A DNA stretch of 64,000 bases from Podarcis gaigeae (Eukaryota), in the NCBI GenBank assembly GCA_964106915.2, contig OZ066916.1, one strand, 5' to 3'. The notes beneath the pieces were generated by a model. That model saw nothing but the letters and a program-made list of their open reading frames with translations. It did no database searches and was not told the origin of the DNA. Positions 1 to 64,000 of this stretch are shown piece after piece. Every line of letters begins with the position of its first letter. Positions within the stretch are counted from its first letter, which is position 1. Position numbers and translations under genes: made by a program.

Positions 1-1262
1 TGGGAATTGTAGTCCAAAAGCAGCTGGAGACCCAAGTTTGGGAAACCCTGGATTAAACGAACAATAAAAAGGAATAGGCTTTATTGTCCTTCCGTCTATG
101 GTGTGGTGTAGTGGTTAGAATGATGGATTGTGGGAGCTGGGAGTCTTGGGGTAACCCCCCTTCTGATCCACTAAGATCACTGGATTATCCTGGGCCAGAA
201 ACTTTTTTTTTAAAACCCAAATAATTTTTATGGCTTTTCATGTAAATACAAGAACAACATATAGCTCCAGTAACTTGTCCAGTGGTACATTCTTATTAGG
301 TTTGATATGCAGTACACTATACAAGCAATACGTTTATTTATGCATTGTCAATTCAAGTATCCTCTTCACAGAGATTTTTGTAGTAACTTTCAACCTAACC
401 TTCCTGACTGGGTTTTGTTGTGAGGAGAAAATGGGTGGGTGGGGATTGTGTTCCTAAATAACCAGTTTTGAAAAGATATATTGTATTTTTAGTGGGAATC
501 ATATTTTGCATGGACCTCTGAGGCGGTTCCTTGTATTTGATGTTGTGCTTTGCTGAAGAACAATGTATTACATAATATGTCTTCAGGGTTTTTGCAGTTT
601 TAAAGGTAGCTAGTGCTTTTATGGAATTTGTGGTCACCATGCATTTCTCATGGTGCAGAAACTGAGCAAAATTCTGTGTCAGCTAAGCTTATCTTGCAAT
701 GCTTGTATATGTATATTAGGAATGTATGTATATATTAGGGTCCTGTGAAACACACATTTATATAATTTGGCTAATTAAAATGAAATACTGCTCCAGAATC
801 ACTGTCAGATTTTATAAATTCTTATGGTTCTACTTGCTCTATATTGCTTTTAGCATCATGATAACCAGCATTCTGCATTCTTGCAGTATAGTTATCCTTG
901 AGTTGCTTTAATCCAGTGCTTTTTCTGGGGGTCCTCAAGAGTGTGCACTACCCACACCTTTTTTTCTGGAAGAAAAGCACTGCTTCAGCCCGTTTGCAAC
1001 ATACCACCTCTTGTTGAATCCCCCCCCCCATCTTTAATATTTTGTTTTTAATCCCCTGTTTTTACAGCAGCATTACATGACTAACTTGTTAAAAGTGTGA
1101 TCTTAGCTCCCATCTCCACCAATTTAAATGTGTTGTCGGCTTTTAAAACTGGCACCTGCTGACTTGACAGATTTCTCTGTTTTAAAAGTTGCAGTCCTAA
1201 TTTTGTGCATGTGTTGTTGTTTTAATAAGTTTTAATAAGTGGCATTTATTGCTGTTTGTGTG

Positions 1263-1610
1263 GGACGCAGGGGGCACTGTGGGTTAAACCACAGAGCCTA
1301 GGGCTTGCCGATCAGAAGGTCAGTGGTTCGAATCCCCGCAATGGGGTGAGCTCCTGTTGCTCGGTCTCTGCTCCTGCCAACCTGGCAGTTCGAAAGCACG
1401 TCAAAGTGCAAGTAGATAAATAGGTACCACTCTGGTGGGAAGGTAAATGGTGTTTCCGTGCGCTGCTCTGGTTCGCCAGAAGCGGCTTAGTCATGCTGGC
1501 CACGTGACCTGGAAGCTGTACGCCGGCTCCCTCGGCCAATAAAGCGAGACAAGTGCCGCAACCCCAGAGTCGTCTGCGACTGGACTTAACGGTCAGGGGT
1601 CCCTTTACCT
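1263..1610 (+). mobile_element. Sauria SINE (full length)
   Basis: tRNA-like head with B box GGTTCGAATCC, ACCTTT tail, 15-bp TSD TTTATTGCTGTTTGT at 1245-1259 and 1611-1625. Confidence 0.9.
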
Positions 1611-2175
1611 TTTATTGCTGTTTGTACATTGGTTCACTTGCAGGGAAATTTGAGGCAAGAATTTGACTGTGTGGCTTTAACCCTTATAATCAGCACTGCA
1701 TAACTCTGGGCATGACCCATTCTCCTCTACGTGTAGAAGAGGGGATCTCCCCCAACTTCAGTCTTTCCTCTTCCCTTTTCTCATAGCCCTTATGCAGCTA
1801 CATTCACACTGCAGTGCTGGGCTGCTATGGCCTTAAAAATATACTGTAGATCCATGTAGCCTTCTCTTTCCCATAGAGATACAAGAAGGCTACTCTTCAG
1901 TGGACTAGTCGTTGCACATGTCCTTAGTCATAGAGGAATCTGCTTATGTGAAGCATTGGAAACTGCCATCTATAGAGTGACACTGACTGACAATGGTTTT
2001 CCAGTTACTAACCCACAAGGTCTACCAGAGATTATTCATTCATTGATTTTATGTGTCTGCACCCCCCTCCCAAATAAATCATGCTCACAGCAGCTTACAG
2101 CAAAGCAAAGAGGGAAATAGTTCAAGCAAGCACTACAAATCAATTTCATAATAATATATGAAATATAATGCAATA

Positions 2176-2417
2176 CAGTGGTACCTCGGGTTAAGTACTT
2201 AATTCGTTCCGGAGGTTCGTTCTTAACCTGAAACTGTTCTTAACCTGAAGCACCACTTTAGCTAATGGGGCCTCCTGCTGCTGCCGCGCCGCCGGAGCAC
2301 GATTTCTGTTCTCATCCTGAAGCAAAGTTTTTAACCTGAGGTACTATTTCTGGGTTAGCAGAGTCTGTAACCTGAAGCGTATGTAACCTGAAGCATATGT
2401 AACCCGAGGTACCACTG
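2176..2417. mobile_element. Tc1/mariner (Tigger-like) MITE, family A
   Basis: TIR CAGTGGTACCTCGGGTTA and TA target duplication. Confidence 0.88.
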
Positions 2418-5400
2418 TATACTGTAATATACTGCAAAACAACACAGTAACGATTTCATAATTACGTAGCAAAACAATTGTTTTGTTGTTGGCACCCATC
2501 TGTCTCAAGAGAGAATGGAGTGTGTCTCTGGGGGTGAAGTCAAACTGCTGTGATAGTAGCATCAAAGTGACGTCCCCGGGGTACAAGGCTAGGTAGTGTG
2601 CATGGAGGTCCTGAGCTGCCCAGATGACAAGACTCCTATCTCGGCCTTGCTGATGTGGTTCAAAGGAAAGCGGAGCAATACGTTCAGCACCAGCTTGGCT
2701 GCAGGAGTTGCCCGAAGGAGGCATACAGGGCACCATCCAACCAGGACAGATGGGGCTCTTCAACCTAGGAAGGTAGCCCATCTAGGAGAAGGAAAACTCT
2801 CCTAAACCTCTGCTGCCTTGTGGGATAGCTTCAGGAGAAGAGAGCCCTACACAAATCTGGAGTGGAATCCCTATAGCAAGTACAACACACAAACCCCCAC
2901 ATTTCAATGCTATAAATGTAACAAGATTACAATATGCAGCACCCAATAGCAAAAATAACAGGAGCTTCAGTTTCAGCTGGGGGCCTTTTACATGCAAGGC
3001 ATGTGCTCTGTCACTGAATCAAGGCCCTTTTCCTGCATAGGCCTCCCATTGTAGGTATTGACTGGCACATTGTGATACGTGTTTGAACCCATTTTTTAAA
3101 AAAATCAACAAAGATTAAGAAAGAATAGCATGCCAAATAGACAGGGTTCGAAATTAGCAGGGTGCCAGGCGCATTTTGTGCCTAAAGATTCTTCATTTGC
3201 AAGAACCTCAAAAAGTCTGGGTGCCCTTTTTTGCACCTGGCCGATACTCAAATATTACTGAAATATATGTGCTTTGAAGTCTCGAAGTATATGTTAAGGA
3301 TAAACAATATGTTAAGGTGTTTAACAATAAAGAGTAGAATGATTTGAAAACTGAAGCATGGTACCAATATTTTTATTGTAAACACCAGATTCAACATGTA
3401 TTAACAATTTCTGCTAAAAATGTGATATTAACAATGTGTCACTTATGTGAATTTGGGTATTAATTCATGCTTATCAAAATAATAAATAAAAAGTGTTGCT
3501 GACACCCCCCCAGTGGTGACTAGACATTATGCTTTGGCACCCACAACTCAGGTCCCAGAAGCCATTTGGCCCCTAGCTTTTCTATCCCAGTTTCTAACAC
3601 TACATATAGACATTTCTAGTGTTGCTTGCTGTACAGCTGCCTCCTGGCCTGCTTGATCCAAAAGCAAAACATTATTGAGTTTTTTGGATTTCCTTTCCAT
3701 GCAAAGCCATCTTTGAGAAAGCACCGGATTGCACATCAAAAGGTTGGGGTGGGGGATTCTATCGGAGGATGTTCATGCCATTAAAAAAAATGGTTTGCTT
3801 TGGTTTTTACAGCTCTGACTTCACCCTTCCTATGGAAGTGCTTGCGTTCCTACAGTATGTACAGTATGAACATGTTGCTATTAATATATCCCTTGTGGCA
3901 AGGGGTGGCCTGGGCAGAACAGCATGTGTGAAAAGAGATCTTGTGCTAGGAGGTGACATGAATTTTGGATTGAGTCATTCTTCCCCATCTGTCGGGGCTC
4001 CCTGTGCAGACGCTCCCCGCGGGTTGAGGTAAGCCAACATGGGTCACAACTAGGCCCTCTAATGGTGCTCTTGTGTTTATATTAAGCACCAGCATGACTT
4101 CCCACCTTCTGGGCTCATCCCACTTTAGTTCTGTAAATATTTTTGCTGCTCATATCTATTGTTGGCACAGAGACACCAGCTGAAAGTTCTCTTAAGCCTT
4201 TCATTGCATATATGGCTTTGTGCCAGTGAAAGCTAAACCTAAGCATCTTGGCCTCTTTCGCTGCCTGGGGCAGATTCTCCCCTACCCCATCCCCAGTAAT
4301 AACTGATGTTTTTCTTTAAGCTAGGCAGGAATTTCCACAAGGCAGGCTTTTGCCACTGCTGTAAACCAGAGGGTACTTTGTTTTCTGCCATTTTAGCACA
4401 CGCCATCCTGTCTTGCTTCTCAGAGTCTCCCCGTCCTGCTCCAGCATGCCTCTTCAGCTAATCCATACAGGATGCACATTTCTGTCGTGGTGCTGTTGAT
4501 TGTCTTCAACAGCCATGCCAAGTTTTCCAGCATGAAGTGGCTGCTGTTAAAATATTTATCTGCCATTTAGTTGGCAGGTGGCATTTCAGAGTTCTGTGGT
4601 TACATCCCCCCCCCCCCTGAATCAAGCAAAGCTGGAAATGATGATTTGCACATGAGGTGAAATTGTGTATAATTTAGACGCACCGGGAAGGGTGGCAGCT
4701 GCGATAGAGATTGCTAATTGAGAATTATAGGAGTAGCTCTGATCCACAGATTTAACATCTTCATGTCAAGTCTAGAGTATTTTTGTGAATGAGACAAATG
4801 CAACACAACACCTTCTGCTTGTGAATTTCTGGATTGAATGTCACCCCAAATGTGAATAAATTATTATAAGAAAATTAGTATTTCGCTACCCACAGTGTGT
4901 ACTATTGTTGTCTTCTCCCACAAATGTGTATGCAGCCATTTTGGGAAGCCTAGTCATTTGAAAATGTCTTTGTATTCCTGTTGTCTTCAGGAAGCTGCCA
5001 ATCTTCAAATGTAGCATTGGTGTTATTATGAAGCAGAAGTTGTATTGGTGATCTATCAGTTGATGACATTCAAGCAGCCTCTGAATAGACTCGCCCAGTA
5101 AGGGCCAGCATTGACCCATGACCTCCTAACAGTAATCCTATGGTTCATTCCTTCTCTTAACCAGGCCAGCAGCATAACCCAAAGATATTTTACTGAAGCT
5201 AAGCAGGTTTGGGTCTGTTCAGTGCCTGGATGAAATTGCCCAGTCAACCTTTGAGTGACACCTTTAGCTCCCCATTCAAACCATTGCAAGCAGTATTCCC
5301 TATTAGCAAGCCTAAAAGACAATGGTAATTCCTAGCACAAAAACCCTTGTCTCATTCTTGGGTAAACCGTTGTCTGTGAGACAGATGCAATTCACAGTGT

Positions 5401-8400
5401 TGAGAGATCCAGTCACAGATCTCCCACACAACATGCCTTTTTCTTCCTGTGTGAATTGAATCAAAGCAATTGTTTCATTAACAAATCAGGGGGGTTGTTT
5501 TCTTTACCAATGCTTGCTTGTGAAAGGATAGCTCTGGAAATGGCTATATATCTTTGGGTAACTTTACTACTTCACAAGTTTGTATGGAGGTCTAATCTTC
5601 CTTGGGGTGAGAAGTAAGATACAAAAGTGATAGTTTGGCTCCCCTTTGCCTCCCTCCTGCCTTCCTGATGTCTCTGGCTGAGATACAGTCCAGCAATTCT
5701 GGTTATGTAGTCTGCCTTACCCTTCCCTGCATTTTTCAGGTGGGCTGTTGTCCTTTTTTTATTACTATTAAAATGACACACCTGTACATCTTAAAGCAAC
5801 AACAAAAATCATTTGTCATCTTATTTGTAAAAAAAAAAGAAAGAAAATAATGAAAACACATTTTTAAATGCTACAAAATTGCTCTGGTGAAAGGGCCATC
5901 TAGAGTAGCAGAAGCTGTTTCCCAAAGTTCATCCCTGGAGAGGTTTGTCTGTCTGTCAAGAACATAAAAAATGCTTCCAAAACACAAACTCTCCTCTTTT
6001 TACTTACCTTTTAGGCATACTCACAGATGACCAGCACCCCCTCCCCTTGTGAGCTTGCTAACCTCAGGATAGCATGCTTGCCTCTGTTATCTTGCCAAAT
6101 AGTTAGGGGGATTGGAAGCCCTCATCAGGTGCACGCGTATGTGTGGTGAAATTGCTATATACCCACCCAGAGATTGCATTAAAGCTAGGAAACAATAGAC
6201 CACCTAGGACTCTGATATGTGGCTTTGACTGACCTTATTATCTAGATAAATGGAAAAATCTGAACTTTCTAATTTTGACAGGTTCAAATAAAAGTGTAGC
6301 TCCTTCTTTGCATATTTGCAAAACATGGTCTATAACATCATGTTTTCTGGCAGTGCAGATTAGGATTTCCTGAAACCCTAAAGCGTGTCTCTTGCATGGC
6401 TTTGTAACTCTCCTACACGTCTAGGAATCCATTAGGCTAATAAATAAATAACCGAGCAGCAGCTGCTCATAACCACAAAAATGAAAATACAGATTGCAGC
6501 AAGGCAAAATGTCGCAAGGGTTAAATCATATTTCTGAATCCTGCCACAAGCAGTATTCAGTAACAATAACGCATACCTCACATTAATATAGTCCTGAGTT
6601 TTCAAAACATTCTCCATACATTATCTCATTATTTCTCACAACAACATTTTCAGGTAGGATCATATTATCCCCTTCTTGCAGAAGACAGTAGGGGCTATGG
6701 CTTAGATATCACGGTTTACCCGAGACCCCCGGATGAGTTGATTGTGACTAGACTCTTTCTCAGATTGTGCTTTTTAGGCAGTTACGTTGCATTAGTGCTC
6801 AAGGTGGAATAGCCTCATAATTTGCTTAACCACCAAACTACAACTCTGTGCTCACGCTGCAATAGAAGGTGTCATCCATTTAACTGGTCTCATCAGCTGT
6901 GCATACCACATGTGCATTTTAAAGTGCCCAGTTGCTTGTTCGCTGTGTGCAACAAATCAAGACTGTCAGTCAACAGCTTTTGTTGATATGTTAAATGGAT
7001 ATCAGACTAGAGGACTATCAGTCCAGCTGGTTATTGGTATTGTTTCCTGCATGTGGTCTAGAGAGAATTGGAGATTGTCATAGTCTGGGAGGATCAATAA
7101 AATACTGTTACTATTATCTGTTGATCAGACTGTAGGCATTATCAGTGCCAAGAGAAAAGATGGCAGCTCCCTCCATTGTCACCATACTTGCATCCTCTTC
7201 CCAGCCCCAACCCAATGGCCTCACAGATGAGTGAGCAAAGGGCAAGTTGGCAGGTGAAATAACAAATACCGTATTTTTCGCCCTATAGAACACATCAGCC
7301 CATACGACGCACCTAGTTTTTTTGGGGGGGGAAATCAAGGAAAAAATTTTTATTCCCCCCCCCCCAGGTTTGCGCAGCCATCCCCAAGCTAGAAGAGGGA
7401 GACGGAGCCAAGCTTGCTTCTCTCCCCCCCCCCCCGCCAGCCTCCAGATCAGGTCCGGGAATAGCGGGATGGCAGCGTTGCGCCTGGGATGCTTGGCAAC
7501 ATGTTGTCATCTGAACGAGACCTGCAACCTCTCTCTTATTTCTTCTCCCCCTGCCTCACTTATTTGCTTGGGGTAGTGGGACGTCCACAGTTTATATTTA
7601 CATTTACTTATATTAAATCTTCTTACCAATGATACTAACACACAATAATCCATTCTAAGTATGACTGTGAATGTGTGACAATGCACACACATATCCTTCT
7701 CATTTGCTATGTTGTTAATTTCTAATATTCTTATATTGACCGGTGAATTGCAATTTATAATCATATTTGTTTGACTGTAACTTAGTGGCTGATAAGTCAT
7801 CATTATAAAGATTGGTTTGGATTGTTTATGCGTATATGAACACAATATAATCAACTGAGGAGAGTAAAATCTTTTTTTCAGCAAATAAAGGGCAGATGAC
7901 ATCAAATGGACTGGAAACGCAGCAATGTTAAGCATATTTTGACTATCCTGGTGAATTATTTGAAACGCTGTTCTGTAAAGTGAGCTCTGTCGCCACCCGA
8001 TTTCATCATATTCCCGTTTCAGGACCTAAATGTCCCAAGGCCTCTCGTAATGTTAATTACAGACACATTATCCAGTGCTGCAGGATTGCTGGTTGATGTC
8101 TCTGAAGCAAAGTTGTCAAAGCAGCCAAAGGCACAGGCTCAATGCAAAGTCCCTACGTGCTACATGGATCAAAAGAGGACATGAGTAGGAACATTTAACT
8201 TGCAAGCCTTGCAAAAACTTGCACTCGGTGACTGTCTGTGCTGGAGATGACAAGCAACTCAGAAGCCGAAGCCATATTGGGTTGTTAAAATGCTGATTGG
8301 CTCGCAGCAAGGACTATTAATAGCAAGTGGCAGAATAGTCATTCCCAAAATCACAACCGATAATGTATTCTTATTGCAATTGAGATTCGCAAAAATGAGA

Positions 8401-9372
8401 ATCTTACCTGGAAACAGGATGAGTGAATAACTTCCCCTGACCAGGTAAAGCACATACTCACTGTATTCAGAATAGAAGCAAAAAGGTCTGTGTTCCTGCA
8501 TTCCTTTAGACTGTGGTTCAAAACAGCTGCAGCTATATTTGGATTTTTGGCAGATGTTCATACTGTCTCTTTGCAGATAATTTTTTTTTCAAGTATCCTT
8601 GAGCTTCTGAGTTTCTGGGATGAGTCAGCATGTCACCAGTGCAGCTGTATATGGTACAGTTAAGCATCTCAGCCTTAATTGAGGTGTGACTGCCCTTCAG
8701 CCATATTATCAGTAGACAGTATTAGCTAAGGAATTAGTCATATGCTGAGCAAGATGTGATGGGGGGGGGGGCGCTGCTGTGTTTGATATTAAGCATGCTC
8801 CATTCACTTACAAGGAAGGGATATGTGGATAAGTGGAGTTGAAACTTTCCTGTCTTACTACTTCACATTCTGTCACCCCAGATGCTTTTTTTCCAAGGCC
8901 AGCTCAAGTCTAGCACTGGAACCATGTTTGAGAAAAAGTTTATTGAATGACATTAGCCAGGAAGGTAAGATGAGGGAGTGTTTGGCTCCCTCAGCCACAG
9001 ATCTCTTTCAAAGTAGAATGGACCAGTGAGGTGTCATGGTTACAGTGTTGGACTAGGGACTGGGAGACCAGGATTCAAATTCCTGCTATGCCATAAAGCT
9101 CACTGGGCGACATAGTGGTAGTCTGGTAATCACAGTTTCGCCCTAACTAACTAACTCTCAGTGTAGTTCTGAGGCTAAAATGGGGAGAAGGAGAGGCTAA
9201 ATGGGGAGGCTAAAATGGGGAGAAGGAGAACTATGTATGCCCTTTGAGCTCCTTGGTGGAAAGGTGGGCTATGAATGAACTGAGAGACATTACCCCTCTC
9301 TTTAGGCACCAGTGGGGCAGATACATAATTAAACGAGAAAAAGCTACCATGTCACATCTATTTTGACGCTTA

Positions 9373-9722
9373 AAGGTAAAGGGACCCCTGACCATTAGGT
9401 CCAGTCGTGACTGACTCTGGGGTTGCGGCGCTCATCTCGCTTTACTAGCCGAGGGAGCTGGCGTACAGCTTCCAGGTCATGTGGCCAGAATGACTAAGCT
9501 GCTTCTGGCGAACCAGAGCAGCACACGGAAATGCCGTTTACCTTCCTGCCGGAGTGGTACCTATTTATCTACTTGCACTTTGACGTGCTTTCGAACTGCA
9601 AGGTGGGCAGGAGCAGGGACTGAGCAATGGGAGCTCACCCTGTCGCAGGTATTCGAACCACCGACCTTCTGATCAGCAAGTCCTAGGCTCTATGGTTTAA
9701 CCCACAGTGCCACCCGCATCCC
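9373..9722 (-). mobile_element. Sauria SINE
   Basis: Reverse complement of the 1263 copy; TSD TATTTTGAC.CTTA. Confidence 0.9.
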
Positions 9723-11509
9723 TTATTTTGACTCTTAAGTTCCACTTAATTTTGGAAGCTCTTGGTGAGGTATATTTACCTATGGTTCTTCTAGTCTCTT
9801 GCCATGACATTTATTTGAAGGGGGATGAAAAGGGCAGGGAATAGGCTCCAGCAGAGCCTCTGGGCTTCTACTTCATTCAGACAATTCCAAGTATGGATCT
9901 CAAATGTCCAAATGTTTGTTCTGTTTATGCCACCTGCTAATGATAGCTTTTTCAGGTAGGAGAGGACAGAGAACATTAGGTTGCCCCTTCGTTAAGGCCC
10001 ACAGCATTGGAATATAATTGAGTAAAGTATGAGCAACTGAGAAATTTAAGGATTTCCCCAGGACCAGGTTAATATGTACTATGATACCCATCAAGAACAG
10101 GGCCACTACAGGGCATCACCCGATATCTCCCACAGCAAAGTTTTCCACTATGCAGATGGGGAACCCTCTATTTCCATGCCTTTATGTTGGGCATGGGGAA
10201 CCTGAAATCTGAACGTGGCCATTTAGGCCTCTCTGCCTGGCCCTCGGGACTCCCCTTAGGCCACACAATTACCCTTGCTCTGATCATGCCTCTTGCTTTC
10301 CTGGATGGAGGATAGAATATGTGTAGAAACTACCCTAATATACAAAGGTAAAGTTTACATTCATTGCTCAACCTAATTTTGCCTGTGGCCCCACCCACCA
10401 CTGATATGTGGTCCCTGGAAAGTTGCCCACAAGGGAATGCGGCCCCTTTGGACTGAACATGCTTCCTCACTTAAATGATGATCTCCCTTAAGTGATATGA
10501 TTCATTTTATGCTTAGATACAAAGACTTTTATTGGCTCCACTGGGCGCAGAGACACACCTGGCACTCATTTTGGTTGGCAGGAACACCCCATATATTTTG
10601 GGAATGCTAATGAAAGCCTTAATCCTTTTCCTATTTTTTCTGTCGCTTTGTGTGTGTTTGTTATGCTGTGTATATATGTGTGTGCCATTTCAACTAACGT
10701 TTTTTCGTGTTTCCACTGGTTTCTCTTGCACATTTCTTTTGTTTCTAGTGATGCTGAGTGTGGTCGCACTGGCCTTTAGTAGAAAAAGTTTATACATTAA
10801 GCAGCTGTCCACTGAAGTTTCTAGGCTTTGTTTCAACCTGCATAATGCAAGGTCAGACTTTACAGAGTGCATTCTGGCTTGCCAATTTCTATTTGTTCTT
10901 GATTTCAGGAACATGTGCTATTTGAAAGGGAAACATACTGGTATTGCTGTGCAATCAATTTGATTAAAATGTACGCACACGTTAGTTTAGAACAAAGGCA
11001 AGCAAGGGAGGGACATGACAGCAGTCTATAAAATTATTATTTATCCTTGTTTTCTCGCTTGGCTGACGCCTAGAATTTTAACTCTTTTCACATTAAAAAG
11101 TCCATCATGGCTCCCAAGCGTTTTGGCATAAATATACAAAATTCATATTCCAGTGTTTTTAAAAATTAAAAGCCTTTGTTGTTTTATTGGTAGCAGTAAT
11201 ATTGAGAACTTCTGCTTTTATGTTTACTTATTTGCTTGTGTCATCTTTTCCCTTGAATATATAAAGTGCAGCTTGTTTGTCTGTAACCAGATAGTCTTGT
11301 GTCGGCTGCCCTAGTTGCCAATTTGTCTGGATGACTCTGGGGGGTCTTCGCAGGCAACAGCATTGCTAGGAGGGTTGTAAGAAACTGGTCACTCATTCAT
11401 AGTCTGGAATTTGAAGGATAAATGCAGTCCTGTTATAGTGCAGCTGGAACTCTCTTGCAACAGACCAGCACCAAGGGAGCAAAATATTGCTTTTTTTGTG
11501 TCCAGCATT

Positions 11510-11847
11510 CGGGTGGCACTGTGGGTTAAACCACAGAGCCTAGGACTTGCCGATCAGAAGGTCGGCGGTTCGAATCCCCGGGGTGAGCTCCTGTTGCTCG
11601 GTCCCTGCTCCTGCCAACCTAGCAGTTTGAAAGCATGTCAAATTGCAAGTAGATAAATAGGCACCACTCCGGTGGGAAGGTAAACGGCGTTTCTGTGCGC
11701 TGCTCTGGTTCGCCAGAAGCGGCTTAGTCATGCTGGCCACATGACCCGGAAGCTGTACACCAGCTCCCTCGGCCAATAAAGAAATGAGCGCCACAACCTC
11801 AGAGTCGGTCACGACTGGACCTAATGGTCATGGGTCCCTTTACCTTT
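11510..11847 (+). mobile_element. Sauria SINE
   Basis: Same family as the 1263 copy. Confidence 0.9.
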
Positions 11848-12107
11848 ATTAGGTGACCCAAGGCTTGGTAGTGACCTCTAGGCCTGAATTACCACCACCC
11901 AGATAACTACAGTAACAAACCACTGTCATGGGGATATTGCAGTTAACCCTTAGAGGCCTCTGTATGTGGGTTTCCTAGCCTAGCCTTTAAAGACCAGCAG
12001 AGCATACCTGTTTTGTTCAGACTTCGGCAGCCATTTTTCAAATGTGCCACCATCTCAGAAACTCAGCAGACTTGACTGGAACAGGAGCTGTTTTTGTGTT
12101 CTGGCAG

Positions 12108-12220
12108 GAATGCTACAGAATGGAAAGAAGTTTGATTCGTCCCGAGATCGAAACAAGCCTTTCAGGTTCAAGATCGGCAGGCAAGAGGTCATTAAAGGAT
12201 TTGAGGAAGGTACTGCACAG
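12108..12220 (+). CDS. FKBP1B: FKBP12.6 peptidyl-prolyl isomerase, exon 3 (exons 1-2 not found in window)
   Basis: ag|GA ATG CTA CAG ... GCA CAG|gt, 113 nt. Encodes (G)[41 protein letters not shown] and FEEG (not WEEG) distinguish FKBP1B from FKBP1A; SF3B6 is adjacent as in human. Confidence 0.96.
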
Positions 12221-12393
12221 GTATGCAGAATTATGCTGATGCTCTTTTCAGAACTGATAGAACAAGTACAATAATGAGGGGTTAGCATCATAGGAAGGGT
12301 AGGAAGAGTGTCATATTTATAGTCTCGGAGCGGAGCGTAATGTGCATGAACTTGCATGCTGCTCTGAATATAAACAGCATTCAGCAGGATATG

Positions 12394-13220
12394 GCCGCTG
12401 TCCTGGGGCGATTTTAAAATGCTGGCGGGTGGCAGCGAAGCCTTCACTGCCGCCCGCCAGCATTTAAAAAACCCCGGGACAGCGGAGGAATTCTCTGCTG
12501 TCCCGGGGTGATTTAAAAGCCCCCGGGAAGGCAGGCAGGCAGGCAGGGGGGACAAAGACTTTTGCCCCCCGCCAGCCTTCAGAAGAGGTCCTGGACCTAT
12601 TCTGAAGGCCGGCGGGGGGCAAAAGTCTTTGCTCCCCCCTGCCTGCCTTCCCGGGAGAGCGGAGAAACGCAGCGCTGACCTCTTCTGAAGGCTGGCGGGG
12701 GGCAAAAGTCTTTGTCCCCCCTGCCTGCCTTCCCGGGGGCTTTTAAATCGCCCCGGGACAGCGGAGAATTCCTCCGCTGTCCCGGGGCGATTTTAAAATG
12801 CTCCCGGACGGCTTTTGAAGGCAGGCGGGGGGGAGCAAAGACTTTTGCCCCCCGCCGGCCTTCAGAAGAGGTCCAGGTCTTTGCTCCCCCCCACCTGCCT
12901 TCAGAAGCCATCCGGGATAGCGGGAAGCGCTTCCCTGCTATCCCGGACTGCTTTTAAAATGCTGGCGGTGGGGAGCAAAGCCTTTCGGCCCCCGCCGGCC
13001 TTCCTGGACCTCTTCTGAAGGCCGGAGGGGGGGGGGAGGGAAGGCTTTGCTCCCCACCGCTAGCATTTAAAAGAGGTCCCCGGAGATTTCCCTATGGGCT
13101 TTCTTCTTGCGAAGCAAGCCCATAGGGAAATTCGTTTTGTGAAGCGCCTCCAAAACGGAAAACCCTTTCGTCTAGCGGGTTTTTCGTCTTGCGAGGCGTT
13201 CGTCTTGCGGGGCACCACTG
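12394..13220. mobile_element. One-ended family-B mariner element with GC-rich internal repeat array
   Basis: The right end is the reverse complement of the start of the 54248 element; the interior consists of direct and inverted GC-rich modules. Confidence 0.75.
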
Positions 13221-13859
13221 TACTTTTAAGACTGCAGTTTTCCACCCTCATGTGTTTTACTCAGAGGTTCATTCCATTATGTTCAGTCATGCTTACACCA
13301 ATGAAATTGCTTCTAGGAGTACAGTTTCTTCCATCCTAAGACATCCAACCTCTCATTGATATCCCGCAATTAATTGCTTGCCTTGGTCAAGTGTCTGTTG
13401 GCTCCATCTAGTGGATTGTTGCATTGGGAATTACTGTGATGCCATTAATATATAATTCCCACCTGTTGGCAGATTGGCCAAAGTACCATTCTGCATAGCA
13501 CTACTGCAAATTCCTGCGTTCTTCTGGTGGTGTTTGGTTGCTAGATGGCAAGCATGAGGAACCTTTGGCTCTCCAGAGGTTGTTGGACTCCATTTCCTAG
13601 CAGCCCAGTAGTCGGGGATGATGGAACTTGTAGTCCAACAGCACCTAGAGAGCCACAGGTTAGTCGCCCCTCCGACATGGTATCTTGACCCCTATTACTT
13701 AAAAGATGGAGATTATGACCTGTGACTTCCTCACTGTAACCACTCTTTTTTTAAAGTACAGCACATCTTGAAATGCTTGCGTTGCTGACATGTTCTGATC
13801 TTTTCTTTTGCTTCTCGTTTTCTCTCTCCCATTTGCTATCGTTTTTTAAAAAATGCCAG

Positions 13860-13988
13860 ATGAGCCTAGGACAAAGAGCAAAGTTGACCTGTACACCTGA
13901 CATGGCGTATGGACCCATGGGGCATCCCGGAGTCATCCCTCCCAACGCTACTCTGATTTTTGACGTGGAGCTACTTAGGATAGAGTAA
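13860..13988 (+). CDS. FKBP1B: FKBP1B exon 4 (last coding exon)
   Basis: cag|ATG AGC CTA ... GAG TAA, 129 nt. Encodes [42 protein letters not shown]. Confidence 0.96.
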
Positions 13989-14535
13989 AGAGGGGCAACT
14001 GACTGAAAGCACCTGTTGATAACCACCCTTCTTTCCCCTTCCTCTGAATGGGAGGCATCTTCACTAGAATTTCCATCGTTTTCACTCAAGCTCTCATGCC
14101 TACCATGCCTCGTCTGAGGGTTGTTTTCCCCACTTCTTCCTCCCTTTTTTACTGTTATTAGTGTTGGAATTTGTCCCCGATTAGATGCTTCTTTGCTGTA
14201 GAGACAGGAAAAAAAGATGGCTGTTACATCTGAGTTGTACATTTTATTTTAATTTGCATGTGAAGCTCCAAAATTGTGATTGAAACTATATATAATATAT
14301 AAATATATATATATAAACTTATAAATATATAAAGTTTACTTACTGAAAAACCACTGCCTTATACACTTAAAGAAAAACACACACAAGGGTGCTCAGAAAT
14401 CCAGTGTACATTTCGTACACGAGTGGGCATTAGCCAAACCTAGTTACCTGCGCTGCCACTTTTCCCTCAGTTTGTATGTTCTGCTTGCTGCTGTTTTAAA
14501 GAAAACATCTCACGTGATAACTTTCCAAGAAGAAA

Positions 14536-14541
14536 AATAAA
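14536..14541 (+). terminator. Probable FKBP1B polyadenylation signal
   Basis: AATAAA about 550 nt after the stop, followed by a T/GT-rich tract. Confidence 0.6.
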
Positions 14542-17500
14542 ATCTTGATACTTTATGGATTTCTGTGCTTTCTTGTTTTTTTAAGCAGTTAAAAAACTTA
14601 AGCACAAGAATTCTTTCTCACTCCACTGGTAATATTGCTGCAGTTTTTGGATAAATCGGCTCTAATAACCAAAATCTTACTATAGGCACATAGGCAGCTT
14701 CCTTCTACTGATTCAGACCATTGGTCTATCTGAATATTGTCTACACTGACTGGCAGTGCCTTGCCAGGTTCCCAGGCAGGACTCCTTCCTAGTCCTACCC
14801 AGAGATGCCAGGGATTGAGTCTGTGACATTCTGCATGCCAGGCAGGTGTCCTGCCACTGAGCTATGGTGCTCTAGTTGAAGTCCAGAAACAAGTGCTTTT
14901 TATGTATTGCAGGCAACGACCGACTGATGTTCGTCCAATCGCCCATGCACACCCAGTGCCAAACCTGGAAGTGACACAAAAACGTCACTAAAAGGGCCAA
15001 ACCCTTTACGCGAACCCTGCCAATGTGAGCAAAACAAGGATTGCCTGTATTTGAATAATTAAAACTCTGTACAAAATGTATTTAAGAAAGGATACCGTGT
15101 TCTACACTCAAAATATACTCTGTAAATAATGGGCGACGTCCAGTGTCGTCAGATTTCTTCTTGCACAGCGAGACTTTATTTTCTCCTAGCTGTGGGCCCT
15201 TGTATGTCCCCAGAAGATTTGGGGGAGGTGTGCATGTAGGGGGTACTGAAAGGGAAAGGACAGGATAGCTCAATTTGCCTAGCGCATCATCCTCTGTTCT
15301 TGCCTAGCGCATCATCATCTGTTCTGACAAACTGTGTTTTTTTGAGGTTTCAGCCAGAGTCCTTTCCCATTACTTGCTATCTGGTTCTTTTGATTGATGA
15401 TGTGCCTGATTGTAACCTGGGCCTTCTTATACCATTGAGCTACAATTCCTCCCATATGAATTTATATGTCTGCTCTTTTTTTTTGGGGGGGGGGGGACTC
15501 ATATACCATACAAGCCCAGCTAGGCAATCTGGAAGTGATGGAACCCATTCAGGCTGACCAAAATGATACCCGCTTAGCTTTCACACTTTAGCTTCTGTGT
15601 TTCTACTAACCTCGAGTGGAATCAATGTGCAGGATTTGGGGCGGGTTTTTTCTCTTGGAAAATTAAATTACAAGCACCTTAACATGGGGGCGGTAAATCT
15701 TAAAAACCACCTGATCTTTTATATCCTGGCCTGCTCACAAAGATCTTGTGGAGGGAGTCTGTGTTGTTGATCCCCCCCTTGCTCAGATTAACAGCCCATA
15801 ACTATTACCTATGCATTCAGCATAGTGGGGTCAAGGCTGTGATATGCTCTCCTGAGATGAGACAGGCACTCCCCACCTTGCTAAACTTAAGGTTTTAACA
15901 GCATTTTAATGTAGTGTTGTGTGATCATTTTTGTATTTGTACCATTTTCTGTGGATTGCTTTGATGCACACCACTTAGAAATGTGAATAATTAAGAATTA
16001 TATAGATGCCTCAAATAAGCAGGAGGCAATAAAATGACAGGAGCCAGGCATGGAGGAAGAAGGCTTACGACTAGCATACAAGCTTTGGCTTGCTTTCTCA
16101 ATAAAAATTAGCTTTCTTCAGGAACTTTCTGGTTTGAGCATTCTGCCCCTACAATCATGAGGGTCAGGAGCCACTCTTTAAGTTCTTGATCTGAGGTTTG
16201 TCTAAATGCTAAGCTTAGGCAACTAGTAGTTATATCAGTGCACCCCATTCCACGTACTGTCAGAAGTTGCAGATATATATAAGGGTTATGATATTCATCA
16301 AGACAACCAAAGCATTAATTTGTGCTCTTTTTCTCTGATTTGTTGTAGAATTATGTCAGCGTAGTTTTCAAATAAGGGAATTCTGTTTCCTTCCATTATT
16401 AACATAAAAGCATTTTAGAAGGCTAAGCTACTTTCTGGGCACAATTTCTGGTGTAGCCTAAAAAAAACCAAAAAACATAAATTCAACTGCATCAACAGAA
16501 GTGTACAAGGACATTAATACCTTGGCAAGCCACCCTTTCCCCCATTCCTTTTAAATTGATCTCATTCCTTGTATTCTGTTGCCTCACAAGGAAAATACTG
16601 AAGAGATTTCATCCAAATAACCCTCTAGGCACTTGCTTTCCATATCCTTGTGCGGAAAGCAAAAACTGTTTACTTTGTGTGCACACAGAGAAACAGGGCT
16701 CCTAAAATAAGCTCTAGAAGAGCAATCTGGGAATCTCCTCTGTCAATGAAGCCCCAAAGACACTGCTTTGCTGAGTAATCAGCACTAAGAACAGTTGGTT
16801 TTATATTCTCAGAGCCAAAGAAACATTAAAATCTGAATAAACACATAGTAACAGAAATTAAAAGGAAAATGGCATACTATTTTTATTTGTCAAATGAACA
16901 AAGTTAAAGTTATGCCTGTCACTTAGAAGAGCGATATTAACAGCAAAACGAAAAGCCAGACCAGAAAAACATTGTCAAAAAAAATTGACAGTCTTTGGAT
17001 GGACACATCCAAATAAGCCTAGAACTCCTTTCATCTTTTGAAGAGCTTCACTGCGGAGATGAGTTTGTCGTTTTAGTTGTCCTTCCAGATGAACTATGGA
17101 TTCAAAACCCAAGATAGTAGGACAGGCGGCCAGGCAAATAGACCACTGCAGCAAATGCCAAATGAACTCTGCTATTCTCTGTAACAAAGCTCTTTAAAAT
17201 ACATCTTGGAGCCAGTTCACTACCGTAATTGCACCAGACTTTATTAAGATGAATTATCCCCTAAGGTTAGATGAACACTAGGCATAGTATCTCACTTGCA
17301 AACTTCATTCCCTACTTGCAGCTTTTTTCTAAAGCATATCTTAATGCCACAGCTAAAGACAAATTGTGAAAATACATTTATGAAACCATAACACAAAATA
17401 AGTGTACTTTCCTAACAGATTAAATACAACATTTTATCCCAGAATGTTTTACATGTTCTCACAACTGTAATGATTATATTGATTAAGTATTCAAAAAGCT

Positions 17501-17784
17501 TTTTATGAGGCTCTGAGCTGTAGGATATTTCTACAAAAGTGTACCAAATTCTATGGCTAACCTTAATTTCAAAGTGCCAAGTATCATAACGACAGGGCAG
17601 TCACGAGTCTTTCCAAAACTGGGATTATAAAGCTATATTTGCACTAAATCTAGCATCCCAAAATGTCCTTGCTCCAAACTAATCATGCACATTTTGTGGG
17701 GCACTTAGTTTAGAAACACCAATAGGATTTTTTAAAAGAAAAAAAAAGTCCAAAAGAGCCAGTTCCTCATAGAGGTTATAATTT

Positions 17785-17874
17785 TTATTTTGGTGGGTCT
17801 GTATTTATTCCGTATTTCTCCTTCAGAAGTTTGAGCTGCTCTTCCTTCTTCTTTGTATCCATCTTTTGGAATGC
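17785..17874 (-). CDS. SF3B6: Splicing factor 3b subunit 6 (p14), exon 4
   Basis: ttacag|GCA TTC ... CCA AAA TAA. Encodes [29 protein letters not shown]. Confidence 0.97.
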
Positions 17875-19199
17875 CTGTAATAAAACAAAAATATTATTAA
17901 CAAAAGAACACGCTTTAGTCAAAACAACTTCATCCCATCTATTTATTTCAAAGCAATCTCACTTTTTTATCTTATGAATTTAAATGATAAACAGGCAACT
18001 TGCCTTGCTACCAAGAAAAGCAGACACTTTATAGTAACTATGTTCCAAAACACATTTATTTAATTCCTCAGGAAAGGTATTTGGGAAAGAACAGCTTGAC
18101 CCTAAATAATACTGCATAAGCAGCCTCATGTTGTGCCCATGCTGCTCTAAGATTTTCACAAATCAGGAGGTGGAACAGAGGAGAAATTGCTGGGTGTCCC
18201 CAGGCACATCTATTAACAGGCTTTTATAAGGCATCTCCTCCCATCATCTGTAGAAAGATTCACTTCCAAGTAACCAAGCAAAGAAGCTTTGTGAACTGGA
18301 TGAAAGAAAGGTGATCCCTTTCTTTGTTTTAAGGCATCAATGTGGTACAAGCAACTAAACTAACCCCCATTCCGCCCCCTCTTTTTTGCTCGCATTTTAA
18401 CTTCTGTGGGGAAAAAGCACATTTGTCCCATAGACAAGACAGATGCAGAGTTTCTAAGAGACCTATCAAGATCTGCACAGATTCAGTCAATCAATCAATG
18501 CACAGATTAAAAACCCTGACGTCTTTGTACCTGTTCTGAGCCTCAAGAGAGATTTGAACGTAAATGCCAGTTATGTTAGTAGCCAAAGCAGCTCAAAACC
18601 AAGATGCTAGACTAAGGAGTCAAACCATTCAAATCGTTTGCTCATTTTCTTTCTGTGGTACACAGAAATCCAGACCTTTCCCACAAGGTTATTTCAGAGT
18701 CTGCAACAGTGAGTTAAAGCATTGAAACAACAAGCCTTCATCCTGCCTGCTGGTTCCTCGTCCACACAGTGGGCTGGACAAACCTAACAGGTATGGAAAT
18801 CCTGTGAGATTGTGCTTTTTCCCATCCACTCTGAATACTCTGGCTGGGGCATTCAGTCAATACCTTGCTCTGAATACGCAGCCTGTATTGAACTTGTTCC
18901 GTTCCGAGTTTGATAAACACTTTTAAAGATTCAGGTTTTTTGATTTACACAAAATACAGATTCACTTCAATTTAGAGGATATTTGCTTTAGAGAATCTTA
19001 AAGGACACACAATCTGATTAGGAATAAACAGGACTGGAAGAGTCCTGTTTCCTTTATACAAGCCCCTGCTATTGAGGGTTAAAAAAGAGGAAACACGCCA
19101 ATTCACTTAAATTGAATTATTCCAGAACTGTTTTCACAATGATCTTATAAAAAAGTTAATCTCATGTTCAAATGTTTTAAGAAAAGCTCTTGTACTTGC

Positions 19200-19338
19200 C
19201 CTGTTTGCATTATAGTACAAGACAACAAGGTATCTGTTGCACACGTTGAATCCTGACAGATGATCACAAGCATTCTTGGCATCAAAGATATCTTCATAGA
19301 CAACGTAGGCTGTACCTCTAGTCTCAGGAGTATTTCCT
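19200..19338 (-). CDS. SF3B6: SF3B6 exon 3 (GC donor)
   Basis: 139 nt encoding (V)[46 protein letters not shown]; ends AGG|gcaagt. Confidence 0.96.
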
Positions 19339-19894
19339 CTGTAACAAAAAACAAAACAAAAAAATTAATGTTAGCAAAAGATAAGAAAAAAATCATGTTA
19401 ATATTTACACCTCTTTGTTGTAGTCACCGTTACATTCTGACCCTAGGAAAGGCAGTGACATCAATCCTATGCTGTCTCACTTGGAGGTGAACTCAATGAA
19501 ACTGTGCATTAGATTGGGCTGCGGAAGATTTGCCTATACAGTAACAATTTTCTCACAACAAATTGCTCCCTTTTGGGTCTATTAATTACCCCCCTGTAAA
19601 AAATCAAAACAAAAAACCCCAACCCAAACTCACACACAACCAAAACTCTCTACATAATTCTAATATTTTCACTCACGGAATATCCCCCATATTATCTATG
19701 TCTCTATGTGCATTGCCTATATTGGTTTGTTCCCCAGACAGAATTCAAATCAAGTGGGCTGATATATTTAGACTCCCAACTGCTTTATTTTACACTGAAA
19801 GCTGCAATAATGATCTGTCAGTCAACTAGAAAGCTACTTGACATAAGAAAATTCTAATTTCTATGCTTTGTTTGGCAACGTACAACAGACTTAC

Positions 19895-20013
19895 ACTCTG
19901 ATTTGTCGAATCGGTCCATATTTTCCAAAAATGTCATACATTTCTTCTGCTGTGATTTTATACGGTAAGTTTCTGATATATAAAATTCGATTCACTTCAG
20001 GGGGCAGACGGAT
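19895..20013 (-). CDS. SF3B6: SF3B6 exon 2
   Basis: 119 nt encoding [39 protein letters not shown](V); ag and gtaagt boundaries. Confidence 0.97.
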
Positions 20014-20593
20014 CTAGAGTCGATAAAAATTACAAACCAGAAGCAAATTAACAACATGATTTCTTTGTATGGTATGTAGATATGTAATCAGAGAATAATT
20101 TTAACTTTGGCAATGCAGAGGGTAGATGACCCTCAGGGGACCCTCAGGGGTCCTTCCAACTCTATGCAATTCTATGCAACTCTGCCTTGTTGCGAGCGCT
20201 ATCCAGGTCATCCCCAGCCAGCTTTGCTAACAGAAAAAGCACGACTCCTGGTCTCTACATCGGAGAAAGTTGGGAGGGTGTGTAGTTATGTGACTCCTGA
20301 TCCAAGGAAAAGAGCAACTATACAACCCTTAGAACACATTCCAAGGCAGCCCTGTATTGGGAAGTTTTTAGATGTTTTATTTCAATCAATCAATCAATCA
20401 ATCAATCAACATTTACTGGCATACAGAGAGGACAGGACCATACAAGTCGACGAATAAAAATTGGCATCTGTTCACAAGAGGAGATGCTCGGGGAGAAAAA
20501 CCATAGAGACCTAGTGGGGGTTTAATCTTTTATTGTGTTTTTATATATGTTGGAAGCCACCCAGAATGGCTGGGGCAAACTTGTCAGGTGGGT

Positions 20594-21164
20594 GAGGAAT
20601 AACAATAATGGTAGCCCCACAACATATGGGGGTGCCTCCCCAGAGTCCAAAGTAGGCTAATAATAATAATGCTCACCACAACATATAGGGGTGCCCCCAG
20701 AGCCCAAAGGCTAATTAATAATAACAATAATAATGACAGCCCCACAGCATATAGGGGAACCCCCTGAACCCGAAGGCTAATAATTAATAACGGCAACCCC
20801 ACAATATATGGGGGTGCCCCCCGAGCCCGAAGGCTAATAAATAATAATAATAACGACAGCCCCACAACATATGGGGTGCCCTCCAAAGCCCGAAGGCTAA
20901 TAATAATGGCAGCCCCACAACATACAGGGGTGCCCCCTGAACCCAAAGACTAATAATAATAATGGCAACCCCACAATATATGGGGGTGCCCCCCCGAGCC
21001 CGAAGGCTAATAAATAATAATAATGACAGCTCCACAACATATGGGGTGCCCCGCAAAGCCCGAAGAAGGCTAATAATAATAATAATAATAATGGCAGCCC
21101 CACAACATATGGGGTGCCCCGCAAAGCCCGAAGGGGGCTAATAATGATGATGATGATGATGATG

Positions 21165-21197
<33 letters not shown>

Positions 21198-21232
21198 GCA
21201 GCCCCACAACATATGGGAGTGCACCCCCCAGC
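20594..21232. repeat. Minisatellite, about 10 units of about 60 bp, in SF3B6 intron 1
   Basis: Recurring unit GGCT(AAT)nGGCAGCCCCACAACATATGGGGTGCCCCCnnAGCCCGAA. Confidence 0.92.
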
Positions 21233-21660
21233 GGACCCGCTTCACGCCCTTCCCACTTGACGCGCCTTCCTGAATGTCCCGAAAGTGGAGGAGGAAGAGG
21301 CGCAGAACCAGACGCGGGGGCAGAAAGGAGAAGCGGAGTCGGAAGCGAGGGAAGGGCAGCCGACGTGCAAAATGGCCCCGCCACGCACAGGAGAAAGGGA
21401 AAGGGGGGTCCCAGCTTACATTGGCGCGTTTCGCCGCTTGCATCGCCATGGCGGCGGCCTTGTGTGGGAAGCTGCTTCCGCTGCTGAGGGAAACGGGAGC
21501 GTCGCCGGCGCCGCGACTGACCGAGCGAGAGGGCCGCGAAGCCTCAGGACAGCCACAACCGCGTTCTGCGCCTGCGCCGGAAGAAGGCGCGCGGGGAACA
21601 TCCGCTTCGCCTCGCCTCTCTCCCGGATATGACGTCTGACTTCCTGCGCTCTGCCATAAG
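21230..21660 (-). promoter_or_regulatory. SF3B6 CpG-island promoter
   Basis: High CpG density around exon 1; NRF1-like TGCGCCTGCGC near 21567, TGACGTC near 21630 and ETS-like ACTTCCTG near 21639. Confidence 0.75.
21420..21449 (-). CDS. SF3B6: SF3B6 exon 1, coding part
   Basis: Kozak context GCCGCCGCCATGG; encodes MAMQAAKRAN followed by gtaag. Confidence 0.97.
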
Positions 21661-22113
21661 AGTGGCTGGGGATGGGGTGGATAATCTGGAGCGGATCCAG
21701 TTGCTGCTGATTCTCCGCCCCCCTTCTTCTTCTTCTTTTGAAAAAGCTGCTTAAGTCCAAAGCTCAGCAGCCAAAGGAGGCAATTTACTGCAGGAGAAAA
21801 AAAGTTAACCTCTAAAGGGGAGGGAGGAAGTCCATGGGAACTTATGTAATTCTTGTTTTGTTTTGTTTTTGATGTAAAAATTGAGATTTCGTCGATATCT
21901 GATCATTGTCTCTGATTGTATTACCTGGGCAGCCTGGCCATTCTTTTGTGTTTCAGTTAAAAAAAAAATAAAGCGATACAGAAAAAGAAGGAAACGGGAG
22001 AGGGAGAAAAACAACAATAACACATATAAAAACGAAAATATACAAAAAAGGGAGCAATATATGATATTCCCATACATTCTTGTATAAATTGGTGTAGTGT
22101 TATTGCCCAAGTG

Positions 22114-22249
22114 CAGAAATAAGCAAACTCGGCCTGCCAGGTGTTTTGAGACTACAATTCCCATCATACCTGACCACTGGTCCTGTTAGCTAGGGGTGAT
22201 GGGAGTTGTAGTCCCAAAACATCTGGCGGGCCGAGTTTGCCTATGCCTG
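22114..22249. mobile_element. Palindromic hAT MITE nested in an L1 3' end
   Basis: Long hairpin; 8-bp TSD CCCAAGTG / CCCTAGTG. Confidence 0.82.
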
Positions 22250-22259
22250 CCCTAGTGCT

Positions 22260-22645
22260 TATTTAAATGCTAATAGTCTACTAAATTTTGCATAAACTCA
22301 TTCCAAATGCTATCGTATTTATCCATACAGAGTCTGCGCCTGTAAGCAGTCTGTTCATAAATTGCCATTGATGTCATATCAGTCTATTGATTGAAGGGTA
22401 TAGCATATCTTTATTTTTCCAATTCCTCAGTATCAATCTTTTGGTCACCGTTAAGGCATGAAATATCCATTTCCGTTGTCCCGTTGATAATTCCCATACT
22501 GCAGGTATATAGTTCAATAAAATATCCGCTGAAAGATTTAACTTTTTCTGCACAGTCATATAGTTACACAGTCCAGCACTTTCTCCCAAAGCTTGTTCAG
22601 TAAAGAGCACTGTGCAAACATGTGTTTCAGAGAGACATATTTCAG
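22260..22645 (-). mobile_element. L1-clade LINE ORF2 3' fragment
   Basis: Minus-strand translation LKHMFAQC ... LLNYIPAVWELSTGQRKWIFHALTVTKRLILRNWK; related fragment at about 9790-10060. Confidence 0.78.
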
Positions 22646-22865
22646 AAAGCCTGAAATGATATGGTTTAGCCACAAGAGGGTAGCGGCAGAGTGTATTGTC
22701 GATTAAATGCTTTGGAAGTATTATTCCGCCAGGTGGCGCTGGCCCACGCCTGCACGGGAAATTTTGGATTTCCGCCTAAAGTCAACAGCACAGACTTACA
22801 ATAGCATAATGATAGACTGATAACTCCATTGATTGAAGATGAGATAGTCTGGTTCCTTAGATGCA
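22450..22865 (+). repeat. Direct repeat copy A (about 415 bp)
   Basis: Colinear, high-identity match to 35302-35723. Confidence 0.92.
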
Positions 22866-24059
22866 CAGGAAGCAGAAGATGCCACAGATGTTTTATTCCT
22901 GCCTCTCAGCCTTACATGTCTGAAACAAAAAAGAAGCAGAAATAATCCACAACAAGCCTCTGTTGCCCAGTATGAGCCAGGGGTCTACATACCCTCAACA
23001 CTGACTTATATTTCTTCACATGTGGCTTGAGGACCATGGGACAATATGTCCATAGATCTCCTTCCCATAGGGGATTGAATGTGAAAATTATTGTTACTGT
23101 GTTCATTAGTCAGGATCTTTATTTGTTTGCAGCAATGGGATTACTATTACAATCAAACCAGCCTTTTATGCAATTTTATTTTATGAATCTGAAATAAATA
23201 GGGAAGGGAGCAAATTGAAACCCCTCTCCACACATTACTAATAACCCCGTGTAGTATTTATGGGTTTTGTTTTTTAAAACATTTTATTAACACATACTGC
23301 ACTACTTCATGAATTTAGATTCATGGGCTTAATATTTTCTGTACGGTTTTTGCATGCTTGAAAAACAAGGTACTGCTTATTAATGAACAGATAGATTGCT
23401 TTTCAAAATTCCTCCATCAAATGAGCATTTAAAAACTTTGTGATTTAAAACTTTTATCCTATGATAAAAGAACTGCTTGGAATGACATAAATCTTCAACA
23501 CATGTCTAGAAATAATAATTATTACTAAACATTTAGAAAAATCTAAAATTTTCAAAGCATTGCACACATATTGATAGTGAAAATGGCCCTTGCCCCCAAG
23601 CTTGCAATGATACACATGATACAAAAGGGAAAAGGAATGGGGAGGGAAGAGGAAAGCAAACATTTGAAGCCAATGGATGGGGCCAGGCCCAGTGGTGGAG
23701 GAACCCTCTCTGGCACCTGGGGCGGCATAGCCCGTGCAAACTGCGCGTGTGCGGCATCTCGCATGTGTGCACTCCTTATGGAATGCCGCACATGCGCAGT
23801 CCATATGGGCTGCCACTTGAGCAGTATCCCATGCGGACTGCATATGCCCTTGGCCGTTCTACAGCTGGGGGAGGCAGGGGCCATCTTGTCACCCATCCCA
23901 GAGTGGCACCTGGGGCGGCCCCCCCCCTTTCTACACCCCTAGCCAGGCCAGGCCCTGGCCACCCCTGGTCTTCTTCTCCAATATGTGAACTGCATTTTTG
24001 TGTAAGTCCATCTATGTTGGTACCTTTTTCTTAGAAGTGCTTCTTGTTTTTCAATCTAG

Positions 24060-24182
24060 GACTTCAAGGCAAGGGTAAGCAACATCTCCACAATTAAGAA
24101 ATTCTTGGAGCCAGGCAGCCAGAGGAAATTTGAATTAGACGACAAGGCTCTTCAAGAGATCAAGAAGATTTTCAACATCTGA
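24060..24182 (+). pseudogene. Orphan last coding exon of a second alpha-class GST paralog
   Basis: tcaatctag|GAC TTC ... ATC TGA encodes DFKARVSNISTIKKFLEPGSQRKFELDDKALQEIKKIFNI*, homologous to the exon at 34249-34368. No upstream GST exons found between here and the SF3B6 promoter. Confidence 0.88.
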
Positions 24183-24442
24183 GAACATCTGCTATGAAGA
24201 TCACTACAAATACTGGCATGATTTTAACAAATCTGTGTGACTTCTCTCTTACCAGTTGGAGGATTAACAGTGTCGTCCTATTCATGTCTATTCAGCATTA
24301 GTTCCATTTGAATTCAGTGTAGCTTACTTCTGGGTAAATGTAGGTATAGGATTGGAGCCTAAATCCGTAAAATAGTATTTCCTCTTGGTTCCATAGTCTC
24401 AAATGCTTTTGATTGCAAACTCTTGAAAAATGTAGTAGATGA

Positions 24443-26114
24443 CTTCTTCCGGGTCGGCGCCATCGCCGAATGGCGGGCTCCCTCCGAGCTCCGGAGGGAG
24501 CCGGCTTGGCAGGGGCTGGGTCCTACCGCACCGGCGATGCGGGGACCCTTAAAAACCACGGCCAGATTGAGGCCGTGGACATGGAGACTCGGCTGGCACC
24601 GTTAGCGCCCTCCCGACTCGTGAAGGAGCCTTTTTAAAGGCTACGGATCGGGTGCCGGGGAGAAGCGTGGTGCTTTGAGTTCTCTGCTATCCCTGCCGAG
24701 CGCAGCCGCATGCCATCCGGCGGAGAGCGCTGACTTCTTCCATTGAAAATTCGGCTCTAAAGAAGAACCCGTGAGTAATTGGAATATGGACTAAAAAAAA
24801 GGGGATAAATTTTTAAAATTCGGAGCGAACGGGGGAGGTGGAAAAAAGGAAGTCAGCCTACCCCTAAATTGTAGAAGAGCCAAAACAAAGGACTGGACAA
24901 CTAAGATCGAGTGTAACCTTATCTTGCCGAATCAGCAACTTCGCGAGGGAAAATTATAAGATTGAGCTGGAGGAGAAAAGTGGAATTGTTTTTTTAAAAA
25001 AAAAAGCAACCCCCCCGGAATCCCTGGAGCGATTCGTGAAACTGCCTGGAGAAAAGTGATGGAGGTTTTGACAGCTGTCAAAGAGCTGTCAAAAAGGAAG
25101 ATTAAAATAGAGACTTTGTAATAAGGACTTTGCCGGTTATATTTGTTACAAATTGAATACAAACTGTTTTAAATATCGGACAACAAGCTACTTGGTCTGG
25201 TGGATGTGATTCTGGAAGGGAACTTTGTTATTGCAATCCACCTAGAGGAGCCGAGGGACATTGCATGTGTTTTTCACAGGAAATGTGAACTGTTGAATGG
25301 AACTTTCAATCTCCTGGGAAACTGCAGGAATGGAACACTATTTTGTCTACAGAGGTCTACACACTACAGGAAACAATGGAACTATTTGTTGGAAAATGAA
25401 AGGAACATGATGTAATGTTTTGCTTCAAGAATAACAAACCTCTGCAGAGACACTAGAAACTTTTGGAAAAAGAACATTTCTGTGGGAGAACAGAGAAATA
25501 AAAAGGAGGAGAATGATTGATAAGAACAAGGAAACAACAAGAATTGGACAGAACTGGGGGAACATTTGGGATATTCAGGTTTGACAAGCTTATGGATACA
25601 AAATTGGAGTTTTTACTCCTGGATATAAAAACCTGGATAGAAGAAATGGGCCCTTATTTGATAGACTCCTTCTACGATTGGACATCCGTAATTAAAGACT
25701 GGCAAAGAACCTGAGGGACATAGTGTAATGTGGGAACTCCAGGAAGATATTAGAAGTGGAGGGATAGGTGAAACGCAAAGGGGAAAGAGGGGAGGGAAAA
25801 TTGGAATCCAAAGGCTGTAAAATTACTATTTATATTTATCTTATTTCCATCTGTACTATGTTTGAAAGGGGGAAACTCGTTGAAGGGTATAGATCGATCT
25901 TAGGGGATGGGAATTTGGATAAATTGGGTTATTGATGAAGAGTGTAATTTGGGGATAAGAATTTGTTGAATTTAATTGCTTATTTGGAAGATTTGGAACA
26001 CAAGAGGGGGTAGGGAGGGGAAGTCCTAGTTATTGGCAATAGATTGGATTTAATTCGTTTTGATTTGTTCTAATTTGGAAAACCTTAATAAAAATTATTA
26101 TAAAAAAAAAAAAA
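24443..26114 (+). mobile_element. Non-autonomous L1-type retroelement, 1.67 kb
   Basis: TSD GAAAAATGTAGTAGATGA at 24425-24442 and 26115-26132; CpG-rich 5' end; AATAAA plus A-tail; no recognisable endonuclease or RT ORF. Confidence 0.85.
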
Positions 26115-26390
26115 GAAAAATGTAGTAGATGAGAACTCTTTTGTGAAGATTCTGAGGCCTCCTTTAGATATTAGTCTAATGCAACCTGCCGAAACTTGGT
26201 ATGATACCTTCCAAGGGTTTTGGACTACAGTTCCCATCAGCCACAGCCAGCATGGCCAACAGTCAAAGAATGAAATTGCCAGAGCCAACAAACATTTGAT
26301 ATTGTGCAAGGATTTTTTGCAGCCGGAACTCACTGGAACTGAATTCCACCACCTCTCTGGTTTATTCCAGAGTTCAAATGCTACTGAGTA

Positions 26391-26495
26391 GAGGATCACC
26401 ATAATGGCACTGTGTAAATCCACAAAAGGAGATGATGATAATACGGTGTGATGGTACAATAAAATGAAATAAAGCATTCTACAGCGTTTGTACTT
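26391..26495 (+). other. 3' UTR end and poly(A) signal of the orphan GSTA paralog
   Basis: Matches the intact gene's 3' UTR (aatggcac.gtgtaaatccacaaa and taaaatgaaataaagcattctaca, compare 34437-34556); AATAAA at 26468-26473. Confidence 0.8.
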
Positions 26496-27114
26496 CAGTG
26501 CCATGTTTTACTTGAGTAGTCAATAACATGTCTGGTCTGTCATGACTAGTTCCTGTTGTGCTTTGCGTAGATGTGACGGGATCTGTGTGGTCCTGCTGGA
26601 TTAGAGGCAAGCAAAATATATCCTATTAACGTACTTCCTGCCAGAAAATGAGCTGTTTCCATAGCCTTCTACAGCAATTAGACTGACCAGCCATAGCAGC
26701 AATTCTTTACCAGTCCACCATGCTATCCTCAAGGAACATTCTTCTCAGTTTTATGACAGCAACTTCAACTGTCACAAATTTTTCAAAGCCAGACATCAAA
26801 TATGTGATTTTCACTTGATCATCCAGATCAGGTATCTTACATAACAAATCAAGAATAATTTTTGAATTGCCTGTAGAAATCCAGTTTTGCATACCTTTAA
26901 TTGTAGTGATCTATTTGGCCCAACCCCCGCCAAAAGGTGGGTAGGACCAACAGGGAAGCCCTGTGTAGTTGACTTTTTTCTGTATTTTGTGGCTAGCAGC
27001 TGCAACCAGAGACTGCAGTGGCCTCCTGCCCAGTTATACAAAGGTTTCAGTTGAATATACACTACTAAGACCAGGAATGTTTGCCCTCAGTGCAGCTGTA
27101 CAGATACAATAAAC

Positions 27115-27369
27115 CGAGTTGCATCATGTTACGCAAGCGTGAGACAACCTTTCCCGTTGTGAATTAACTTTGCGTGACTGATTTGTTGTAGGTGAAAAGT
27201 CTCACGAAAGGCAGAGTAAGTGTTTTTCTATTTGCAATAGGGAGTTTCTGCTACAGATAAGCTGTTCTCTCAGAAGGTGGAGCTTCTGAGCTTTTATAAC
27301 CCTGAGCCACACAAGTTCGGGGCTCACTCTGCTTGAGAAGAACTTCCACTTGTTCAGGACTTGCAGCAG
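27115..27369 (+). promoter_or_regulatory. Putative GSTA promoter and non-coding exon 1
   Basis: TATA-like TTTATAA at 27293-27299, donor CAG|gttagt at 27369/27370, upstream XRE core TTGCGTG at 27170-27176 and bZIP-type sites. The first coding exon has an acceptor upstream of its ATG, so a non-coding exon 1 is required. Confidence 0.55.
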
Positions 27370-28032
27370 GTTAGTATTCTAAGGTAGACGATTGCTTTGG
27401 AGAGTCATTGGTCAAGAGCAACACCCTGGACAGAGGAGTAGTGCAGGGACAATTTTCAAAGACCTCACCTTTGCCCAAAAGTCTTGCTCTTCTTACCCGC
27501 AGGGTACTAAAGGTTTGTGGGTTGGGGAGGGGGGATACTGTAATCCTCAGACCTGTAATCCTCAGAGCAGAGACATTTCCCTTTGGACAGACCAAAGGCA
27601 GGAGCTGGGCAGTGGGCAGAGGTCTAAAAATGATATGGGGTTGGTCTTTGTTGCACCTCAGAGGAAAAAGAAATCTTGGGTAAGAATGGGAGAGAAATTA
27701 GATTCATTTAAAAAATAGTAACTCACCAAATTTCTTTTCCCAAAAACATAGCTATCCCTTGAAATTTGCACTGCTGTTCTCCAGCCAAATAATGGGTAAA
27801 AACACATATGGTGAGGTAAAATGTGCATATAAATGCATATATTATTGAAAAGAATGTAGATAATGGGTGTTGTTATCCAGGGTTGAGGAGGGTGCAGATG
27901 CCATCCAACTGTCTTAGGGACTCCACTCCGGATTTGCTTGGGGTTTACTCCTTAGCCTTTTCTTCCTAGGGCAATGGAGGTTTAGGGTCAGAGGCTACCT
28001 CCTCCTAGATGGGTTACCTTCCCAGATTGATG

Positions 28033-28542
28033 TGGAAATATCTAAATTAATGGTTCTTATTACCCTGAGTAGTACCGAGTTAAAAACAAAAGAGGAATGT
28101 AAATGGGTAAAATTGGTGGTAATTACAGCCAGACAGGTTATAGCGAGTAATTGGAAAAATGCAGAAGAGCTAGGGGTGAACCAAGGGAGGAAAAAACTGA
28201 ATAATATTATAATTTTAGAATACCTAACTCTGAAGATACATAGAATGAAAGGGCTTAAGGTCAGTGAGAAAGAGGAGGATTGGTTTGAGAAGATATTGAA
28301 TTATTTGGGTAGGTTTGAACAATTTGGGGCAATTAAAATGTTAAAAGTTAAATAAACCTTGTGGAGGGAGGAGTGTTAAGGTATATAGAAGTGTATATAT
28401 GGTTGATTTGAATATGTTATTATTGAATATTATTGAATATGTATATTATTGAATATATATACCCAATGTATCAGCCACCTGGGGGGTGGTTTCACTGTTT
28501 GTGTTTTGGTGGTTGATAAAAAATAAAATATTAATTAAAAAG
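28033..28542 (+). mobile_element. 5'-truncated L1-clade LINE
   Basis: ORF2 C-terminal-like ARQVIASNWK ... KILNYL, A-rich tail, imperfect 17-bp TSD at 28016-28032 and 28543-28559. Confidence 0.75.
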
Positions 28543-29144
28543 ACCTTCTCAGACTGATGAGCTCCACCTGCCCCTCACTTCCCTCTACAGCATGTGCAGA
28601 AACTGCCTTCTTGACCCTTGGACCCACTATTGGTCTCATCCCTCAACCTGCCAGAGCCCATCCTTGCATGGAGGGAAGGTCCCTAACTCACATGGGTTTG
28701 AGACCCATCAGCTATCCTTACCTGGTTGAGCCAGCCAGTCAGAGCCATTTCCCAGGGTGTGGCCCCTGTCACATGCTGGCAGCTTCTAGGAGCCACAGGA
28801 GAGTGCTGAGTGCAGAGTGGGAACCAAAGATAGACAAACAACCCTAGAAGGAGCATGATGTGTCTCTCACCAGTGGCAACTGGGGAAAACAGGTTGAGAG
28901 AAGGGTGTGTCCATGTAAGGAAATCTGAAACAGTTTTAAGTTAGAGGTGGTGCTTCAGATGTGATTCATCACTACAAACTCCCATCATCCCTGGCGGTTG
29001 GCCATGCAGGAAAGCCATGTGCCTGAGGAGATGAGAGGCAGCTGATGGCAATGACAATGGTGCGAGTACGAGGGGGAAGTTACAATTTTGTGGCTCTGGG
29101 AACATGGACCGTGGCTGTTCAAGAGGGGGGTGATAGTCATAGAT

Positions 29145-29400
29145 CATGGGTAGGCAAACTAAGGCCCGGGGGCTGGATATGGCCCAATTGCCTTCTAAAT
29201 TCAGCCCACAGACGGTCCGGGAATCAGCATGTTTTTACATGAGTAGAATGTGTGCTTTTATTTAAAATGCATCTCTGGGTTATTTGTGGGGCTTGGGAAT
29301 TCATTAATTCCCCCCCCCCCCAAAAAAATATAGTCCGGCCGCCCACAAGGTCTGAGGGACAGTGGACCGACCCCCTGCCGAAAAAGTTTGCTGACCCCTG
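29145..29400. mobile_element. Non-autonomous hAT element
   Basis: TIR-like ends CA.GGGT.GGCAAAC; 8-bp TSD TCATAGAT. Confidence 0.82.
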
Positions 29401-29648
29401 TCATAGATTGTTGTGGTTTTTTTTTAACTCTTCCTATTTTATCTGTGCAATAATATGCTACATCTGCTTGTGCTCTGTGATTATGAAAAAGCGTTTGATA
29501 AAAAATAAACCAGAAGGCTTGCTGTAAGCAATCACCAGAGCACCATTTTGAACAGTTGTCCTGCTCTGCAGTGGTTTCCCTATCAAACATGACCTCTCAA
29601 TCTCTCTCTCTGTCTCTCATCATAACAGGAAAGCAAACACTTAGGAAG

Positions 29649-29735
29649 ATGGCTGGGAAACCTAAGCTTTACTACTTCAATGGAAGGGGCCGAATGGAAA
29701 GCATAAGGTGGCTGTTGGCTGCAGCAGGAGTCGAG
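29649..29735 (+). CDS. GSTA: Glutathione S-transferase alpha class, first coding exon (exon starts 29629)
   Basis: Encodes [29 protein letters not shown] then gt; catalytic Tyr9 and Arg15 present. Paralog number cannot be assigned. Confidence 0.95.
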
Positions 29736-29917
29736 GTTTGTTTGTCTTCTCTGACAAAGCACCTTTCCCCCACCCCCCAAAAAGAATGAAGGGAACTGTT
29801 GTTTTTCCAGCATTCTTATATTTCAGACAGTTTCCAAATTTGGGTCCAGCATTATCATTTGTGAGGGAGGTGCCTGCTTCAGGCGGGGGATTTTATCTAT
29901 CCTGGAAGGGGCAGCTA

Positions 29918-30175
29918 CCGTATTTTTTGCTGTATAAGACTCACTTTTTCCCTCCTAAAAAGTAAAGGGAAATGTGTGTATGTCTTATGGAGCGATGCAG
30001 GCTGCGCAGCTATCCCAGAAGGCAGAACAGCAAGAGGGATTGCTGCTTTCGCTGCACAGCGATCCCTCCTGCTGTTCTGGCTTCTGAGATTCAGAATATT
30101 TTTTTTCTTGTTTTCCTCCTCCAAAAACTAGGTGCGTCTTGTGGTCTGGTGCATCTTATAGAGCGAAAAATACGG
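29918..30175. mobile_element. Tc1/mariner MITE, family D (CCGTATTTTT TIR)
   Basis: TA|CCGTATTTTT ... AAAAATACGG|TA; inverted copy at 46486-46709, relatives at 52583-52747 and about 7269-7580. Confidence 0.82.
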
Positions 30176-30246
30176 TAATTGATGAGTTATTGTCATTATT
30201 ATTGTACTTTTGCAGCTAAGTAGGGGGGGGAGGAAACATGATTGTG

Positions 30247-31113
30247 TGGACAGGCGGAGTCCCCCAAACCCTGGGTGTCCCCCATATGGAATAACGACTC
30301 AAGACAACATGCTATGGGATTAAAATTGGCCACAACTTTATTATGTTTCAGATGTGGGTAGACCTTGACTCAGGCATTGGGTGTTTATCCCTCTCAGTCC
30401 CCCACCGGGGATCTGGGGAACATCAGGGTTATCCAATGGGGGGGGGATGGGCTGGCTCTGGAGAACATATGTTGAAGCAGAGAGAGCCTGCCCCTGTTAC
30501 GCCACCGTCGCAGGGGAGAGCAATGACAACCTCCAGGTGCACGGCCAAAGCCTCCCCTCTGAACAACCCCTTTAACGGGGAACCCTGGTATCGCCGCCGC
30601 AAAGAGGAGGGGGGCGTGGGTCACCGCTGCACGCCCCCCCCATTTAGGGAAGATAGACTAAAGGATCCTGACCAAGGCCTGATACTGCCAAAGTTGTGAC
30701 GTTTTGCTACAGGAAAGGCAAAACATGCCAATGCAGGAGAATTTCTTTGCGACCCTTCAACAGCGACCTTGACGCAGCAGTGCCCACATACCTGTGGAGA
30801 AAAGGTTAACCTGCAAAAGAAGTCTTAACTGAGGGTGGGTAGGGTGGGAGAAGCTCTGGAGCCAACTGACAATTCCCGGGTAAGATCCTCCCCCTATTGT
30901 ATGGGCAGGTGGTCCCTCCCCCTAACTGGCCTGATCACCTTGGCAACGCCTTCCCAGGCGGGATTGGACAACTGGCTGAGGTAGGCAGAGATCTCCAGGT
31001 ATCCCACCTGGGGAAGGCCAAGCCAAGCCTGTGCTAATGGTGCCACATAGGGTCCAGGGGGCTTCATGTGACCACACAAAGGGCGCCCCCCCATTTAATG
31101 TGGGGAGCCATCA
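30247..31113 (-). mobile_element. Probable solo LTR in a GSTA intron
   Basis: TG...CA termini, 5-bp TSD TTGTG (30242-30246 and 31114-31118), minus-strand AATAAA about 90 nt from the 3' end, GC-richer than flanks. Confidence 0.6.
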
Positions 31114-31164
31114 TTGTGGGATTTACTGCTTCAAGTGCTAAAATGATATGACTAGCCTGTAGTA

Positions 31165-31523
31165 CAGTGGTACCTCGCAAGACGAATCCCTCGTAAGACG
31201 AAAAACTCGCAAGATGAAAGAGTTTTTCGAGTTGCTTCGCAAGACGAATTTCCCTATGGGCTTGCTTCACAAGATGAAAATGTCTTGCAAGTTTGTTTCC
31301 TTTTTCTTAAAACCGTTAATACCCAGGGTGCATTCAGGGGGTGCAGTTGCAACTTGACTTCGAGGAGCAACTCATAGCACCCGGTGTGGTAGCCTTTTTT
31401 GAGGTTTTTGAAGGCTTTGGTGATTTTTGAAGCTTTTCCAAAATCCGTGCTTCATAAGACGAAAAATTCGCAAGACGAAAAAACTCGCAGAACGAATTAA
31501 TTTCATCTTGCGAGGTACCACTG
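31165..31523. mobile_element. Tc1/mariner MITE, family B (CGCAAGACG subrepeats)
   Basis: TIR CAGTGGTACCTCGCAAGA; TA flanks. Confidence 0.85.
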
Positions 31524-31718
31524 TACTTGATTTGTGCATGGGAAACATTTGTTGTTCTGTCCCAGACAGAGAAAATTATTGGGCGGGCCGGCCCAGAATT
31601 TGGCTGTGAAAGGGGAGTTTTCATCAAATTTTGAAAACTTGAAAGGCCCTGTGTCATTTTTGGAGCCTGAAATTATTTCATGAGACCCTTGAAATATTCT
31701 GCCTCTTTTATTTTTTAG

Positions 31719-31770
31719 TTTGAAGAACAATTAATTGAGACAAAAGAATATCTAGAAAAATTAAAGAATG
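31719..31770 (+). CDS. GSTA: GSTA coding exon 2
   Basis: 52 nt encoding FEEQLIETKEYLEKLKN(G); ttttag and gtgagt boundaries. Confidence 0.93.
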
Positions 31771-32283
31771 GTGAGTATGTTATCTGAATATCAGTGGGAC
31801 TGTCTTCTAGTACAGTAAAGCCTTATAGTCTTAATAGCAGGGGTTTTCAAAGTGGACTTGTTTCTCCAGTTCTGCATTGTGCACACTTTCAGGCAGGAAT
31901 ATGTGTCAATACACAGTTGTGATCTGGTTATATTGCATTTTTCTCTCTTCTTTGAAAGAAAAGAGAGTTTTCCAGATACCCACAACACATACCACTCAAC
32001 TCTGCATTGTGCAGAATGGTTTGCTTGTTTTTTAGCTGGAGAACAGAAGTAGCTTAAATAACATACAAAACTAGTTTCCAATGTGTGATTGCTGTACTAA
32101 TTTAGCACATGTTCTGCAAAAGGGTTTTGAGGGACAAGCAGAGGCAAACATGATTATCGCAAAGGCACAATGTAAAAGTAAAGTCTCAAAATCAAAGCAT
32201 GGCTTGGGAGATGCTCCTGAAAATTTAATTTCCATAGTAATTACCTGGGAGGATGGACTGATTTTTCATTTTCCTTTCACAAG

Positions 32284-32416
32284 GTGGAGACCTGCTCTTT
32301 CAGCAAGTGCCCATGGTGGAAATGGATGGGATGAAGATGGTGCAGAGCCGAGCTATTCTCAACTACATTGCCGCCAAGTATAATCTCTCCGGGAAGGACA
32401 TGAAGCAGAGAGCATG
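32284..32416 (+). CDS. GSTA: GSTA coding exon 3
   Basis: 133 nt encoding [43 protein letters not shown](W). Confidence 0.95.
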
Positions 32417-33055
32417 GTACTGTAACACTCCTTTAAGTTTGGTTACTAAATGCATACTTTGGTTTGCTGTACATGATATAAGATCTTCTTTGGTCTGTCA
32501 TATGATCTACTGATGAGTTATGAGTCAGCATGTTTCATCTCTACTGTCAGATTGGGCAAGAAAGGGTACAGTATGAGATAATTTGACCGCCCAGTCCCAA
32601 CAAAGTTCATGTGGACTGGTTCATTAGAAATCAATGAAGTTTTATGTAATCCCAATAGGAGATTGGGAGGTCGTTGTCCCTTCCCAATGTTTTTTTTTTG
32701 GGGGGGGGGTTGTTGCAAATGTATAAAATTGATTTTTGATATAAGGCTTTCCTTATAAAAGGTGTAGCTGGTGAAGATCACTATAATGTCAAATTATAGG
32801 GGCTTTTGTTGCATAGAGCGAGGCTCTTTCCAGGGAAAATGCCCTTTCTGCAACATACAGAATCATTGTACTTGTTTTTCTGCTGGGTCATCACACATTT
32901 TTGCCTGTGACACTACTGCCCAATTCCCCCACAAGGCTTTGGCTCTGCATTATCATAATTAGTACTATTGCTGCTGCTACTACTGCTGCTATCACTACTG
33001 TTTTTCTTATTATTACCTGAGTATGAGAAAAGGAAACACTGTCTCTTTCAAATAG

Positions 33056-33197
33056 GATTGATATGTATTGCGAAGGTGCTATGGATCTGAATGAATTGAT
33101 AATGATGCTTCCCTTCAAGCCAGCTGACAGCAAGGAGAAGGAGTTTGCAAACGTTATTGAAAAAGCCACCACCAGATACTTCCCAGTCTTTGAAAAG
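33056..33197 (+). CDS. GSTA: GSTA coding exon 4
   Basis: 142 nt encoding IDMYCEGAMDLNELIMMLPFKPADSKEKEFANVIEKATTRYFPVFEK. Confidence 0.95.
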
Positions 33198-33677
33198 GTA
33201 TGGGGCGAAGGAAACTTACAAACCTTTTAACACAACAAAGTCACCTGTGCTCAGCTGGAGTTGGCAGCTGGTAATTTTGATAGGACTGCTTGTCTCATCA
33301 GAAATCATTTCCTTATTCCTTGTATTTTCCAAGCTTCTGAGCTAAAAGTAAAAAAAGTAAAACAAAAAAATTAGCTGTGTGAGAGAAGATCAGGAATCAC
33401 ACACAGTGTTCGTTTACCATGTGAACTCTGATCTCAGAATCTGCCCTGCCTCATTGAAACATGACAAGCAGTGGTTTGGGAAGAGGGAATGTAATGATCA
33501 AACTTCTCTTTCTTAGCCAGCAGTTTGTTAGAAGACATGAATCCGAACTGATACAAATACTCTCGATCTCCTGATACAATATAATCTGGGCGCGTGATAG
33601 TCAAAAGTGGTTCAGATATAGATTCTCCATTTTGTGTATGTACCTGAAGTACTCTTCAAACATTTCCTGCTCTATAG

Positions 33678-33809
33678 GTCCTCAAAGATCATGGACAAAA
33701 TTACCTGGTAGGAAATCAGCTCAGCAGAGCAGATATTCAATTGCTTGAAACCATTTTAATGGCAGAAGAGCTGAAGGCTGATATTCTCTCCAAATTCCCT
33801 CTTTTAAAG
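33678..33809 (+). CDS. GSTA: GSTA coding exon 5
   Basis: 132 nt encoding VLKDHGQNYLVGNQLSRADIQLLETILMAEELKADILSKFPLLK. Confidence 0.95.
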
Positions 33810-34200
33810 GTAAGCATGCTTACTGAAGCATAAGCAAAGTTCTAGTATGGCACTTTTATTCTTTGCATATCTAAAACACTATCGTCTCTGGATTTCTATT
33901 GCAAAAAGTCTAAATCACACAGGAGGCCCACATTCATGGATAAGCCTTCTGTGAATTAAATTTAGACACAAACAGGTAACCTACCTACGATTATAGACCT
34001 GCAATGGAGCTCAAATGTTGACCTCCCTCTCCAAAGGTGCATGCCTGAAATAATTGGGTTTAGTGTATGTACAAAGTTTGAGTACATATAAAGTTTATCA
34101 CTTGTAGTTTCATTATTGACTATGAAATCATAGTAACCGTAAGCAGCAAATGATTATTTGGGGATGCCACCATTTCTCCTTTTCTCTACTAAAATATTTT

Positions 34201-34201
<1 letters not shown>

Positions 34202-34244
<43 letters not shown>
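34202..34244 (+). repeat. (CT)n microsatellite forming the GSTA last-exon pyrimidine tract
   Basis: About 21 CT units directly before ctag|GCC. Confidence 0.95.
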
Positions 34245-34247
<3 letters not shown>

Positions 34248-34248
34248 G

Positions 34249-34368
34249 GCCTTTAAAGAGAGAATAAGCAACATCCCAACAGTGAAGAAATTTCTGCAGC
34301 CTGGTAGTCAAAGAAAACCACCAACAGATGAAAAGGCTATTGAAAAGGCAATGAAAATTTTCGCCTAA
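34249..34368 (+). CDS. GSTA: GSTA last coding exon
   Basis: 120 nt encoding [39 protein letters not shown]. Total CDS is 666 nt (221 aa); AATAAA at 34541-34546. Confidence 0.95.
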
Positions 34369-35301
34369 ATCGTGGCTGAGGATCACAAATGATGCACTAT
34401 TGTATTCACAGGCAATGGGCAAAAACTGAAATGGGACCACAATGGCACAGTGTAAATCCACAAAGCTACAGTAAGAACCAAAATAACTAACAGAACAAAA
34501 GGAAGTGGTTATAATATTGTGCCGCACTACACTAAAATGAAATAAAGCATTCTACAACTTTTGTATTCTGGTTGTTTTAGTTCCAGTATGATGTCATTTA
34601 CATTAATCTTAAACAGCAGGGGAGCACATAAGCAGCCTTGTCATAGGTCTTAGGCCCTTTACCATATTTCTTAATCAGATGGTTTAAGATGTAACATTGG
34701 TTTATATATTTAGCTAAGTGTGCATTTATGCTTATTTATTCTATGACTGAGACCTTAAAATTCTCGTAACAATCCCCCATTTGGGGCAATAATTTAACTA
34801 AAATTGTTGCCCCACTAAACAACCTGATGTCCACTCTTCCCAAATGTTGGAATGGGATGTGTTTATGTAACCCTGAGGAGACTTGCATGTCAGGTCTCTT
34901 AAGCCTATTCACAAGTGTAGCAGTTGGACATAGGATTCTGTATCATATAAAATAACACTATCTTGTTTTGTTCTATTCTTAAAATACTGGTGGCATTGGT
35001 GGCATTCAAACTCTTTGAGAGAAGCCTTCTCTACCTTTTCACTTTTAAAATGAGGGTCTATGCTTTACATTCAGCAGGAAGGTCCATTTAAAATGAAATA
35101 TGATCAAGGTCCATTTAAAATGAAATATGACCAAATAATTGTGGGGTGGTGGAATGAAAGCAGAATTTCTTGCATGAAAAAAACACTGCATATTTCCCAG
35201 AGAATGGGTTGGTATAAAATATAGTATAAACAGTATAAAATTTACCTGGCGCCTTCATTATACACCTTTAGGCGCCAGGCAAAAATGTCCTTTTTTAAAC
35301 T

Positions 35302-35723
35302 GTTAAGGCATGGAAAATCCATTTCCGTTGTCCCGTTGATAATTTCCATACCGCAGGTATATAGTTCAATAAAATATTCTCCGCTGAAAGATTTAACTTT
35401 TTCTGCACAGTCATATAGTTACAAAGTCCAGCACTTTCTCACAAAGCTTGTTAAGTAAAGAGCACTGTGCAAAAAATGTGTTTCAGAGAGATATGTTTCA
35501 GAAAGCCTGAAATGATATGATTTAGTCACAAGAGGGTAGCCGCACAGTGTATTGTCGATTAAATGCTTTGGAAGTATTATTCCGCCAGGTGTCGCTGGCC
35601 CAAGCCTGCGCGGGAAACTTTGGATTTCCGCCTAAAGTCAGCAGCACAGACTTACAATAGCAATAATGATAGACTGATAACTCCATTGGTTGAAGATGAG
35701 ATAGCCTGGTTCCTTAGCTTGCA
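35302..35723 (+). repeat. Direct repeat copy A'
   Basis: Colinear, high-identity match to 22450-22865. Confidence 0.92.
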
Positions 35724-35735
35724 TAGCTCAGTCGG

Positions 35736-35778
<43 letters not shown>

Positions 35779-35911
35779 ATATTTTATTAAGTTTAACAAT
35801 AAAAAACAAACAACCACAGGGAAAAAAAAAAAAAAACACAGGGAAAATATAAAACATAACAATACAAGGTTTCACAATACAAAAATACAAACATTTAACC
35901 TAACAAGGGAT

Positions 35912-36235
35912 CAGTGTTTTTCAACCTTTTTTGGACAAAGGCACACTTGTTTCATGAAAAAAATCATGAGGCACACCACCATTAGAAAATGTTAAAAAAA
36001 TTAACTCTGTGCCTATATTGACTAGATATAAAGTAATTCTCTTGAATAGGAATCAAATAAACACAAAGAAAGTATTTTATAATTACTTTATTATGAAATA
36101 GTAAGTAAACAGAAATATGAAAAATTATAAAATACTTTATTTTTAAATCTTTCGAATTTTTCAAGTTTTCCCACGGCACACCAGGCAACATCTCGCGGCA
36201 CTAGTGTGCGGCGGAACAGTGGTTGAAAAACACTG
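35912..36235. mobile_element. Non-autonomous hAT-like element
   Basis: TIR CAGTGTTTTTCAACC ... GGTTGAAAAACACTG; TSD not clear. Confidence 0.75.
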
Positions 36236-36354
36236 GCCTAGATGACCCTCGTGGTCCCTTCTCTGTCTCACACACCCTGACAAAGTTAGCTGCTGCCTGC
36301 CCATAGGGCACAATGTGTAAAGTGCCAAATTTTACAAAGTGAAACAGTATAAAG

Positions 36355-36604
36355 TTCGCCTGGCGCCTTCATTATACACCTTTAGGCGCCAGGCAAAAAC
36401 GTTCCTTTTTAACCAGGTCTTTGGTTGATTTGATTGACATTCTATGCCCTTTTAAAATCTGATTCCTTTTGGGGCAGGGAGGTGTTATTGGGTTGTTGTT
36501 TTTATTTTGATTATATATATATAGTGGTTTTATATTTTGATTTTGTTCTGTGAACCGCTCTGAGACCTCCGGCTATTGGGTGGTATACAAATGTAATCAA
36601 TCAG

Positions 36605-36636
<32 letters not shown>
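36355..36636 (+). mobile_element. L2-like LINE 3' end with (TCAA)n tail
   Basis: GTGAACCGC.CTGAGACCTCCGG-type terminal stem followed by a simple-repeat tail. Confidence 0.65.
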
Positions 36637-36638
<2 letters not shown>

Positions 36639-36959
36639 CCCACCCTTGTCACTGAAAGATCTCCAAGTGACTTACAGAATATATAAAAATATACACACTG
36701 CTGGTGTCCTGCTTCTTACACCCCCATGCCAGACGACTTGTTTCAATTATCCAAAAGAAGTGACTTCAAAAATGATAACATTATCCAAAATATTATCAGA
36801 AATTTAGAAAATATAACAAAAACAGGGCTTTTTCCCCTCCTGGGGAACTCAACCGGCACCTTTAGTGTAACAACTTCATGGGCGTGTACCAGCACCGTTT
36901 TTCTTTCCTAGAAGAAAAAAAGCACCGACCAAAAAACTTAATATGTATAAAACTTGTCT

Positions 36960-37240
36960 TTGCGCGTGAACGCCAAGCGAAGAAGTCTAGCGAGGACATT
37001 CCCATGCGACGACCCGCCAGCTGGCCCGCATGTGCACCTCTTTTAGTTTTTGTATGTCTAGGGTTATAGCGAGGGGAGGGGCGGGGCGGGGGCGGGTCCG
37101 CGGCGAGCAGAAGGCAACATGCCGGCTGGGAGGCAGCGGCTCTTGGAAGCCTCCGCGGGGAACGGAGGCAGCGGCGGCCAATGGGTGATCGTTGCGCCAG
37201 GTAAAGAACTCCTTGCAAAGAGGCGCGGGGAGAGGGCTGC
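36960..37240 (+). promoter_or_regulatory. RNASEH2B CpG-island promoter with GC boxes
   Basis: Stacked GGGCGG motifs at about 37078-37096, just upstream of the ATG; CpG-rich. Confidence 0.7.
37119..37200 (+). CDS. RNASEH2B: Ribonuclease H2 subunit B, exon 1
   Basis: Encodes MPAGRQRLLEASAGNGGSGGQWVIVAP(E) then gtaaag; lies in the CpG island; phase 1 fits exon 2. Confidence 0.85.
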
Positions 37241-38081
37241 TGCAGCTGTGAAAGGATGGGCTCTTTTCTGGGGTGGGGGTGGAATCTCTTTTCATTTGAA
37301 TGGATGGATCTTCCCTCCCTTGTCCTGAAGTTAAGTTGTGCCCTCTTGGGGCAACGCGTGTCTGTGTGCGCGCGTGTATGTATGTATGTGGGTATCCCCG
37401 CTAAAGGCATTTCTGGAGGATTTGATCAGTGCCATAAGGAACAGAAAACATCTCGGCAAGAATTCGCAGAAACGAAACTGGAAGTCACTTCCTGCAGCAC
37501 TTGGTGCTTTTTTTTTTTTTTTAAAGGGAGGTGGTGGGAGCCTGCTAGCAAGATAATGAAAATATGATCGCTTTTTTAAATGAGTTGTGGCCGATAAAGG
37601 CCTCGATCCAAGGAGCGGCTCTGACCAGTTACACTTGTCTAAGGGGGTCTGGACTTGTTTTCCTCAGTTTGCTGCTGTGCTACGTTGGGACAGCTACGAT
37701 ATGGCCCCAGAGGATTTACTGTTTAGAGCTGGTGTGTGTGTGTGTGTGTAAAGAGCATAAATATATATACTGAGGGCATCCCTAAGGTCTTAGTCTAGCA
37801 TCTCATTGGATCACAGCCATAATCATACCGGTTTGTCTTTCTGTGGCGGTCGCAGTCATGAGCGGGAATTCATGGTAAAGCCAGTTCTTTGAATGCAAGG
37901 GTGGAGACCACTATTAAAATGCTGCAGCATTTGAACTGACTTCAGTGACATGCAGGCATTGCAGATTTTTTTTAAAAAGCAGGGGGTTTGCCAATATTTG
38001 CAATGGGTGGAGAAGATAGAGGACCTTCTCACAGTTGTGCCCTTCTCTCTGGCACACACATGGACGTGCATGCATGTCAAC

Positions 38082-38114
<33 letters not shown>

Positions 38115-38463
38115 TGTGCGTGCACACATACACAACCATCTCACACAAAGTGTGGGAGGATGAGACACAGGAAGCAAGGGTTTCCTCTTTCTGCCTTTCC
38201 CCTGTCACTCAAGTCTCCTTGTCCTCCTGATCTTCTTCTCAGTCTGACCTCTTTTTCCTCCATTTCATCTGCCTCTGAGATGGGATTCTGACCATGTACA
38301 CATGGCCTGGTGTAGCCAGGATTTATTTTCGGTGGGGGGCAGGCTTTATGTTGGGGGGGCAGAACCAAGTTATCTGTTATGCAATTGGTCAGTTAGTTAT
38401 TGTTGTTAGCCGCCCTGAGCCCGGCTTCGGCTGGGGAGGGCGGGATATAAATAAAATTATTTA

Positions 38464-38494
<31 letters not shown>

Positions 38495-39095
38495 GATGGG
38501 GGGAAGCTGCCCCCCTGCCCTCTTGGCTACACCCATGAGTCTTTAACATATCAAACTGCAGGAGTGGGAGCCTGCCAGTTAAGACTGTTTTCCCATGTGG
38601 CAAAACAAACACTCAAATCCCCACAAGGAAAGATCTAGCACATCAGGGACAGATATTGTGGTCTAACATGTTTCCTATTGGTTTGAAGTTTCTTTTATGT
38701 CAGGTGGCATTCAAGCCCACGCAGTATTTTACCACATCACAACTCTTATTGCTATGTTTTGTTGCGTGTGTAGACTAGGCCTACAACTGTGGGGAATGAG
38801 GGCTGCTCCCCTGTCCTGCTTTTTGCCTCTTCTCTCTTCATCTTGGCGGTTGCTGTGCTTTGCACTGCTCTCTCTTTTCTCCTCCTTTCTTCTGCTTTGC
38901 CTTCCAGCTTCAGAAAGCATGGAGAGAGCAATGGCTCTGCCTGGCTGTGTTTTCAGGTAAAATTAGGATGAGTAGCATGAAATGTTGTGGCAGCTCAAAC
39001 ATACTCTCTCCTTGCCTATGAGTTATGATGATGTTGACTTGGTGAATCTGAGTGCACAGCTACTAGATTGCAACCCTGTTTAATAGAAGTCTGTA

Positions 39096-39337
39096 CAATG
39101 GTACCTCGGGTTACATACACTTCAGGTTACATGCGCTTCAGGTTACAGACTCCGCTAACCTAGAAATATTACCTCAGGTTAAGAACTTTGCTTCAGGATG
39201 AGAACAGAAATCGTGCTCCAGCAGCGCGGCAGCAGCAGGAGGCCCCATTAGCTAAAGTGGTGTTTCAGGTTAAGAACAGTTTCAGGTTAAGTACGGACCT
39301 CCGGAACGAATTAAGTACTTAACCTGAGGTACCACTG
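39096..39337. mobile_element. Tc1/mariner MITE, family A
   Basis: Same TIR and body as the 2176 copy, in opposite orientation. Confidence 0.88.
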
Positions 39338-39498
39338 TATTCAGAAGATAGGGGCTCACCTGATCTTCTGGGGGCAATTCTTACTCTTCACAGGTAACAA
39401 GGGAAGCCTCAACCATATTTACAGTAACAGTAGTTAGATGTGAATATTTTTAAATATATGAAGGGTATATCTCACTTTGGAATTTAACTTTTTTTCAG

Positions 39499-39570
39499 AA
39501 TCTGCTACTAATCTGCCAAAGAAGCCAGGCTCTGAGCCTTTATTTACAAAACTGCGTAATCCAAGTACAG
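39499..39570 (+). CDS. RNASEH2B: RNASEH2B exon 2 (GC donor)
   Basis: 72 nt encoding SATNLPKKPGSEPLFTKLRNPST(G); ends CAG|gcaagt. Confidence 0.88.
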
Positions 39571-39616
39571 GCAAGTCTGAAATTGTAATTCTTTCCTTAC
39601 CTTCAAATTTGAATTA

Positions 39617-39858
39617 CAGTCGTACCTTGGTTCTGAAACACCTGCGACCTGAATGTTTTGGCTCCCGAACACCGCAAACCTGGAAGTGAGTATTCCAGTT
39701 TGCGAACGCTTTTTGGAAGCTGAACGTCCAACGTGGCTTCTGCAGCTTCCGATTGAGTGCAGGAAGCTCCTGTAGCCAATCAGAAGCTGCACCTTGGTTT
39801 TTGAATGTTTCGAACAGACTTCTGGAACGGATTCTGTTGGAGAACAAAGGTACCACTG
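39617..39858. mobile_element. Tc1/mariner MITE, family C
   Basis: TIR CAGT.GTACCTT; related partial copy at about 58148-58351. Confidence 0.8.
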
Positions 39859-40308
39859 TATTTCCTTTGTAGACTGAAGCTTTAAAATGATGTGTTTAAA
39901 AAGAGTAGGGCTTTTTGTCTATTCAGTAAATGTTTTCTGTAAGATTATGTCTGTATGTTGTGTATTGTGTTTTGCTGTAAAATACATGGGTTTGGGGGGC
40001 TGAGTTAAGCTGCCAGCTGTTCCTCTGTCCCAGAGCTAATAAAACAATGGCTACATCCAAGGTATATTGCTGTTGACATCCGTCTGTCTCGAGAGACAAT
40101 GGAGTGTGCCGCTGGGGGTGAATTAAAACCACTGTGTTAGCAGCACCACAAGCCTGGGCAATGTGTATGGAAGTCCTGGGCTGCCCAGATCCATGTCAGA
40201 TTTCTTTGAAATTAATTCCCAAGGGTCTAAAGGACTGGGATATGTTGATCTCACATGATATCTGTAATAGACTTAGTTCAGACATCATGCCAAACTATAG
40301 TTAATACA

Positions 40309-40649
40309 GGGACACAGGTGGTGCTGTGGGTTAAACCACAGAGCCTAGGGCTTGCCTATCAGAAGGTTGGCAGTCCGAATCCCCGCGAGGGGGTGAGCTC
40401 CCGTTGCTCGGTCCCTGCTCCTGCCAACCTAGCAGTTTGAAAGCGTGAAGTGCAAGTAGACAAATAGGTACCACTCCGGTGTAAACGGCGTTTCCCTGCG
40501 TTGCTCTGGTTTGCCAGAAGTGGCTTAGTCATGCTGGCCACATGACCCGGAAGCTGTATGCCGGCTCCCTCGGCCAAGAAAGGGAGATGAGCGCCGCAAC
40601 CCCAGAGTCATCCGCGATGGACCTAATGTTCAGGGGTCCCTTTACCTTT
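40309..40649 (+). mobile_element. Sauria SINE
   Basis: Same family; TSD TATAGTTAATAC. Confidence 0.9.
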
Positions 40650-40792
40650 TATAGTTAATACTATGGTTTTGTAAATCTACTTCAGGTCATGATTTTCAGT
40701 TTTGCTTTGCTGGCTGACTGCAAACCATGGCTTGCCAGTTTATACACGATGCTTACATTCAGATGAAACACGTTAAGCAAATTTAGCTTGTG

Positions 40793-41043
40793 TCCTGCCA
40801 ACCTAGCAGTTCGAAAGCACGTCAAAGTGCAAGCAGATAAATAGGTACCGGTCTGGCGGGAAGGTAAACTGCGTTTCCATGCGCTGTTCTGGTTCACCCA
40901 GAAGCGGCTTAGTCATGCTGGCCACATGACCCGGAAGCTGTCTGCGGACAAACGCCAGCTCCCTCAGCCTATAGAGCGAGATGAGCACCGCAACCCCAGA
41001 GTCATCCGCGACCGGACTTAACGGTCAGGGGTACATTTACTTT
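40793..41043 (+). mobile_element. Sauria SINE, 5'-truncated, variant subfamily
   Basis: Body matches the other copies, with an extra segment CTGTCTGCGGACAAACGCC. Confidence 0.85.
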
Positions 41044-41627
41044 TATGAGCTGCCTGCTTGTGCACACTGCTTGAGTCTTCCTTCCCTCTTCCTTTCCTGG
41101 AGCAAGGAAACAAACCACAGAGTTGGCTGGCTTGACATTCTGTCCAAACCAGTGTTTGTGTTCCAACTCCCCGCCAAAGCTTATTTCTTCTCTCTACATT
41201 TAGCATTACATCCAGATGTGTTCCCTGCCAAACGATAGTTAAGCTTCCTAAACCATGGGTTGGCACAGGAGTTGTCAACCATTTTGGACCCATGGGCACA
41301 TTTGCAAAGCAGGGAAACAATGGTGACCCCCCCCCCACTTCACCCGTTCGTGCACAGCAGCCAATTGTTAGCTACAACATAATGCTTCTTTGCAGACTAA
41401 GGGGACTCAGCGGGTACCTGGGAAGGTCTCTGTGGGTGCATGAGTTGGCAATCCCTAGTTTCAGTGTGATGCTTAAACTTTTCTATTTGTCTGAGTTTCT
41501 TTTGCACTTAAGGTTTGCAAACAGTCCGGCATTCTTCTGAGAGTTTACTTTCTTCTTTTGATTGGGGGTGGCTATTGGCAGCTTCAGAAATCCGAAACCA
41601 ATATCTGTGTCGTCATCGTTTTAACAG

Positions 41628-41735
41628 GACAAGCAGCCCTTTACTTGTTCGGAAGTGATGGCCGTCAGGTGTTTGAAGTGAAAGCTTTTCATGAAGAATA
41701 CCGGTCGTGGTTTATCGGCGAAGCTGTTCAACATG
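41628..41735 (+). CDS. RNASEH2B: RNASEH2B exon 3
   Basis: 108 nt encoding QAALYLFGSDGRQVFEVKAFHEEYRSWFIGEAVQH(D). Confidence 0.94.
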
Positions 41736-42137
41736 GTGAGCAGCGTCCTCGTTCTCCATTTGCAGCCTGATCTTCAAGCAGTGATTCCTCGTGATTTTAG
41801 GCATACGCAGATTCCTGAGCTACTACAGCTTAGTTTATCCTCATTTACATGTAACAAGCTGGGCGAAGCTTTATGCTTCCATCGCCCTCAATTCAGATCT
41901 GTATAAGAATATACACAGGAACATAGGAATCTGTCTTATTCCTAGCTCAAAATTGTCTACATGAATTTGCTCCTGGATAAAGAAATACGTTTGAGCACCC
42001 AAAATCAAATAAAGAAATATTTTATTTGGGGTATAGTACCTATTTCTTTACTCAGGTGAAGACTGAATTTATCAAGGGAAATTACTATTATAATTATTTA
42101 TCTATTGTCACGATGATGCTTTTTTATATACTTTTAG

Positions 42138-42214
42138 ATGGACGGCTATTATTTGCTACACCAGTGGATCCCTTATTTCTTTTGTTGTTTTACCTTACCA
42201 AGGCAGAGAAAGAG
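42138..42214 (+). CDS. RNASEH2B: RNASEH2B exon 4
   Basis: 77 nt encoding GRLLFATPVDPLFLLLFYLTKAEKE, which carries the family TPxDPLF motif. Confidence 0.95.
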
Positions 42215-42871
42215 GTAGGTAACTCGAAATTTTTAAGGATGCCATTATATTGCTTTTCTCCACAAACAACTGTAAATTAATGCTCTAAAGTAGGTAGGTG
42301 TTCAAGTGTTGTAGTCAGTAGACTCCACTACATATTATAATGTGTTTGGGTACTACCTGGTTAGGTTGTCATGGCTGTCACTTGAAATTATTAAATTATG
42401 TAGAAAACAACTCCTGTAGGGCTTCAAGCCAAACTGGAACATGTATTGTGAGGAAGAAAGATTGGCTATTTCAGAGTTCTGTCTGTAAATCTTTCTAGTG
42501 AAAGAGAGAGTACAAAATCTTGTTGCCTTTTGGTCTGCTAATTCTGTTGGTGCATTTTCACTTGCAGAACTTGTATTTATCCTTCACAACAAAGAGTCAC
42601 TAGGTGTTTAAAATACTGGCTTTTTTAAAAAAAACCCACCCACTTTATTTAAAGACCCTTCATTAAAGAATTTTTCATCAGTCCGAAATAACTGTTAATG
42701 CTTCGCTGTTCTTTAATTTATTAGCAGCTTTTGGTAGTACCTGTCAGCCATCCATCTCTAGCTGAAATTACCTGGCCACAAAAAATTAAAAAAAAAAAAA
42801 AATCTGGCAAAATATTTTTGAATCACTTTGATCCATTCACCATTTTGATTTATCTTCCCTTTTTCCAGCAG

Positions 42872-42986
42872 GGAAAGTTTCAGCCTTTGGATCAGTTCCT
42901 GGTAGACGAAGAGTTCTCTTCCTGTGCAATGTTGCTAAACTGCAAGAACATTTCGCAATCTGTTCACCACCTAGCAGATGAAAAAG
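42872..42986 (+). CDS. RNASEH2B: RNASEH2B exon 5 (NAGNAG acceptor; alternative start 42869)
   Basis: 115 nt encoding GKFQPLDQFLVDEEFSSCAMLLNCKNISQSVHHLADEK(E). Confidence 0.93.
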
Positions 42987-43467
42987 GTACAAGATCTGAC
43001 AAATAAAATGAGCAAGCAGCATTTGATACAGGTTTTACAGTCCTTTGTCAGTTCATGCTGTTAGGCCAGTGAAGGTTTGTCACAGTCAGCTTTCCCAGGG
43101 CTTCACAAGCCATACATGCAGAAATAACTCCCAGTGAACCATGTCAAACTATAGAGGGTCTGTATGAGAGAGGCCACTGAACACAGAGTATTCATACTTT
43201 CACAACAGTTTCTGCAATTGTGAGTGCCAGGAATGTAAGCTGAAACTCTAAGTGTGTTCAACATGCCCAAGTTGTAGAGGGAGGGACTGTAGCTTAATTA
43301 GTAGTAGAGTACATTTTCTGCATGCACATGGTCCCCGATTCAGTCCCTGCCATCTGTAGGTAAGACGGGAAGAGAGCCCTCTCTGAAACACAGGAGAGCC
43401 CTGCCAGTTAATGAGCAAAATAGACCAATGCTTATAAGGTTGTGTGTGTGTGTTTCACTGGTAACCT

Positions 43468-43498
<31 letters not shown>

Positions 43499-44032
43499 AG
43501 TGCTTTTTTTCTACAGGTACACAGGGGTACGCATACCCCTAAACATTTTGTGAATCTAACAGGAGAAGAAACTATTTTTAAAAAAAATAGCTTCTTTTCT
43601 AGCATGGTGAATCATCAGTTCCATTGCTACCTCTGATGACGGCCTCATTTCCTGGCCCAGTGTTTCCTGAGTCTCAGATGGAAGTGAGCGTTTAATGTGT
43701 GAAGTAGGAGTTGGAATCTAGCACGGTGATTGGTCGGTTTTGTTGTATTTACTGTATTTATTTACCCCGATTTGAATTATATAATGGTGATTTTCTTGAG
43801 TCAAAATGAGAGTAGCCCTAAACATTTTTTTAAAAATGAAAAAAAGTACTGTATATATGCGTGTGTGTGTGTGTTTATAAATGTGTTCACTGGTAACTTT
43901 GTATGGATGCTGAAATAACATATCTACCGCAATGTCTTATTTCATGTCAGAGCGGTACATAAATTCAACAAATAAATATATAAATGTCATGAAAGTACAA
44001 ATCTAAATCCGAGGCGACCCTTTTTGTCTCAG

Positions 44033-44097
44033 AAATAGGTGGCCGAAAATTTTACAAATACAGCGAGGAGAAAGCACTGAAGTGGCTGAAGAAGAAG
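44033..44097 (+). CDS. RNASEH2B: RNASEH2B exon 6
   Basis: 65 nt encoding IGGRKFYKYSEEKALKWLKKK. Confidence 0.92.
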
Positions 44098-44554
44098 GTA
44101 TCGTTTTGTTAAAAGAGATTCTTTTCTATTGTGATGAATTCTGAGTATTATATGTTGCCTTGTACAAAAGCCAGGGACTCTAGTTAAAACTGGAAAAATG
44201 TAACAGTGCTATGAGGATGCAGCCGATTTCTAAGGACCTTCCTCTTCTTTACCTGCACTATTGAATGCCTTAGTTACACCAGACCGGAAGGAACTTTCCC
44301 AGTAAGTGTTCCATGTTCCTATGTAATTTCTGGGATGGATTAGATATCAGTAGTTGTCAGTAATTTCCTGCAGATTATCCCAAACTCCACCTGCTTCCGC
44401 TTTGTGACTGGCTCAACCCTTGGGCAGCCATTTTGTGACTGGTGGACTTCCGTAATTTTCAGCCAATTCATGTGGAACCATGGGGGTGCAAACTTTTGAG
44501 ATTTAGTTAAGTACAGAAGGCATTGAGATTGTCATAAAATACAACAATGAAATA

Positions 44555-44794
44555 CAGGTACCTCGGGTTACATACGCTTCAGGTTACATACGCTTCAGGT
44601 TAAAGACTCCGCTAACCCAGAAATAGTGCTTCAGGTTAAGAACTTTGCTTCAGGATGAGAACAGAAATCATGCTCCGGTGGCGCAGCAGCAATGGGAGGC
44701 CCCATTAGCTAAAGTGGTGCTTCAGGTTAAGAACAGTTTCAGGTTAAGTACGGACCTCCGGAACGAATTAAGTACTTAACCCGAGGTACCACTG
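44555..44794. mobile_element. Tc1/mariner MITE, family A
   Basis: Same TIR and body; TA flanks. Confidence 0.88.
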
Positions 44795-45559
44795 TACATG
44801 TGCTCTCATGCTGCACTCGATTCAGCACTTAGAAAATATGACGCTCCAGAACTAAGTTTCACATTTGCTTTGCATAGTTACTTGTCTGAAAATAAAAGGG
44901 GGGGGGCATTCAGATGTAATGCAGGATTTTCCCTCTCCTCTCCCCTCTCACATTTTTTTGTGAGTGGCTTAAGCTGCATCCCCCTTACTCATAGACTCAT
45001 AGATGGAAGGGATCCAAGGGTCATCTAGTCCAGCCCCCTGCGAAGCAGGAATCTCAGCTAAAACATCCATGACAGACAGCCATCCAACCTCTGCTTAAAA
45101 TCCCCACTATTTCTGCTGTAGTTGTGCTACCTTAGTTGTGATCACTCTACAAATGGAATACCTTAGTAGCCTTTGCTGGCTGCAGTAGGAAAAAAGAGTT
45201 TGGTTAAGAAAACCTTTAAAAAGTGTATCAATAATTTGCTAAGTTTGTAGCTATTTTAACAGTAAATTGTATGCCGTAAATGCAGTCCTCCGTGATTTTC
45301 TCCTGAGCAGTTACATTTTATACAAACGGAAATGTCTCAGGAGTGCCACTTTTTTCTTTCACAATTCTCATTCATCCCATTCTCATAAAGGGGGTTTATT
45401 TGGGCAACCGTAGAAGATTGTGACCCATGTCAGTATGGTAGCAGCTACAAATGTGTGCTAGATTTCAGTTTGTAGGTTCAGGGTTTGGCTTTGGTGGTAC
45501 ATTGCATGTACACACAACGGCAGCGAGGATAAGCCCTTCTGTTTTGTGGCTTTTGCCAG

Positions 45560-45665
45560 GTCGACCAGACTGTCAAAGTGTTAAAAGACAATGACATACC
45601 TGTGGGTGGAAAGGTGCAGTCTGCTACATTTATCAGCGGCAAACGGAACACGGATGCCACTGAAG
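45560..45665 (+). CDS. RNASEH2B: RNASEH2B exon 7
   Basis: 106 nt encoding VDQTVKVLKDNDIPVGGKVQSATFISGKRNTDATE(E). Confidence 0.93.
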
Positions 45666-45764
45666 GTAAGGGGATTTAGGTCCCAAGTGAAATATAAAAC
45701 ATTTATGCTGGTAAGATTTGTACAGTACTTACTTTGTTCGCATACATGATTTTCTCTTGCAGTA

Positions 45765-45990
45765 CAGTGGTACCTCGGGTTACAAACGCTTCAGGTAACA
45801 GACTCCGCTAACCCAGAAATAGTGCTTCAGGTTAAGAACTTTGCTTCAGAATGAGAACAGAAACCGTGCTCCAGCAGTGCGGCAGGAGCAGGAGGCCCCA
45901 TTAGCTAAAATGGTGCTTCAGGTTAAGAACAGTTTCAGGTTAAGAACGGACCTCTGGAACGAATTAAGTACTTAACCCAAGGTACCACTG
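45765..45990. mobile_element. Tc1/mariner MITE, family A
   Basis: Same TIR and body; TA flanks. Confidence 0.88.
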
Positions 45991-46485
45991 TACTTACATT
46001 TTCCTTACTGTAACAACTCCCATATGACATCAGCTTGTGTGTTGCACTTTCCCCTCCTTCACTTAGTTGGTTTTCCAGGCATTCTTTTCAGTTTCTCTTA
46101 ATTTTTTTTTGTGTGTGGTGTTTTTATAGTTACCAGGCCACTGCTGCTAAACACTATCAGGCCACAATGCACCCATCTCCCTCCCCAAAACTAGTTGATG
46201 TTCCCAGCACTGCTATCCTTTTGAGGCAAAACAGATAATAGTTGCTACATAACTTTATAGCCAGTTTTATGCCTTCAGGAGTGTTCAGTTGGAAAGAGAA
46301 GAGAAGGTCAGACAGGGAGAATTAACCCATCTGGTTGCCTGGGCTTATGAAACCAATAGGGAACATTTACATGGCCATCTGTGTGGTTTTCCATCCCTTT
46401 CCAATTTTATTTTCCCCCAAGACACAACTAATACGAAGCTGACAACCATTGCTGCATTTTAATTATGAGTGACAGTCGGGACATA

Positions 46486-46709
46486 CCGTATTTTTCGGAC
46501 GCACCTAGTTTTTGGAGGAGGAAAACAAGAAAAAAAAAATCTGAATCTCAGAAGCCAGAACAACAAGAGGGATCGCTGTGCAGTGAACCCTCTTGCTGTT
46601 CTGGCTTCTGGGATAGCTGTGCAGCCTGCATTCGCTCCATAAGACACACACACATTTCCCCTTACTTTTTAGGAGGGGAAAAGTGAGTCTTATAGAGCAA
46701 AAAATAGGG
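46486..46709. mobile_element. Tc1/mariner MITE, family D
   Basis: Reverse complement of the 29918 element. Confidence 0.8.
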
Positions 46710-47056
46710 TAAGTACTGCTGGCATGCTGCAAGCTGTCTATAGCATTCGGTGTCTGCTCTTTGCAAGTATTGATTCCATTTAGGGCAGGTGTGAGAAGGC
46801 TTTGGCCCTCCCAACTGTTGCTGGACTTCAACTCCCATCAGCCCTAACCATTGGCCATGCTTGCTGAGGGTCAGCGGTTCCCCACATCTGGTTTAGGCCA
46901 AAGGGTGTGTGAGATGCACTGATGGGAACACCACGAAACTAAAGGTGCGGATCACTCATCACAGATGGAAGTGGTAAACTTGGGGCAGTGTTAATTAGGA
47001 GACTGAGCATTCTAAAGGAGAGATGTTTTATAGCATTTATTTTGTTTTTCTTTCAG

Positions 47057-47138
47057 AGGACTATATTCGCTATGCTCATGGTTTAATAACTGAATATATT
47101 TCTGAAGAGCTGAGTACTGCACTAGCTCAGTATTTGAG
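47057..47138 (+). CDS. RNASEH2B: RNASEH2B exon 8
   Basis: 82 nt encoding DYIRYAHGLITEYISEELSTALAQYL(R). Confidence 0.95.
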
Positions 47139-47224
47139 GTGAGTGTACAAGCTTAATGTTGTAAGGGATAACTTTGATGACAATGACTGATTCCCCCCCC
47201 CCCCATGCTTTAGCTCTTTATATA

Positions 47225-47448
47225 CAGTGGTACCTCGGGCTACATATGCTTCAGGTTACATACGCTTCAGGTTACAGACCAGAAATAGTGCTTCAGGTTA
47301 AGAACTTTGCTTCAGGATGAGAACAGAAATCGTGCTGCGGCGGCAGTGAGAGGCCCCATTAGCTAAATTGGTGCTTCAGGTTAAGAACAGTTTCAGGTTA
47401 AGAACGGACCTCCGGAATGAATTAAGTACTTAACCCGAGGTACCACTG
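47225..47448. mobile_element. Tc1/mariner MITE, family A
   Basis: Same TIR and body; TA flanks. Confidence 0.88.
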
Positions 47449-48136
47449 TATTAGGTGGAAAGGATCCATCTGTGTCTGTAATTTTCAGCCAGTTATTTTG
47501 GAACCCGGGGGCGCAAACTTTGAGAATCGCTGATTTAGCTAAGTACAGAAGGCATTGAGACTGTCATAAAATATTATAATGAAATACTGAAATTGCTGCT
47601 TTACTGCTGTTTCTGCCTTTGCTGGGTGTGTTTTTCTCTTTCCAATTTGTAAAGACATGCAATTGATTCAGCACTTAGAAAATATGACGCCCGTGACTAA
47701 GTTTAACATTTGCTTTGCATAGTTCCTTGTCTGAAGGTGAAAGGGGAGGCTCAGGGGCCAATGTGGCCCTCCAGGTCTTATCCCAGGCCACACAGCCTTT
47801 CGAGACACACTCCTTCTCCCCAGGCCTCACACTCACAGGTCCTTCTTTACACCCCCACTGGAATATTTTTTGTACATATTACATTTTCTCCTAATGCTAC
47901 TTTTATGTTTTTTAGTCTTCCTGCCCACTGCTTACATCATTTGATTATTTGGTTGCATCTGAATTAATATTTGTTGTCATTTGGCTTTGGCTTTTTTGTT
48001 TCAGAACTGACACACAGGGAATACAACTTTGAAATAAAAGTAGAATTCTTAATTCTTTTGTGTGGTGCATGGCTGTTCTAGCCCAGAAGTTTTTATTAAA
48101 GTTTTCACAATGCAATCAAATTATATTTAGAACAAA

Positions 48137-48182
<46 letters not shown>

Positions 48183-48490
48183 GCAAAGCAAAGAGAGGAA
48201 GGCAAAAGAAGAAAGAAAGGAGAGGATTGAAGATTAGGGTAAAGCTTGAATACAGGGCCAGTTTTACCCTAATCTTCAATCCACATACAAAAAGTGAGTA
48301 TTCCCAGCTCCCACCTGGAAAGTTTTCCCCTTTCCCCAGGCTCCCACCCTGATAAAAACCCACTCTTGCTTGTCTCCCACACAAAAACTTCAAAATAAAT
48401 AGATGAGGCACTTACTGATAAAATATTCTAGCTTGATAGTTCTAAAATTTGACTTCCTTAACCTCTTTTCTTTTTTGTTTTGCTTTCCAG

Positions 48491-48533
48491 GCTCCCACAA
48501 ATTGCAAGTCCTCCGGCGGAGCCAGCATCCAAG
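48491..48533 (+). CDS. RNASEH2B: RNASEH2B exon 9
   Basis: 43 nt encoding LPQIASPPAEPASK; phases 2 and 0 fit the neighbouring exons. Confidence 0.88.
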
Positions 48534-49378
48534 GTAATGAATATTTAGGTACTGTTGGATATGTATCGTTTTCATGCCCTGAGTTCCTTCCATCACGGAA
48601 CCTGAGGGCAGTTTGCATGGGGTTTTCAGGCAGATCCCTGTTCAGGCATTGGCCAGACTCAGGTGAGCTTAGCCTCAGCGAGGTGGTTGCATCGTGAGCC
48701 TTCAGACCATGGTCTGGAACCCTGGAGATGATGAAAAAGAAATGCTGTACCAGAGCAATCCTTAGAGGAGAGGAAGTCAAGTCTTGAAATACTTCTTTTC
48801 CCATTGATAACAAACTCCCCACCCCCATTGATAACTGGGCTTTTTTAAAGCATCTAGCTGAAAGCATGAAACAGTGTCATAGTGTTCAGCAAGATGTAAG
48901 AAGAATGTGCAATTATTTTTAATCACAGACATTTTAACCACCAATCAAATGAGGAAGACCTTTCAAATTGACTGGTACATAGAGTATATGTTGGCAATGA
49001 AGTGCTACAAGTATGCCTATGGTTTTCAAAGCAGGAGTTATACGGAGGCATGCATGATAAGAAAATACACTTGTGTCTTTTGTATTAATGTCCTTGGCCT
49101 CTCACCTCCCCATACTACTTCCACCTTTCAGATCTCTGCTTCCTCTGCTCATAGTCTTCTTCCTTTATCCAACCATTCTCACTTAGCATTTTTCCCACCT
49201 CTGCTTGCATGTTCTGCAGTCGGCTTACCCACTTAATCTAGAGGACAGGCGATACTGCTTTGGATGACTTTATCACCATTGCTCACATTAAGCCTGAACG
49301 TTTTTTGTTTACGCTGAAGATCAGTGTATGCAATACACTGTGATTTTTATGGAGCAAATCCTCACTCTAACATTGCAG

Positions 49379-49459
49379 AAAAGGAAATTATCAGATGCCC
49401 CCGTGGAAGCAGAAGAGGATTACACCAAGTTTAATACTAGCGATATGAAAAGCAAAAAG
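49379..49459 (+). CDS. RNASEH2B: RNASEH2B exon 10
   Basis: 81 nt encoding KRKLSDAPVEAEEDYTKFNTSDMKSKK. Confidence 0.94.
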
Positions 49460-49849
49460 GTGAGTTGTATATCGCTTTTCCGACTAGCTTTTTGACTAGC
49501 AGCCTCATTTTCATGTAGGATGCTACTTTACTCAGGAGAAAGTAGAATACATATTCTAAGCATGCACAGTACATTCTATCCAGTGCTATTTTTCCAGTAA
49601 AAGGGGTGTCAGAACTCACCATGAACACCTCCCTCATTCTCTTAGAATGGCAATGGCATCCACCTGAGAGGTGCCAGAATTGAGTTCCAGGAAGTTCTGG
49701 CTGGAAAACCCCCTTAATACTATATGTGAGGAAAAAACCCATTAAGTTTTAGAATAGTATATTCTAACTAGTTCAAGAAATGATGAAAATATTGGTGGCG
49801 GGAATTTAAAAGTCTTTCATGGCTATCTCGGACTAAAGAACTAGTAAAG

Positions 49850-50187
49850 CTTTTAATAATACCTGAAGGAGTGTCTCCACCCCAATCGTTCAGCCCGGAC
49901 ACTGAGATCCAGACTCTGAGGGCCTTCTGGTGGTTTCCTCACTGCGAGAAGTGAGGTTACAGGGAACCAGGCAGAGGGCCTTCTCGGTAGTGGCGCCCGC
50001 CCTGTGGAACGCCCTCCCATCAGATGTCAAAGAGATAAACAACTACCTGACATTCAGAAGACATCTTAAGGCAGCCCTGTTCAGGGAAGTTTTTAATATT
50101 TAACGCTGTACTGTTTTTAATACTTGATTGGGAGCCACCCAGAGTGGCTGGGGAAACTCAGCCAGATGGGCAGGGTATAAATAATAA

Positions 50188-50230
<43 letters not shown>
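49850..50230 (+). mobile_element. L2-like LINE 3' end with (ATT)n tail
   Basis: RT C-terminal-like RAFSVVAPALWNALP, then GCCACCCAGAGTGGCT stem and (ATT)n. Confidence 0.8.
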
Positions 50231-50232
<2 letters not shown>

Positions 50233-51270
50233 CTGCTACAACGGTATCCTGGAATGTTGAAACCATTCTCTGAGTTCCTCCACCCACAGTGGGCCACTTT
50301 AAGCAAGGGGTGTGTGAGAGAGGCTCTGCCCATCTGTCAGTCACCTGACATCACTATGACATCAGGTGACCCATTTTTCCATAGCACAGCTTGAGATCAA
50401 GCCTTGCTATAAAGGAAAAGCAAAGTCCTGCTTTCAGCAGAGGTCAATTGCTCTATGGAGTTCCCATTGGGGAAGTCCATAGCACAGCCTCCCTAGTTAA
50501 GGAACAATTTTCTAACATATTCACCCCGAGCAGTTAGGATGTTTGTGACATCAAGGCTTAGGGCTGGAGTGTAGCTTACAGGTGACACTCTTAGCTTAGT
50601 AAAAAGGAACTTGAGAATTACACACAGTACAAAATTTTGGAGCAGGCATAGTACAGTATTTAAGATGTGGAAAGAGTTGAGTAGTCTGCATAATTCAGTT
50701 CAGTTTACTCATAAAAGATGTTGGATAACCTGAGGAACACAGACTTTCAAGATAAGGAATTTGAAGCAGCAACAGTAGTCTAATTTTACTTCTTCATTTA
50801 ACCTTTCTTTTTTTAAAAAAAATATATACTATCCTTCATCACAAGATCTTAGGGCAGTTCACTGCATGTGTGGATGTGCATTAAAGATGTGTATATTAAT
50901 CTTTGTTTTTACTGTATTATTTTTGGGATAAAAAGATGCATTTAACTTCAATGTATTCCCAGCATGATCAGGATTCTGGTGTCTGATGTTTTCATAAATG
51001 TTTGTGCCGTTTAACTGATGAAACATCCCACCTATCTAAATGTGAAGAAATGTTGTCTGGATCAGGCCGAATGTCAACTTTTTACATTAGCCAGATCTGC
51101 AAACCATGTGATTACATTGATCTAATTATCCCCCAGATAAAATATTTAGGCGCATGGTGTGAAGGGATATACAAAAGCTAAAGGATATGTGTGGTTTCTG
51201 CTTGATAGGCATGTGATGTAGCGTGGAAACTGTACCTTAGTCTAACTTTTTCCTCTGTTTTTATTTCCAG

Positions 51271-51378
51271 GCAAACAGTAAGATGTCAGCTGCTCAAAAA
51301 GCCCTGGCAAAAGTTGACAAGAGTGGCATGAAAACAATGTCTTCTTTCTTTAGTTCAAAAACTAAAACAACAAAATGA
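51271..51378 (+). CDS. RNASEH2B: RNASEH2B exon 11 with C-terminal PIP box
   Basis: Encodes ANSKMSAAQKALAKVDKSGMKTMSSFFSSKTKTTK*; PCNA-binding motif MKTMSSFF. Total CDS is 939 nt. Confidence 0.95.
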   Translation, partial: ANSKMSAAQKALAKVDKSGMKTMSSFFSSKTKTTK

Positions 51379-54247
51379 GACTTTTGATACAGTAATTATT
51401 TTTGTATAGGCCAGCTTCTTCCTCACTTCTTTCCTCCCCCCCCCCCCCCAAGTTTTCAGATATCCCTTTACTTAAAGTTAGGGCTCAAAAGTAGAAACAG
51501 TACTGTGAAAGTTAATATTGTGTAAAACAAAGTCAGGATAGCCTATTGTAGTTCCCACTGGGAAAACTCATTTTGGTAATTTATCATATCAGCCAGTATG
51601 CTTGTTTATTTAGCACTGTTAAGCTACAAAGTGCACATTGCAATGTAATGTAATGAGGCAAAATAAATTCATTTCTGAAACAGATATTTCTTGTTTCTTG
51701 TCTTTTTAATGGATGTGGATTAGGGAAATGCCAATTGTTTCCTCCTTTTTTTAAAAAAACCTGAACTGGGTTTTCCCCTCCCAAATGGTTTTTGTTGAAT
51801 TTCAAAATATTAACAAATACAAAGTGCTGGGGAAATAAGTTTCTAAGGCATACAAAAACTAAAGAAGATAAGAGTCATTAGGATATAAGAGCTCATTTTT
51901 AAGAAATCGCTTTTCAGTTTTAGGAACTAACGATGTACTAATACTAGACAAATTCTAATATACTTTGCCATTAACATGGCAGTATTTTGCTTATTACATT
52001 AGTGAGCTGGATTTTTTGTTAGCTGCTATGCTTCAGTGTATGGTTAATCTCAGTTTCTCAAGAAAAGTGATGTGACACATGATTAAACGTTTTTTCTCAA
52101 TGTTGTGAGTGATCCTTGCTTCAAGAATATCAGTGATTCTTTCTGTGCAATGAGGACAATTTAAAGGGACATCGTTTTAGAGAGTCTGCTGATTTAAACA
52201 TAAAAGTTTATTAGAGAGAGTTGGACACTTATTGGAAGAAAGTCTCATATACAGTTACACAAGCTGAGGTTGGAGACATCTCCTTATTAGCTAGAATGGA
52301 AAAGTAGCTCTCAGCAGGACTACAAGTTGGCCAAATAATTTTCCATATAGTGACAGTGGATCACATCCAGTGTTGCTGTTCTGGTAAAACAGCTTGTGCA
52401 ACCGAACTTTCCTCTCCCCGTAGCTCCTCCCTCCATCAGTGCATCTTCAAAATCTGTCCCAGCGAGTTAAAGAACCCCCCCCCCCAGAGCAGTTTTTTTC
52501 CTGCCAATGTAAAATAGCACACATTTTGTGTGGGAGTAAATTTATCAGGAAAGATGGGTGTGGGTGTGTACACACTCACACACCGTATTTTTCTGTGTAT
52601 AAGACTAGGTCCCCCCCTTAAAAATAATGTCAAAAATTAGGGGGCGCCTTAGACATGCCGCCATCTTGCCCGATTTTCTTAAATCTGAGTCCCCCAAAAT
52701 AGGCGGTGTCTTATACATGGGGGCGTCCTATAGACGGAAAAGTACGGTGTGTGTGTGTGTTAAAACAGAAGCCAGTAACAATGTTGTTAAACTGATTCTG
52801 TTCATTCAAACAGAGGAACGCCGATACAGTCGTCATGAATCCATTTTCAGCAGAGCCCCTCGTTTACTAAAAGGTGGCATTTTTGTGGGGGAGGGTGTGT
52901 GTGTATTTTAGGTTATTTTTAAAAATTGTGCCAAATGTACCAAAATACTTATGGGAAAAGAGAGCAGTTTGCTGTTTGAAACTGACTTAGAAATACAATG
53001 TTACAAAAAAATGTAAAATGGTGCCTAAAAGCAATAAAATCCAATAGCAATAAAAGAAAATAAAACAGTAAAAAGTATTTTAAAAAATGTTAAACTGACT
53101 GAACTGTCAAAATCAAAGTGTTACAAATACATTTGTTGACAAATCATCTGGGTAATAATATTTATAGATGTGCTTTTTTCTTTCACTAGATGTCTGCTCG
53201 GCACCAGAGGAAGAGATGAAGGGAATGAAAGAAAATGTGGATGCCTTGTTTTAATGTGGAACATTCCTAAAACCATTTTAAAGAAATGCAAATTGTATTG
53301 TTAGAGACTGTTCTCCAGGTGAGATTCGTGGTAGAGCTGGAATTCGATGAGGTCAATTTCCCTTCTGGTATGTGGTTGGCATCTCTCGCTTGAAGTTCTA
53401 GATTTTGATCTAGTACAATTATTTCTTGTCCTTTGAGCAGTTCTGGCTTGGTGCACCTTGTCTGCTTACTGCTTTCTGCTTCCAGCAAATGTATTGAGGG
53501 GCTTGTCCACATGTGAGCATTATTTATCTGTTAATCCACTTTTTCCCATCCAAATCAACTTGGAGTATTCCACACTTGTGCATACTTGAATTTGTTTCTG
53601 AGGAGAAACCACAGTCTTTTGCATTCATACTGAGAGGAGTTTCCTTTTCTGTTTGAACCTGTCTTCTCATTTGTTATTATGCCAGTTAAGTAACAACAGG
53701 GAATGCACACAGATAGCTGTGCACCTTGGGTTTTTTATTTATCTGAAAAATATGCATAAGAAGTGTGCAGTAGGCATAGCCAGGCAATTGTAAATTTGCT
53801 TGTGCAGTTTTCTGGTTTCAGCAAATCTGATGGTTCAGAATTATAAACACACAAAGGGGAAGAGGCTAATGCTAGTGCCATTTCCTTGTGCAGTTTTCCG
53901 GTTTTGTGCAAATGTGAGGGATCAAAAGGAAAAAATATCCTCCCTTCATGAATGTACCAGAAATAGTTACAAGAAAAGAAATGAAAAGACTAAGGAGGCA
54001 GTGAGATGGAAGGGGGTTAGCCGAAAGTGACAATTGATCCATCCACCCCAAACTACCAAAACAAATTATCTGTGACCCTGAATGGAACGGTTTGGAGTCC
54101 AATTTCCAGCAATTTACCAATCAAGATTTGTATTATTTGAGGTTAACGTTCTGGTACTACACAAATTACATGTGAACGCAAACCTACAGCAAACTCTGGT
54201 GTGGGCAAGCTCTAGATAATACTGTTTAATCTTATTAAGGGCTTATA

Positions 54248-54575
54248 CAGTGGTGCCCCGCAAGACGAACACCTCGCAAGACGGAAATCCCACTAGACGA
54301 AAGGGTTTTCCGTTTTGGAGGCGCTTCGCAAAACGAATTTCCCTATGGGCTTGCTTTGCAAGACGAAATGTCTTGCGAGTTCCTGCGGGTTTTTTCTCCT
54401 TTTTCCCCCTTTTCCTAAGCCGCTAAGCAGCTTATCAGCTGATCCGCTAAAAGCCGCTAAACCGCTAATAGTGCTAATCCGCTAAGCTGTCAATGGGCTT
54501 GCTTCGCAAGACGGAAAAACCGCTATACGAAGAGCCTCACGGAACGGATTAATTTCGTCTTGCGAGGCACCACTG
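54248..54575. mobile_element. Tc1/mariner MITE, family B
   Basis: TIR CAGTGGTGCC.CGCAAGACG; TA flanks. Confidence 0.85.
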
Positions 54576-57134
54576 TATAGGTAATTTATTTTCCTTTCTG
54601 AAAAAGCACAACATCCAACCCTTGTGCCTATGGGAGGAAAGGTAACTGAAGGACCACTTGCTCCCAGATAAACTTGCCTGTATGTTTCTGCCTTCAAAAT
54701 GGAGGCAGATGACAACAAGAGACAGTGCCTTTTCTGTGGTGGTTCCCTGGTTGGGGAAAACTCAGAGATACTTGGCTTGTGCCTGCTTCACTAACTTCCT
54801 GAACTTTGAAAGGTTGATATATTATTACTGTTTCTTGAGCTACTTGTACTACTGTTCTGATGGCTGGGTGTGTGCTTCTCTTCTTTATTTTTAGCAATTT
54901 AATGTTAATAATGTGTTGTTGTTTTTACTTTTTTATTGGGTTTCTGCCATGGAAACTTCTGTTGAAAGTTGATATGTCAATTTTAAAAAGTAGTTTAATA
55001 AACCAGGGACTATGCAAAGAACCCTTTACCCTGGATTATTCCCTTCACAATAAAGATGCACTTTTCCCCACACATGATTCCTGTCTTCCCTTAAGGCAGG
55101 TGTTTTGTTGTGGCGATACTGCACTTTCCCCTCAAATCGCATTATTATTTGTTTGAGGAAAATGGAATTTCTAGAAGCTGTGTGCTGTTCCTCTACCCGA
55201 GCAAACTCCAGTGTACCTTATTTAGAAGAAAGTACAAACCATAAAACTTCCCATTGTCTTCCACCAGGTCATCTTGTTTAAATGTGTCTCTGGTTAATTT
55301 TTCTTCAGTTTTTTGGAAGCTATGTCCTGGCTCTGTTTGATAGGACACCTCTATCATCCTAGGCACGTTTATACAGAACTATTTTTTTGTGTTCAAGTGG
55401 GTTTACTCCTTAGAATGGATTTCAGGCCTAGTATTCTTGGGATATCAGGCACCAAAAAGTGTCATGTGCAAATTAAAGTCAAAATGTAAGTGCGATGTGC
55501 TTTGACAGACCATGGAGAAGATTGCACAGCACATCTTTCCAGTTAAGAGTGGCGTTTGTGTTGTGCAATTCTACTCAGTATTGTTCCAGAGCAGATTCCA
55601 ATGTATAATTAGCAGAGTAAAAATTTAAACACATTGCAGGATTCCCCCCCAAAATAGACCAGAGACAATTATATTTCATTCAGCAGAGCTTTATGGCTAC
55701 TGAAGGCAAATGAGCATAATGGTCACAAATCCAATACATTCAGGATTGGCACTGTCCATAAGAAATCCAGTTGCAGCAGACCTAATTTAAACTTACAATA
55801 ACTTATAATGAATCTAAACCTTACCACTGAGCATACTATGTACAGAACACCACACCAGAAGGAAAAGAGATAGAAAGTGAAGGAGTACAGCTCCTCCTGA
55901 AATTTACCTCAGGAAATGGGAAACACCACAGCTTACCCACCTGCCTAACACCCCAGGAACACCTGGCACAGTCATGGCATTAAATAAACAGTGTCAATTG
56001 CTGACAGTTCGCTCTAAGAACTCGATAAGCTATGTGTCTCATCGTTCTTGAGCACCAGCAGAAGTGGTAAATCTTATTTCAGAAAGTGCCAGGAGCTGGT
56101 AATTGGGTCCATGCTGATTCTAAACAAGGGCTTTTGGGAAGGAAAGGTTTTGGGCATACTGAATCACAAGAAAGGTGGGAGAGAGATTTTTAGTCTCTAG
56201 TGCCACCTGACAGGTGAGCTAGTGCACTGCCTGTTGCCCTTTGCTGATTATTAATGGCAGGTTCCCTAAGGAAGCCTGAAGAGAAAGTTGTCCATGTGGC
56301 ATTAAGCCCTTTGTAGTCCCCAAATCGCAGATCAGGAAAAGACTTGCCATCTGCAATTAACAGGGACTTGCTAATGTTTTGACTCTTGAGATGTATGTTT
56401 TTAGGACCTGCCTTATTTTTGTAAAATGTTAACTCATTTTTAAACTGCTTTTAATATTGTATAATAATAATTTTAACATTAATGTTGTGCTTTAATTGCT
56501 GTAACCTGCCATGAGACCTTAGGGTGAAGGGCGGATAACAAATTGTAATAATTGTAATAATAATTGCAGTCAACAACAACAACAACAATTTAAGGGAAAG
56601 ACTCAGACAGAGATTTTGTTGTGAATAAAAAAGTAGGGGTGTGGGGTTTTTTTTTGCTTTATAAATTAATTCCATTGTGTCAGATGTGATTATTCATATA
56701 AATAAATCTGAGATAATTCATCTTGAATTGTGAGAATGGTGATTAAAGCTAAGCCCTGTTTCTGATGGACATTTTATTGTCTATTGTTCTTTGTTGGTCA
56801 CTAGTTACCCAAAGGTCTCCAAGCGACTTAGAACACCCTTTAAAACAATCATAAATATACCATTAAAGAATATATAAGACCCATATCATTCATCAATTAT
56901 GTATTTATGCACATACAGACAAACAGCCCCCTCCCCCAATCACATAGCTTTGCATAGAAAGGAGAACTGTGCTTCTTGTGGCTTCTCTCATCCTAGCCAA
57001 TGTGGCCAAACATTACAAGAAGGAAAGAAGTTTCAAACACACGGTTATGTTCCAAGCTGTGGTGTAGGTAACATGCAGAAGTTCTCTCCTCCACCCCCCC
57101 CCATTGAGTTTTCATTCCTCATATGACCATTTTT

Positions 57135-57244
57135 CTAAAACAGGATGCAAAGTGCTGAGGGAGCCGCACTCTCTGACAAATTAGGAAGTGAGACTTCTTT
57201 TTTCTGCTGTGAATCCTCTCCGCGGGGAGCATCACTTTCAGCCC
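57135..57244 (-). CDS. GUCY1B2: Soluble guanylate cyclase beta-2, last exon with CaaX box
   Basis: tgttag|GG GCT ... TGC ATC CTG TTT TAG; encodes (G)AESDAPRGEDSQQKKEVSLPNLSESAAPSALCILF*. A terminal CaaX motif is known for rodent beta-2. Confidence 0.8.
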
Positions 57245-57526
57245 CTAACAGGTAACCAGGGAGAAGGAAACCAAAGGTGCGAGAAAAACAATAAGGAATA
57301 TTCTAATTTAGAGCGAATTTGTTAGCCATCCTAGAGGTAGCCCCATTATTGTCTGCTGCCGCACGGGAGTACAGTAATTCACATGGGTAATGATAGTTCA
57401 TGCAATATTCCCCCCCCCCAATTCAGTTCAACTCTCATTTTTGAAAGGGAATGTGCATGTTTCTGCATCTAGGTAATCAAAGCGACAACAGTTCCAAGAG
57501 GCAGGGGAAATCGGCAAAAATCCCAT

Positions 57527-57561
<35 letters not shown>

Positions 57562-57978
57562 TAAATGTGCATTTTCCACTGTTTTTTTTTACATTCATCA
57601 TACATACATTGCCCATCACATATCACTTCCCAGTTCATTTCTCCATGGCATTCTATGCAACCCTTATTCTGCATCATATTCTATTATACCATCCAATTTT
57701 ATCTCATGTGTTTCCTTTATTTAATACTTGATTTTTTTAAAAACCCATTCTCTTCCATTGAAGTTCAAAAGCCCTTGCACTTATAGAATTGCACCAACTG
57801 TATCAAGCCTTCATGATTCACTATAGCAGCAGATTTATTTGAGGCCGCTAGAAGTTTTGAGGGATGGTGAGTTTATTCACTTCCCCCCTCCCTCTCCAAA
57901 ATTGGGGAGATAAACATGAGTATGGTAACCAATACTAATCCCACAGCTTCTGTGCATTGGGTGAACATTGTAACAAAC

Positions 57979-58080
57979 CTGCCACATCTTCTAAATGCTC
58001 TGCGTCCCGGGCCGTAAGAGAATCTTCAGCATACTTCATTATTACAACATTCTTGCCATGATCGCTTTCCAAAGTGTCTG
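57979..58080 (-). CDS. GUCY1B2: GUCY1B2 penultimate exon (NAGNAG acceptor)
   Basis: Strong pyrimidine tract; 102 nt open in phase 1, encoding DTLESDHGKNVVIMKYAEDSLTARDAEHLEDVA, then G|gtttgt. Confidence 0.7.
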
Positions 58081-59037
58081 CTTCAACAAAAAAAGAAAAG
58101 GGCTAGTATTGTGTAAATTCTATACAAATTAACACACCTCCTCATAATTCGTTCCTGAAGTCCATGCAACTTCCGAAACCGTTTGAAAACCAAGGCGCAG
58201 CTTCCGATTGGCTGCAGGAGCTTCCTGCACTCAATCTGAAGCCGCGTTGGACATTCGGCTTTGTGAAAAACGTTTGCAAACCGGAACAATTACAGTGTTC
58301 GGGAGCCAATTTGTTTGACAACTAGGCCATTCGGGAACCAAGGTACCACTGTAGTAGTATTTATTAAAAGTCTATCCTGCCTTTCTTCACAAAGGAGCCC
58401 AGGGCAGCAAACAACAAAGCACCAAAACAAACAGCTAAAAATTAAATAAAAACTTAATTAAAGCATTTAAGAACCATCAAAAGTGCATCAGCTTGGAAAT
58501 TCCAGCACCAACATATTGAGGCAGAATTATTATTACTGCATTTAAAAACAACAACAACAACAACTGGAATGCCTGTTTCTCTGTTAGTTTTTGCTTGGTT
58601 TTCTCTGAATTTGAGCTGAGGATTCCATTTTTTGTATCTCACCAGTCAAAGCACATGAGCAAGATTAATCCGTTACGGAAAAGGCAAGTAAGAATCTTGT
58701 GCGTTCAAAAGGCTAATTGTAAGGTGACGTGAGCTTTTAACTGGAGTCTTATTTCAAATCCATGGCGGCCTTGAAACTTGGTAGATTCATTTACAAATAG
58801 AAGCAGTTTTGCACAGCGAGGCTCAAAAATAAAGTGTAGGAAAAACAACGCTTGATTTCATAAGAACTAGGCCAGCCCATGGAACCTAAATCCAAGAATA
58901 TAGAGATGAATACATCAACCTCTTAGTGCAGATACATCACACAATGTAGATAGTGGCGGAGCGATTTCATTTCAGAACTGACACCTTACATGATGCTATA
59001 AATATAAGAATTTCTCTGTCCCTCGACAGACTCACAC

Positions 59038-59198
59038 CATTTCCGTCGCCATTACCAGATGTCTCTTCCAGTCGTCCCATTATTTCATTCTCGGTGGCAT
59101 GGAGGTTTTTCCTCAGAAAATGCGTTGTCATTTTCCCTTTTCCTTTGACCTGTATCTCTCCCCTTTCCACCATCTCAAACACTTGGTGTGATAATGCT
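59038..59198 (-). CDS. GUCY1B2: GUCY1B2 exon, end of cyclase domain (donor ambiguous: 59056, 59038 or 59036)
   Basis: Encodes (R)ALSHQVFEMVERGEIQVKGKGKMTTHFLRKNLHATENEIMGR... Confidence 0.88.
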
Positions 59199-59809
59199 CT
59201 GTTGAGTGCGAGAAGCACAGCAAATGTGGGGCTCACAATTCACCCATTTCCCAAAATCCTCAGGTGTCCAACACCTCTGCCCCTCATGATACTGCCTGCT
59301 CCTCCACCCGATTCCACGCCGCCAAATTCTACCCTCCTTGACGCTTATGCATCTAAGGATGTGTGCACCCCATACCTTTTAAGCATGTTCAGAACGTGTT
59401 TTTCCCCACTCAAGGAATTCTGGGCCTTGTATTTTACCCTTTGTAGAGCTTCACTTCCCAGCAACTCTGAACAAACTGCAGCGCTCAGAATTCTTCGAGG
59501 GAAATAATGTGCTTTAAAGGTAAAGGGTGTACACAGCCCTAACAGAAATTACAAGTGGGACTCACAACAAGTGTTGCCGTGTGGAGCCATGTCCTCTCCC
59601 AAAGTCCACCATTCTATCTTATCTCCACGTCCATCAGCATTCTTTGTCCCCCTGAGCATTCTCAGTGCTCTCTGGCTGTTTACGTGGTGCATGCCTGCCC
59701 CCCCACATTACCGTCCCCCCAAAAATTATTGGTTGTGCTTCTGCATACTCTGCCATCCCCCCAAGCCTGCTGATATTTCCATTTTCTGTGTGGATAGTGC
59801 TCTTTTATA

Positions 59810-60158
59810 GGGATGCGGGTGGCGCTGTGGGTTAAACCACAGAGCCTAGGACTTGCTGATCAGAAGGTCAGCGGTTCGAATCTCCGCGATGGGGTGAGCT
59901 CCCGTTGCTCGGTCCCTGCTCCTGCCAACCTAGCAGTTCAAAAGCACGTCAAAGTGCAAGTAGATAAATAGGTACCGTTCCAGCGGGAAGGTAAACGGCG
60001 TTTCCGTGCACTGCTCTGGTTCGCCAAAAGCAACTTAGTCATGCTGGCCACATGACCCGGAAGCTGTATGTTGGCTCCCTCGGCCAATAAAGCGAGATGA
60101 GCATCGCAACCCCAGATTTGGTCACGACTGGACCTAATGGTCAGGGGTCCCTTAACCT
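59810..60158 (+). mobile_element. Sauria SINE
   Basis: Same family; TSD TAGTGCTCTTTT. Confidence 0.9.
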
Positions 60159-60541
60159 AGTGCTCTTTTGGCAAGATAAGGATCCACTGCCAGAAAATGT
60201 TGCTATTGATCTGCAGTAGGCTTTGGGAACGTTTGGCCCTCCAGATGTTGCTGAACTACAACTCCCATCAGCCCCAGCAAGCACAGCCAATAGTGGGAGT
60301 TGCAGTTAAGCAACATCTAAAGGGCCAAAGGTTCCCCACCCCTGATATATAGAGTGGACAATTGGAATATGACAAAGGCAGTAGTACCCATCAGTAGGTC
60401 ATCTGCTTTGTCCTACAAAAGTTCTCACTGCCTACCCCTGAAGATAATTCGATAATTGATGTGGAGCATGTTAGTGGTCCTAGGGACAGCGCAGATCCCT
60501 AGGTACTGCCAATGTAGAAAAGACAAGAGGAGAATTCTTAC

Positions 60542-60696
60542 CTGAACGTTGTTGGGCTCAGATGGATTTTGTCTGGAAGTCCATGGCTTTCCATCCTAGA
60601 AGCTGTGTTGACTGTATCGCCAAACAAGCAATACCTGGGCATTTTCTCCCCAACCACTCCGGCCAAAACTGGTCCAGTGTGCACCCCAATTCTAAT
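60542..60696 (-). CDS. GUCY1B2: GUCY1B2 cyclase exon
   Basis: 155 nt encoding [51 protein letters not shown](R). Confidence 0.95.
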
Positions 60697-61343
60697 CTGC
60701 TGGCATAAACACAACAAAGGAAAATGCGTTCTCTGTTACAGCTCTAAAAGAAATAGTTGGTTGTTCTTCATTCAACCTCCTGGATTTGTTGCAGTATAAC
60801 AAGACATTTAGCAAGGCCATCATTCAAAAACACTTTCTGCACCACAGCAAACTAGTCGGCTTCCAACTGACTGCAGCATGATGAGAGATAGCTCAGCAAT
60901 GGAAGAACCAGACTGAAATACTCCGGAACATTTGGGAAAGTAATATATGGGATTCTTCTTCTTCTTTGGTGATCACTTGTAGCCAAGTAAGATTGTCTTC
61001 CATGAACACAGTTTTAACAGTGAGTCCTTAATGGGATATAGCAATGTCCGAGTGTCTCACCAGACACAGGAGGGTAATTAAAGGCATAGCTAATAGTGAC
61101 ACCTTCCAACAGTGCTATTTTTCTAGAAAAAAGAGGTGCCAGAACTCACTATGAATGCCTCCCGTGTTCTCTTACAATGGCAATGACAGCCACCTGAGAG
61201 GTGCCGGAACTGAGATCCAGAGTTGAAAGAGAACTGGGAGGTTATCCCATCCAACTGCCTTGCCAACTGCAGGAATTCAGTGGGAATTACTTCTGAATTA
61301 GGCATCCATAGAATCGTGCAATTGAAGTCAAGATCAAATGTAC

Positions 61344-61490
61344 CTGTATAGGCTTATCTGTGAGTGGGTTCATCACTTCTCTTGCAGCTATTCTCATGCC
61401 CAGGGCAAAATTAGCCACCCTTTCAGCATGACTGCTGACAGGCACTGGGATCCCTCCTACAACCATGTAGGCGTCTCCTATTGTTTCCAC
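61344..61490 (-). CDS. GUCY1B2: GUCY1B2 cyclase exon
   Basis: 147 nt encoding VETIGDAYMVVGGIPVPVSSHAERVANFALGMRIAAREVMNPLTDKPIQ. Confidence 0.95.
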
Positions 61491-61903
61491 CTGTAAGGCA
61501 ATAGAGAGACATACTGTAAGGATGGGAAGACAGAAAATTCCTTGGCCAACACATGCCATGACTGCTCCCCACTTTCCTGTCCCACGCAGAGAGATGTCCT
61601 ATTTCACCTATAGCTCAGGGGCTGCTCTCATGAGGGTCCACAGCCAGTTGCCCCATTTAGCAAGGCTTATTAATAAGCACACAACATTTCCTTGGCTCCA
61701 GCTGGGATTTCTACATTGCAGGGGGTTGAGCCAGATGACTCTTGGGTCTCTTCCTACTCTATGTTTCTATGTGGGCAGTGTTGGATGGAGACATTAATCT
61801 GTCCCGGATAGTTAACATAATAACATAATGTCCCGGATAGTTAACATAATCACCACCACCACCACAATTAAAGGGTTGCACTAGTGCAGTTTATCCTCTA
61901 GGT

Positions 61904-62038
61904 CAGGCATAGGCAAACTCAGCCCTCCAGATGTTTTGGGACTACAACTCCCATCATCCCTGACCACTGGTCCTGTTGGCTAGGGATGATGGAAGTTGTA
62001 GTCCCAAAACATCTGGAGGGCGAGTTTGCCTATTCCTG
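61904..62038. mobile_element. Palindromic hAT MITE
   Basis: CAGG...CCTG ends, near-perfect hairpin, 8-bp TSD CTCTAGGT. Confidence 0.88.
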
Positions 62039-62320
62039 CTCTAGGTAGCAGGGGAAATATTTACAGGAACAAAAGGAGGCAAGAATACTGGCATTCTGCA
62101 GAGGGAAATGATATGAAGGAAAAACTGGTCTGGAAAGGCTTGACAGTTTAATGTTTTTGACAAGTTAATAGTCTTCAGTTTTCATTCTCATCCTTGTGTC
62201 CATCATTCTAAAACAATTTTTCATAGCGATAGGGCTTGATACAACCAGCTATAAACATCAAGATGAGCAGGAAAGGCAGAATAAGTGATGAAAATGTGTG
62301 TAAATTGCAAGAACGCTTAC

Positions 62321-62469
62321 TTTATAAACACCGTGGACACTAGTTAGCCGATCAAATCTTGAGTACATGGAATTAAGCATGTTCACTATCTGAATAGGTT
62401 CACAGGCAGAGCAGATGTTTGTGAAGGTCACGACATCACTGAAAAGTATTGTGCAGCAACTAAAATCTC
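62321..62469 (-). CDS. GUCY1B2: GUCY1B2 cyclase exon (upstream exons lie beyond the window)
   Basis: 149 nt encoding (G)DFSCCTILFSDVVTFTNICSACEPIQIVNMLNSMYSRFDRLTSVHGVYK. FSDVVTF is beta-2 type; the gene is tail-to-tail with RNASEH2B as in human. Confidence 0.94.
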
Positions 62470-64000
62470 CTAGGGAATAATTAAAAGAAGAATGGCTATT
62501 TTGGAAAGTCTGTTTTGTTTATTTTAAGCCACAAAAACAAGACACCATTCTGTTTGTAAGGCCAACGCAGTTGACAGTGCCATTTGCTTCAGTCCTTCTG
62601 TTGGTAGAGATGAAAAACCAATCCCCACATTCAGGGCCAGCCCAAGATATTTTGCCGCTCGAGGCAAAGCAGAAAATGGCGCCCTGCCGCTGCTGCCTCC
62701 ACTGCCACATGCACACATCACTGCTGCTGCCTGAGGTGACTGGAAACTCCTGTGGCAGGAGAGAGAAAAGTAGAGCAGAGAGGAGCAGGCAGTAGTGGCC
62801 CCACTCTTCCCAGGCGGTGGCTGTGGCTATGGTCACCCTGCATATTCCCTCTGGTACTGAGGAATATTGCTTCTTATCATTAGACAGCAACACTATTGGT
62901 ACATGTGCAATCTCCTTCATTAGGACCAGTAGGACATAGCTGATTTCCCAAGGTAAGAATAAGGCAGTCAGGGGTGGTTGTCTCTTTAATTTTGTGCTAT
63001 GCTGCATGCCCAATGGCAGCCATTTTGTGCTATGCCACACTCCACGGCAGCCATTTTGTGACTTGCGTCCCCAGCACCCTCTCAAAATTCAAAATGCTCC
63101 CTCTATTCCAAAAAAGCTTGGCAACCCCAGACTGTGAAAAGTCTTTCTGTTTCAAGATGGACTCAAGTGGCTTAGACTAGTGTTACATTTTATTGGACCA
63201 ATGGGTTTGTCAGTGAAGGCAGCAAACCTTTGCACGTGGTCCTGGACACTTTTAATCAGGATGCATTCAGACAGAACTTTCCAGTTCTCAAAATCTGCTT
63301 TTAATGTAAAAATATGCAAAGAAAGAATAACATATCCTCTGAATCCTTTTGCGCTGAGGTGAATCACTTAGATTGAGGCATCTGATCAAGGCCTGTATTT
63401 TAAAATGAGCTTAAAGATTTGCAAATGTTTCATGCCAGGCAGAAAAGCAGCTGGCTAGGTACTTTGGCAGTTGTTTATTCTCCTGGACAAGGGCCCCCCT
63501 GATTTATAGCAGAAGCAGGAGACAAGTTTCTCAAAGTTGTAAAAAGGGAAATACAGGCTGGGAGCAAAGGTTACACTGACCCTACATATTACAGAATACA
63601 ATCAAGCTGCAAAAACACTAATTAAGAGTTGGTAAATAGTAAGATCTCTGTTTAGATAGAACTTAATACCATGAGCTATCTGTTTTAGCCATTTGTTTTG
63701 GAATGCAGGGGCAACAGGGGCAACGGGGCAAAAGGTGATCTGGTAATTAAGGTGCCTTGTCGAGGCAAATGTAAGATATATGGCAACTTGTCTGCCATTT
63801 ATGGATAGAAGGAAATATAGCTCTTTGTCTCCCATAAAAGGTAATAGGAAATGGGTGTATCTTTTATTATTGGCTCTAGCAAACAGCCAATAGGAATTTC
63901 AACCAGGCTGATTGGACAGAGGCAGCCAAAGGAGGAGCAAGGGGGCTGGGTTGAGGAAATATAAGTGCTGGCCATCAGGGCTGGAGGGCAGGCAGAGCTT

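Follow-up and report, generated by a model that had tools for sequence, protein, structure and literature searches.

How did a complete GST gene of the wall lizard Podarcis gaigeae come to lie between two housekeeping genes that stand head to head and close together, bracketed by repeated pieces of the surrounding DNA? The initial annotation of the window (the whole 64,000-nucleotide stretch of contig OZ066916.1 that was analysed) interpreted two repeated segments, A and B, as the scar of a head-to-tail duplication of a unit A..B, with GST DNA either captured into one copy or deleted from the other. Self-BLAST of the whole window bears out both repeats and the order A-cassette-B′-A′-x-B, with B′ and A′ directly joined; the positions first assigned to them stand apart from shifts of 2–6 bases (Table 1).

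Table 1. Features of the locus, in window coordinates.
Feature	Position	Strand	Remark
FKBP gene, final two coding exons	12108..13988	+	presumably FKBP1B
Left neighbor, RRM protein gene	17790..21449	-	presumably SF3B6
CpG island of left neighbor	21001-22000		RRM gene, putative SF3B6
Segment A	22447..22860	+	host DNA, 414 bases, present again as A′
LINE-like piece within A	to about 22580	-	followed by about 280 bases of other flank
J1, cassette left end	between 22860 and about 22868		
Cassette	22861..35227	+	12,367 bases, alpha-GST cluster DNA
Orphan last coding exon of GST paralog X	24060..24182	+	40-codon open frame, AG acceptor intact
Insertion within 3′ UTR of X	24443..26114	+	1,672 bases, A-rich tail
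3′ UTR end of X	26398..26492	+	resembles 3′ UTR of Y; poly(A) signals 26458, 26468
GST Y TATA-like box and non-coding first exon	27295..27369	+	
GST Y coding region	29649..34368	+	221 aa
GST Y exons	29649-29735, 31719-31770, 32284-32416, 33056-33197, 33678-33809, 34249-34368	+	
GST Y poly(A) signal	34541		
J2, cassette to B′	35212..35239	+	one 7-mer three times: 35212, 35224, 35233
B′	35228..35298	+	71-base copy of B: 12 bases of flank and L2-like start; right end cut
J3, B′ to A′	35298/35299		
A′ (second copy of A)	35299..35717	+	left end cut inside LINE-like piece
Spacer x	35718..36341	+	624 bases, single copy
Content of spacer x			(TA)n, A-rich tract, inverted-repeat element about 35912-36235, about 105 bases of flank
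B	36342-36412	+	parent of B′
Remainder of L2-like 3′ end, after B	to 36636	+	(CAAT)n tail
CpG island at RNASEH2B side	about 36500-37500		
Right neighbor, RNASEH2B	37119..51378	+	
GUCY1B2-like gene, 3′ exons	57138..62470	-	continues past window end, toward inferred donor

The two copies of A are in direct orientation over 414 bases and are 93.6% identical over 419 columns (E 2e-179), with 21 substitutions in 410 ungapped columns (5.1%, ±2.1). B′ matches B at 91.5% over 71 (E 7e-22), with six substitutions (8.5%); the two divergences are imprecise and overlap within error. From their reading frames we tentatively take the LINE-like piece in A to be L1 and the piece at B to be L2. The L1 label for the frame in A finds no support in Pfam or in the Atlas, which returns only sub-0.9 matches to bacterial hypothetical proteins, and an exact 29-base pattern from A has no match among metagenome contigs. 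The shared sequence extends beyond these elements: (i) 280 aligned bases of A lie outside the LINE-like piece and occur just twice in the window and (ii) B′ and B have 12 bases of flank in common upstream of the L2-like piece, for which the chance probability at a fixed place is 1.6e-7. As argued from the sequence at the outset, these flanks speak against independent TE insertions, and reading the repeats as a rearrangement scar is supported. We note separately that a CTCF-like motif occurs without mismatch in A (22726) and with a single change in A′ (35582); this is a lead only, as the three matches with at most one mismatch, against 1.01 expected, were reached by 7 of 100 shuffles and are not significant.

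The cassette is the incoming DNA, 12 kb of alpha-GST cluster. Its left end falls in the last intron of X, a paralog represented only by its last exon and 3′ UTR; tblastn finds no other exons of X in the window. The insertion that interrupts this 3′ UTR has an 18-base target duplication (24425 and 26115), a candidate poly(A) site at 26087 and no long ORF. Judged from the sequence, the second gene, Y, is complete, with its own promoter and all five introns, each of them GT–AG. The original term GST cassette is apt for Y, but the segment holds remnants of X as well, namely its orphan last exon with the 3′ UTR. Pfam identifies GST_N and GST_C domains in the window exons and no family for 5 of the 15 exon pieces, the LINE-like frame in A and the orphan exon among them. 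Y has Tyr9, described as the catalytic residue of alpha-class GSTs in PMC3584069. A PDB search with the sister protein P0012, which differs from the window Y at 10 of 221 positions, gave 33 matches at E below 1e-60, all of them GSTs and mostly named A1–A4 or alpha; the two alignments displayed are gapless over 220 residues. Y is accordingly a predicted alpha-class GST, and for the proteins nearest to it RefSeq carries models. It shares its domains and Tyr9 with GSTA1-1, A3-3 and chicken GST 3, but sits outside the tandem cluster, between two CpG-island genes. A retrocopy or LINE 3′ transduction was rejected as a source, given the five retained coding introns, the lack of poly(A) at 35227 and the 414-base length of the doubled segment. 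With regard to gene capture by a DNA transposon (Helitron, Pack-type), self-BLAST gives no inverted match between the cassette ends.

The three junctions are phased in this single assembly. The 7-mer at J2 has eight plus-strand copies in the window, three of them at the junction itself, and parent B has one (36347); the repetition may reflect repeated priming. Microhomology had been noted at about 35300. At J3 we find an overlap of 0 to 3 bases, where the 2–3 base register needs one extra A and a blunt join needs no extra change. Random junctions overlap by at least 2 bases in 16% of cases and by at least 3 in 5%, so this microhomology is weak: it extends to 2–3 bases at most, lies within chance and fits no better than a blunt join. 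The return points (the starts of B and A) and the exit point (the end of A) together span no more than 1,114 bases on the inferred empty allele. With the overlap of the A/A′ and B/B′ divergences, this is in keeping with a single event.

We lean toward a single replication-based event with three template switches, in which A was re-copied and B′ added as a templated insert. The copying strand would run through A to 22860, switch into the last intron of X in the GST cluster and copy on through Y. It would then switch back to B, 624 bases past the end of A, copy the 71 bases of B′, jump to where A begins, about 1.1 kb back, and continue normally. The empty allele predicted by this scheme is A-x-B, the two start codons lying about 2.8 kb apart. 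Of the routes first suggested, capture of GST DNA into one copy, probably via template switching, is the one that the data support. A prior head-to-tail duplication of A..B is possible as a separate earlier event but unnecessary. Deletion of GST DNA from the second copy is not supported: spacer x finds no counterpart in the cassette (best E 0.27), and the cassette starts in an intron of X. We also rejected a circular intermediate with a permuted donor: at exon-level resolution, X precedes Y in the cassette just as in the donor model from Podarcis lilfordi described below.

That model, CAI5769454, joins a complete X to a Y. Its matches to the orphan exon (18/21 residues) and to the first exon of Y (22/22, in the linker of the fusion) follow one another as they do in the cassette. 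In P. lilfordi, ENA accession numbers, whose positional meaning is assumed, run Y (449–450), RNASEH2B (451–452), GUCY1B2 (453) and X+Y (454). The first three genes are ordered as in the window, and GUCY1B2 at 453 was predicted before it was looked up and found. Because the intact X+Y follows GUCY1B2 in this series, the donor is likely to lie just past GUCY1B2, beyond the end of the window. In each Podarcis species, the donor Y and RNASEH2B or GUCY1B2 are on contigs of equal length, in keeping with a local donor. RefSeq accession order was tried as a guide to gene order and discarded, as the Zootoca series (RNASEH2B 855–856, Y 857, GUCY1B2 858) is clearly not positional. The donor appears to have been kept: B is still present in the window and, at the protein level in other species, X+Y is found in P. 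lilfordi and two Y proteins in three Podarcis species. With the donor retained, Y would have become two genes.

The distribution of Y suggests when this happened. Two different Y proteins are present in each of the three Podarcis species listed, and one each in Lacerta agilis and Zootoca vivipara, a count that comes from a search with 24 candidates plus annotation and in which an identical pair could be hidden, the three Lacerta Y accessions being one identical sequence. The window Y differs from the Y proteins of P. lilfordi and P. muralis at 4 to 15 of 221 positions. Podarcis Y sequences form one group that excludes Lacerta and Zootoca (97/91 in one tree, 95/92 in another), and both groupings that imply an older Y split are rejected (p-AU 0.009 each). 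The event therefore likely dates to the Podarcis stem, as far as these protein trees reflect it. The two P. lilfordi copies cluster with each other (92/87), and a tree that joins the donor-side P. lilfordi Y to the second P. muralis and P. raffonei copies is rejected (p-AU 0.010). The pairing of the two P. lilfordi copies needs gene conversion or a separate history, and gene conversion could make the Podarcis Y group appear younger than its true age.

Two-step histories would give an identical final product. In the first, the main rival, a large head-to-tail duplication takes in everything between the start of A and the end of Y, including RNASEH2B, GUCY1B2 and X; the joint carries B′ as a templated insert, and a deletion in the first copy then removes x, B, RNASEH2B, GUCY1B2 and most of X. 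It predicts precisely the three junctions observed, the donor is apparently on the same chromosome directly after GUCY1B2, and extra gene copies are commonly lost after tandem duplication. We nevertheless regard it as unlikely. The deletion must begin just 414 bases into a unit that, counted from 35299 to beyond the end of the window, exceeds 28 kb; the window keeps no trace of another RNASEH2B or x; and the donor is required to have the same orientation as the cassette.

A second history, the capture route of the initial annotation taken in two steps, begins with a 1.1 kb head-to-tail duplication giving A-x-B/A-x-B, after which the cassette replaces x in the first copy, either by break repair or by recombination of an A-cassette-B allele or circle with an empty allele. 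J3 taken alone fits here, since tandem duplication of the 1,114-base unit A..B would give just such a joint, and the number of junctions required is again three. This account is decidedly improbable, however, in requiring two independent events within one 1.1 kb, and we know of no A-x-B/A-x-B or A-cassette-B allele. The donor order is also not permuted, and the circle signature described in PMC7188851 is missing.

It is very doubtful that the cassette is ancestral at this site and that, once the A..B unit had duplicated, the second copy lost it. The Y accessions of Lacerta and Zootoca are close to those of RNASEH2B, and their one Y could sit here, but x would be left without a source and the X exons, absent from the window, are present in the P. 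lilfordi model after GUCY1B2. Least probable of all are independent ordinary transposon insertions, or a false duplication in the assembly: although A and B both contain LINE-like DNA, neither A′ nor B′ has the 3′ end at which insertion of a LINE begins, both share flanks with their parents, the 5% difference between A and A′ exceeds what we would expect between haplotypes, Y lies on both sides of RNASEH2B in P. lilfordi and the orphan exon after FKBP1B in P. muralis, and the differences between the window Y and those of P. lilfordi and P. muralis suggest that these are other assemblies.

The single template-switching event that we favor would also have left its mark on a neighbor. The P. muralis RefSeq model XP_077782526 splices FKBP1B, a name that agrees with our assignment of the FKBP gene in the window, onto a 39/40 match of the orphan exon, thus placing this exon downstream of FKBP1B in another assembly. 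This chimeric model skips the final two FKBP coding exons. The orphan exon is now likely to serve as an occasional last exon for read-through FKBP1B transcripts; the splice model is new here and suggests that a leftover exon can be recruited by a neighboring gene. In the Atlas, the first 66 residues of P0086 have no usable match.

A broader reading is that three genes were rewired together by one accident in the Podarcis stem, which selection then preserved: the independent GST copy allowed the substrate pocket of the cluster copy to change (where human GSTA1-1 contacts its substrate through Leu107, P. muralis and P. raffonei have Lys106–Lys107); FKBP1B gained a new last exon, reached by read-through across the antisense splicing-factor gene, and was truncated; and a head-to-head promoter pair was split, with an insulator-like site doubled. 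We offer this as a speculation and think it quite unlikely to hold in full.

Template-switch insertions are known mostly from tumors and clinical genetics. The mechanism class is known; what is new is a germline instance, likely fixed in wall lizards. The locus appears to be an ancient germline example that several species have retained, and its three junctions are still legible at the base level. Its product has the sequence of a working gene, which makes it a compact, testable example of a tandem-cluster gene leaving its cluster with its own promoter. Among the open-access titles and abstract openings listed, none concerns this locus; Podarcis genome annotation tables could still mention the duplicate.

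Three known systems invite comparison. In eccDNA-mediated duplication (Takahashi and Innan 2020, PMC7188851), as here, a non-tandem duplication changes structure at insertion. The defining mark of that process is a permuted donor order, which is absent here at exon resolution (X last exon, then Y exon 1 to last), and the doubled segment at this locus is host rather than donor DNA. The examples considered of complex chromosomal insertions attributed to FoSTeS/MMBIR (Gu et al. 2016, PMC5120786) are clinical, recent and tens to hundreds of kb or more, whereas this locus combines a host duplication of 414 bases with a 12 kb insert and is apparently common to several species. Close parallels are also offered by the cycles of templated insertions and local n-jumps of somatic cancer genomes (Li et al. 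2020, PMC7025897). As in the templated-insertion cycles reported there, copied templates are strung together at one site (the cassette and B′ between A and A′), the path returns so that a host segment is re-replicated (A and A′), and, with the donors retained, a whole gene comes to stand in a new regulatory context. The cycles are somatic and typically draw templates from other chromosomes, whereas the templates here appear to be local and the event is germline and about 5% diverged. In template location, the locus fits the local n-jump class rather than the cycle class.

Self-BLAST of the whole window recovers both repeats reported in the initial annotation, the host segment A/A′ and the second segment B/B′, arranged as A, cassette, B′|A′, x (a single-copy 624-base spacer), B. 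Of 410 ungapped columns in the A/A′ alignment, 21 carry a substitution (5.1%, K2P 0.053); for B/B′ the figure is 6 of 71. The feature is real and old. The earlier argument against independent transposon insertions also stands: (i) beyond its LINE-like part A has 280 aligned bases, occurring only twice within the window; (ii) 12 bases of upstream flank are common to B′ and B (probability 1.6e-7 by chance at one given position) and (iii) 3′ ends are absent from both A′ and B′. LINE insertion starts from the 3′ end of the element, so A′ and B′ are not fresh LINE insertions. We take the LINE-like pieces to be L1 and L2 from their reading frames; searches of Pfam and the Atlas gave no support for the L1 label of the frame in A. 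The microhomology proposed at B′|A′ is weak. The junction is present at 35298/35299, but 2–3 shared bases appear only if one extra A is allowed, an overlap expected by chance at 5–16% of junctions, and a blunt join fits equally well. CTCF-like motifs occur in A and A′; their count in the window is not beyond chance against shuffles.

Coordinates of the repeats, cassette elements and neighboring features in the window
Feature	Position	Comment
A	22447-22860	paired with A′
A′	35299-35717	paired with A
B′	35228-35298	paired with B
B	36342-36412	paired with B′
Last coding exon of X	24060-24182	62% identical to last exon of Y
Insertion in X 3′ UTR	24443-26114	1,672 bases, non-coding
Match to upstream exon	26720-26841	P. 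lilfordi Y model P0002
CTCF-like motif, A	22726-22739	exact
CTCF-like motif, A′	35582-35595	one change
GC-rich tangle, FKBP intron	12460-13055	short direct and inverted repeats in transposon-like element
Minisatellite, first SF3B6 intron	20598-21232	~60-base units with (TAA)n cores
RNASEH2B and GUCY1B2	37119-62470	between SF3B6 and probable place of alpha-GST cluster
End of second RNASEH2B exon	39573-39576	apparently GC donor, not GT
RNASEH2B intronic pair	44449-44904; 47475-47749	mutual match 82–87% in two pieces, which flank an inserted element in the first

The cassette (12,367 bases) contains a complete alpha-class GST gene, Y, with a TATA-like box, a non-coding first exon, six coding exons, GT-AG introns, 221 residues, Tyr9 and a poly(A) signal. 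It also contains the last coding exon and 3′ UTR of a paralog, X, which the initial annotation did not mention. No other X exon is found within the window, and the left edge of the cassette therefore falls in the last X intron. The insertion in this 3′ UTR is single copy in the window and has a CpG-rich 5′ end, an A-rich tail, its own poly(A) signal (26087) and a perfect 18-base target duplication. The match to an additional upstream exon suggests a possible second start site for Y within the cassette.

The source of the cassette was traced through annotated proteins of other species. Against one P. muralis protein and one P. raffonei protein, Y in the window has 4 differences in 221 positions, which puts the window within Podarcis or close to it. 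The P. lilfordi protein CAI5769454 (P0010; 449 residues, annotated 'GST alpha-3') joins a complete X to a Y. The orphan exon and Y exon 1 both have matches in it, in cassette order, and the annotation has probably merged two tandem genes via the non-coding first exon of Y. In P. lilfordi the accession numbers follow the order Y (CAI5769449-450), RNASEH2B (451-452), GUCY1B2 (453, predicted ahead of look-up and then found) and X+Y (454). The first three genes suggest that this order may be positional; if so, the donor cluster would lie just past GUCY1B2, beyond the right end of the window. RefSeq numbers are clustered only locally and were left out as a guide to gene order; in Zootoca the numbers go from RNASEH2B through Y to GUCY1B2, which agrees with neither site.

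To the left of the cassette Pfam identifies one gene of the FKBP and one of the RRM family, presumably FKBP1B and SF3B6; to the right are RNASEH2B and a GUCY1B2-like gene. Without the added 12,852 bases, the start codons of SF3B6 and RNASEH2B are separated by 2,818 bases in head-to-head orientation. The SF3B6, RNASEH2B/GUCY1B2 and alpha-GST blocks are on different human chromosomes. GUCY1B2 lies on a contig of equal length to that of GST Y in Tiliqua (314 Mb), and to that of RNASEH2B in Hemicordylus (459 Mb), and the linkage may thus be old in squamates. The intronic pair in RNASEH2B is either a local duplication of older date or a repeat that has gone unrecognised.

Any model must account for three junctions: A to the X intron (J1), the cassette end to B (J2) and B′ to the start of A (J3). 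The simplest path, which we hold with moderate confidence, is that one copying strand made all three. Such a strand would leave the host after A (J1), read the donor, come back at B (J2) to copy 71 bases and then jump back ∼1.1 kb to where A begins (J3). The three host points fit in a stretch of 1,114 bases. A 7-mer is present in three copies at J2, where B has one, a pattern that repeated priming could have left. An identical product would result if a large tandem duplication came first and a deletion later, but that deletion must begin 414 bases into the unit and the donor must be in direct orientation; this route is rather unlikely. Doubtful to a greater degree is the initial annotation's small duplication followed by capture of GST DNA, which requires two events in 1.1 kb. 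Its other proposal, loss of GST DNA from the second copy, fits poorly and is very improbable, x having no match within the cassette; a transposon coincidence or assembly error fits poorly too and is, if anything, a shade less credible.

Two different Y proteins occur in each of the three Podarcis species listed, and one each in Lacerta agilis and Zootoca vivipara (underlying search, 24 candidates). All Podarcis Y rows form one group, with support of 97/91 in a 16-row tree and 95/92 in a 12-row tree that omits X, an older P. muralis model and the pair of more distant paralogs. Two groupings implying an older duplication are rejected (p-AU 0.009). In P. lilfordi the two copies form a pair (92/87), and a tree that puts its donor-side copy with the P. 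muralis and P. raffonei second copies is rejected (p-AU 0.010). This pairing counts against a simple history, and gene conversion is its likely cause. The second copies have residues 82 and 91 in common with other cluster paralogs, which we read as conversion inside the GST cluster. PMC6733905 places Podarcis as sister to all other Lacertini, and PMC8114931 uses a root calibration of 37.55 million years and puts the major Podarcis splits at 16.7–9.8 million years. By our own arithmetic, an event within that bracket implies an A/A′ rate of 0.7–2.7e-9 changes/site/year, which seems reasonable.

In P. muralis and P. raffonei, the second Y copy carries Lys106-Lys107 and, at 110, Ser or His; Y of the window, Lacerta and Zootoca have Ile-Met and Pro, and the changes are absent in P. 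lilfordi. Y numbering follows human alpha GSTs without gaps, and in GSTA1-1 Leu107 contacts substrate (PMC3584069). It is possible, as a lead only, that the function of the second copies has diverged at 106/107/110.

The orphan exon, queried against 1.84 billion representatives, gave one match at E < 1e-10 among 37 listed: P0086 (39/40 residues), the P. muralis gene model XP_077782526, 'FKBP1B isoform X2'. This model has 66 unrelated residues followed by the orphan exon, and supports the orphan exon arrangement in another assembly. Read in another frame, those 66 residues are compatible (by residue sets) with the beginning of an FKBP; the first FKBP exons are not in the window. An AG precedes both the orphan exon and the FKBP exon at 12108, the splice phase fits, and reading on in the FKBP frame yields 11 codons of orphan exon before a stop. 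Given this phase and frame, a chimeric transcript would leave out the final two exons of FKBP1B, pass antisense through SF3B6 and code for either a truncated FKBP or the odd frame of the annotation. The insertion in the X 3′ UTR could act as terminator of such read-through.

No account of this locus was found among open-access papers, judged from titles and abstract starts. The circular intermediate considered in the initial annotation is not borne out. A permuted donor order is the defining mark of circle-mediated duplication (PMC7188851), and at the level of exons the cassette does not show it. The locus is a new germline case of a known class of copy-and-paste rearrangement.

Follow-up and report, generated by a model that had tools for sequence, protein, structure and literature searches.

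Probable recent duplication of a GSTA last exon at a synteny break in Podarcis gaigeae, and its proposed capture by FKBP1B read-through

Read-through (conjoined) transcripts usually join the penultimate exon of one gene to exon 2 of an intact downstream gene, and breakpoint-associated duplications arise at evolutionary breakpoint regions (staggered-break inversions). Breakpoint regions in a gecko have been described as repeat-enriched (bioRxiv 10.1101/2023.04.01.535199). In mammals, alpha-class GST genes were described as forming tandem clusters with many pseudogenes (24 of 105 loci across 21 mammals, and seven of the 12 human alpha-GST loci), and 22 partial genes were counted among 448 mammalian GST loci (PMC6643896). 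For GSTA1, a mobile helix has been described in the C-terminal segment, the part covered by the exon discussed here (PMC4147586). In this study, we analyzed a stretch of 64,000 nucleotides from the wall lizard Podarcis gaigeae (assembly GCA_964106915.2, contig OZ066916.1; referred to as the window), in which a single GSTA last exon (the orphan exon) lies between the SF3B6 promoter and an intact GSTA gene. The orphan exon is probably a recent duplicate fragment that sits at a synteny break and has been captured by FKBP1B read-through; judged by the window, it does not amount to a GST gene. The features that the analysis depends on are as follows.

12108..12220, + strand: coding exon 3 of FKBP1B (113 nt), which the chimeric model leaves out; its acceptor is in phase 1
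13860..13988, + strand: FKBP1B last coding exon, 42 codons and stop; first downstream AATAAA at 14536
17785..21449, - strand: a gene which we take to be SF3B6, 125 codons in four coding exons (21449-21420, 20013-19895, 19338-19200, 17874-17785)
22447..22860, - strand: left member of a direct-repeat pair (419 nt), resembling an L1 3' fragment and 93.6% identical to the right copy
24024..24059, + strand: phase-0 splice acceptor (polypyrimidine tract and AG) in front of the orphan exon (from the sequence and the same phase of the neighbour's last exon)
24060..24182, + strand: orphan GSTA last coding exon, 40 codons and TGA, equivalent to residues 183-222 of a 222-aa alpha-class GST (translation and protein comparison)
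24183..26495, + strand: 3' UTR belonging to the orphan exon, with AATAAA at 26458 and 26468 and an end homologous to the neighbour's (sequence comparison)
24443..26114, + strand: retroelement-like insertion in this UTR, 1672 nt, with a GC-rich 5' end, AATAAA at 26087 and a poly(A) tail (sequence anatomy)
27292..34545, + strand: intact neighbour GSTA, 221 aa (splicing of open exons, homology), with a TATA-like box at 27292-27299, a noncoding exon with its donor at 27368, coding exons 29649-29735, 31719-31770, 32284-32416, 33056-33197, 33678-33809 and 34249-34368, and AATAAA at 34541
35299..35717, - strand: right member of the direct-repeat pair (419 nt), just beyond the neighbour's 3' end, 93.6% identical to the left copy

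The initial annotation of this DNA had described an intact acceptor, an open last exon of 40 codons and a homologous 3' end with AATAAA, all of which we confirmed in the sequence. The AG at 24058-24059 is preceded by a pyrimidine tract, its phase is that of the neighbour's last exon, and the exon carries no disabling changes. Comparison with the neighbour's last exon showed that 23 of 39 residues and 79 of 117 nucleotides were identical, with a local score of 122 (maximum of 39 in 1000 shuffles), and tblastn of the spliced neighbour protein against the window recovered the orphan exon at E 2e-10 (62% over 37 aa); this similarity is not a matter of chance. The 3' end at 26422-26492 pairs with 34495-34565 of the neighbour (71 nt, 79%, E 2e-9). 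No similarity was detected between the proximal UTR (24183-24445) and the neighbour's UTR (score 18, shuffle maximum 25), and the last intron of the neighbour showed no homology to 21660-24059 (score 27, shuffle maximum 31). The intronic acceptor is kept and full-length GST similarity begins at the exon boundary, as in a genomic, non-retroposed origin. The 40-aa peptide by itself matched no Pfam family. The AATAAA of the orphan lies about 820 nt ahead of the neighbour's TATA-like box, and the two GST ends are packed like a native tandem. The earlier suggestion of an origin in a tandem alpha-GST array is supported.

The six coding exons of the neighbour were the sole open combination found and gave a clean 221-aa GST, in which the last intron is 439 nt. 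This protein was identical to P. lilfordi P0158 at 213 of 221 residues, P0158 being collinear with the window over 26720-34365, including a predicted N-terminal extension that matches 26720-26841. A tree was built from the neighbour and 29 named proteins chosen out of 165; in it, these two formed a pair (99/93) within a clade including Rhineura, Tiliqua and Elgaria (100/100). No near-identical second copy of the neighbour within one species was present among eight matches (24 candidates), in a search where clusters hide close copies. With regard to further exons of the orphan, the initial annotation had seen none in the 21.7-24 kb interval, and this held: all six coding-exon peptides of the neighbour scored no higher than the maximum of 30 shuffles in 21400-24059 (six-frame score), and tblastn with full-length P0003 and P0006 over the 64-kb window detected solely the orphan exon and the six exons of the neighbour. 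The exon-1 peptide slightly exceeded the shuffle maximum in 1-21400 (42 and 38) and in 34600-64000 (37 and 36; 10 shuffles each), and these weak matches (tblastn E at least 1.4) were taken as noise. Within the 64-kb window, none of the exons for the GST N-terminal and most of the helical domain (1-5) belonging to the orphan was found.

We searched for the parent with the orphan peptide, as had been proposed, and at the protein level full-length P0003, P0005 and P0006 were found. The peptide matched longer proteins in six of 11 candidates, and five of the 125 named proteins examined contain the orphan exon. Complete 222-aa GSTs ending in it are present in P. raffonei (P0003, 39/40), P. muralis (P0005, 38/40) and Zootoca (P0006, 37/40); a 166-aa isoform from P. 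muralis (P0004) also matched at 38 of 40 residues, and a GST from Rhineura was more distant (29/40). P0003, P0005 and P0006 grouped in a clade of lacertids only (100/98), with a second Zootoca gene as its sister (99/95). P0003 contains GST_N and GST_C (Pfam), and its best 33 PDB matches were alpha-class GSTs by name, with 1vf1 ('Glutathione S-transferase 3') at the top, followed by GSTA1-1. P0004 and P0005 differ at four of 166 residues, and P. muralis could thus have more than one full GST copy. The P0003 cluster has eight members, among which a full-length P. muralis form with Asp at exon position 28 may be included. Because complete proteins ending in the orphan exon exist, the parent gene appears to be intact in related species and not lost; the earlier proposals that the cassette had been cut out of a cluster, or that the 5' part of the gene had been deleted, are therefore not borne out as gene loss.

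The age of the fragment depends on which gene it is compared with. At exon position 10, the orphan and the Podarcis full-length proteins have Ser, whereas 108 of the 109 remaining named GSTAs, the Zootoca ortholog among them, have Pro; Ser10 thus appears to be a derived residue common to the orphan and the Podarcis full-length proteins. This suggests a recent split from the parent, or gene conversion, or that the orphan is the parent's own exon, and apart from the last two cases the split between parent and fragment would postdate that between Podarcis and Zootoca. The initial annotation's description of an old paralog holds against the neighbour (79/117 nt, with dN 0.27, dS about 2.8 and synonymous sites near saturation), but not against the parent (37-39/40, derived Ser10): the paralogy with the neighbour appears to be old and the fragment itself young. 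The orphan-neighbour dN/dS was set aside as evidence, as it reflects selection while the exon sat in working genes. The initial annotation had pointed out the still-open frame. At 1-2 amino acid differences, it is no sign of selection and is expected by chance: in a neutral simulation, frame and AG survived with P 0.87-0.77 at 1-2% divergence, and at 10% divergence about eight changes were expected (P(<=2) = 0.01). If the event is 3.2% old per copy, the age that the flanking repeats suggest, one change or fewer has P 0.21 for the window copy and zero changes P 0.05 for the P. muralis copy; the orphan would be slightly too conserved for neutral decay at this age.

Evidence for a splice partner comes from P0002, which NCBI names 'peptidyl-prolyl cis-trans isomerase FKBP1B isoform X2 [Podarcis muralis]' (106 aa). 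It consists of 66 residues with no match in the window, followed by the orphan exon (39/40, the difference being at position 35), with the junction exactly at the exon start. Residues 38-66 permit a shifted frame in which an ATG lies exactly 85 nt ahead of the junction. With window exons 3 and 4, 85 + 113 + 129 nt give 327 nt, or 108 codons and stop, and 108 aa is what we take to be the length of FKBP1B; P0002 therefore joins the donor of FKBP1B exon 2 (exons 1-2 lie to the left of the window) to 24060. The name FKBP1B is based on genomic context and the NCBI name of P0002. In this model, a same-strand upstream donor is joined at the exact exon boundary, as in read-through, and the chimera, which bypasses FKBP1B exons 3-4 as well as the AATAAA at 14536, runs antisense through SF3B6. 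The FKBP frame runs 11 codons into the orphan exon and then stops, giving 40 residues in total, and the 106-aa database product corresponds to another frame. P0002 matched no Pfam family and, like the 40-aa piece, contains no catalytic domain. The Atlas recognition was 1896, under the 2300 mark, with a best score of 0.79, a lead at most. We assumed RNA support for P0002 from its being an NCBI gene model, as models of this kind rest on spliced reads. RefSeq isoform labels are ordered by length, and the X2 label on 106 aa fits a gene with the 108-aa FKBP1B as X1 and no 222-aa isoform. The FKBP1B-GST chimera is known from one protein in one species: among 37 matches at E <= 0.001 in a search of 50% clusters, only P0002 was below 1e-10 and no other such chimera was seen. 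The word search covered 11 candidates, and this absence therefore carries little weight.

Whether the exon downstream of FKBP1B is a copy, or belongs to the full-length gene, turns on exon position 28, which is Asp in the window and P0002 and Asn in the P. muralis GSTs P0004 and P0005. P0002 and P0004 are on contigs of identical listed size (122,509,924), with 'ncbi' as the single source for both. Because of the Asp/Asn difference and the equal-sized contigs, one P. muralis assembly would hold two genomic copies, one in the GST gene and one downstream of FKBP1B, an argument that hangs on this one residue and the equal contig sizes. P. raffonei P0003 has Asp28, like the orphan, so that copy and parent cannot be told apart from this species by itself. 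For the parent locus the evidence consists of proteins, the DNA examined being that of the 64-kb window.

Two sets of repeats mark the region around the exon. The UTR insertion, which did not figure in the initial annotation, is bracketed by exact 18-nt direct repeats (24425-24442 and 26115-26132), that is, a target-site duplication. By its anatomy it would be a LINE-type element; no frame in it exceeds about 80 codons, and Pfam gave no match to the longest internal frame. The distance from stop to AATAAA in the orphan UTR is 2285 nt, and 595 nt after subtracting the insertion. The second set is the 419-nt pair, whose copies have the same orientation, end their homology at the same base on the right, and bracket the orphan and the neighbour. 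Presumably, the translation of this repeat resembles the end of L1 ORF2; none of the three frames submitted to Pfam (22374-22772, 27918-28352 and 25173-25412) supported the L1 label. The common end suggests one insertion copied during the rearrangement, and the two copies may also be independent insertions. Around the left L1-like piece, no target-site match of at least 7 nt was detected, and around the whole cassette there were only two overlapping low-complexity 11-mers, that is, no target-site duplication. Since pairs in other repeat families of the window are 91-94% identical, so that 93.6% is no higher, and no target duplication spans the cassette, the 419-nt pair is only a lead as a trace of the event.

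The order of genes in the window is FKBP1B (+), SF3B6 (-), the orphan exon, the intact GSTA, RNASEH2B (+; Pfam Ydr279_N on 41627-41734, + strand) and soluble guanylate cyclase (-). The SF3B6 model is one of 26 open exon combinations, picked by consensus splice sites and the SF3B6 length of 125 aa. We take the FKBP1B-SF3B6, GSTA and RNASEH2B-guanylate cyclase blocks to be unlinked or far apart in human and chicken, and the GST piece would therefore lie where synteny blocks meet. Judged from listings, the open-access literature contained no paper about this locus. The PMC12917300 supplement lists FKBP1B and SF3B6 without coordinates and is thus uninformative for gene order; it names RNASEH1, RNASEH2A and RNASEH2C, and not RNASEH2B, TP53I3, DLEU7 or WDCP. 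The PMC12860763 supplement contained no matches.

Taken together, we propose that the orphan is a non-processed remnant of a lacertid-specific alpha-class GST, whose intact copy would lie elsewhere on the same chromosome. After the Podarcis-Zootoca split, a rearrangement may have broken a GSTA tandem array inside the last intron of a parent-type gene, and the piece comprising the last exon, its 3' end and the tightly packed next GSTA gene would have been joined to the promoter side of SF3B6. To judge from the tight packing, a break in this intron would take the neighbour along and leave its upstream region whole. The intact parent could have been left over through staggered breaks, or the break may have hit a tandem copy. 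In the orphan, the acceptor and poly(A) signals would remain functional, so that some FKBP1B transcripts would splice from coding exon 2 into 24060 across antisense SF3B6, omitting exons 3-4 and their own poly(A) site. The product in the FKBP frame would end after 40 codons, and no GST enzyme could result. The orphan is most likely best filed as a partial, non-processed GSTA duplicate and a read-through acceptor in action, that is, ordinary gene-cluster debris, probably with no function.

Several other explanations should be considered. Real use of the exon across Podarcis, either as the last exon of a nested GSTA or as a recruited FKBP1B terminal exon, is possible but doubtful. In the nested form, FKBP1B and SF3B6, an essential spliceosomal gene, would have been engulfed by a giant final intron following a recent insertion; in the recruited form, the outcome would be an antisense RNA that spans SF3B6 or a novel 106-aa protein produced by overprinting. 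According to the nested explanation, which we consider unlikely, the orphan belongs to a complete GSTA as its true last exon, exons 1-5 being to the left of the window, and the last intron, more than 24 kb long, would contain FKBP1B (sense) and SF3B6 (antisense). The 39/40 match to a full-length P. raffonei protein, Asp28 included, is in line with this, as are the slight excess conservation of the orphan, the position of FKBP1B exons 1-2 already outside the window, and the same chromosome-length contigs shared by the parent proteins and P0002 in P. muralis and by the parent proteins and the neighbour's orthologs in Zootoca. However, both P. muralis GST proteins have Asn28 where the FKBP1B-linked copy has Asp, the transcript would have to pass all same-strand FKBP1B acceptors and the poly(A) signal, the equivalent intron of the neighbour is only 439 nt, and no GST-to-FKBP chimera was present among the best 120 of 1571 matches to P0003. 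A somewhat different possibility, which appeared improbable, is that the duplicate has been put to use, either as a selected FKBP1B terminal exon or as DNA kept as regulatory sequence of the neighbour GSTA. Its variants would include lower FKBP12.6 output, antisense RNA over all of SF3B6, or the new 106-aa protein. The annotated chimeric model, the acceptor and frame intact in at least two genomes with one change between them, the neutral P of 0.05 for the unchanged P. muralis copy at 3.2%, and the tight packing of the orphan 3' end against the 5' end of the neighbour all agree with such use, whereas the single such protein among 125 named proteins, the missing Pfam family of P0002, the low Atlas recognition, the stop 11 codons into the exon in the FKBP frame, and the 1.7-kb insertion tolerated in the UTR argue against it.

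The initial annotation had also suggested that the exon might terminate a divergent transcript from the SF3B6 CpG promoter; an old relic with a lost 5' part in this role is very unlikely. The CpG island at SF3B6 (about 21200-21650, o/e up to 1.15 at 21400-21600) is about 2.4 kb upstream with the right strand, and a usable donor-like site is present at 23369, the best on the + strand of 21560-24050 (score 7.9, by a matrix trained on 12 window donors that scored 5.9-12.0). However, three AATAAA (21967, 22516 and 23193) follow the island and precede this first good donor, the only annotated partner is FKBP1B, intact parents exist, and a neutral relic at 10% divergence would be expected to have accumulated some eight changes. 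Finally, the near-identical paralogs P0003-P0006 and P0012 make a GSTA cluster prone to collapse, and a misassembly, in which such a cluster was collapsed or mis-joined, had been named as a case that would overturn the picture. This is the least likely explanation, as the window contains no N, the exon follows FKBP1B on the same strand in a different genome too (that of P0002), and P. lilfordi P0158 is collinear with the window. A recent duplicate fragment captured by FKBP1B read-through is the best explanation at present.

With respect to its meaning, the locus would, on the most likely reading, be a neat but common example of debris from birth-and-death evolution in a GSTA cluster, with a read-through isoform that gives a GST-tailed protein the misleading name 'FKBP1B' in databases, and the locus would be useful as a marker of a young (within-Lacertidae) rearrangement breakpoint that is datable and can be typed across wall-lizard assemblies. 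If the nested or the recruited reading were true, a new terminal exon or a two-gene nesting would have arisen within a few percent divergence, and this young, datable case at a chromosome breakpoint would bear on how chimeric genes begin.

In comparison with known systems, the orphan corresponds to residues 183-222 of the lacertid alpha-class GSTAs (37-39/40) and has the splice phase of the neighbour's last exon, but it differs from them in having no exons 1-5 in the window, so that it lacks the thioredoxin-like N-domain and the greater part of the helical domain. Like the pseudogenes and partial genes of tandem GSTA clusters, it is a fragment directly upstream of an intact paralog; unlike the pseudogenes, it has no inactivating change, lies beside SF3B6 and not deep in a cluster, and has an unrelated annotated splice partner. 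Like breakpoint duplications, it would be a short duplicated gene piece accompanied by repeats at a junction of synteny blocks. As in read-through or exon capture after partial duplication, an upstream internal donor skips the last exons and joins a downstream acceptor; in contrast with the usual read-through, however, FKBP1B exon 2 is joined to a lone terminal exon, across an intron that spans an antisense housekeeping gene.

The lone GSTA last coding exon (hereafter the orphan exon) and the intact GSTA gene next to it form a cassette; features in it and around its edges are as follows.

22447-22860 and 35299-35717: duplicated repeat fragment, pair 1 (93.6% identity over 419 nt)
35228-35298 and 36342-36412: duplicated repeat fragment, pair 2 (91.5% over 71 nt)
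24443-26114: 1672-nt insertion in the orphan 3' UTR, GC-rich at its 5' end, carrying AATAAA and a poly(A) tail and bounded by an 18-nt target-site duplication
27292-27368: TATA-like box and short noncoding exon of the neighbouring GSTA gene (+)
34600-37100: junction from GSTA to RNASEH2B and guanylate cyclase

Within each of the two repeat-fragment pairs, both copies had common ends, located close to the cassette edges, and the pairs are possibly templated pieces from a single complex rearrangement. At the right-hand edge, RNASEH2B and guanylate cyclase adjoin GSTA; in human and chicken they are located on a different chromosome. On this gene order, the junction would be a second synteny break. 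RNASEH2B was absent by name from a lizard single-cell gene table that has RNASEH2A and RNASEH2C (PMC12917300).

To the left, the L1-like fragment harbours a palindromic MITE-like element (22105-22258). Immediately 5' of the orphan acceptor lay a second GC-rich element (23690-23960), which contains a 29-nt inverted repeat. The insertion in the 3' UTR contained no long open frame and resembles a LINE-type element that is non-autonomous or has suffered internal deletion; it makes an earlier poly(A) site available to the orphan exon and could serve as a species marker. Approximately 250 nt beyond the orphan AATAAA begins a segment (26720-26841), upstream of the neighbour's noncoding exon, that matches the predicted 50-residue N-terminal extension of the P. 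lilfordi ortholog P0158.

Because the FKBP1B exon-3 donor (12220) is in phase 0, splicing of exon 3 to 24060 would preserve the reading frame and give 66 + 40 residues. This fusion protein was not found among the orphan-peptide matches (6 of 11 candidates) or 37 50%-cluster matches (E <= 0.001). In SF3B6, the third intron apparently uses a GC donor (19200, -) in the exon combination yielding 125 codons, and intron 1 carries a tandem repeat (20598-21231; units of ~55-65 nt with (AAT)n spacers) adjoining the CpG island.

Finally, the Zootoca proteins P0006, which ends in an orphan-like exon, and P0012 were sister GSTA paralogs. They were nearly identical in exons 3-5 (45/45, 45/47 and 43/44 residues), whereas exons 2 and 6 shared 13/17 and 28/40, a patchwork that suggests gene conversion or exon-specific divergence.
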